A DNA stretch of 31,596 bases from a virus. Its lineage: Duplodnaviria > Caudoviricetes. Positions 1 to 31,596 of this stretch are shown here, piece after piece. A model generated the notes under the pieces. The model saw nothing but the letters and a program-made list of their open reading frames with translations. It was not told where the DNA came from and did not search any database. The stretch spans positions 1 through 31,596 of the IMG/VR virus record IMGVR_UViG_3300046778_000118. The stretch is one strand, 5' to 3'. Positions within the stretch are counted from its first letter, which is position 1; the number at the start of each line of letters is the position of its first letter. Made by a program: the position numbers and the translations under genes.

Positions 1-615
1 TTCCCTACCTCTAATACCATACATGGAGTAAGTACACAATACATTTTCAGTTTTTCCTGATCTTGATGTAATTGGATACATTTCTCCTTTATAGTGCTCA
101 CACCACCCTTCAGCTCTTTGCATTTTATTACAAATAGAGCATTTTAAATCTTCTACACTTACACCAATAGATAAAGTATAGAACTCCCCATTTAAAACAG
201 ATTTAATTGCAGAAGAATCTGTTAATCTAGGAATCAAATTTAAATAATATTGACTTCCTTCTTTTGCTATTCTAGCACAGACAATACGGCCAAAAACTGG
301 AGAAGAATAATCATCATGATTTTGAATTACAGGAATTTCATAGGGAGTAACCCAGCTATAAATTCCTGTATTATCTTCTTCAGAACCTTGTAATTCTTTT
401 TTTGGATATACCGTTGAATTTCTAGTAGTAGTATCTGCAGTCATTGCCCAGAAACTAGGAAAAATGACTGGAGGTAACGTATCTGGAGCAGATCTATCTG
501 AAGCCTTTTCTGTATATACAGCACTAATCGATTTAGTAGATAACTCACTAATCTTGTATAAACCTGAAACAGGATCTAAACTAAATCCACGTTTCGATAA
601 TTCTTTATAATCCAT
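1..615 (-). CDS. Prohead (capsid maturation) protease, 3'-truncated by the window edge
   Basis: Not in the ORF track. Hand translation is open from ATG 615 (alternative ATG 621) to base 1: ...PVIQNHDDYSSPVFGRI...YTLSIG...CSIC...CEHYKGEMY...RE. The NHD, GRI and SIG motifs with a CxxC/CxH insert match large-phage prohead proteases. It lies directly downstream of the portal. Confidence 0.75.
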   Translation of the reverse strand, partial: MDYKELSKRGFSLDPVSGLYKISELSTKSISAVYTEKASDRSAPDTLPPVIFPSFWAMTADTTTRNSTVYPKKELQGSEEDNTGIYSWVTPYEIPVIQNHDDYSSPVFGRIVCARIAKEGSQYYLNLIPRLTDSSAIKSVLNGEFYTLSIGVSVEDLKCSICNKMQRAEGWCEHYKGEMYPITSRSGKTENVLCTYSMYGIRGRE

Positions 616-624
616 ATTCATATC

Positions 625-2076
625 CTATTTAGGTTTCTTTTTAACTGGAGGTTTAGGTTTCATGACTGCTTTAGCCTTAGCAACTTTAGAGTCTAATCTT
701 GCCTTTATTCCATGTAAAGTAGTATCTTCAGCTAAACCAATTGGAGCCATTCCACTATTTTTACGAGCTTCATCTCTCTGAGCAATACCTTTAGTAAATA
801 AATCTGCCCAATGATTTTGACGTCTACGAACTTCTTCGTCATCAAAATCAGGTAAAACAAACTTAACTTTAAAGTCACCTGTTTTATTATCAAAAGCAGA
901 CATCCCTATTTCTAATAGAAGGTCTTTCAAAAGACCTTCTGTTAAAAACAGATTAATTACTTTCTGATAAAAAGTCGCTCTATCATACATCTGAGCAGAC
1001 AATGCACTAGCTCCAGCATTATTTACATAGTTGCCTTCACCCATCATTAACCCACTCATACCCAGCCCAGCTAAACCTCTAGTCTTGAAAAAGTTTAAAT
1101 AACCCTCAGTACGTAGAGCTTGACTTTCTGCACCAATAGCTTTTATGGTTACATTTGGCCCTGTTACAAAGAAACCATCGTGACTCATACGCTCTACTGC
1201 ACTAGAATAAATATCTATTTCAGATTGATCTCCCAGTGTAGTTCCATTTAAATCTGGAGTTGAGATATGAATCAACGGGTTTAAGTAACGATAAACTAAC
1301 TTAAGCACTCCGTCTTCTAAAGATCGGAGTGCTCTCAAGTCTCCTAATGCGGCAGCAAATTGTGAATTACCCTGCTTAATACTGCCATCAGGTGCATACA
1401 TAAGAATGTAAAGGTCTTCTAAAGCTATAACTTTTTCTACACCTTGGTCGCCTAAGTTTTCATCTTTATAAAGCCAGGCTATAATATCTCCTGTGTCTTT
1501 ATCTTTTATAGCATACATAAACTTTGCATCTGCTATAAATAATCCAGCTAACTTACCTTTAGGCGAAACTGCACGAACATTGAACCCAGTTACAACAACT
1601 GGATCTTCTGTATAGGCTTTTATAAGATAGACCACTCCATCTCTACTCAGTTTTCTTCCTATGTCCGCTAATGTTAAAGTAAAGGAATAGCCTGTAGAAA
1701 GACTCATGAGGTTTAGTCTATGAGTAATGTAACGTTGAACTGCAGGTTGGTCTGTACGAATACAATCTTTTATTTCCCAGATATTAGTTACAAGTTTTTC
1801 GGCATATTTATCAACTGCTTGTCTAATATAGCTTTCACGTTTATACCCATGCTCTAAATCAACATATAATTTACGTACTGATCTTGAACGCTGATCCTCT
1901 AGTACTTGAGATAAATTTAATACTCGAGTATCATAGTTAGGAGCGGTTTGAATAGGGTCGTTTACTTTAAGGATAACTGAAGAAGTGGTTCTTGCTTCAG
2001 AAGCTACACCTGGCGAAGATATGCCTACTCCAGCACTCTTATTTAGTTTTAAGGAAGAAGACATATGTAATGCCAT
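625..2076 (-). CDS. Probable portal protein
   Basis: 483 aa, lying between terminase and prohead protease, with portal-like size and a C-terminal 'GIAQRDEARKNSGMAPI' segment (the EAR..G..P pattern of portals). Confidence 0.7.
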   Translation of the reverse strand: MALHMSSSLKLNKSAGVGISSPGVASEARTTSSVILKVNDPIQTAPNYDTRVLNLSQVLEDQRSRSVRKLYVDLEHGYKRESYIRQAVDKYAEKLVTNIWEIKDCIRTDQPAVQRYITHRLNLMSLSTGYSFTLTLADIGRKLSRDGVVYLIKAYTEDPVVVTGFNVRAVSPKGKLAGLFIADAKFMYAIKDKDTGDIIAWLYKDENLGDQGVEKVIALEDLYILMYAPDGSIKQGNSQFAAALGDLRALRSLEDGVLKLVYRYLNPLIHISTPDLNGTTLGDQSEIDIYSSAVERMSHDGFFVTGPNVTIKAIGAESQALRTEGYLNFFKTRGLAGLGMSGLMMGEGNYVNNAGASALSAQMYDRATFYQKVINLFLTEGLLKDLLLEIGMSAFDNKTGDFKVKFVLPDFDDEEVRRRQNHWADLFTKGIAQRDEARKNSGMAPIGLAEDTTLHGIKARLDSKVAKAKAVMKPKPPVKKKPK

Positions 2077-2078
2077 AT

Positions 2079-2480
2079 TTATTCACCTACTGTTGAAAAC
2101 AATCTTTTTTCTACTGAAGCAAAAATACTATCACGAAGTTGATTCATATCTACACTTGTAAAATCTGATATTGTAACTAATGTTAAATTATATAGTTCAC
2201 ACTTAGTTGTTAAAGAAACAATGTATTCCCTGTCCCGAAGATCAACACACTGAATAATAACACCCGAGATAATATCTTTCTGAAGAGTATCACTCCAAAA
2301 AGACAACTCAGGGAAAACTAAATCTAACTTACTGTCACAAAAACTCCAGTAACCATCTATAACATATGGTGCACCTGAAAAAATTCCATTACACACCAAA
2401 GAAAAGAACTCTGTTTTAGAGTTCTTTTCTGTATCTAATATTCTAGTTGGTTCTTTTGATTTAAAGAACTTCTTAAACAT
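2079..2480 (-). CDS. Hypothetical protein (133 aa)
   Basis: Tightly packed, co-oriented ORF with no recognised motif. Confidence 0.7.
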   Translation of the reverse strand: MFKKFFKSKEPTRILDTEKNSKTEFFSLVCNGIFSGAPYVIDGYWSFCDSKLDLVFPELSFWSDTLQKDIISGVIIQCVDLRDREYIVSLTTKCELYNLTLVTISDFTSVDMNQLRDSIFASVEKRLFSTVGE

Positions 2481-2493
2481 AAAAACACTCTTT

Positions 2494-3288
2494 CTATTTT
2501 ACATAAAATCCTAACTGATTTCGTAACTCATCTAACTGAGTTAGAGTATCTTCTAAAGCCAAAATTCTTTTCAGATCTCGGTTTGAAGCATACATATATT
2601 CAATATAAATTTTTGTATAAATATCTAATAAATCTTCTACAACTTCTGTAGTGGTCACAAATGTATCCGGTGGGGCAAAGGCGTACTTATCCTTATACAA
2701 AGCCTGTATGGACACCACAAGAGCCTTATACAGGTCTGTAGTGTAGTCATACACCTCAATAGGAAGTGTGGAGAATATCTCATAAGGGATATTCTCCATA
2801 ATCATATCGGACTTTAATTCTAAAATAATACGTTCTGTTGTTGAAGATATTCCACTGCTAGAACCACCATTCCCAGCTTTTCTTTTATTATATAACGAAA
2901 CAAGTTTCTCTAGGTTTACTATAGAACTTAATCTATAAGAAAGTAAAACTGGAAGTGAAGGCCAAATACTATTATGAACTTTAACTACAGAAGAATACAC
3001 CGATATATAACCTAATATAGTATTAAGTATATCAGATTCATAAGATGCACTACTTATACCAAAGCTATTCCTAGTATGAGGAATAGCTTTAGACAAATCT
3101 ATTAAATCAACTTGACTTAAAATAGACTTTTCTCTCTCTACAACTTCAGATAATCTTTCCTGAGTAAAATCTTGAATAGCTGTTGAGCCATCTCTCAGAT
3201 TCAAAGGAATATCCGAAGCTACAGTATTTTCAGTTCTATCTGGAGTCCAGGGCTTTATTGCCCCTGGACTCAAAATCTGATCAAACAT
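2494..3288 (-). CDS. Hypothetical protein (264 aa) between terminase and portal
   Basis: Long ORF in the head module; function not recognised. Confidence 0.75.
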   Translation of the reverse strand: MFDQILSPGAIKPWTPDRTENTVASDIPLNLRDGSTAIQDFTQERLSEVVEREKSILSQVDLIDLSKAIPHTRNSFGISSASYESDILNTILGYISVYSSVVKVHNSIWPSLPVLLSYRLSSIVNLEKLVSLYNKRKAGNGGSSSGISSTTERIILELKSDMIMENIPYEIFSTLPIEVYDYTTDLYKALVVSIQALYKDKYAFAPPDTFVTTTEVVEDLLDIYTKIYIEYMYASNRDLKRILALEDTLTQLDELRNQLGFYVK

Positions 3289-3305
3289 AAAACCCTACTT
3301 TCCAG

Positions 3306-4931
3306 TTAAAAAGATTCTCTAAAAGAAGGAATAGATCTTACACTAGAACTTCTTCTACTATACTTTACATCCGTCATAGACCTACTCTCAGGTTTATCCA
3401 TAAGTCTTAAAGAAACTGGAGTTGGAATCTGAACTATTGAATTATCATTCATATGCTTTGCTAAAGGATTATCATAATTTATAAAAATAGCCCAACAAGC
3501 TAAAGCAAGGGCATCTATAAAGTGCTCATTAGTTCTAGAATACCTTGGACCTCGTATAGTAAACCCAACAACTTTATACTGAGTTAACTGAGATACAAAA
3601 TCTTTATCTTGTTTTGGAAATTTAACTTTACTTGCCGAAAACAAGTTCTGTAAATGACCAACCATAGCAATTTTAACGTTTTTAGGGATAACTTCTCTAG
3701 TTCTTAAATCTACAGATTCATAGTTAGAGTTAAAACTTATACCACGTATACGGTTGTATAATTCAGGTGCTCTCTTTTTTGAGAGCATCTGAAGAGTCTC
3801 TACTTGCATAGTATCTGATGTGGCTTCTAAATATAACCAATCTAAATTGACTATATTATGCAGATCAATAATACGATCACAAGTATAATTAAATAAGTGA
3901 GGAGTGTTTTTGTTAACTTCTTCTCTATATAAGACTCTATAGTGAGATAAACCAGGGATATAAGACACAATTAAGATACTAGGGCCAGCTTGAACTCTAT
4001 CCCAGTCTACTCCCATAGTTCTAATCTCACCGGGAACTCTACGTGGAATATTTCTAATATCTGAAACATATCCCCACTTAGTGTTCTCTTCATAAGGATT
4101 TAAAACTGCCGCATCTTGAATGTTTTCCGAATTGAAAACATTCAAATCGTTTACAGAAACTGGCTGACATAAATATTCACGCTTATACTGCTCAATTCTG
4201 TCAGGTTCATATTCTTTACGGATAGCAAGAACTTGTTCTGGAGTATAGTCTGGATTCTGATCTAAAGGCACAAAAATAGAATCAGTGTCTTCCATGTATT
4301 CATTAGAGAATTCATCATCTTCCAGCCCACCATGAACCATCTTAAGGAATCTGGAGTTAGGGTCGGCATTAGGAGTACTAGTAGCTAACAACTCTGGCGG
4401 CTTTCTGAAGGAGTCGCCACGAACAATAGGGTCGATAACTTGCCATTCTTCTGAGGGAATAAAGTCTGCTTCATCTACGTAGATCAAGTCTGCAGATTGT
4501 CCTCTAAGTGATTTAGAGCCGTTCTGGGCTATAAATCCTCTAATAGTAGATCCATTACGAAAAGATCTTGTGTGCTGAGGTTTGGCCCTTCTTCCAGTTA
4601 CATCCGCCCCAAGAAGAGGATTCTCATATAGAAAGTCATCTAGATCAGAAAAAATCTTAATTAGCTGAGACTCTCCTGGTCCAATAATAAGAACTTCTGT
4701 TTTAGGTGTGGTGAAGCATTTCCACAAAATATAGATAATAGCTGAGAAGGTTTTACCTACACGACGTGAAACGAGTATAATTTTCTTTCTGGCTTTGCTT
4801 GCATATATCTTACGTTGTACATAATTAGCCTTTAAAGGTTCCCCTGTACGAGGAACCTTTAAAAAAAACTCTGCCCAAGTCTTTGGGTTGGACGAGATAT
4901 TTGCTAACAATAATTTTTGATCTGTAGTCAT
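3306..4931 (-). CDS. terL: Terminase large subunit
   Basis: Walker A SRRVGKT, Walker B LIYVDEAD, coupling motif ATSTP, and RNase H-like nuclease motifs MGVDW and HFIDALALA. Confidence 0.95.
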   Translation of the reverse strand: MTTDQKLLLANISSNPKTWAEFFLKVPRTGEPLKANYVQRKIYASKARKKIILVSRRVGKTFSAIIYILWKCFTTPKTEVLIIGPGESQLIKIFSDLDDFLYENPLLGADVTGRRAKPQHTRSFRNGSTIRGFIAQNGSKSLRGQSADLIYVDEADFIPSEEWQVIDPIVRGDSFRKPPELLATSTPNADPNSRFLKMVHGGLEDDEFSNEYMEDTDSIFVPLDQNPDYTPEQVLAIRKEYEPDRIEQYKREYLCQPVSVNDLNVFNSENIQDAAVLNPYEENTKWGYVSDIRNIPRRVPGEIRTMGVDWDRVQAGPSILIVSYIPGLSHYRVLYREEVNKNTPHLFNYTCDRIIDLHNIVNLDWLYLEATSDTMQVETLQMLSKKRAPELYNRIRGISFNSNYESVDLRTREVIPKNVKIAMVGHLQNLFSASKVKFPKQDKDFVSQLTQYKVVGFTIRGPRYSRTNEHFIDALALACWAIFINYDNPLAKHMNDNSIVQIPTPVSLRLMDKPESRSMTDVKYSRRSSSVRSIPSFRESF

Positions 4932-4935
4932 TTAT

Positions 4936-5778
4936 TTATATCGAATAAAGTTCTGTTTCAGGAGAAACATGTACTCTATAATTCTTATCACTTCTATAAA
5001 ATTTATTTATACCGTTACCTTCAACTTTTAATGGAGAAGGTATTTTATTTGCGTCTAGGTTGGGTAACGGACCGGGGATAGGCACATGGTTATATCCTAT
5101 AAAACTAGAAGAACCTGCAGAAGGTTTGGGGAGAGATGCTCTTCTAGCTTGAGCGTCTCTAATATCTTGAGCATACCCATAAGAGGATGTTCTAGTAGTT
5201 CTATCTATTGGATCTACACCCATTCCAGCTTTTTGTTCTAAATTCCAAGTAGGTTTTTGATGATATGTTGCAGCACGTCTATTACCTGAAATAGTTTCTA
5301 AGGATAGATTACTTGATCTATTTTCTAATATACCGTCTTTAAATCCCCTAAACATATCTGATTTGTTTTTGGAAGATTCTTCTATTTTATCTACTGTGGA
5401 TAAAATGCGTTGTCTGCCATTCTCGAAGGAATTTTTAATATTAGATCTTATATTTAAAGCTTTATTTTGGCCTTTAGCATAGGCATTTTCTCCTCCAACA
5501 GTGACTCGAGATGCAACAGCCTCTGCCGCACTAGTCACTCCAGCAGACTCTGCGGCTTTTACAGATTGTCTAGTCATTGCACTTCTTAAAGCAGGATTAA
5601 ACCCTGCTCCTACAGCAGCTCCAACTGCACCAACACCCATAAACCCAAGCCCGACAGAGGCTTGGGTTTGATTATTGGAATTTGATAGGCGGTTCATCCC
5701 ATACATCATGGCCCCTATTCCCGCTGCCATACCTATGGAAGAACCATGCCCTAAACCTTGTCTTGAAAAAAATGACAT
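4936..5778 (-). CDS. Gly/Ala-rich protein with two N-terminal hydrophobic segments
   Basis: Segments GMAAGIGAMMYG and VGLGFMGVGAVGAAVGAG; packed between its neighbours. Confidence 0.7.
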   Translation of the reverse strand: MSFFSRQGLGHGSSIGMAAGIGAMMYGMNRLSNSNNQTQASVGLGFMGVGAVGAAVGAGFNPALRSAMTRQSVKAAESAGVTSAAEAVASRVTVGGENAYAKGQNKALNIRSNIKNSFENGRQRILSTVDKIEESSKNKSDMFRGFKDGILENRSSNLSLETISGNRRAATYHQKPTWNLEQKAGMGVDPIDRTTRTSSYGYAQDIRDAQARRASLPKPSAGSSSFIGYNHVPIPGPLPNLDANKIPSPLKVEGNGINKFYRSDKNYRVHVSPETELYSI

Positions 5779-5780
5779 AA

Positions 5781-6179
5781 TTAAAACATATCCATTATAT
5801 CGTCAGATGACATACCCATAGAACTAGTTGTAGTATTACCTCTATAAAGTGTGTCAAAAGTATGATTAGTTAAAAAGTCTGCTTGTCTATTAACTGAATT
5901 TATATTTGCTAATCTTCCACTTGCAGTAGCATTTCTTAACAAATTAAAACCGTTTTGTGCTGCCGCAGCTCCGTGAAGTAATCCAATTCCTACGCCTAGA
6001 GCACGTTTAATACTTCCACTACTAGAGTTATTATCTTTATTATTTTGATAAAGTCTATAGCCTCCATAAGAAATAGCCCCATTAGTTAACAAGCCTACAG
6101 CATTATTACCTATAGAATGTGCAAGAGGTCTTGACCTCATAGAAGAAGCTAATTTAGATGTTATTTCTTCACTAAACAT
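5781..6179 (-). CDS. Gly/Ala-rich hypothetical protein
   Basis: Hydrophobic GxxxG-rich stretch ALGVGIGLLHGAAAA. Confidence 0.7.
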   Translation of the reverse strand: MFSEEITSKLASSMRSRPLAHSIGNNAVGLLTNGAISYGGYRLYQNNKDNNSSSGSIKRALGVGIGLLHGAAAAQNGFNLLRNATASGRLANINSVNRQADFLTNHTFDTLYRGNTTTSSMGMSSDDIMDMF

Positions 6180-6190
6180 ATTTGCCTACA

Positions 6191-6676
6191 TTAATACTGA
6201 GTGAAAAATCCGTTATCCATTCTCATACCTAAGTCTAACATGCTATTAGACATTTTACTTTTAGGATTTTTAAAAGCGTTAGTTTGCATTGAAGTTGCAG
6301 CCTTATGGTAATACTCAGAACTACCATGAAAAACTTCAGCAGATTTATATAATGCATTTTGCATTCTTCCTTCACCTAGACGGTTTGCAGCATTGTTAAA
6401 TCTGTTACCCATTCTTTGCATTCCACCAGCAGTAAGAAGTCTTCCTACCCCCATAGATCGTGCTCCCATTGCCATAGAAGCAAGACCTGCACCTTGAGCT
6501 AATCCACCTCCAAAAGTACTTTGGCCTTGAGATCTATTATACATAGATCCACCAATCATAGCTGCTGCACCTGCCGCACCATAAGCGGCACCAACCATAA
6601 GACTTTTTCTACGTGTTTCATTTTTAATAAAAGGAGAAACACTTCCCGATAAAAACGAACTTAAATTACTTGCCAT
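6191..6676 (-). CDS. Gly/Ala/Met-rich hypothetical protein
   Basis: Segments LMVGAAYGAAGAAAMIGG and GGGLAQGAGLASMAMG. Confidence 0.7.
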   Translation of the reverse strand: MASNLSSFLSGSVSPFIKNETRRKSLMVGAAYGAAGAAAMIGGSMYNRSQGQSTFGGGLAQGAGLASMAMGARSMGVGRLLTAGGMQRMGNRFNNAANRLGEGRMQNALYKSAEVFHGSSEYYHKAATSMQTNAFKNPKSKMSNSMLDLGMRMDNGFFTQY

Positions 6677-6680
6677 TTAT

Positions 6681-7097
6681 TTATCTCCGAAGAGCTTGTG
6701 AAGCTAACGCTGCATGTGTAGAAGCTAATCCTCTAGATTGTCCTATAGCTTGCATCCCTTGTTGCATGGAGTGCATTGCTCCAATAGTAGGTTGCAAACC
6801 ATTATAGCTAAAAGGTAGAGAAGAGTTTCTTGTGTAGCTTTCTTGTTTAGCTCTATTCAAAGCTGTTGCTGATATTAAAGAGGGCACCATAGGAGCCACA
6901 GAATACAATGTTTGATATAAGGCCGCATTTGGACCCATAAATAAAAGAGACGGTAAAAGGTTTGATGCAAAAGAAGAAACAGCCGCAGTTGTCTTACTTG
7001 AGCCTTCTTTTACTGAGTTATTGTAATCTTGTGCCATCATTGCCGCACCGATTCCAACACCCATTACATCGAAATGTTTTAAACTATTTAGATTCAT
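6681..7097 (-). CDS. Gly/Ala-rich hypothetical protein
   Basis: N-terminal VMGVGIGAAMMA and a hydrophobic middle region. Confidence 0.7.
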   Translation of the reverse strand: MNLNSLKHFDVMGVGIGAAMMAQDYNNSVKEGSSKTTAAVSSFASNLLPSLLFMGPNAALYQTLYSVAPMVPSLISATALNRAKQESYTRNSSLPFSYNGLQPTIGAMHSMQQGMQAIGQSRGLASTHAALASQALRR

Positions 7098-7107
7098 ATA
7101 AGATACC

Positions 7108-7137
7108 TAAACCCTTTCCATTATAGGAAAGGGTTTA
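7108..7137. terminator. 12-bp perfect hairpin in an intergenic gap (terminator or other regulatory element)
   Basis: TAAACCCTTTCC (7108-7119) pairs with GGAAAGGGTTTA (7126-7137) around a 6-nt loop. The T-run follows on the + strand and is weak on the coding (-) strand. Confidence 0.5.
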
Positions 7138-7143
7138 TTTTAA

Positions 7144-7239
7144 TTACTTAGCTTTGGTAGGCTTAGGTGTACTGGGAAGTGGCACAGGCTTTAGAGGTTC
7201 ATAACCTTTAGGCTTAAGTTCCTTTGGTGGGGTTGCCAT
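7144..7239 (-). CDS. 31-aa Pro/Lys-rich micropeptide MATPPKELKPKGYEPLKPVPLPSTPKPTKAK
   Basis: Not in the track. It fills the gap exactly and has a strong SD (GAAGGAG) 7 nt upstream of ATG 7239. Confidence 0.7.
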   Translation of the reverse strand: MATPPKELKPKGYEPLKPVPLPSTPKPTKAK

Positions 7240-7241
7240 AC

Positions 7242-7595
7242 TTAATCTCCTTCTTCAGAATCATTATTAGAATGTAATTCGTTTATATAATCATTAGACG
7301 CTTGAACACGTACAAGAAGCTTTCTTCTCCCACATAATCCTTTTAGAAGTGCTCTTAAATGAGATTCAGGTATAAGCTGAATAAAAACATTAGGAGATTT
7401 GCGAATATAGTAAATTGCAAGATCTTCTAGTTCTGGATTAGTGAGAGTTCCGTCATTATCTTTATCTGCATGAGACAAAACTAAAGCTAAATCTTTTCTG
7501 ATAAAGTTGACATAGGTAGTTAGAGTCGCAATAATATACGGCCCATACTTTGTGCTATATTCAATTATTTTAGGTATAAGTTCTGTAATAGTCAT
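7242..7595 (-). CDS. Small protein with a hydrophobic N-terminal segment and an EF-hand-like loop
   Basis: Likely start is ATG 7595 (MTITELIPK), because the track start overlaps the upstream gene. Contains DKDNDGTLTNPE. Confidence 0.65.
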   Translation of the reverse strand: MTITELIPKIIEYSTKYGPYIIATLTTYVNFIRKDLALVLSHADKDNDGTLTNPELEDLAIYYIRKSPNVFIQLIPESHLRALLKGLCGRRKLLVRVQASNDYINELHSNNDSEEGD

Positions 7596-7596
7596 A

Positions 7597-8454
7597 TTAT
7601 TCAGCCTTTTTATTGGAAAAGTTTGTAATACTCGAAAGCATAACTGACAAACTATCTGCCATATCTGCATTCGTAGCTTTCTTTTTCAATTTGTCTTCTC
7701 TAGTAGAGAGCATCTGTTTATACAACTTTTGCAGATCATTACGAATAGAAGCTTGAGCAGCTCTATTAATATTGATAACTTTTTTCTTGAGAATTATTTT
7801 TGAGCCAGGACTTTGTCCCACATCTTCTTGAATAACTTCTGTTTCAAGCTTCATAGACATGTCTGTACGCCACATTTGAAGCTGTAATCTACACATATCT
7901 GCAATAGTTAAAAGGTCTATATGATCTTCCACACTTACAGCTAATTCTCGTGTATAAGCTACAAAATGTTTAAAGATCTCCATTAACTCAAGAGGGCAAC
8001 TACTGCCAATAAAATCATCTCTATTTGTTACAGGACAGATTGGGCCATAAACACATCCAGCAGTACCTTTACATACCATAGGTAATTGACTAAATATACC
8101 CGTCAACCTATTTGCTAATCTAGTTTCTTGAATAGTCCATCCTATTGCTTTAGCCTGTTTATTTGGAGAAATAACATTTAAAGGCAAAGGATCTTTAAAA
8201 TTAACTACAGGAAGATTATATACTAGTTTTTTCTTAACTGGAGATGTGATTGAATTCGCCTCTGAATCCGTCATTTCCATAGATAATTCAGACATGTTTG
8301 AATCATCTTGCTCTTCAGCTTCCTGTTGAGTTACAAAATCATAAGTTGTTTCATCTACTAAAGGTTTAATTCTAGCAGGTTCAACTGTAACTAAAGGTCT
8401 ATCTTCAAGAGAAGCTAGTTCAAAACTAGCTTCTCCATTGGGGTACAAAGGCAT
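7597..8454 (-). CDS. Hypothetical protein with a Cys cluster; candidate terminase small subunit
   Basis: C-x5-C-x5-C...CPLE followed by a helical region and a basic C-terminus, upstream of terL. The TerS role is inferred from position only. Confidence 0.4.
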   Translation of the reverse strand: MPLYPNGEASFELASLEDRPLVTVEPARIKPLVDETTYDFVTQQEAEEQDDSNMSELSMEMTDSEANSITSPVKKKLVYNLPVVNFKDPLPLNVISPNKQAKAIGWTIQETRLANRLTGIFSQLPMVCKGTAGCVYGPICPVTNRDDFIGSSCPLELMEIFKHFVAYTRELAVSVEDHIDLLTIADMCRLQLQMWRTDMSMKLETEVIQEDVGQSPGSKIILKKKVININRAAQASIRNDLQKLYKQMLSTREDKLKKKATNADMADSLSVMLSSITNFSNKKAE

Positions 8455-8467
8455 AATAACCTACTTA

Positions 8468-9196
8468 CTACATAAATTTCTGAGTAAAATAAGCTTTCTC
8501 AGTTTCAGATCTTAATGTCCACCAGTCTTCTGGAGGCATAGACTCTGCTAATTCCTTATTAGGGTGTGTAACCATAATAGTTTTAGGAGAATCAGGAAAT
8601 ACTGTTTCCTCCATAATAGACTGCTTCATCTGAGTAAGCGAATTAATAAACAGGTTTCCAGCACAAGCTGCAGAACAGAAAATTAATTTCTGACCGTAAA
8701 CATACATACTTACTCTATTAGCTGACTCTAAAGATAAAGGACATTTACAGTTTGGACGGGCACAAGATAGCCCACCTTCCTTAATATCTGTACTTTCTTT
8801 CTTGTCAATTAACTGAGATTTTAGCTGAGCAACTGACCACCCATTATCTGAAGCAGACTCCAACCACTTTACAGGATCATCTGTACCTGCAGCAGCTCTG
8901 TAATGAGTATATGAAATAGTGGGGGAAATTGAACGCTTATCTTTAGGATAAACACTACTAACCCATCTATAGCTCATTAATGTAGGGTATTCCAAAGATA
9001 CATCTTTAGAAACTTCTTCCATTACCTTTTTTACAACTCTCTTATTTGGTGCATCTTTTACTAATGCATTTAAGAGATCTCCGATAGCCCATGCAGAATT
9101 GTCTGAAGCTTCAGATAGATTACGAATCTGTTCTGTGACTTGCTCATAAAGTTGTGCACGATCAACTTTAATATCTTTAATAACTTCTGTACTCAT
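8468..9196 (-). CDS. LmbU-like HTH regulator fused to a C-terminal Cys4 (TRASH/zinc-finger-like) domain
   Basis: WAIGD...LEYPTLMSYRWVS.VYP...ISYTHY...WL..A...WSVAQLK resembles the LmbU family; CARPNC...FCSAAC is the Cys domain. Likely start is ATG 9196. Confidence 0.6.
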   Translation of the reverse strand: MSTEVIKDIKVDRAQLYEQVTEQIRNLSEASDNSAWAIGDLLNALVKDAPNKRVVKKVMEEVSKDVSLEYPTLMSYRWVSSVYPKDKRSISPTISYTHYRAAAGTDDPVKWLESASDNGWSVAQLKSQLIDKKESTDIKEGGLSCARPNCKCPLSLESANRVSMYVYGQKLIFCSAACAGNLFINSLTQMKQSIMEETVFPDSPKTIMVTHPNKELAESMPPEDWWTLRSETEKAYFTQKFM

Positions 9197-9200
9197 ATGT

Positions 9201-9968
9201 TTAACTTTCTGAATAAATTCTAAAACCAGCGGCAACAAATCCGCCTTCGGTTTCAATAAACACTAGAGGTTTCTCCCCAACAGGAGAAACCTCTATACTT
9301 GTATTTGTAGAGGTCATAGTAAAATGACCTTCTGACGTTAAAGGTGTACCCCATCGTAACGTATAATTACCTAAAGCATATGCATGACATATTTCCATAG
9401 TTCTTAAAACAGAACTTTCTCCGGGATTTATATCTGTAAATACATCTTTTAATGCATCTGCATATCCTCTATGAAAGTTATCTTGATTTACTGTGAACCT
9501 AAAATTAGGATCAGTAAACTGGGAAAATAGTTCTTCGGGAACATTTTGAATGTGTGTTTGGGCTCTAGCTTCTACATCTGTATTTGAAATGTGTTCTTGA
9601 GTGTTGAGACCACAAATATACCCACAAGAATAAGGATGTTCTAGAACCCTATTTCCCAGCTTAGTATAAGCCCTAGGATATATATTTGCAAGACATCTCA
9701 AATCACATGCTAAAGATGTTCCCCACATATTATAATTAATCTGATAATTACGACTATTATATGTATAAATTGGAGTATTTAACCCAAAAATTACTGGGAA
9801 TGGGAATGCTTCCATCTTTATTGAAACAGATAATGAAGTAATAAATTCGACGTTTTTAACTATAGCTGGCTTACCTGAACTGCTCATCAACTCATCCCCA
9901 GCTTTAATATTTTTTGCTAATCCCCATTTATTGTTTGAATAATAAACTGGAGTATGTAAACCAACCAT
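9201..9968 (-). CDS. Free-standing degenerate intein (Hint domain with eroded LAGLIDADG-like core)
   Basis: N-terminal TPV...IKAGDELMSSSGKPAIVKNV (intein block A region), C-terminal LVFIETEGGFVAAGFRIYS (blocks F/G), and internal PYSCGYICG and FHRGYADA. Confidence 0.6.
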   Translation of the reverse strand: MVGLHTPVYYSNNKWGLAKNIKAGDELMSSSGKPAIVKNVEFITSLSVSIKMEAFPFPVIFGLNTPIYTYNSRNYQINYNMWGTSLACDLRCLANIYPRAYTKLGNRVLEHPYSCGYICGLNTQEHISNTDVEARAQTHIQNVPEELFSQFTDPNFRFTVNQDNFHRGYADALKDVFTDINPGESSVLRTMEICHAYALGNYTLRWGTPLTSEGHFTMTSTNTSIEVSPVGEKPLVFIETEGGFVAAGFRIYSES

Positions 9969-9981
9969 ATTTTATTTCTTT

Positions 9982-10212
9982 CTAGAGGTTTTTATAACTT
10001 TTTAAGAGACTTGGATCTCTAATAAATTCATCCTCTAATGCATGTACTGCCGCACATAAACGTATATGTAATTCTTTTTTACCATCCTGATTAAAATCTA
10101 TATCAGGATTTAATGTAGAAAGCAATAAAGCCTGTCTCAGTACTCTTAATACTGAGACAGGCAATTTCTTTTCTTCTACGTATGCTTCTATTTCTGCTAA
10201 TAGTTTATCCAC
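9982..10212 (-). CDS. Hypothetical protein (76 aa)
   Basis: Overlap-coupled ORF within the operon. Confidence 0.6.
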   Translation of the reverse strand: MDKLLAEIEAYVEEKKLPVSVLRVLRQALLLSTLNPDIDFNQDGKKELHIRLCAAVHALEDEFIRDPSLLKSYKNL

Positions 10213-10468
10213 TTTTTGGTGCCAAAGTTAAAAAACATTCGTCTAAAATAGGATAAAGAGTTTGAGGAATTTCTTTAACTTTTCCTTCTTTTACTAAATT
10301 ATTAATATATTCTTGAGCTAAAGCTTCATTTGGAAAACTTATAGATAAATTAGTAGCATAAAATTTATTATTTAAAGGAAAAATGTAAGCTATTTCTCCT
10401 GAAAAATTATTTTTATAGTAAACCTTCAAGTCTACATGAACGTTATCACTTGCCAAAATTTTCACCAT
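10205..10468 (-). CDS. Hypothetical protein (87 aa)
   Basis: Overlap-coupled ORF within the operon. Confidence 0.6.
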   Translation of the reverse strand: MVKILASDNVHVDLKVYYKNNFSGEIAYIFPLNNKFYATNLSISFPNEALAQEYINNLVKEGKVKEIPQTLYPILDECFLTLAPKSG

Positions 10469-11540
10469 CTTTCAACGCTTGAGCTACAACCATATGCATA
10501 TCCATATATAAATAGCTACCTAATCTACCGCCAACTAAGTAATTTTTAGGAAGTAATTCACGATATTGTCGGTATAAATCACGATTTTCATCTGAACCTA
10601 TTGGATAGTATCTCTCTTTACCAACAACCCATTCTTCAGGAAACTCGTAACTAATCACAGATTTATAAGGATTAGACTGTAAATCAAAGAAACAATGTTC
10701 ATGAATTCTATTAAATGGGACTGAAGAATGGGTGTAATTAACTGTATGATTACCTTGAAAAACACCGTCTACAGTTCTAAAATCAAACCTAAGAGATCTA
10801 TAAGGAAGAGGTCCAAGTTTGTAGTCTAATAGCTCATCTATCGGCCCTGTATAAATAATATTATCAGAAAGTCGTTCAAATACAGATTTTTCAGATAGAA
10901 AATCTGTATTTAATTGGACTTCAACTCCAGACAACATACGCTCAAACATAGGAGTATATCCACCAATAGGAATACCTTCATATTTAGTAGTTGTAAAGTA
11001 GTGGTCACTCATATCAAAGCGTATAGGAATACGCTTTATAATCGATATAGGTAGATCTTTTGCTGAACGGCCCCATTGCCGCTCAGTATATCCTTTAATA
11101 AATATTTCATAAATCTCAGGTCCAACTTGAGACAAACACCACTCTTCTAAATTCTTGGGCGAGTCTATACTCACTTTCCGAGCTTCAAGGGCTGTACGAG
11201 CCTCGTGAGGGGTTGTACAGCCATATAACTGATGGAGTGTAAACAAGTTTATTGGGAAAGAATAGATCTTATTTAAGTAATTTACTTTAACAGAGCATTT
11301 GAAGTTATTAAATTTAGTAAACTGAGAAATGTAATCTTGAACTTTATCAGAGTCATTATTCCAAACGTGGCCACCATACATATGTACAGGTATGCCATAC
11401 TGCATTTCAGTATAGCAATTTCCTCCAATATGATGACGTTTATCTATTACTAAAACTTTCTTTTTTTGTTCTGTAAGCTGTTGTGCAAGAACAGAACCAT
11501 AGATGCCCGCACCGACAATAATGGCATCATATTTATTCAT
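10446..11540 (-). CDS. glf: UDP-galactopyranose mutase
   Basis: FAD-binding IVGAGIYG, IDKRHHIGGNCY, HMYGGH, YTERQWG, EGIPIGGYT, LPYRSLRF, RYYP and GRLGSYLYMDM; 364 aa, full length. Confidence 0.95.
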   Translation of the reverse strand: MNKYDAIIVGAGIYGSVLAQQLTEQKKKVLVIDKRHHIGGNCYTEMQYGIPVHMYGGHVWNNDSDKVQDYISQFTKFNNFKCSVKVNYLNKIYSFPINLFTLHQLYGCTTPHEARTALEARKVSIDSPKNLEEWCLSQVGPEIYEIFIKGYTERQWGRSAKDLPISIIKRIPIRFDMSDHYFTTTKYEGIPIGGYTPMFERMLSGVEVQLNTDFLSEKSVFERLSDNIIYTGPIDELLDYKLGPLPYRSLRFDFRTVDGVFQGNHTVNYTHSSVPFNRIHEHCFFDLQSNPYKSVISYEFPEEWVVGKERYYPIGSDENRDLYRQYRELLPKNYLVGGRLGSYLYMDMHMVVAQALKDGENFGK

Positions 11541-11549
11541 TATTTTAAG

Positions 11550-12203
11550 TTACCATTTCTTAACTTGTTGCCATACTGAGTTTGCTATAAGTTCACAGCC
11601 AACCAAGTCTGCTTCTGAAAAAGGTTCATCTTTATATTTAGCCATAGATAAATAAAATATTTGTTTAGGCTTTATACCAACTTTTATAATCATTGAGTGT
11701 GTAACACCTTCTGCTTTATAATAAGTTTTTAGTTGGCATGGAGACATTTCAGATGTTGACAACATTACAGTATTAGTTTGTAAAACTTGTAATAGCATAT
11801 TAATATATGTAGGATCTACAGTAATATGTCTATAATTAGACAAATCATAATTAGATTTGTCATCTAGTATATGCCACTGCATTGCTGTTGTGTAAAAAGG
11901 TTTTCCCGGTTGAGGCACACCACCACCATTGTGCCCACACCAAAGTATAACTCTTTCCACCCCATATTTTTTAGTAGAAACTAATAATTCACTTACTTCA
12001 GCTAAAGACTCAATTCCTTCGATAGTTTGTTGGGTAACATACTCTGGATCTGCTTTAAGTTCTAATTCATTTATTCTACTATGGAGATCTTTTAACTCCA
12101 AATTTTCTTTTGCTTTTTTACGATTTTCCATATAAGACCATAATTGAGTACCTGTCAAAACACTAGTAGCTAGCCCAAAGATAAGTGTCATAGTATCTGC
12201 CAT
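11550..12203 (-). CDS. Membrane protein with N-terminal TM helix, coiled coil and GAF-like domain (possible T4-type holin)
   Basis: A single N-terminal hydrophobic helix, a charged coil, then VERVILWCGHNGG...YKAEGVTHSMII with an alpha/beta GAF-like pattern. The holin role is inference. Confidence 0.4.
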   Translation of the reverse strand: MADTMTLIFGLATSVLTGTQLWSYMENRKKAKENLELKDLHSRINELELKADPEYVTQQTIEGIESLAEVSELLVSTKKYGVERVILWCGHNGGGVPQPGKPFYTTAMQWHILDDKSNYDLSNYRHITVDPTYINMLLQVLQTNTVMLSTSEMSPCQLKTYYKAEGVTHSMIIKVGIKPKQIFYLSMAKYKDEPFSEADLVGCELIANSVWQQVKKW

Positions 12204-12252
12204 CTAAAATTCACCCCTATTTATAATTTGTATATGTATATAACATTCATTC

Positions 12253-12726
12253 TTAAGAGGGTTCAGATAAGTTTGTGGTTAAAATAACATTTCCATCTAG
12301 AAAATTTTCTTTACGCCATTTTATTCTATCTGTATAACGGGGATTACATCCAAACTTAGATTCTAAAAACCACATTTTTTGACACACATTTTCAAAAGAC
12401 TTTTGCTTGTAATATAATGTATTCCACTCCTGCTCATAAATTTCATACTGAGCTTTTATATCTTTTTTTAATTGTACAATAGGCTTTTCTCTATTATATA
12501 CAATACAAGCTTGAATTACTTTATAATGATCTCTCGGAGGCTCAAATTCTGTAAACTCTCTAGATGAAAAATGAATATTACTTATTGTAGGATTTTCTTT
12601 TAGCTTAAGAATTAAAGCAAAAACTTGCTCAGTTGATTTACCCTGTATATTGGTATAGTCCTCATAATGAAGAGGAATAGATATCTCTTTGGCTATAGCC
12701 TTAATTTCATTTTCACTTAAGATCAT
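12253..12726 (-). CDS. Hypothetical protein (157 aa)
   Basis: Co-oriented, tightly packed ORF. Confidence 0.6.
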   Translation of the reverse strand: MILSENEIKAIAKEISIPLHYEDYTNIQGKSTEQVFALILKLKENPTISNIHFSSREFTEFEPPRDHYKVIQACIVYNREKPIVQLKKDIKAQYEIYEQEWNTLYYKQKSFENVCQKMWFLESKFGCNPRYTDRIKWRKENFLDGNVILTTNLSEPS

Positions 12727-12949
12727 CTTTAGCTACATCTAAGCTTTCTAAAGACTCAATACCCAATGGTATATCGGAATTATTATTGTAATGTCTTTCT
12801 AGAACTCTAGCAGCGCATACAAAAAAGTAAAAAGGAACTTCTACATCCTCTGAAGATTTTTCAATTAGGATGTTTCCTTTTTCATACTTAAAACTAATTG
12901 ATTTATCTCCGGGTAAATCAAATGCAACACCAAATTTTTTATCTAACAT
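12713..12949 (-). CDS. Hypothetical protein (78 aa)
   Basis: Co-oriented, tightly packed ORF. Confidence 0.6.
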   Translation of the reverse strand: MLDKKFGVAFDLPGDKSISFKYEKGNILIEKSSEDVEVPFYFFVCAARVLERHYNNNSDIPLGIESLESLDVAKDDLK

Positions 12950-12953
12950 ATTA

Positions 12954-13328
12954 TTACTTTATTTCAACATTGTCCATTACAAAATCATAGATTTGATTTT
13001 CTTCAAGATATGTTGTTTCCACATTATTTATTTCGTGAAGTTCTACATGGCAATTTTTGCATAACAAAATGCACTTCTCTAACTCAGGTAAAACTTTTTT
13101 CCAATTATGTAAATGCTGAGAAATAGCAAACTCCTTATCCTCACCATTTCTTATATGGTGAAAATCTAAAGCTGCTAAACACCTATCATAATGACATAAT
13201 TGACATTTGCCACCCTTTAATTGAATGGCTTTTAATTTATTTCTACGATACAAGTTCTTTCTGTTGCATAAAGTACAGAAAGAACTCTTACGAACAGAAG
13301 CTACTTTTTTACACTGTAAGCACAACAT
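12954..13328 (-). CDS. HNH endonuclease with zinc-binding CxxC pairs
   Basis: KGGKCQLCHY...LDFHH...ELEKCILLCKNCHVELH. Confidence 0.85.
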   Translation of the reverse strand: MLCLQCKKVASVRKSSFCTLCNRKNLYRRNKLKAIQLKGGKCQLCHYDRCLAALDFHHIRNGEDKEFAISQHLHNWKKVLPELEKCILLCKNCHVELHEINNVETTYLEENQIYDFVMDNVEIK

Positions 13329-13673
13329 CTAGATTAATTTTTCTAATACAGATAAAAGGATGTTTACTCTAAAGTCTTTACTTTTAAATTCTACTTTACA
13401 ATCATTTACTTGTATAAACATAAGTCTATTAGCCTCAATATTTATTGCAACATTTTCCTGACTCCAGCGGTAACAAGCTGTATAAGATAAATCTCCAATA
13501 CCTTTTGTAACCATTAGATTAAGCACATCATAAAATCTCTTAGAAAAGTCATGTATAGTTATAGAATCTTCATAAAACTTAATATTTATTATATTAGAAG
13601 AATCTGACTCATAAATTTCAACTTTAAGGTGCGCATCTATATATGTTTTTATAATTTTATTTTCTATAAACAT
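13329..13673 (-). CDS. Hypothetical protein (114 aa)
   Basis: Co-oriented, tightly packed ORF. Confidence 0.6.
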   Translation of the reverse strand: MFIENKIIKTYIDAHLKVEIYESDSSNIINIKFYEDSITIHDFSKRFYDVLNLMVTKGIGDLSYTACYRWSQENVAINIEANRLMFIQVNDCKVEFKSKDFRVNILLSVLEKLI

Positions 13674-13679
13674 ATTTAC

Positions 13680-14231
13680 CTACTCTAAATATTTATGAAC
13701 GGTTAAATAATCAAGAATATCTTTTACAGTATCTTTGGAAGACTTTAAATAAACTGGAAGATGTGAGTTATCTTCTAACCACTTCCGCATAATTTCTTCA
13801 TGCTCCATAGATTCTTCAGAAGTTTGATTACGACCAACTTCCTCGAAAGGAATCTCTGAATTCCTTTCGAGGAAAAAGCTTACATTATTCTGACCATTAA
13901 ACGTAGCCCAAGCATACGTACGCCACTCAGGAATACATCTGGGATTAGAATAAATTTGCCCGTAGAAATCAGCTAAGATAATAGGACTATCATTAATAAT
14001 AAAATCTACTTGATTCAAAGGCAAAGTTTGGTAATAAACTTGCTTCTCAAACACATAAGGTTGTTGTTTTAATGTTTTAAAGTCTTTTAACCAACTCTTA
14101 TTCTTAGCATATTCGTTTATATACTCCGCTGAACGACCCATTTTCTTTAAATGGTAAGCTAGTCCATATGCTGTAGTGGATTTTCCAGAGCCACTTGCTC
14201 CAAATAAATTAATTATTAATGTGTTTTTCAT
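13680..14231 (-). CDS. P-loop kinase/ATPase (NadR/AAA_28-like)
   Basis: IINLFGASGSGKST, EYAK, IINDSP and GRNQ. Confidence 0.8.
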   Translation of the reverse strand: MKNTLIINLFGASGSGKSTTAYGLAYHLKKMGRSAEYINEYAKNKSWLKDFKTLKQQPYVFEKQVYYQTLPLNQVDFIINDSPIILADFYGQIYSNPRCIPEWRTYAWATFNGQNNVSFFLERNSEIPFEEVGRNQTSEESMEHEEIMRKWLEDNSHLPVYLKSSKDTVKDILDYLTVHKYLE

Positions 14232-15014
14232 TTATATATGTATAACATCAGGACCTGTATAGTTATAGTCAAAATACAAGTCTTGCTTTCTTTCTACTCG
14301 ATGTGTTTTATGCAATAAAGCAACCATATTGTTATTGCAGGAAGTATTTCTACTTATTTGCTCTTCTTGAGACAAAACTGCAGGCTTATTATAAGCTAAA
14401 GGTTCTTTATACATAGAAACAAATCTATTACCTGTATAGGTTAATAGACCACTATGAAGTAATCTTCTACCATAATCAATATCTTGATATCCATATCTAA
14501 AGAAATTTAAGCAATCAAATCCACCAATAGTTTCTATGCAAAATCTACTGAGTAAATTAAATAGGCCAAAAAACTCTCCTTTTTGGTAAAGAGTTATGTC
14601 ATTTTCTAAGTGGATTTCTTCTGTAGAAGGGTGAGAATCTTCACAAATTGCATGAATATTAGGATCTTTTGCAACTTCTAATACTTTGTCAGCCCATCCG
14701 GGATGCATAAAAGCATCTCCATCAAGGAATAAGACATGAGTAAAGTTTTTAGACATAAAATATTGTAGAGCAGTATTTCGTGCTCCCGCCCAATCTTTTT
14801 CTGGAATAACATGAATATAGGATAAAGGAAATTCAGATAATCTTTCTAAAAGAGCTATATTTCTAACGTTATTGTTGATAACTTTATACTCAAATTCTGG
14901 TCTATCTTTAATGTGACCAAGCATCTGATGTATATGGTCGTATACATCAGATGCTTTACCTGAATATTGATCACCTTCAGGACACCAAATTAAACTACAT
15001 ATTAATATTTTCAT
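14232..15014 (-). CDS. GT-A fold glycosyltransferase (GT2-like)
   Basis: AGARN, LFLDGD (DxD motif) and IGGFD...YGYQDIDYGRR. Confidence 0.8.
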   Translation of the reverse strand: MKILICSLIWCPEGDQYSGKASDVYDHIHQMLGHIKDRPEFEYKVINNNVRNIALLERLSEFPLSYIHVIPEKDWAGARNTALQYFMSKNFTHVLFLDGDAFMHPGWADKVLEVAKDPNIHAICEDSHPSTEEIHLENDITLYQKGEFFGLFNLLSRFCIETIGGFDCLNFFRYGYQDIDYGRRLLHSGLLTYTGNRFVSMYKEPLAYNKPAVLSQEEQISRNTSCNNNMVALLHKTHRVERKQDLYFDYNYTGPDVIHI

Positions 15015-15018
15015 ACTT

Positions 15019-15732
15019 TTATTCTTTATGGCAATAGATTAATCTATCTAATCCAAATGCTATTTCTAATACTTCTGCATCAGATTCCACAACTCCAGAT
15101 TTACTCCCAAATTTTAATTTAGCTGGGAAATCTGTTCTTTTAGATATGGAACAAACCTCTAACCATTTAGCATTTGTTTTAACTTCTATATCTATTGTTT
15201 TAAGACTATAGTTAGGTAAGCGATCACTGACTACAACACGAACTTCTTTATTTGTTAATCTTGAAACAATTGGAACTAAACTTTCAATAATAGAAGTCAT
15301 ATAGTCATTTTTTGTAGAAGTAGAATATATACATTGATACTCTAATTGATAAAACTCTTTTAATCTAACATTAGAAGTTACTTGATCTTGTTCTTGACGA
15401 AAAGATTTACCTGATTGATAAACAACTAATGGAGCTAAATTTAATTTAGAGTCCATTAAATGAATTGCATATTGGTAAGATCCTGCAGTTGTTTCCGGTC
15501 GTAAGGTCAAATTATCTGACGTTTTATACACTTGAGAATCAGAATACTCTGGATTTATTAAAGCATTAGGAGTTAAAAGAGAGGATTCTATCCTATAAAA
15601 TTTCCAAGCATTGTTTTCTGTTAATAAAGATTCTTTTATAACAGATGAAATATATGTTGTACAAAATTCTCTAAATTGAATATCTTGTTCAGTCCACACA
15701 ACTAGTCCATTAGTATTAAAAATTGAAACCAT
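15019..15732 (-). CDS. Class II aminoacyl-tRNA synthetase catalytic core (GlyRS-like) lacking an anticodon-binding domain
   Basis: LRPETTAG, motif 2 QSGKSFRQE...RLKEFYQLEYQ, and motif 3 EIAFGLDRL ending 7 residues from the C-terminus; only 237 aa. Confidence 0.85.
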   Translation of the reverse strand: MVSIFNTNGLVVWTEQDIQFREFCTTYISSVIKESLLTENNAWKFYRIESSLLTPNALINPEYSDSQVYKTSDNLTLRPETTAGSYQYAIHLMDSKLNLAPLVVYQSGKSFRQEQDQVTSNVRLKEFYQLEYQCIYSTSTKNDYMTSIIESLVPIVSRLTNKEVRVVVSDRLPNYSLKTIDIEVKTNAKWLEVCSISKRTDFPAKLKFGSKSGVVESDAEVLEIAFGLDRLIYCHKE

Positions 15733-15956
15733 TATATTATCGATTCTATGTTTAAAAATGCTTGGGACAAACTCTTTGCATCTCTATGGTCTAAATATAG
15801 TGCAAAAGAAGATGTCTGAGTATACACAGTAAGCATAACTTTTATTGTAGATGTATAAACATGGTACGTAAGAAACGTACCATGTTTAATTTGCTGAGAA
15901 ATAGATTTTACATAATCTTTTTCTTTTATATGTTGAGAGTCTTTATACGTCTTCAA
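15732..15956 (-). CDS. Hypothetical protein (74 aa)
   Basis: Stop/start-coupled ORF. Confidence 0.55.
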   Translation of the reverse strand: MKTYKDSQHIKEKDYVKSISQQIKHGTFLTYHVYTSTIKVMLTVYTQTSSFALYLDHRDAKSLSQAFLNIESII

Positions 15957-16197
15957 TTTTACTATACTGTTCTTTTAGATTAGTTAGAGCATCAATAAGA
16001 TTATCAATGGTTACACTTGTAGGAAGACTTATAAGAGCTGAAAACTTTTTAGTTACTACATCTAATGTAATAAACTCAGAAAAGTTATCTTCTTCATAAG
16101 CTCTAACTAGATTAAAAGATACATTTTTATCCACACTTGAGATGAGTAAGATATTTCTCTCATCTATTAATTCTGTGTCTATATCAACTTGTTTCAT
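15943..16197 (-). CDS. Hypothetical protein (84 aa)
   Basis: Packed ORF with AAGGA upstream. Confidence 0.6.
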   Translation of the reverse strand: MKQVDIDTELIDERNILLISSVDKNVSFNLVRAYEEDNFSEFITLDVVTKKFSALISLPTSVTIDNLIDALTNLKEQYSKIEDV

Positions 16198-16206
16198 TTT
16201 TTTTCC

Positions 16207-16692
16207 TTACGATGTGGATCCAAATCCACCTTGTCTTTGACTTTCTCCACCGTTGTCATCTTCGGTTAGTAAATAAGGGGTGAAAATAACTTGGCCCAAC
16301 TTATCACCCTTTTTAATGACAACATCTTCATGTCCAAAGTTAAGAAGCATGAAAGACAGTTCGCCTTCATTCTTTGCATAATAATAATCAGAATCTACTA
16401 CACCTACATTGTTTGTAAGCATTAAATTCTTTTTTAAAAATAAAGAAGAGCGAGCGTAAACTAATGCGGCTACACCTTCGGGAAATTGAATTCTAATTCC
16501 AGTTCTTATCTTATGGACTACATTAGTTGTCCCTAAAGTCCCATCAAGGTTTACAAATGAAGTAAAAGAGGGAGAAAGAACTTTAGCTTCTCCTGCACAT
16601 AAATCATATCCTGCGGAACCATGTGTGGCTCGACTGGGTAATGGGAAATCTTCTGGACTAAACCCAGTTACATATTCAAACTTAATTGACAT
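16207..16692 (-). CDS. dut: Trimeric dUTPase
   Basis: SAGYDL, ARSS, GVVDSDY, GDKLGQ and RQGGFGST motifs. Confidence 0.95.
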   Translation of the reverse strand: MSIKFEYVTGFSPEDFPLPSRATHGSAGYDLCAGEAKVLSPSFTSFVNLDGTLGTTNVVHKIRTGIRIQFPEGVAALVYARSSLFLKKNLMLTNNVGVVDSDYYYAKNEGELSFMLLNFGHEDVVIKKGDKLGQVIFTPYLLTEDDNGGESQRQGGFGSTS

Positions 16693-17293
16693 TTTTATTA
16701 TTTTTCTTATCGATATTACATTGTTTACAACCTAAGCCATACAAATGATCTTTAGGTGCAATACTAAACTCCCCATGAACAGGGCAAATAATAATTACAG
16801 GTAAACGCATATTTCTGTAATTTGTTTTGGAGTAATCAAACTTTGAATTGTGAAAAGCATTTGCTTTATTTACAAATTCTTCTGGACTTAAACTATTTTT
16901 ATGAATTCTACAATGCTTACATTCTTGTCCTCTTAAATGATTTTGTACGTTTAGATTAAAATCTCCGTGATAGGGGCAAGTCACAGTAAATAGTTTATCT
17001 ATTCCAGTGTATACAGATTTTTCATATGAATACTTATTATTATAAAGTAAATTTGCTTTTCTAATAATTTCTTCCAATTGTAATTTAGGACGACGCTTAT
17101 TTAGACTACACTTCATACACCCACGACCTTTATAATGGTCGTGAGGTGTTTGTAAGAAGTCTCCGTGATATCTACAAGTAATTATAACTTTAGTATATTG
17201 ATTTACATATTTACTTTTAGAGTAATCATAAAAATCATCTTGGAGAAATTTTGCTTTTTCTATAAAATGAGCAGTAGTAGAAGCTACAGGCAT
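16682..17293 (-). CDS. Three-repeat zinc-ribbon protein (DUF723-like), no nuclease domain evident
   Basis: Three copies of K-A...Y.Y.K..Y......V.I.C..HG.F......H..G..CxxC. Confidence 0.75.
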   Translation of the reverse strand: MPVASTTAHFIEKAKFLQDDFYDYSKSKYVNQYTKVIITCRYHGDFLQTPHDHYKGRGCMKCSLNKRRPKLQLEEIIRKANLLYNNKYSYEKSVYTGIDKLFTVTCPYHGDFNLNVQNHLRGQECKHCRIHKNSLSPEEFVNKANAFHNSKFDYSKTNYRNMRLPVIIICPVHGEFSIAPKDHLYGLGCKQCNIDKKNNKNVN

Positions 17294-17297
17294 TTAA

Positions 17298-17858
17298 TTA
17301 ACCTTCTTTTCTAGGTCTACCTTTAGCCACAGGTTTTTCTGTTGAGCTAGGTTTCTCTGCACGTACATATAATGAAAAAGCTTTATGCTGGAGGTTGTGC
17401 ATATCTTGATGCTCTTCACGTTGAATATTTACAAATCCAAGTTCTTGAAGTGTCCAAGCTAAAGACGCAAAACAATAAGCATACTTGTGTCTCATATAAA
17501 TATTTGGTTCTCGGTGATCGCCACCAAAGAAATGATTTGCATCTTTCCAAAAGTAGTTATTAACACTTTCCCAGCTATTTTTTAATTGACAATCTGCAAA
17601 CTTATCATAGTCAGGTACAGCTATATGTAAAACACCGCCAGGTTCTAACAAGGAAAAGCATTTAGTCAAAAATGCTTTTCCATCTTCTCTAGTAAAATGC
17701 TCTAAAATATGACTTGCTAAAATCTCATCCGACTGAGGAAGAGGACGCCAATTATCACTAGTCAAATCTATAATTACATCAGCATTTTCAATATCAACTG
17801 TCAACCAACCAAGCATTATTCTGTCTGGATAATTTTGACAACCTAAATTTAATTTCAA
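17298..17858 (-). CDS. Class I SAM-dependent methyltransferase of the type found in glycan loci
   Basis: KLNLGC, ILASHILEHF and LEPGGVLHIAVPD. Confidence 0.85.
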   Translation of the reverse strand: MKLNLGCQNYPDRIMLGWLTVDIENADVIIDLTSDNWRPLPQSDEILASHILEHFTREDGKAFLTKCFSLLEPGGVLHIAVPDYDKFADCQLKNSWESVNNYFWKDANHFFGGDHREPNIYMRHKYAYCFASLAWTLQELGFVNIQREEHQDMHNLQHKAFSLYVRAEKPSSTEKPVAKGRPRKEG

Positions 17859-18130
17859 TCTAATTCTCTTTCTTTAGACACTAAATTTGAATCAATTTCA
17901 TTAAACTTTTGTAAGAAAAGTTTAGTTCCGATTAGATCTTCTTTAAATGTATGTTCAAAATCTAAGCGTATATTAATACTTAAATAATATCTTTTTAGTT
18001 CCAAATATTCATCTATACCAAAAGACTTATGTTCTTCAGGAGTTAATTCATACTCACATCTATCAAGCTGACCTAGTTTAATTTTAATTCCACGTTTAAT
18101 GGAATTCATTGTGGGAATATTACCAATCAT
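17855..18130 (-). CDS. Hypothetical protein (91 aa)
   Basis: Overlap-coupled ORF. Confidence 0.55.
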   Translation of the reverse strand: MIGNIPTMNSIKRGIKIKLGQLDRCEYELTPEEHKSFGIDEYLELKRYYLSINIRLDFEHTFKEDLIGTKLFLQKFNEIDSNLVSKERELD

Positions 18131-18560
18131 AATGACATCCTTTTATATTCTTTTCAAGTAAATGCTCTTTTAGTGCAATCATTCTTTCAACAGTCATAAA
18201 ATCATGTGCAATGTCATCATGATCTTCTATTGAGCCTTCATAATATATTCCATCTATAGCAACATTATCTTCTTCAAAATACTCAATATGTGCCACAAAA
18301 TCTACTGTTTCATTTCTATTTGCATATGCAAAGAAAAAATGCTTGTATTTTTCAGGAATGTCTAACCCTGGAAAACTATAAATAAACAAAGCTAAATCAC
18401 CAACATCTGTTTTAGAAAAAATATTCCATTTTTCGTTTAAAGGGATAGATTTATCTGTACAAAACTTTTTAACTTTAGAATAAAAATTATTTTTATATTC
18501 ATTAAATGATTTTAAATCTTCTAAAACATCTTCGGTAGTAACATAATCGCCTGTATGCAT
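18120..18560 (-). CDS. Hypothetical acidic protein (146 aa)
   Basis: Packed ORF. Confidence 0.6.
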   Translation of the reverse strand: MHTGDYVTTEDVLEDLKSFNEYKNNFYSKVKKFCTDKSIPLNEKWNIFSKTDVGDLALFIYSFPGLDIPEKYKHFFFAYANRNETVDFVAHIEYFEEDNVAIDGIYYEGSIEDHDDIAHDFMTVERMIALKEHLLEKNIKGCHYDW

Positions 18561-18593
18561 ACTTAACCAACTCTTTCGTGCATATAAACTTAT

Positions 18594-19394
18594 CTATTGC
18601 CATGCAATTTTATGTCTAAATGCAACTACTTTATTATTATATCTGGTGGTATATCCATCATTATCAATAGTTACTCCAGGATATAAACCAAAGTGAGCAT
18701 GGGTATGGAAACTGAGAGGTAGGATACGCTCTGTAAACTCAGAATCTTTTTGAATTAGCCAACTCATTAACCATTGTGCATTAGGATAAACAATAAATTC
18801 ACCTTCTTTTTTCCACAAAGTAATAAACTTTTCAGCTAAAGTACGCCAAGTTGCCACAGTAGCAATACAACATCCTGTGTTATAACACCTTGGAATGATA
18901 TTATCAGGCCACCATTCTCTTGTAAATGCAAACATATCCTGCTTACATATCAATCTACTAGCTTCAGCCCAAATAGAATCTGTTTCACTAGCATTAAAAT
19001 TAACTCCAAAGTCCCCATACTTAAAAGATTTAATATAATTAAGCTCTTCATCACTAAAAGGACGCTGTAAAATTACATCTCCATCAATAAAAATGATAAT
19101 ATCGTCATCTGCAAGAAACCCATTAGGGTATGCAGCTAAAAAATCACCATACTGAGGACTTTTATGCTGATTTAAACATCGAATTGATGACAAATTCAAA
19201 AAATTTGTCATAAATCGTGTAGAATTTGTGTTTAAAAAACTTTGTGGGGCCGTTGGAGCAAAAACATCAAACCCTGTAGACAAAAAATCTAGTTTAATTT
19301 CAGGATTTGCATTTTCATTAAGGTGGAGTAAGCATTTTTGAACATTATGAAAGTAATTTTGGTCGGAAGAAAGAGAAATTCGTATGTTTGCCAT
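18594..19394 (-). CDS. GT-A fold glycosyltransferase-like protein (non-GT2 type)
   Basis: IIIFIDGDVILQRP (DxD motif) and CYNTGCC resembling the NxG motif of GT8-like enzymes. Confidence 0.6.
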   Translation of the reverse strand: MANIRISLSSDQNYFHNVQKCLLHLNENANPEIKLDFLSTGFDVFAPTAPQSFLNTNSTRFMTNFLNLSSIRCLNQHKSPQYGDFLAAYPNGFLADDDIIIFIDGDVILQRPFSDEELNYIKSFKYGDFGVNFNASETDSIWAEASRLICKQDMFAFTREWWPDNIIPRCYNTGCCIATVATWRTLAEKFITLWKKEGEFIVYPNAQWLMSWLIQKDSEFTERILPLSFHTHAHFGLYPGVTIDNDGYTTRYNNKVVAFRHKIAWQ

Positions 19395-19395
19395 A

Positions 19396-19953
19396 TTAAA
19401 CCTCTAATTTAGGTAATACAGATGCAAAATTTAATGCCATATCAGAAGGAAAAAGCTCTTCTAAAGTATATTTCTCCCAAAAATAACAGGGCTGAGAGTG
19501 TGTTTCGGGATAAGTTACCTTACTTCTATATACTTTAGCTAAAGTTTTATAAACTTCTGTTTCTTTTGGTTCCCAGTCGGGTCTTTCAATATAAATGATT
19601 CTTCCAACACGTGCATTGATAGCTGCTTTAAGGCACTCAGAGCAGGGTTTGTGTGTACAATAGAGCATTGTGCCTTTAGTGTCAAAAGGAGCATTAAGAA
19701 TTGCGTTTACTTCTGCATGAACAACGTAATCGTATTTATGATCAGGAGACCAAAGCTCCGGAGGCTCGGGAATTCCTGCTGGAAATCCATTATAGCCTAC
19801 AGATAATTGGCGAGTGTCTGGAGTTACAAGACATGCACCAACTTTTGTTCTAGGATCTTTAGACATAGAAACAGAAGTCATCCATGCTAAACGTAAATAG
19901 TGTACATCATATTTTTTTACTGATGACATAGTTAAACTTTCTTTAGGAGACAC
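19396..19953 (-). CDS. dCMP deaminase
   Basis: SKDPRTKVGA, GYNGFP, HAEVNAI and PCSEC zinc motifs. Confidence 0.92.
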   Translation of the reverse strand: MSPKESLTMSSVKKYDVHYLRLAWMTSVSMSKDPRTKVGACLVTPDTRQLSVGYNGFPAGIPEPPELWSPDHKYDYVVHAEVNAILNAPFDTKGTMLYCTHKPCSECLKAAINARVGRIIYIERPDWEPKETEVYKTLAKVYRSKVTYPETHSQPCYFWEKYTLEELFPSDMALNFASVLPKLEV

Positions 19954-19980
19954 CTATAAAAGGTGTCTCCTAATATATAT

Positions 19981-20679
19981 TTATTTTACGGTAGTTGTTT
20001 TTACTTCTACAGTAGTAGTTGTTTTAACTGGAGGAGTGGCTACTTTATCTTCGATGGGTGCAAAAGCCATTTTAGAATTTGTGGTTCTATATGTTGCAAC
20101 TCCAGCGCTAAGACTTGCCCCCATACCACGAATACTTCCCTTATCACTAGTGTCATAAGCCATAGTATTTGCGGCTAGTACACCCATTCCACTTCCTTCA
20201 GCAAAAACATCGAAGTTTGCTCCAATGAAGGAGAAATCCCAATCTTTTTCTGCAGTAAGTAGCTTAATACGCTCACCAATTTTTGCTTTAGTAGAAGTTT
20301 TACTTGCATTATTAGCACCGTCTGTTAAAGTTACAAAAAGAACTTTGTCAGGACGATCATTTGGGTTTAAAGTATTAAAGAAGTTAATAGCATTGTCAAT
20401 TGTACGATCCATAGAATCATACAAAGCTGTACTACCACGAGGAACAAACTTCTCTGTTGGAAATTCTAACTCAGAATTAAATGTAGTCCACGGAATCAAA
20501 ACATCATATTCAGTATCAAACTGAGCCATGAAGAAAAGATCGTTATTTCCAGCTAACTTTTTCTGATCAGAAATAAAAGTTTGTAACCCACCCACAATAT
20601 CTTCTTTAATAGATTGCATAGATCCAGATCTATCAAGAAGAATTACAATAGCCGCACGTTTATGATTAATATTATTCAT
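19981..20679 (-). CDS. von Willebrand factor A domain protein
   Basis: MIDAS LLDRSGSM, PRGSTALYD, LTDG and FIGAN; Thr-rich C-terminal tail. Confidence 0.9.
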   Translation of the reverse strand: MNNINHKRAAIVILLDRSGSMQSIKEDIVGGLQTFISDQKKLAGNNDLFFMAQFDTEYDVLIPWTTFNSELEFPTEKFVPRGSTALYDSMDRTIDNAINFFNTLNPNDRPDKVLFVTLTDGANNASKTSTKAKIGERIKLLTAEKDWDFSFIGANFDVFAEGSGMGVLAANTMAYDTSDKGSIRGMGASLSAGVATYRTTNSKMAFAPIEDKVATPPVKTTTTVEVKTTTVK

Positions 20680-20691
20680 TATTTTTTCTTT

Positions 20692-20997
20692 CTACTGAGG
20701 AATTTTCTCAGTAAGGATAGCTCTTGCTTTTGAAGATGCTTCCTCTAATTCTTTTATACTTAGACCACCAATATACTCAGACTCTCCAGTAACTAAATCA
20801 TAAAGAATTAGTCCAAAAGAGTAGGAATCTAAAGGTGGTCTATCTGTAGCATTTAAGTATAGATAATAAACACAAGGAGAGAGATTTAATTCTAAAGAAT
20901 AAAAAGTCTCTCCTATACAAATCATATTTAAACTCATTGTATTTTTAGGTAAATTATTTTTGCGGTTTTCCATTAATGAGTTAATGTCTATACTCAT
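20692..20997 (-). CDS. Hypothetical protein (101 aa)
   Basis: Overlap-coupled ORF. Confidence 0.55.
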   Translation of the reverse strand: MSIDINSLMENRKNNLPKNTMSLNMICIGETFYSLELNLSPCVYYLYLNATDRPPLDSYSFGLILYDLVTGESEYIGGLSIKELEEASSKARAILTEKIPQ

Positions 20998-21233
20998 TTT
21001 AGTTTTTCTGCAAGTTCTAGAATTGCTGCTTTACTAATAACACCAATTTCATGAATTATTCCTAATTCATTTATATCTACCAGTGCATAATACTGAGAAG
21101 CAATCGAAGATGTTTCTTCTTTTAAATCCATTCGACTTACAGTATCAACAGACACATCAAAAAAAACATTTTCTGTATCTATAATACATAGACTTTTATA
21201 TCTATCTTTCATTGTAGCCATAATATTTTTCAT
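20994..21233 (-). CDS. Hypothetical protein (79 aa)
   Basis: GAGGAG upstream; overlap-coupled. Confidence 0.6.
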   Translation of the reverse strand: MKNIMATMKDRYKSLCIIDTENVFFDVSVDTVSRMDLKEETSSIASQYYALVDINELGIIHEIGVISKAAILELAEKLK

Positions 21234-22092
21234 ACTCCTCAGGATACTTAGACTTAACCCAATCCTCTAATGTTAACGAAGTTTTCAAGAAAGTTGCCTC
21301 ACCTTTGTATTCATCTTCAATAGCACCAATTGAAGGCTTACTCCAATGCCATCCTTCTAATTCCATAATATACCCTTTAGTAGATATACTAGGGGAACTT
21401 CGTAATGACCAGTCTGCATCCTCAGAGCCAAACACAGCACCTGCATTCATTGCCCTGTAGGAGCCTCCACAAGCCTCAAATACGGCTTGTGGAACACAAT
21501 GGCAATAACCTGCCACACCGTCATAATGATAAATGGTAGCCTCCGAAATTCTATACTCAGATAATAAAAGTTCTCTATTCAACGAAGGAAATAAAGTATC
21601 TGACTTTATCTTTTCTCCGACTGTATCAGATAAATCTAATTTAGAGATAAGCTGAGGAGATGCTCCTTGAGAATAGTATTGCATTCCTTTAGGAGTTTCT
21701 TTTTTTACTGAGGGTGAGAGCAATCTATATTGAGGATATTTCTGGAATATCCTCAATATAGTAGAATCCCAAAGTGGAGGCACACCATAATCATGATCCA
21801 ACTTAACTACCATGTCATAAGACATAGCCATTGCACGAGATAAAGATTTATTAGTGCATTCTAAAGCAGTTACACGCTCAGGTAAACTGATGATGGTAAA
21901 GATAGCATTCTCAGCTAACTTATTTCCCCACTCTTTTTGAATAGTTTCTCTAACTACCCCTAAAGTATTATCTTTAGACCCATTGTCACAAATTACCAAA
22001 TGAAAGTTTGTTTCTGTATGGCGAATTAAACTTGTAATTACTTGACCAATTAAAGGCTCAATATTACATACAGGTAAACCAACATAAATCAT
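21202..22092 (-). CDS. GT2 family glycosyltransferase
   Basis: LPVCN, ICDNGSKDNT, VVKLDHD and FGSEDADWSLR. Confidence 0.88.
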   Translation of the reverse strand: MIYVGLPVCNIEPLIGQVITSLIRHTETNFHLVICDNGSKDNTLGVVRETIQKEWGNKLAENAIFTIISLPERVTALECTNKSLSRAMAMSYDMVVKLDHDYGVPPLWDSTILRIFQKYPQYRLLSPSVKKETPKGMQYYSQGASPQLISKLDLSDTVGEKIKSDTLFPSLNRELLLSEYRISEATIYHYDGVAGYCHCVPQAVFEACGGSYRAMNAGAVFGSEDADWSLRSSPSISTKGYIMELEGWHWSKPSIGAIEDEYKGEATFLKTSLTLEDWVKSKYPEEYEKYYGYNER

Positions 22093-22106
22093 ATTAACAA
22101 ACCTTT

Positions 22107-22493
22107 CTAAATATCAGATACAAAACTATATCGATTATATAAAGTAGAACGACCAATTGTTTTGGGCATACCAAATCCATTAGTATCGTATAAATCATTG
22201 TATAACCAATATGTTGCACCCAACATAGTTTCTGAATGAGGGACATCCACACAATCTTCAGATGAAGAAAAACACCCCAATGATATAGATGTTACATAAT
22301 TTATAGACTCAGATTCAAAAGGAACACACTGACTGCTTACATAAATTATACGAGGATGATACCGAGAGAAATCAACAACTCTACTCAAAAACCACATCAA
22401 TGAAGATCTATCCGTAGAAACCGAGGGAGAGAACTTAGACAAAGGATTTGAACTGAGTAACGATTTGTAATACTCATTATATTCAATTGACAT
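22107..22493 (-). CDS. Hypothetical protein (128 aa)
   Basis: Stop/start-coupled ORF. Confidence 0.55.
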   Translation of the reverse strand: MSIEYNEYYKSLLSSNPLSKFSPSVSTDRSSLMWFLSRVVDFSRYHPRIIYVSSQCVPFESESINYVTSISLGCFSSSEDCVDVPHSETMLGATYWLYNDLYDTNGFGMPKTIGRSTLYNRYSFVSDI

Positions 22494-22861
22494 TAACCAC
22501 TCTCACTTACACCCAATATACCTACACCATTTTCCTTATTTAATACACCGTTAGATTTTAAAACATCTTTTACGGCAATAAAAAAGGAATAGTACTCACT
22601 ATCGGATAAATATAAAACATGATTATCTTGATATTTATCAAGTATTCTTTTAAATTTATCTAATTCACGAGAATTAACTAGAGATAATTTGTAAGCCGTA
22701 GATAAATATCTACCTCGGGCAGAAAAGAACAACCTATAAAGAAAACTACGAGATAAATAATCTACATAGGCTGACTTTATAGACGTATCAAAAGGCTCAT
22801 TAACACTTACAACAGTATTAATTGCATATAGCATTTCACTTTTACTTATAGGTATTAACAT
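22493..22861 (-). CDS. Hypothetical protein (122 aa)
   Basis: Overlap-coupled ORF. Confidence 0.55.
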   Translation of the reverse strand: MLIPISKSEMLYAINTVVSVNEPFDTSIKSAYVDYLSRSFLYRLFFSARGRYLSTAYKLSLVNSRELDKFKRILDKYQDNHVLYLSDSEYYSFFIAVKDVLKSNGVLNKENGVGILGVSESG

Positions 22862-23673
22862 TCTAAACCTGTTTTAGGATCAAAGTATAAAGGCTTTTCA
22901 CCACGTTGAATTAAACTTTTTTCTAACATATAAATCCTATTATATTGTAAAGCTTCAGATTTCATGTCAGCTAAATAGTCTTGGTAGTTGGGGCAATCAA
23001 GATGTTCTCCTTCAATTCTAATTGGATCGACGTACCAATCTAGTGTTGAACGTAATAGCCCCGACTTCTTTAGTCGTAAACCATAATGAACATCATGGAA
23101 TCCCCAGTTTTGTGGGAAGGATACACAATCATATCCGCCCAGTACTTCAGCTACTTCTCGGTTAATTACATTTGTAGTTCCCCACCATTCTTCATACATG
23201 TCAAGGATGACAGACGATCCTGTAGAAGGTACAAATTTGCTATGACCATGACAATGCTCTTTATGGGGTTGAATCATGTATGCTTTTAAAGATGGAGCAC
23301 GATCTGCTAAATCTTTAATTTTAGTAATCCAGCTAGTATCTTTAAACCATTGATCACAATCTGACATTACTAAACGATTATACTTTGGCATTTTTTGAAA
23401 CTGGAGAATGGCTTGGTTTCTACCTTTTGCCCAACCAACTTGGGGCAAATTATATATCATAGAAACATTTTCATTCTCTAAATTAAATTTATCAAGTCTT
23501 GCTACAATAGAAGGATCATCACCTTCTTCACTACCGTTAAAAACAAAAAGAACATCCAGTAATCCTGGATGTTCTTTTAATGCCAACTCCACACAATCTA
23601 AATGCTTATGAATAACCAAAGCACGATCAGACTGAGAAGCTGGACTCCAAATTAAACTAGAAAACAATATCAT
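22855..23673 (-). CDS. GT-A fold glycosyltransferase (GT2-like), paralog of 14232..15014
   Basis: WAKGRN, MSDCD and LGGYD...WGFHDVHYGLR. Confidence 0.8.
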   Translation of the reverse strand: MILFSSLIWSPASQSDRALVIHKHLDCVELALKEHPGLLDVLFVFNGSEEGDDPSIVARLDKFNLENENVSMIYNLPQVGWAKGRNQAILQFQKMPKYNRLVMSDCDQWFKDTSWITKIKDLADRAPSLKAYMIQPHKEHCHGHSKFVPSTGSSVILDMYEEWWGTTNVINREVAEVLGGYDCVSFPQNWGFHDVHYGLRLKKSGLLRSTLDWYVDPIRIEGEHLDCPNYQDYLADMKSEALQYNRIYMLEKSLIQRGEKPLYFDPKTGLEC

Positions 23674-24033
23674 TTATTTTTTGGCTTTCTTATTTTTCTT
23701 TCTCTTTTTCGACGAAGAAACTTCCTTGCTTGAATGTATCTCATAATTATCACCCTCATCCTCAGAATCTTTTTCACCAACTAATACATGACCTGTAAAA
23801 GTCGATAACGGAGCTTTAATAGAAACATAAGACGTATGGGGCAAATACTTTGAACCATTTTTTAATTCGTAATCCTCACGAAGCGAAGAAGATTGTTCGC
23901 CAAGTACACGAAGCAAATCTTCATTTGTTGAACAATGGAGAGTATGCTTGATTTCACCATATTCATCCAATATACATAATACCCAACCACTTTCAGTTAG
24001 ACTGATAGCAAAACTTATAGGCAACCCTAACAT
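23674..24033 (-). CDS. Hypothetical protein with a basic C-terminal tail
   Basis: GGGAG upstream; ends KKRKKNKKAKK. Confidence 0.6.
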   Translation of the reverse strand: MLGLPISFAISLTESGWVLCILDEYGEIKHTLHCSTNEDLLRVLGEQSSSLREDYELKNGSKYLPHTSYVSIKAPLSTFTGHVLVGEKDSEDEGDNYEIHSSKEVSSSKKRKKNKKAKK

Positions 24034-24037
24034 AACG

Positions 24038-24550
24038 TTATCTCCCAGCTACACTACCCTTGGTGGCATAATTAAAAAAACAACGGCGAACATCAATCAC
24101 CACAACCCCAATTCCAGAATAATAACCCCTAAAAGAAGCTAAACTCTTACTAAACCAATCCTGTAAACTACCGGAAACCAAATAAGTTAACTCCTCAACA
24201 ATATAATTAACATTATTGGAAGGTATCCTCTCCACCAAATACATATGCACAATGGAAGGATAACATATAATACGAATCGTTGCACCCATATCAATTATAT
24301 TAGAAATTACCTCACTCTTTAACCAACGCTTACGACAATAGCGAGCAACTCTTACCTGAACAGGAGTAATCTCACTACCACCATATCCCACATATGAAGA
24401 ACTAACCTTATCACCCAATAAGTCCTCACCATCAGAAGTACCCGTAGAAGACTCCACAAACCCCATAGACGAACGATCTACCGAATCTGACGTATTCATA
24501 CGAGTCTCATTAATTAAAGACTTATTACGACGATGCTTCCTACTAGACAT
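24038..24550 (-). CDS. Hypothetical protein (170 aa), first gene of the leftward arm
   Basis: ATG preceded by AGGT, with a basic N-terminus. Confidence 0.55.
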   Translation of the reverse strand: MSSRKHRRNKSLINETRMNTSDSVDRSSMGFVESSTGTSDGEDLLGDKVSSSYVGYGGSEITPVQVRVARYCRKRWLKSEVISNIIDMGATIRIICYPSIVHMYLVERIPSNNVNYIVEELTYLVSGSLQDWFSKSLASFRGYYSGIGVVVIDVRRCFFNYATKGSVAGR

Positions 24551-24601
24551 AGTTTACCTGCCTATTGCTTAACACTGCTTTCAACAATATTAAGTCTGCA
24601 C

Positions 24602-24637
24602 AGAAAACTATATTTCCTATAAAAAATATAGTTTTCT
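24602..24637. repeat. 14-bp perfect inverted repeat
   Basis: AGAAAACTATATTT (24602-24615) pairs with AAATATAGTTTTCT (24624-24637). Confidence 0.85.
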
Positions 24638-24711
24638 ATTTTTTATTAAGACACACAAGATAGAGGGCCATACCCTTTTATATAAACCCCCACCCCAATT
24701 TATTAAGTATT

Positions 24712-24768
24712 TTTTTGGAGAGAGGAGAGAGGTAAAAAGATAGAAATTTTTGGAGAGAGGAGAGAGGT
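24712..24768. repeat. 22-bp purine-rich direct repeat, two copies
   Basis: TTTTTGGAGAGAGGAGAGAGGT at 24712-24733 and 24747-24768 (35-bp period). Confidence 0.9.
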
Positions 24769-24980
24769 CTCAGTATACCCATGTTAAAGAAACTACCTGG
24801 GGGTATGTTTTTAGTGGAGGCCGGTACAGCGTGTACCGCAACCTTTCTAACATCTAGCCTTACACTTGTTCATGATCTTGCGGACAGGATCAAACTCAAA
24901 TGTTCATGTGTAATGAGACGATGCTAACTGGGTTACTTGGTCAAGCTTCCTAAGCTTGTCCTATTCAAAAGGAAACTACT

Positions 24981-25574
24981 ATGTCAACTAACAACACCAA
25001 CTCTACGTCTACCAACAACAACGACACCAAGGATAAACAAATGTTCACTATCAACAACATTACTATTGGGGAATTCGTCACCCCTACAATCGTCAAGGTC
25101 ACCAACATCAGTGTGGAATCTGCCTCTGCAGTCGAGACCTACCTCAACACCAACACCAATGCTGAACTGTTCACTCGCAAGGATGGCGTGAAGTTCATCC
25201 GTGTCAAGTGTACTGAGAGCATGTTCGTGTTCTTGTTCCAGATCGCCAAAGATTGGGGATTCCAGGCAATCGCCAAGTATGTCTGGTCTGCAATCGTCGA
25301 AGGTTGCAAGGAAGGCTGGAAGGTTGTGGTTAACTTCTTCAATACTCTTCCTGAGACGGCTAAAGCCAAGTGGGCTGAGTTTGTTTACATCTGCAACAAC
25401 TTGGGTAATGTGAGCTTGGCTGACTGGATGAAGGTCATTGCTAACATTATCATCACTGTGGCATGTGCCGCTATTGTGATTGCTTACCCTACGCTTGCCG
25501 TTACTTTACTGGTGACTGGTTGGGCATGTGGTCTCTGGAACTACTTGTCTGTGTTTGTTCACAACAACAGCTAA
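24981..25574 (+). CDS. Hypothetical membrane protein, first gene of the rightward arm
   Basis: AAGGA SD, Asn/Thr-rich N-terminus and two C-terminal hydrophobic helices. Confidence 0.75.
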   Translation: MSTNNTNSTSTNNNDTKDKQMFTINNITIGEFVTPTIVKVTNISVESASAVETYLNTNTNAELFTRKDGVKFIRVKCTESMFVFLFQIAKDWGFQAIAKYVWSAIVEGCKEGWKVVVNFFNTLPETAKAKWAEFVYICNNLGNVSLADWMKVIANIIITVACAAIVIAYPTLAVTLLVTGWACGLWNYLSVFVHNNS

Positions 25575-25586
25575 TACTTAAGTAAA

Positions 25587-25623
25587 ATATAGGAACAATA
25601 CCTTAATGGTATTGTTCCTATAT
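25587..25623. other. 16-bp perfect hairpin immediately 5' of hammerhead 1
   Basis: ATATAGGAACAATACC - TTAAT - GGTATTGTTCCTATAT. Confidence 0.8.
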
Positions 25624-25680
25624 AGAGTCGTAAGCTCTCATGCTTACCTGATGATGGCCTAATTGAGGGCCGAAACTCTA
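25623..25680 (+). ncRNA. Type III hammerhead ribozyme 1
   Basis: Stem III UAGAG/CUCUA, GUC site (cleavage 3' of C25629), stem I GUAAGC/GCUUAC, CUGAUGA (25648-25654), an extra U, stem II GGCC/GGCC, and GAAA (25672-25675). Confidence 0.92.
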
Positions 25681-25703
25681 ACTCATCAGTGAAAGTCACA
25701 ACA

Positions 25704-26018
25704 ATGAACACTACTATCTATGTCACCCTCTCCACCACCATTTCTACTGTCAATGCTTTGCACATGCGTGTGCTGGGGGAAACAACTACCACTAGTACCC
25801 TGACCTTCTCGGAGGCGATTAATTCCCTCAATGCATTACAGTCTGCTACAATGGATGCGTTTCACTTCGAAGGTGGGGACAACTTTATCAATCCTGTTTA
25901 TGTCTTCTCCAAGGAGATGGGCGATGTAAAGGAGATTGTTCGCCAGGATATGCTCATCACTTGGGAAACAATTTCTGATGATGAGAATGCTCTAATCATT
26001 GGAGTGTTCTCTAAGTAA
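25704..26018 (+). CDS. Hypothetical protein (104 aa) downstream of hammerhead 1
   Basis: Track ORF 25689..26018; ATG 25704 is the likelier start. Confidence 0.65.
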   Translation: MNTTIYVTLSTTISTVNALHMRVLGETTTTSTLTFSEAINSLNALQSATMDAFHFEGGDNFINPVYVFSKEMGDVKEIVRQDMLITWETISDDENALIIGVFSK

Positions 26019-26025
26019 TTGTTAT

Positions 26026-26073
26026 AAGCTGGGGAATGAGTTGTCAAAACCTTGTAATCCATTCTCCAGTTTT
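26026..26073 (+). repeat. Repeated stem-loop, copy A (terminator- or RNase III-like)
   Basis: AAGCTGGGGAATG...CATTCTCCAGTTT, followed by T's. Confidence 0.75.
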
Positions 26074-26106
26074 CTGTTTATGTCACTAAAGAAAGAATCT
26101 ACTAAA

Positions 26107-26391
26107 ATGAAACAACTAATCTCTACACTTCAAATCAACAACAATATTGTTACCTTCATTAATGAGGGTAATCTAGTTTTAGGGTCCTTTTGGGGCCTGG
26201 AGTACCCTAACTTCTGGAAGTTGGTTACTATTGAGGGAGATCTTGTAACAATAACATTTCCCTCCAGTATTACATATATCTGGCATACTGAGTATAATAT
26301 CACTCTCCGCACTGAGAATATTTACTTTACTATCCGGAGAAATATAACACTAGAAGGGATTGAGTGGATACCTGGAGCCCAAGTAAAATAA
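26107..26391 (+). CDS. Hypothetical protein (94 aa)
   Basis: Likely start is ATG 26107 (MKQLIST), since the track's upstream extension runs through the hairpin. Confidence 0.6.
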   Translation: MKQLISTLQINNNIVTFINEGNLVLGSFWGLEYPNFWKLVTIEGDLVTITFPSSITYIWHTEYNITLRTENIYFTIRRNITLEGIEWIPGAQVK

Positions 26392-26404
26392 TATTTAAGT
26401 AATA

Positions 26405-26432
26405 TGGAAGGACACGCACATGTGTCCTTCCA
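26405..26432. other. 11-bp hairpin
   Basis: TGGAAGGACAC pairs with GTGTCCTTCCA. Confidence 0.75.
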
Positions 26433-26459
26433 CTCTCTATTCCAAAGAAAAATAATCAA

Positions 26460-26588
26460 ATGAAAATCACTGTCACAATTTCCCGCAAGTCAACTCCTGT
26501 TCTAACTTTGTCTGTTCCTCTAGACAAGGCAGATGAAATTATTCAGATGGCTCTAAGCTATGGATTGGAGTATCATATCTGGGAATAA
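26460..26588 (+). CDS. 42-aa small protein MKITVTISRKSTPVLTLSVPLDKADEIIQMALSYGLEYHIWE
   Basis: Not in the track. It fills the space between two hairpins and has an A-rich leader. Confidence 0.6.
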   Translation: MKITVTISRKSTPVLTLSVPLDKADEIIQMALSYGLEYHIWE

Positions 26589-26602
26589 ACTAAATAAATA
26601 AG

Positions 26603-26650
26603 AAGCTGGGGAATGGATCTTGAACATATTAAAATCCATTCTCCAGTTTC
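26603..26650 (+). repeat. Repeated stem-loop, copy B
   Basis: AAGCTGGGGAATGGAT...ATCCATTCTCCAGTTT: same arms as copy A with a different loop. Confidence 0.75.
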
Positions 26651-26667
26651 TTTGAAAGTATTATATC

Positions 26668-26729
26668 AATAGAGTCGTAGGTCACTCAACCTACCTGATG
26701 ATGGCTAAATCGAAAGCCGAAACTCTATT
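26668..26729 (+). ncRNA. Type III hammerhead ribozyme 2
   Basis: Stem III AAUAGAG/CUCUAUU, GUC site (cleavage 3' of C26676), stem I GUAGGU/ACCUAC, CUGAUGA (26695-26701), an extra U, stem II GGCU/AGCC, and GAAA (26719-26722). Stems covary with hammerhead 1. Confidence 0.93.
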
Positions 26730-26749
26730 CATCAGAAGGAACAACAACT

Positions 26750-26917
26750 ATGTCACTTCAGACTGCAACCACGATCATGCTGATCGCTCTCTACTTTGTG
26801 TTCGGTGTTCTTGTAACCATCGCAACAGTTTTTGAACTGTTGCAAATCAAGACTGGACGGGCTCTACTCTTGGCCGGTCTTATGGTCTTGGGTTACCTGC
26901 TGGCGTCTATCAACTAA
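26750..26917 (+). CDS. 55-aa two-TM membrane protein
   Basis: Not in the track. AAGGA SD; MSLQTATTIMLIALYFVFGVLVTIATVFELLQIKTGRALLLAGLMVLGYLLASIN. Confidence 0.7.
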   Translation: MSLQTATTIMLIALYFVFGVLVTIATVFELLQIKTGRALLLAGLMVLGYLLASIN

Positions 26918-26943
26918 TCTCTGCTTGTAAAGAAAGAAAAACT

Positions 26944-27288
26944 ATGTCAACTTTTGTCAATATCAACTCTGTCGTCACTCCTTTCCTAATGGGAAGTTTC
27001 TGCTTTGGAATCAACGGAAATATGGTGGATCCATTTTCAGATGATCTTCCAACCCTTACTGAAGGAGATAAGGTAGAAATCATGGTTCTTGCATTTGAGT
27101 GCTGTCTATCACTTTCTAGAATCTGGTCTCAATCTTTTCATGTTGCTACTTTCACATATACTCCGGGAATGACCTTCCTGGATGTATGTTTGAAAATAGC
27201 AAGTAAAGAAGGGAGCTTTCACACTAATTCAAATTTGCTTGAAAAAGCTAAGTTTGATTTGGAAATGGATCCTTTTAATGAAGACTAA
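26944..27288 (+). CDS. Hypothetical protein (114 aa)
   Basis: Co-oriented ORF with the shared ACTATGTCA start context. Confidence 0.65.
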   Translation: MSTFVNINSVVTPFLMGSFCFGINGNMVDPFSDDLPTLTEGDKVEIMVLAFECCLSLSRIWSQSFHVATFTYTPGMTFLDVCLKIASKEGSFHTNSNLLEKAKFDLEMDPFNED

Positions 27289-27373
27289 GGTTTTCATACT
27301 CACTATCTCTTTTTCTTACTCAAGTAAGAAATCTGTCCACGTCACTGTTTGTCTGTTTGGAAAGTAAATAACT

Positions 27374-30300
27374 ATGTCACAAAATATGTTCGCTTTAAAC
27401 ATCGTCTCTACTCCTGTAACTGGAGTACTCAACACCACACCGGCTTTGTCCGAGTATGTGGCGGCTTGCTTGGAGCATGTCTGGTCTACCACTCTGGAGG
27501 CGGATGGTACTCTTGAGTCGTGTGCTAAGGTTGTCATGGGCAAAATGCACCCCGATAACCAAGCCTACGACTCCTTCCAGAAGTTCGAGACCTTTGTGAA
27601 GAAGAACACCTTTGGGCGCTTCTTCTTCAAAGGTATCTATGCTGTTGGCACCTTGGCTGATTACCAGGCTGCTAAGCAGTATATTCAGAATGAGGACCCG
27701 TCTTACACTGATCTGGAAGCTCACAAACTTACTATTATGGCATTGACTCTAGGTACCATCCTGGATCAACGCTATGCTGGTGAGAAGATGTGGGTACCAG
27801 TTGGCGGTACTCGGGTCTACTTTACAGTTCCTAACCTTCTGTCTCCTATGAAGATGAAGAAGTTGCTGTACAAGACCACTGAAGGCTCTGAAATGCCTTT
27901 AGTGGGCTTTCGTGTTAGCAATGCCTTCTTAAATAAGTTGACGGAGGAGGCTACTACTGCTAACAAGAAGTATGTAGACTTTGGTCAGGCTCGCTATGCT
28001 GATCAGTTCCGCCAGCTGCATCACAAGAATATTGTGAGTTTGTTTACGGAGTCGATTCTCAAGCGTGAGAGTGGTGAGCTGGGCCTTATGTGGGCTTGGA
28101 CTCACTTCTCTAATCTTCAGATCGGCGAAGTAGGCTACGATGTTACTGTGGCTGAGGAATGGGTTAAGAAACTTCTTCAGAGCGGTGTCCGTAAGGGCTA
28201 CCTGAACAAGTCCCAGGCTAAGGCTATTGGGCGTACGTTCAAGAATTACCCTGGTATCCTTAATGGTAGCCAGATTCTTGGTCTTCGTCACCCAGTTACC
28301 TCAGCTAATGGTGCTGACAATCTGACTATTCGGGTTGTTAATGCACATAGCCGAATGGTTGGAGTCTCAGCTGAGACTGCCAAAGCCATGCTGGGTGACT
28401 TTGACCATGACTTGTTCATGGGTACTTACTTCTCAGGATCGGACTTCCAGATTGCAGATGAGAAATCTGCAATCAAGTTGTTGATTGAGAATGCCCACAA
28501 GGTATCTCTTGGTCATACTGAGGGGTTTGAGGTTATTGAGGCACACAAGCCTCTTGCACCTTTTACCAATCAACTGACGCTACAGTCCGTCTATTGGGTC
28601 AACAACTGGGATGATGAGGTAGGGACACCTGGTGGTTCTACAGCTTTTTCCACCATTCTTGGTGGTGAGTCTAAGGCTTCTGTGGGTCTGTTCAAGAATA
28701 GATTCTACTGGGGTTGTGAGACCATTCTGATGACCCAAGCCACTGATCAGCAGATTGTTGATCTGGCTATCGTTGTCACCAATAGCAAGTTTGTTGATGA
28801 ATTCAACAAACTTGCTGTTGCAAAAGCACTGGAGGTGTTTCTAGCAAATCAGGTTAAAGAGACGTTAGCGGCTCTTGTCATCAAAGTAATTTACGCTTCG
28901 TATTACGGAGTAGAAGAGAAGTTGATGGATGCAGCTAAACGTAAGCTTAGCATTGGTGCTGATGGTGTTATCCGTGTCACTAAGGAGAATCAGGGCTTTG
29001 ATCCTGAGGCTCTTGTTCAGGCTACCATTTCTGGTGGTGGTCTTGACTGGGATGCACTATCTACTGAGCTTGAAGTTGCTCCTCTTAAATTGATTGTAGC
29101 CTTGAGCTACGGTCGGTTTGAAGGTGCTGATGACCCCTTTATGGCCGCTATGAATTCCTTCTATCGCTTCTCTCTCATTGAGAAGAGAAACTGGATGGAG
29201 AAGGGTTGTTATGTTAAGGACGTTCGTCGTGAGGCTTATGAGCTTTCTGAGGTACTTGTATCTCAAGACATGCAGTCTTACGTGGATGCCTTGACTCACT
29301 TCCCTTACATTGGAAACATGTGGCCTTCAGAGTATCAAACTCTGGAGGGGGCTATTCAGCGTATTGAGGAGTTCTTCCTCACCGTGCCTTCAATCGATGT
29401 GTATCAGAAAGAAAGTCTGATGGATTTTGCATGCAATGAGTCTCCTCTGCAGTATGCAACATTTCAAGATTTTAATCTCAATACCATTGCTGAGTTTGAG
29501 TACAAGATGGATAAGACTTGTACTCTTGTAGTTAATGTCACTGTAGGAGGTGTTGTTCGTCAGGCTGTAGTAGACACCTATAAGGCAGTCTATTTGGATT
29601 CCAATAAGAGTATGGTTGATGCTTATGGGCGTCAATCTGCACACTCTTGGAGTCGTCTGGACTCCAAGAATGACGCTATCTATTTCTTTGGGCCTCGTGT
29701 CCAAGCAATGGAGCTTTCACCTGTGGGAGCTAAGCGTTCGTTAACTCCTCAATTGGAGCCTGGGACTCGTAAAGATCCGATGCCTTACAACCCAGCTTCC
29801 CCTATTACTTTAAAGCTTGTTGATATGCCTTTGTGGCTGAGTCAAGAAGCTCAGGTAATCTGGGATAAGGTTTACCGTGAAGGTGGACGATCTGAAGCTG
29901 ATACGAAAGTGGAGAAAGCACTTTCTGCAATTGAGTTCAGACTACGGGAGATTCTACAGAAACTCCCCAACATCAAGAAAGACTCTGAGCACCTTGAGAC
30001 ATCTCAGGATGGTACTTCTGCCAAATCGCAGAAATACTCCCTCAAGAGTGTTCCTATTTCTTTCTTGTCTGAGTTTGTGTGGATTCATCTGCCTAAGCTC
30101 ACAAATGCGGATTATGAGATTGCTGTTCGTCGTCACATGTGGGCGACACTTGAGCGTATTGGATATGATCTTCGCCTTACTTCCCACGCATTGCGTGGGG
30201 ATAAAGTGGGCGTACAACGTGGGGATTCTGATTTCCTACGTGATTGTGTTCCATTCGGCCAAGTCAGCAATCGCAATCGCCAGTCTAAGCTTGTTTCTAC

Positions 30301-31596
30301 TATGGAGCGGCATATTCTGGTTAATAATCCAATTCGTGAGTTTACTGCTCGGATTGATCTGAATGCAATTCAGTCGGGTACGTGTACTCAGTTGAATGTG
30401 ATGTATGTCACATCCAACATGTTTGGACCACAAGCTGGGATTGAGCCCTGTGATGAAACTCATCGTACTATCGCTGGTACTTATGCTCTTATGAGCAGTC
30501 GTACTGCATGGCGTGTAGTTACTGAAGAGGAGTATATTGCATTCTGTGAGGAGTATAAAGCAAACTTGGACTTGCTTGCTTTGGTCGATGCCAAAGCAAG
30601 ATATGTCTTTGTTCATGACAACCTGGAGGAGCGACAGTGGTTTCTTCCTGAAAATGTACAAGAGCTAACAACTCAATACAAGAAGCTGGTGTATAACATC
30701 AGAGGTGGTTCTGTAAACACTCACTTGAATGTAGACTATGTGGCAACCTATCATCCAGTTTCTTCCCTAGAAGATCTGACTGATGATAACTCTAAGGTTG
30801 TTCACATTATTGATAGTGCAAATGCACTGGCTAAGAAAGGAGCCTTTAACATCATTCTCGAATTGGTTTACTCTCAGTTGTCCCTGGAGGGTCGTGCTAA
30901 GTTGGATGCACTAGTGCATTATAACTTCTGTACTTCTCGACAGTTGATCTCACATAAGAGATCTGAAGCTGCTTTCCGTGCATCTAAGGGTGCTGGGGAT
31001 GCTGTTTCAATTAACCAGTTCACTGGTGAGGACTCTGACTATGTAAGCCTACTAGAGCAAGCACTCTTGGCTGAAGGCAAGAGTGCTACGGGTGAGATGT
31101 ATATCTACCAAAAAGTAGATGGACAACTCATTCCGGTGTTGCTGGAGGATGGTACACAGTATAAGTGTCTTGTTGGTGCTGTCACAACTTTCCAAGCTAA
31201 CTATGATGGTGAGCAGGGATCCTACAATATCATTTCTCAAAGTGGTGTTAGTATGGATCCTCATATTCGCACTATGTGTGGTGCGGGTATTAAGCTCACT
31301 GAGAAAGAGCTGGATCTTTGGGATATGGTCCAACTCAATACTCTCAGCTTCTCCACTCCCAACGATAATGGCAATGGCATGATTCGTTGGATCGGAAATA
31401 AACCTAATGCGTCTATAGATGCGAAACGGGAAGCACTTACTGCAAAGTATATTGCTCGACGTACTTCACGTCTTATGATTCAAGAGGATAAAGCTGTGGT
31501 TGCGGAATTGGTTCAGCAGTTTAATGAAGTTGTAACTTCTCAAGCCGCTGAACTCGTTTTCCCTGATGAACTAAACCTCTGGAACGAGGAGCAGGA
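27374..31596 (+). CDS. Giant single-chain two-barrel (DPBB) RNA polymerase-like protein, beta'-like half first and beta-like half second; 3'-truncated by the window edge
   Basis: Not in the track because it has no stop codon in the window. Hand translation is open for 1407 codons. Beta'-like motifs: FTESILKR...LQIGEVG, LRHP (R305), GDFDHD (D342-D346). Beta-like motifs: CVPF..NR..MERH (~958), [10 protein letters not shown] (~1103-1110), [12 protein letters not shown] (~1144), TGEMYIY...CLVG (~1240). Confidence 0.8.
   Translation, partial: [1407 protein letters not shown]

Follow-up and report, generated by a model that had tools for sequence, protein, structure and literature searches.

A downstream complement of the catalytic core accompanies two tandem type III hammerhead ribozymes in a phage gene cluster and may lock their cleavage products

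Do the two hammerhead ribozyme motifs that bracket a short block of small phage genes simply cut a shared transcript, or does the sequence that follows each of them alter the outcome of the cut? We addressed this question in a 31,596-nt stretch of viral DNA, the whole of which is called the window here. The window is a phage contig with terminase and portal genes that match Pfam and PHROG families. The best relatives of the terminase are in Moorella phage MTATph1 and, second-best, Bacillus phage 0305phi8-36, at 23-30% identity. The sequence was found in freshwater metagenomes, two of which are its possible origin. Genes up to position 24550 lie on the minus strand, and from 24981 onward six small open reading frames (ORFs) and one open-ended ORF lie on the plus strand. 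Gene 1 (24981..25574, 197 aa) has no family match and gene 2 (25704..26018, 104 aa), the first gene after the upstream hammerhead, has no significant one. Gene 3 (26107-26391, 94 aa) and gene 4 (26460-26588, 42 aa) also lie between the two predicted cuts, while gene 5 (26750-26917, 55 aa, hydrophobic) and gene 6 (26944-27288, 114 aa) lie between the downstream hammerhead and the large ORF.

A descriptor search of both strands of the window returned exactly two type III hammerheads, which we call HH1 and HH2, and no type I or type II hammerhead on either strand. HH1 (25623..25680, plus strand) has a predicted cut after C25629 and consists of stem III (25623-25628 with 25675-25680), C17 at 25629, a 6-bp stem I, CUGAUGA at 25648-25654, a stem II of 4-5 bp and GAAA from 25672. 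HH2 (26668..26729, plus strand) has a predicted cut after C26676, with stem III at 26668-26675 and 26722-26729, C17 at 26676, CUGAUGA at 26695-26701 and GAAA from 26719. The sequence-only reading of this DNA had described two complete cores about 1.05 kb apart on the sense strand, each with an extra U after CUGAUGA. Both statements are correct: the spacing is 1047 nt, both motifs are type III, and the extra U, which falls between A9 and G10.1, is at 25655 in HH1 and 26702 in HH2. The invariant core (C3 U4 G5 A6 N7 G8 A9, G12 A13 A14, the A15.1-U16.1 pair and an H17 that is not G) is present in both, as are the G10.1-C11.1 pair and three stems, of which I and II are loop-closed and III is open. 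Among 300 dinucleotide shuffles none gave a match with stems of at least 6/4/6 bp and six gave any loose match. Taken in isolation, both motifs fold into the hammerhead (z = -3.65 for HH1 and -3.38 for HH2).

The earlier suggestion to search with the Rfam hammerhead models gave a mixed result. A whole-window Rfam scan contained no hammerhead match, while on 101-nt stretches RF00008 (Hammerhead_3) was the best Rfam match, at 29.8 bits for HH1 and 35.4 bits for HH2, both below its gathering threshold of 48.5 bits. Both motifs share the core and topology of RF00008, which they match best over the full model, and they differ from it in the extra U and in loop sizes. We therefore assign HH1 and HH2 to the type III hammerhead class and not to the curated family RF00008. 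Rfam psbA matches at 25584-25623 are generic hairpin matches under the cut-off and were set aside. A model (R1) made from a random pick of 60 of the 105 eligible extra-U hammerheads of other contigs scored HH1 at 57.6 bits and HH2 at 52.5 bits; it found no third copy in the window, where the next-best score was 10. The extra U is not a rarity, as we had considered it might be: in 16 of the 64 parts of the viral collection, 120 loci yielded 85 distinct type III motifs that contain it. Viral contigs are thus rich in such hammerheads, and HH1 and HH2 fall under the Rfam cut-off. Penelope-like elements (PMC4209133) and a viroid are known to have an additional base at this place, between positions 9 and 10.1.

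The compensatory stem changes claimed for the two copies were borne out: stem I has two double changes and stem II has one, while stem III does not differ. The intact cores and these three compensatory pairs point to selection for catalysis. Covariation in a family alignment (A5) was discounted as support, as it follows from how the sequences were selected. The sequence-only reading had also placed CUCA in loop I of both copies. It is present in both, but in different registers, and ungapped loop identity is 0/6. Pairing of CUCA in loop I with UGAG in loop II is possible in HH1, whose loop II (UAAUUGAG) is common to 11 of 198 control hammerheads (described below), and is not kept in HH2; loop kissing was rejected as a feature of both copies. 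Taken together, HH1 and HH2 are real type III hammerheads and are probably active.

We next considered the spacers in which the ribozymes lie. A type A hairpin (25587..25623, plus strand, a perfect 16 bp) abuts stem III of HH1, with one base shared, and after the cut would lie 6 nt from the upstream fragment's 3' end. A type B hairpin (26026..26072, plus strand) lies between genes 2 and 3 and a second, also perfect, type A hairpin (26405..26432, plus strand) between genes 3 and 4, neither followed by a hammerhead. The second type B hairpin (26600..26652, plus strand), which is 79% like that at 26026-26072, ends 15 nt before HH2. The claim that each ribozyme lies just after a strong hairpin is therefore exact for HH1 and looser for HH2. 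Type B hairpins fold much better on the plus strand (-20.3 against -10.5 kcal/mol on the minus strand for 26026..26072), and this predicted bias favours a plus-strand RNA, without showing read-through. No RNA run was listed among those that contain the window, and two metatranscriptome runs yielded no matching sequence, which speaks neither for nor against transcription. In single low-depth contigs of a related phage, other leaders follow an A-like and a B-type hairpin, which makes the spacers look modular and the ribozyme look like an optional insert. The HH2 region (26668-26800) is identical in one contig from a sequencing run of another study. Beyond that contig and short pieces we found no relatives with these spacers, and a pattern scan found no close relatives of the cassette.

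One possibility raised by this arrangement is that the long hairpins, acting as RNase III sites, terminators or exonuclease barriers, punctuate the transcript, with HH1 and HH2 mostly silenced or incidental. Strong hairpins occupy four spacers in a row, in the order A, B, A, B, while a hammerhead follows only the first and the fourth, and the related-phage contigs join the same hairpin types directly to leaders; in addition, a competing fold described below dominates at equilibrium. This explanation is nevertheless very unlikely, given that the intact cores and compensatory pairs point to selection for catalysis and that Perreault found 14 of 18 tested consensus hammerheads to be active (PMC3088659).

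To place the layout of HH1 and HH2 among other phage hammerheads, we used a control set of 198 distinct type III hammerheads from viral and metagenome contigs, filtered with the descriptor. They came from three pattern scans that imposed no downstream sequence: two of the viral collection (124 loci from 18 of 64 parts and 120 loci from 16 of 64 parts) and one of the metagenome collection (116 loci from 15 of 64 parts). We removed any locus that lacked a type III fold and excluded nine matches of one pattern scan that look type I on inspection; one control (L178) was parsed to a distal GAAA. The set is pattern-selected, so its 116 extra-base members are no estimate of frequency. An ATG-started frame lies within 150 nt in 185 of the 198 controls, with a median leader of 68 nt (IQR 63-75). 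The 52 nt upstream fold at -12 kcal/mol or lower in 60% of 197 controls compared to 28% of shuffles, and two to four hammerhead copies occur at nine control loci. In the window, the leaders are 74 nt (HH1) and 73 nt (HH2), in agreement with the sequence-only reading, which had put each cleavage site about 74 nt before the next ATG.

The layout of HH1 and HH2 is therefore ordinary, because the control set shows the same arrangement of leader, hairpin and ATG. A hairpin followed by a hammerhead, a short leader and an ATG is the standard phage cassette, and the upstream hairpin, the distance of about 74 nt to the ATG and the extra U are all usual in type III hammerheads of phages. The idea that such ribozymes process a polycistronic transcript, which the sequence-only reading had put forward, names a likely role, but one that Perreault 2011 had already suggested for clusters of hammerheads in prophages (PMC3088659). 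In that work three tandem hammerhead arrays cleaved in vitro and one in E. coli, the 5' end of a halophage transcript lay within 3 nt of a hammerhead cut, and one hammerhead lay just before an early gene of the lytic haloviruses HF1/HF2 (PMC3088659). The phage tandem arrays described there likewise have several intact sense-strand hammerheads that bracket short blocks of small genes (PMC3088659), and HH1 and HH2, which bracket genes 2-4 on the sense strand, fit this pattern. Two reviews regard the in vivo role of bacterial and phage hammerheads as not yet settled (PMC6765202, PMC6155905).

What distinguishes the two copies lies downstream. The sequence UCAUCAG, here termed the anti-core, occurs after HH1 at 25683..25689 (plus strand), where it is the exact complement of CUGAUGA at 25648-25654, and again after HH2 at 26729..26735 (plus strand), where it is the complement of CUGAUGA at 26695-26701. 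Each anti-core ends 14 nt before the next ATG (25704 and 26750, respectively). The second adjoins AAGGA, a possible ribosome-binding site. The anti-core is 7/7 identical between the copies across a 1-nt indel, while identity around it is 0/6 in loop I, 5/8 in loop II, 6/14 in the 14-nt leader and 4/14 in the upstream 14 nt; this comparison involves two sequences only, possibly from a recent duplication. When the downstream regions of the controls were shuffled, perfect 7-mer anti-cores arose at 3.4e-4 per ribozyme, a rate that overstates the significance somewhat as the anti-core was spotted after folding. We rejected the anti-core as the trace of a minus-strand hammerhead: the minus strand has no type I, II or III motif, and there is no third R1 match. 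HH1 and HH2 are ordinary members of an abundant phage cassette, and the anti-core is their distinctive part.

The anti-core, which the earlier reading did not mention, changes how HH1 and HH2 are predicted to fold. With the flanks included, folding gives another structure in both copies, in which UCAUCAG pairs with the whole CUGAUGA core. In this locked fold the extra U (U9a) pairs with G12 and lengthens stem II, while the 3' strand of stem III is left as a bulge of 9-10 nt. At the level of secondary structure this fold is favoured by 2.1 kcal/mol in HH1 and 2.4 kcal/mol in HH2; the folding model includes neither tertiary contacts nor Mg2+. In a growing transcript, on the other hand, the hammerhead is predicted to form first: stem III has a probability of at least 0.75 from 25679 to 25687 in HH1 and at least 0.93 from 26727 to 26734 in HH2, after which the locked fold dominates. 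This order holds at 10, 20 and 37 C and under two dangle models, and it leaves the active fold a predicted window of about 8-9 nt of transcript growth.

Comparison with the controls showed where HH1 and HH2 depart from the norm. When transcription reaches the end of stem III the penalty of the active fold is 0.56 and 0.68 kcal/mol, against a control median of 1.89, which suits early cutting. Downstream sequence then adds 1.89 and 1.19 kcal/mol, and 15 and 29 of 197 controls add as much. With 30 nt downstream the penalty totals 2.46 kcal/mol for HH1 and 1.88 kcal/mol for HH2. The control median is close, at 2.06, these values are equalled or exceeded in 81 and 107 of 197 controls, respectively, and the comparison speaks against a tight off switch. 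A low probability of stem III was rejected as a sign of inhibition, as its control median is also 0.10. The 3' cleavage product is predicted to behave differently: its core is paired at 0.95 and 1.00, compared to a control median of 0.47. Core pairing of 0.8 or more occurs in 7 of 198 controls, and these are exactly the seven with a matching 5-mer of the anti-core.

Since the predicted inhibition of the precursor is average whereas the predicted core pairing in the product is sharply distinct, we favour cutting first and locking after. On balance we think it somewhat probable that the transcript is cut co-transcriptionally at C25629 and C26676 and that the anti-core then pairs with the freed core and locks the product. 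While the hammerhead dominates, over 8-9 nt of growth, the transcript would be cut at both sites. Once transcribed, UCAUCAG would pair with the freed CUGAUGA and lock the downstream product, and this refolding may eject the upstream fragment and prevent re-ligation. The downstream mRNA would then carry a 5'-OH end under two stacked hairpins, followed by a 14-nt open leader, and the upstream fragment would end just past its own hairpin. 5'-OH ends and terminal hairpins resist 5'-end-dependent decay. The lock probably leaves part of the transcripts uncut, which would tune gene ratios.

The kinetics bear on how much cleavage this order permits. A cutting window of 8-9 nt may leave too little room for substantial cleavage. 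Rates above 100 per minute are possible for full type III hammerheads, and co-transcriptional cleavage by a hairpin ribozyme was slowed just 2-fold in vitro by competing downstream sequences (PMC2817708). Downstream competitors that spanned 9 bp or less exchanged rapidly in yeast, where they blocked a ribozyme.

We then looked for the anti-core in the controls. A 7-mer was present in 1 of 198 controls against 0.09 expected, which is not significant. A 6-mer or longer match was present in six of the 198 against 0.61 expected, and none of 2000 shuffles and no anagram permutation reached six; in two of the six (L135 and L250) the anti-core partly coincides with stem III and covers the fixed C15.2. 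A 5-mer was present in seven against 2.7 expected (P = 0.02). The match extends to the variable core position N7, with AUCAG accompanying U7 cores (three cases) and GUCAG accompanying C7 cores (four cases), while two further control NUCAG cases do not match N7. When downstream regions were swapped among ribozymes, the match between N7 and the anti-core had P = 0.003-0.004, to which GC content may contribute. The four C7 cases are one related group, so the anti-core controls represent about four independent lineages.

Targeted anti-core scans of the whole viral collection found three type III cases among 33 and 63 loci (L012, which shares a contig with control L118; L018; and L025), none of which combines the extra U with the anti-core. 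Likewise, 120 loci from 52 of 64 genome-collection parts held no type III hammerhead with both. About 97% of the controls have no 6-mer anti-core, and six close relatives of L118 are without it as well, which together indicate that the anti-core is not needed for processing. We regard it as a real but minor and labile feature, found in about 3% of the sample. A literature search that covered few subscription papers found no description of an anti-core in phage hammerheads, and the main-text sections on the phage tandem arrays (PMC3088659) do not describe a perfect downstream complement of the core, although the supplements and alignments of that paper may hold such cases. The anti-core thus appears to make HH1 and HH2 different from known phage hammerheads of otherwise known arrangement.

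These data bear directly on a simpler interpretation, in which both hammerheads cut constitutively and the anti-core is a neutral passenger, copied with the cassette during its duplication. It accommodates the average total penalty, the lack of an anti-core in most phage hammerheads, and the failure to find the extra U and the anti-core together in either the genome collection or the viral scans. It does not readily account for a 7/7 match with so low a chance rate, for the retention of the anti-core across an indel while the flanks diverged, or for the roughly tenfold enrichment of the 6-mer, matching N7, in unrelated phage contigs. We therefore consider plain constitutive processing unlikely, while giving it some weight.

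Another possibility is that the anti-core acts before the cut: it would silence most precursors until a ribosome on the next start codon strips it away, which would couple cutting to initiation. That phage hammerheads may be regulated was speculated by Perreault 2011 (PMC3088659). In spite of the indel, both copies keep exactly 14 nt between the anti-core and the ATG, and the greater stability of the locked fold also speaks for this reading. When positions -18 to +13 relative to the start codon were held unpaired, predicted stem III pairing rose from 0.00-0.20 to 0.57-0.98 (10, 20 and 37 C). The size of the footprint used in these folds was taken from general knowledge of the ribosome. The result is sensitive to it, however: a footprint from -15 flips HH2 only and one from -12 flips neither copy. 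In other hammerheads with an anti-core the spacing to the start codon is 20-32 nt, and in one 120 nt, but not 14, and total inhibition of HH1 and HH2 is average among the controls. We judge ribosome gating to be improbable.

It could also be speculated that the 1047-nt piece between the cuts circularises in a viroid-like manner, with the 5' strand of HH2 stem III and the 3' strand of HH1 stem III rebuilding a hammerhead and the anti-core locking the circle against a renewed cut. Hammerhead cleavage leaves a 5'-OH and a cyclic phosphate, and the piece would bear these ends. Both stem III strands are identical between the copies (6/6 and 6/6), though these positions vary freely across the family; however, the lack of change in four free pairs is unremarkable when three of ten other pairs changed. 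The lock is more likely to block ligation than to come after it, and the tandem arrays of Perreault gave no circular or spliced products (PMC3088659). We give this reading very little credence, and cutting followed by locking remains the one we prefer.

The sequence-only reading had proposed that the second cut defines the 5' end of a message for an RNA polymerase (RNAP). The large ORF (27374..31596, plus strand) is open-ended, with at least 1407 aa, and contains R305-x-P307 and D342-x-D344-x-D346. They correspond to the R-x-P and DxDxD motifs that mark barrel A (the MgA barrel) in two-barrel polymerases (PMC2919709), and R305, P307, D342, D344 and D346 are invariant in 5/5 and 7/7 aligned sequences that cover them. 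The Atlas lead for the ORF is PF05183 (0.89 and 0.88). It has no Pfam, PHROG, NCBIfam or PDB sequence match. Two structure models had pLDDT values of 44.8 and 62.8, the latter strand-rich around the motif. A profile search gave eight distant relatives, which came without genomic context, while two protein searches were empty, and no loci related through this ORF were found in viral or metagenome contigs or annotated phages. From R-x-P to DxDxD there are 37 residues, compared to 33 in Rpb1 and 45 in Qde1, and phage 0305phi8-36 encodes a YonO-like protein (PMC2919709). In contrast to YonO-like and other non-canonical two-barrel RNAPs, the motif lies near the N-terminus, only barrel A is recognised and profile or PDB sequence matches are lacking. 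Judged by its motifs, the large ORF is quite likely a two-barrel RNAP chain.

The motifs and the Atlas lead favour one part of the proposal, while its other part, that the second cut sets the 5' end of the RNAP message, is a weak link, because the identity rests on motifs and one lead, the ORF starts 697 nt after the cut, behind genes 5 and 6, and a possible promoter intervenes. A motif of the type TAYTYAAGTA at 27317..27326 (plus strand), 48 nt before the large ORF, also occurs in two other plus-strand spacers, at 25575 and 26392, and may be a promoter or operator. The window holds six matches against 0.95 expected for this motif, which was defined after the fact, with no excess at one mismatch. 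A sigma-70 scan gave 11 sites against 7.8 expected, none of them useful. It is doubtful, to much the same degree as ribosome gating itself, that the two copies exemplify a recurring phage hammerhead subclass with a cis antisense core lock, opened here by ribosomes and setting the make-up of the transcript that leads to a phage RNAP.

Known systems offer partial parallels. Viroid and satellite RNA hammerheads likewise have competing inactive folds and are selected to act during transcription (PMC3185496), and the BYDV satellite is a further hammerhead with an alternative fold (cited in PMC6155905); those ribozymes serve rolling-circle replication, whereas here there is no minus-strand hammerhead to explain the complement. 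RiboJ, engineered from the sTRSV hammerhead, is likewise a self-cleaving ribozyme upstream of a ribosome-binding site that leaves a hairpin-bearing 5' end, and it raises mRNA about twofold and protein two- to tenfold (PMC6206723). The RiboJ hairpin is an added 23-nt stem, while here the catalytic core would itself supply the second hairpin; the likeness is one of function and not of membership.

The base at N7 and its partner can be swapped without altering the invariant core, and the lock, switch and neutral readings are therefore separable with a few short RNAs. If the anti-core does lock, the cut would become one-way or regulated. Should the lock seal the products, it would represent a natural design for irreversible insulators; should ribosomes open it, HH1 and HH2 would represent a regulated natural hammerhead in a phage, a translation-gated self-cleaving switch.

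The two type III hammerheads of the window, HH1 (25623..25680, plus strand) and HH2 (26668..26729, plus strand), both carry an extra U after A9, and this insertion is abundant among type III hammerheads: in a quarter of the viral collection we found 85 distinct motifs with it, in 120 loci. Among the type III hammerheads at viral and metagenome loci L105-L464, 11 have the loop II sequence of HH1.

Downstream of each window hammerhead lies UCAUCAG, the complement of the core sequence CUGAUGA. A downstream core complement in the same register was found in other phage type III hammerheads (L012, L018, L025, L135, L250, two of the four copies at L259, L285, and L335), and one related group has a G opposite C7. 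A recurring family at L015, L017, L019-L021, L028, L035, L039, and similar loci combines CUGAUGA, a 2-bp stem II, GAAAC, and UCAUCAG; these sequences did not fit type III.

In the spacers of the plus-strand gene cluster, the paralogous long hairpins at 26026-26072 and 26603-26649 have conserved arms, plus-strand G-U pairs, and U-rich tails; they may act as terminators or be cut by RNase III. Directly 3' of the hairpin between genes 3 and 4, a short stretch (26432-26445) matches the 3' tail of HH2. This could be the relic of a lost hammerhead, or else a chance match.

The near-palindrome TAYTYAAGTA, a possible promoter or operator, occurs directly 3' of stop codons and 5' of type A hairpins, one of the two alternating spacer kinds (25572-25597 and 26389-26414), and also 5' of the large ORF (27317-27326), with a near match at about 24699. 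Two repeats lie in the divergent non-coding region at 24551-24980: an AT-rich inverted repeat with 14-bp arms (24602-24637) and a perfect, purine-rich direct repeat of 22 nt (at 24712 and 24747). This region possibly houses promoters, an origin, or a genome end. The leaders of gene 1 (24956-24986) and the large ORF (27349-27379) are 74% alike across 31 nt.

Elsewhere, positions 10446-22092 carry sugar-modification and nucleotide genes of the phage, encoding UDP-galactopyranose mutase, several glycosyltransferases, dUTPase, dCMP deaminase, a thymidylate kinase-like protein, HNH nucleases, and a class II tRNA synthetase-like core.

The large ORF (27374-31596) belongs to a polymerase-like family, including proteins P0001/P0009 and P0004/P0010, that had no library match and has the motif DFDHD close to the N-terminus. 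One pair of short contigs seems to encode this polymerase-like family in split form, as proteins of 323-331 aa and 961-962 aa.

Follow-up and report, generated by a model that had tools for sequence, protein, structure and literature searches.

A candidate single-chain phage RNA polymerase with its beta-prime-type half ahead of its beta-type half

Two-barrel RNA polymerases and the phage gene

Several described RNA polymerases carry two double-psi barrels in one polypeptide, including crAss-like gp66, P23-45 gp64/gp96, QDE-1 and YonO, and all of these except QDE-1 are phage-encoded. In gp66, gp64/gp96 and QDE-1 the beta-type barrel (DPBB-B) precedes the beta-prime-type barrel (DPBB-A), to which it is joined via a connector, and DPBB-B stands before DPBB-A in YonO as well. 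The same order is implied for YonO in PMC2919709, and the fusions described there, yeast-plasmid Orf6 and NCgl1702, run from beta to beta-prime. The multisubunit enzymes of AR9 and phiKZ (7S00/7S01 and 7OGP) are made of four or five polypeptides, and PMC7598289 places a split of beta-prime right after DPBB-A in jumbo-phage and cyanobacterial RNA polymerases. Uncultured tailed phages also encode cell-type polymerases, the two separate mReC subunits having been found with COG0085/COG0086 profiles (PMC7481178).

The 31,596-nucleotide viral record analysed here in its entirety (the window) contains at its right end a gene whose product, to judge from structural models, is very probably a single-chain DNA-dependent two-barrel RNA polymerase of a phage with the beta-prime-type half first, and a reverse fusion of split multisubunit-type pieces is its likely origin. 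As in gp66, gp64/gp96 and YonO, both barrels are in one phage-encoded polypeptide, and as in gp66 the DxDxD loop has a non-glycine fourth residue, but the barrel order of gp66, gp64/gp96 and QDE-1 is reversed. A preliminary description of this DNA had stated that described single-chain and fused enzymes place the beta-type barrel first, and this holds for gp66, gp64/gp96, QDE-1, Orf6 and NCgl1702. The literature, searched mostly outside subscription papers, yielded no paper describing a beta-prime-then-beta order, and no described family with this architecture was found there or in Pfam, PHROGs or PDB sequences.

The gene (27374..31594, plus strand) starts at the ATG at 27374 and contains no stops in 1,407 codons, as had been reported, and the five other frames over this interval have 29-145 stops each. 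The 1,407 aa reading frame runs off the contig with its 3' end open. Because the alignment with P0002, a relative of 67% identity, ends at residue 1388, after which P0002 has 43 more residues and this protein 19, the chain is probably truncated by a few tens of residues. The longest contig of public run X1, from which the record may derive, stops one base past the window end, so the gene cannot be extended there, and run X3 contains short pieces only.

The record is 21% complete by CheckV and is that of a tailed phage as judged from the predicted portal (625-2076, minus strand; PHROGs E 5e-28) and terminase large subunit (3306-4931, minus strand; PHROGs E 3.5e-36). Five small genes with no function assigned (24981..27288, plus strand) lie upstream of the polymerase and likely form one early block with it; GC3 is 0.32-0.62 in this plus-strand block versus 0.13-0.30 on the minus strand. 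The block also contains two type III hammerhead-ribozyme-like elements, neither with a hammerhead match in Rfam. The first (25623..25680, plus strand) has stems with 5/5, 6/6 and 4/4 positions paired and an extra U before stem II, and the second (26670..26727, plus strand; repeat family D2) has compensatory changes relative to it in both stem I and stem II. Sigma-70-like sites upstream number 11, compared with 6.7 +/- 2.3 in shuffled sequences, which is not informative, and inspection by eye of the sequences preceding 32 minus-strand genes revealed no conspicuous phage promoter motif.

Sequence searches and the predicted structures of the two halves

The polymerase chain has no match in Pfam (best E 0.14), PHROGs or PDB sequences, and no Pfam polymerase family matched any of 12 family members, a point of difference from the mReC subunits; families such as PF05183 and those of PHROGs are too divergent for a blank result to exclude membership. 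No match was found by tblastn of 50,697 phage records or in IMG/VR scans (with the polymerase and also the terminase) and metagenome scans, and a word-indexed protein search gave 0 of 7,994 candidates and, in a second round, 2 of 8,000, both already-known relatives. There is no detectable sequence similarity to the AR9/phiKZ polymerases. Comparison of the family by hhalign with single Escherichia coli RpoB and RpoC sequences and a 26-row beta alignment produced no significant result in 11 comparisons (E 0.18-0.62); the front half failed to align to the RpoC barrel, and the back half fell in register with four beta motifs at a non-significant E of 0.18. Atlas rows that have a family assigned show Rpb2_6 and Rpb1_2 at 0.75-0.84, and these are leads only. 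The assignment as a polymerase draws its significance from predicted structure and not from sequence. The models, built from alignments of 12 rows, have intermediate quality (pLDDT 58.8, pTM 0.42 and pLDDT 67.7, pTM 0.58), and a single 1,170-residue model holds both barrels, at ORF residues 234-365 and ~970-1283.

The N-terminal region (residues 1-230; 27374..28063, plus strand) varies in length among the relatives, with only ~115 residues preceding the matching position in P0007. A beta-type barrel N-terminal to residue 220 was sought, and structure comparison of the model gave no barrel match in residues 111-220. The N-terminal region is followed by a beta-prime/Rpb1-type barrel (DPBB-A, residues 231-361; 28064..28456, plus strand) with six predicted strands in model md4b948b324d6. 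Foldseek searches, which the preliminary description had suggested, match both halves to RNA polymerases, the front half as beta-prime and the back half as beta/Rpb2. For the front half the best 50 matches listed are all RNA polymerase entries, led by AR9 nvRNAP (7s01_d, E 8.8e-6) and then by bacterial chains with beta-prime lettering. The best 10 of 48,161 chains in VIA are all Rpb1/beta-prime, with Z scores of 8.4-9.7 that barely exceed those of unrelated double-psi barrels, for example Cdc48-N (8.1); the barrel aligns with 2pmz_A at Z 9.6 and rmsd 2.8 over 97 residues.

Conservation was counted over the nine sequences with the front half (query included) and the ten with the back half, rows lacking that half being left out. 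The three Asp residues of the catalytic loop D342-F-D344-H-D346 (28397..28411, plus strand), which has His and not Gly at its fourth position, are kept in 9/9 sequences. R305-H-P307 (28286..28294, plus strand), where a barrel strand ends, is the predicted equivalent of the beta-prime R-x-P (Rpb1 R446 and P448), with Arg in 8/9 and Pro in 9/9. A helical region with G438-x-x-K441 and M518-D519-x-x-K522 (28661..28948, plus strand) follows, and G438, M518, D519 and K522 are kept in 8/8; we infer that its helices correspond to the bridge helix and trigger helix in a pruned beta-prime C-terminal part, and VIA alignments with C-terminal parts of Rpb1/beta-prime reach model residue 470 (rmsd 3.8-6.7). 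The motifs picked out by eye in the preliminary description lie where it had put them, both early (LRHPV 304-308, GDFDHD 341-346, GLFKN 438-442 and LMDAAK 517-522) and late (PFGQV 960-964, YKKLV 1102-1106, a 10-letter motif at 1147-1156 and EGKSATG 1234-1240). Its comparison of those that follow the catalytic loop with YonO/RdRP-type enzymes is reflected in one weak Atlas lead, in which language-model features of residues 200-560 resemble RdRP-family clusters (0.88, with PF05183 on 25% of members).

The middle of the chain (residues ~600-930, about 330 residues; 29171..30163, plus strand) is poorly conserved, with pLDDT mostly <60 and one high-rmsd structural row only (8qma_A), and may be what is left of the N-terminal lobes of beta. 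Beyond it is a beta/Rpb2-type hybrid-binding region with DPBB-B (residues ~934-1283; 30173..31222, plus strand), and a barrel of this type is predicted at ~1000-1280, where one had been anticipated at around 1000-1160. All 50 Foldseek matches listed for this half are RNA polymerase entries, to chains lettered beta/Rpb2, and the best nine of 48,161 chains in VIA are all beta/Rpb2 at Z 11.5-13.9, including 7ogp_C (12.7) and 7s00_C (11.5), before a fall to 6.5; the superposition with the Rpb2 hybrid-binding region covers 202 residues (Z 14.3, rmsd 3.5). Neither gp66 (6VR4) nor PolD is among the best 50 VIA matches listed for either half, and they may be present further down.

R969, K972, K1104, K1154 and K1155 are kept in 10/10 sequences, residue 1028 is acidic in 10/10 and D1027 is kept in 9/10. 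By position, D1027/E1028 and K1104 are putative counterparts of Rpb2 D837 and K979, and the model has a ~75-residue strand-rich insert between D1027 and K1104 at the position of the flap (SBHM); hhalign gives an alternative register for K1104. The match to the beta GDK...GNKG motifs proposed from the sequence survives for the first lysine and not for the second, for which this protein has no basic residue: the candidate column for the second beta lysine (Rpb2 K987, E. coli beta K1073), 1121, is Arg or Lys in 7/10 sequences but Asp here and in the closest relative. R1110, kept in 8/10, may substitute for it. Candidates are present for seven of the eight invariant catalytic residues. The barrel is followed by a GSY...DPH stretch (31217..31264, plus strand) that hhalign places in register with E. 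coli beta G1249-Y1251 (overall E 0.18), with G1282 kept in 9/10.

Relatives, domain order and predicted packing of the barrels

Eleven relatives were identified at 22-67% identity, and the three Asp, R305, R969, K1104 and K1155 are kept among them. Four of the 11, from four distinct clusters, have both halves in one chain in the order beta-prime-type then beta-type. In L001 the protein is encoded by two adjacent genes (ORFs 2631-4016 and 4018-) separated by one base and cut just after the first barrel, whereas the copy described here is uncut. The corresponding boundary lies at residues 373-376 (28490..28501, plus strand), and P0008 and P0018 end at 372 and P0003 and P0013 begin at 376. The second gene of the split form joins the beta-prime-like C-terminal part to the beta-like part, so the order is the same. 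This resembles AR9 and phiKZ in the site of the split after DPBB-A (PMC7598289), but the family has one or two polypeptides, totalling ~1,140-1,650 residues, with the beta-prime C-terminal part joined ahead of the beta part. The cellular beta-prime/Rpb1 and beta/Rpb2 subunits share the same barrels, DxDxD, R-x-P, acidic pair and basic residues, although here there is one chain of roughly half their summed length in which the second beta lysine is not evident.

When the two halves were folded as separate chains they scored 0.80, compared with 0.00 for the best of three controls; the pass mark is reached by 116 of 157 solved pairs, as against 2 of the 215 mismatched ones. Runs share at least 42% of their contacts, the partner pLDDT is at least 64, and the predicted interface includes the catalytic loop, with 341-345 on one side and 972, 1024-1028 and 1104 on the other. 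The barrels are thus predicted to pack into one active site, with the 0.80 score possibly due to likeness to solved polymerases. The order originally proposed, in which the beta-prime-type barrel comes first and the beta-type region last, is supported by the folds, the predicted packing and the four full-length relatives.

Activity, origin and context of the predicted enzyme

Residue roles carried over from cellular enzymes, some of them given in PMC2919709 and PMC7598289, suggest a two-metal mechanism in which D342/D344/D346 would hold Mg-A with D1027/E1028 near Mg-B. R305 would sit at the 3' end of the RNA, K1104 on its backbone and R969/K1155 on the phosphates of the incoming NTP, and the helices at 430-525 would serve as bridge and trigger elements.

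Of the two origins put forward initially, a reverse fusion fits better than a circular permutation of a YonO/QDE-1-type chain. A permuted YonO/QDE-1/gp66-type enzyme with the same fold and activity would account for the RdRP-like Atlas lead, the compact spacing from the catalytic loop to the M-D-x-x-K helix, which is as in single-chain enzymes, and the alignment of gp96 over 126-454 of model 2 (Z 6.8). We consider it quite unlikely, since both halves are nearer multisubunit enzymes than YonO, QDE-1 and P23-45 types: the back half aligns with ~200 residues of beta/Rpb2 (Z 11.5-14) versus 92-103 of RDR2 and QDE-1 (Z 6.0 and 5.2), the front half ranks Rpb1/beta-prime above gp96 (7.1), gp62 (6.5) and QDE-1 (6.2), and the natural split in L001 is at the jumbo-phage site. 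It is a shade more doubtful that the protein has two barrels but is catalytically impaired, RNA-templated or a PolD-like DNA polymerase. The Asp at the position of the second beta lysine and the His in the catalytic loop are unusual, and the fold does not reveal template or product, but the key residues are kept across relatives as distant as 22% identity and the best structural matches are all DNA-dependent RNA polymerase subunits. An arginine of the R305 type selects ribonucleotides in RNA polymerases.

That the order is an artefact of a chance frame, or of two genes fused by sequencing error, is very improbable. Two-gene relatives exist and the sequence comes from a single source assembly, but the frame is open throughout, four distinct clusters have full-length chains of the same order, the second gene of the split form still spans the junction, and the gene has no differences from the X1 contig, which is possibly the same data. 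A more substantial, although still unlikely, alternative is a real polymerase that is virion-packaged or that belongs to another element joined to the phage by assembly. Depth in run X1 jumps from ~6-11 to 21.9 near 23.8 kb, GC3 differs between the two blocks, and L001 is on a small contig assigned to a bacterial bin, where the four ORFs scanned include no hallmark gene. Against this, a single 7,819-base contig with no joint listed runs from two minus-strand genes of low GC3 across the divergent gap into the polymerase, the gene is located among small non-structural genes, ~22 kb from the head genes, relative P0004 is on a 224,961-base contig, and the doubled depth would also fit a terminal repeat carrying early genes. 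We lean slightly towards early production of a non-virion enzyme from the small plus-strand block; the enzyme would then transcribe the remaining genes of the phage and need no alpha, omega or sigma subunit of the host.

Returning to the fused polymerase, it probably represents an undescribed back-to-front family derived from split jumbo-phage-like pieces, with one-chain and two-subunit states and lacking alpha, omega and sigma, the connector and, in this lineage, the second beta lysine. The described fused or single-chain two-barrel polymerases compared here all have the beta-type barrel first, and models of RNA polymerase origin rely on this order. If the assignment is correct, the two-barrel active site would be independent of chain order, order would be no constraint, and single-chain enzymes would have arisen more than once via fusion of split subunits. 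At ~1,150-1,400 residues the compact enzyme would be useful for structure work and for testing directly which parts of cellular RNA polymerase can be dispensed with. It would also represent a class of phage transcription genes missed by Pfam, PHROGs and PDB sequence searches, and the ancient active site is likely to be one that can be rebuilt from reshuffled pieces.

The open reading frame and its genome

The window is a complete virus record of 31,596 bases, linear and ~21% complete as a genome (CheckV), and its minus-strand genes (portal, terminase large subunit, dUTPase, dCMP deaminase, glycosyltransferases and HNH nucleases) identify it as a tailed phage. A divergent gap lies at ~24.6–25.0 kb, and five small plus-strand genes occupy the space between it and the polymerase frame, which opens at the ATG at 27374 and runs for 1,407 codons to the window end with no stops; the remaining five frames over the same segment contain 29–145. 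Comparison with the relative P0002 (67% identical) suggests that the C-terminus is short by some 25 residues, and the longest public contig ends where the window ends. In public sequencing run X1, from which the record may derive, a single contig of 7,819 bases (depth 21.9) spans 23779 to the window end; it carries two genes of the minus strand together with the divergent gap and the polymerase, with no joint listed. Contigs of the same run over 16–23.6 kb have a depth of ~6–11, about half that of 23779–31596; depth is not copy number, and the step could reflect a terminal repeat carrying the early genes, bias from GC content or a misjoin.

Several other minus-strand genes are of note. The 237-aa product of 15019–15732 is a class II aminoacyl-tRNA-synthetase core domain standing alone (PF00587, E 3.4e-11), with no match to an anticodon-binding domain. 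The region 10446–23673 includes a sugar-modification cluster of UDP-galactopyranose mutase, three glycosyltransferase-like genes and one methyltransferase-like gene, which may modify the virion, the host surface or DNA. Upstream of the terminase block is a stand-alone gene (9201–9968) with a weak N-terminal Hint-domain match below the cut-off (PF07591, E 4.5e-4), and directly preceding the terminase are four small Gly/Ala/Met-rich genes (4936–7097) whose products resemble membrane or ejection proteins; one of them weakly matches a tape-measure family.

Predicted barrels and putative active site

The preliminary description proposed an RNA polymerase with beta-prime and beta parts in that order in one chain. 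Every motif that it quoted is located where it was placed, the frame is confirmed, and the interpretation is supported by the predicted barrels, their predicted packing and the order of the halves in relatives. No relative was found in Pfam, PHROGs, PDB sequences, GenBank phages, IMG/VR or a word-indexed search, and a full phmmer scan with residues 181–1350 against 1.84 billion representatives yielded 11 matches. Four of these are single chains that start with the DFDxD half and end with the other conserved half (P0004, 1,205 aa; P0005, 1,238 aa; P0007, 1,139 aa; P0012, 1,655 aa), three contain only the front half (P0008–P0010), and the remaining four cover later parts alone (P0002, P0003, P0006 and P0011).

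A model of residues 181–1350 from a 12-row alignment (pLDDT 58.8, pTM 0.42) has RNA polymerase entries as all of its best 50 Foldseek matches, in chains lettered beta or Rpb2 (best E 1.9e-5), and most of its named top matches in a viral structure library are viral RNA polymerase subunits. By VIA, residues 934–1283 superpose on the hybrid-binding region of Rpb2 (Z 14.3, rmsd 3.5 over 202 residues), and against 48,161 representatives the top nine are all beta or Rpb2 chains (Z 13.9–11.5), including those of phiKZ (7ogp_C) and AR9 (7s00_C), after which scores fall to 6.5; RDR2 and QDE-1 reach 6.0 and 5.2. In this same structure, beta-prime chains align to residues 234–365. A second model, of residues 111–580 (pLDDT 67.7, pTM 0.58), has six strands at 237–351, and its first Foldseek match is AR9 7s01_d (E 8.8e-6), followed by bacterial and plastid chains lettered beta-prime. 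Its top ten VIA matches are all Rpb1 or beta-prime (Z 9.7–8.4; 2pmz_A at rmsd 2.8 over 97 residues), with unrelated double-psi barrels (Cdc48-N, 8.1), gp96 (7.1), gp62 (6.5) and QDE-1 (6.2) just below. These matches make a barrel fold clear, and what marks it as beta-prime is their ranking together with the DxDxD and R-x-P motifs. Several alignments of this model continue to residue 580 on the C-terminal part of Rpb1 or beta-prime (rmsd 3.8–6.7), and what follows the first barrel would be a cut-down version of the region that holds bridge, trigger and clamp base. The models cover residues 111–1350, with low confidence at ~600–930.

Folded as two chains, residues 205–545 and 930–1320 give a packing score of 0.80 (runs of 0.80, 0.80 and 0.52; best of three controls 0.00), which shows likeness rather than binding, since similar complexes have already been solved; 116 of 157 solved pairs attain the mark for this score, against 2 of 215 mismatched ones. 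Contact agreement between runs is at least 42% and partner pLDDT at least 64, and the predicted interface involves 341–345 on one chain and 972, 1024–1028 and 1104 on the other.

Conservation was counted only over those sequences that contain the half concerned. D342, D344, D346 and P307 are kept in 9/9 and R305 in 8/9; G438, M518, D519 and K522 in 8/8; and R969, K972, K1104, K1154 and K1155 in 10/10, as is an acid at 1028. Eight residues are described as invariant in two-barrel polymerases in PMC2919709, and seven have candidates here: D342, D344, D346, R305, P307, D1027/E1028 and K1104. The eighth residue, K1073 of E. coli beta, has its likely counterpart in column 1121, which is Arg or Lys in 7/10 sequences but Asp in the polymerase and P0002; R1110 (8/10) might take its place. 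An hhalign comparison of the back half with 26 beta sequences (312 columns, E 0.18) sets K1155 on R1106 and GSY on G1249–Y1251, and brings a 12-residue segment onto the beta stretch named in the preliminary description. It also sets K1104 on beta R1059 and not K1065, a register that is tentative; the pairing of R969 with beta R678 comes from an ungapped alignment compared by eye only.

Split forms and the origin of the reversed order

Among 199 candidate stretches, a scan of genome contigs found one locus, L001, encoding the family as two genes. The front-half gene (2631–4016, 461 residues) is followed one base later by a second (4018–5981, matching P0006) in which a beta-prime-C-like part is fused in front of the beta-like part, and the split maps to polymerase residue 373–376, directly after the first barrel. 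Judging from equal contig sizes, P0018 and P0003 share a 7,099-base contig, and P0008 and P0013 one of 7,839 bases; P0008 and P0018 stop at residue 372 and P0003 and P0013 start at 376, and a second lineage thus probably carries the same split.

A break after DPBB-A is common to the virion and non-virion enzymes of jumbo phages and to cyanobacterial RNA polymerase, according to PMC7598289, and the polymerase differs from the jumbo-phage enzymes in its subunits, being one chain where they have a core of four or five. The described single-chain families gp64, gp96, gp66 and QDE-1 differ from it in order, their connector running from DPBB-B to DPBB-A (bioRxiv 10.1101/2022.12.01.518664, PMC10770324 and 10.1101/2020.03.07.982082); Orf6 and NCgl1702 are described as fusions of beta then beta-prime (PMC2919709). 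The reversed form is absent from the accessible text of PMC7824862, PMC7281927, PMC13282480, PMC11348598, PMC5467207 and PMC7481178, and a literature search whose scope stopped short of subscription papers and the 23-family alignments of Chaban et al., which may affect novelty, found no description of it.

Both a reverse fusion and a circular permutation of a YonO/QDE-1-type chain had been put forward as origins. Permutation has a single weak lead in an Atlas comparison and is the less likely, since the best-ranked matches of each half are chains of multisubunit enzymes and the family is split where the jumbo-phage enzymes are. The fusion proposal stands as the likelier, and split pieces would have been joined in the order N-beta-prime, C-beta-prime, beta.

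Upstream RNA elements and a probable role of the polymerase

Two plus-strand elements resembling type III hammerhead ribozymes (25623–25680 and 26670–26727) occupy intergenic positions among the small genes that precede the polymerase, and match the hammerhead core in a type III layout. Their stems are fully paired and differ from copy to copy by compensatory changes, and an additional U precedes stem II; these elements are the only two matches to the pattern on either strand of the window. Rfam calls no hammerhead at either. They would cleave the early transcript into pieces, and hammerhead clusters flanking prophage genes are described in PMC3088659. A perfect 16-pair hairpin (25587–25623) immediately precedes the first element, and a strong hairpin is repeated at 26026–26072 and 26603–26649, each copy after a small gene (z -4.4 and -8.5). 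The divergent gap contains a 14-base perfect inverted repeat (24602–24637) and a perfect 22-base direct repeat (24712–24733 and 24747–24768, 35 bases apart), possibly promoter, origin or genome-end signals.

On its predicted folds, the polymerase falls within the two-barrel superfamily; it would work like a cell-type polymerase and carry out two-metal RNA synthesis on a DNA template. It is encoded on the strand opposite to all genes outside the small plus-strand block, where GC3 is 0.32–0.62 versus 0.13–0.30 elsewhere, and far from the head genes. For these reasons we lean towards a non-virion enzyme that would be made early and then transcribe the remaining phage genome.
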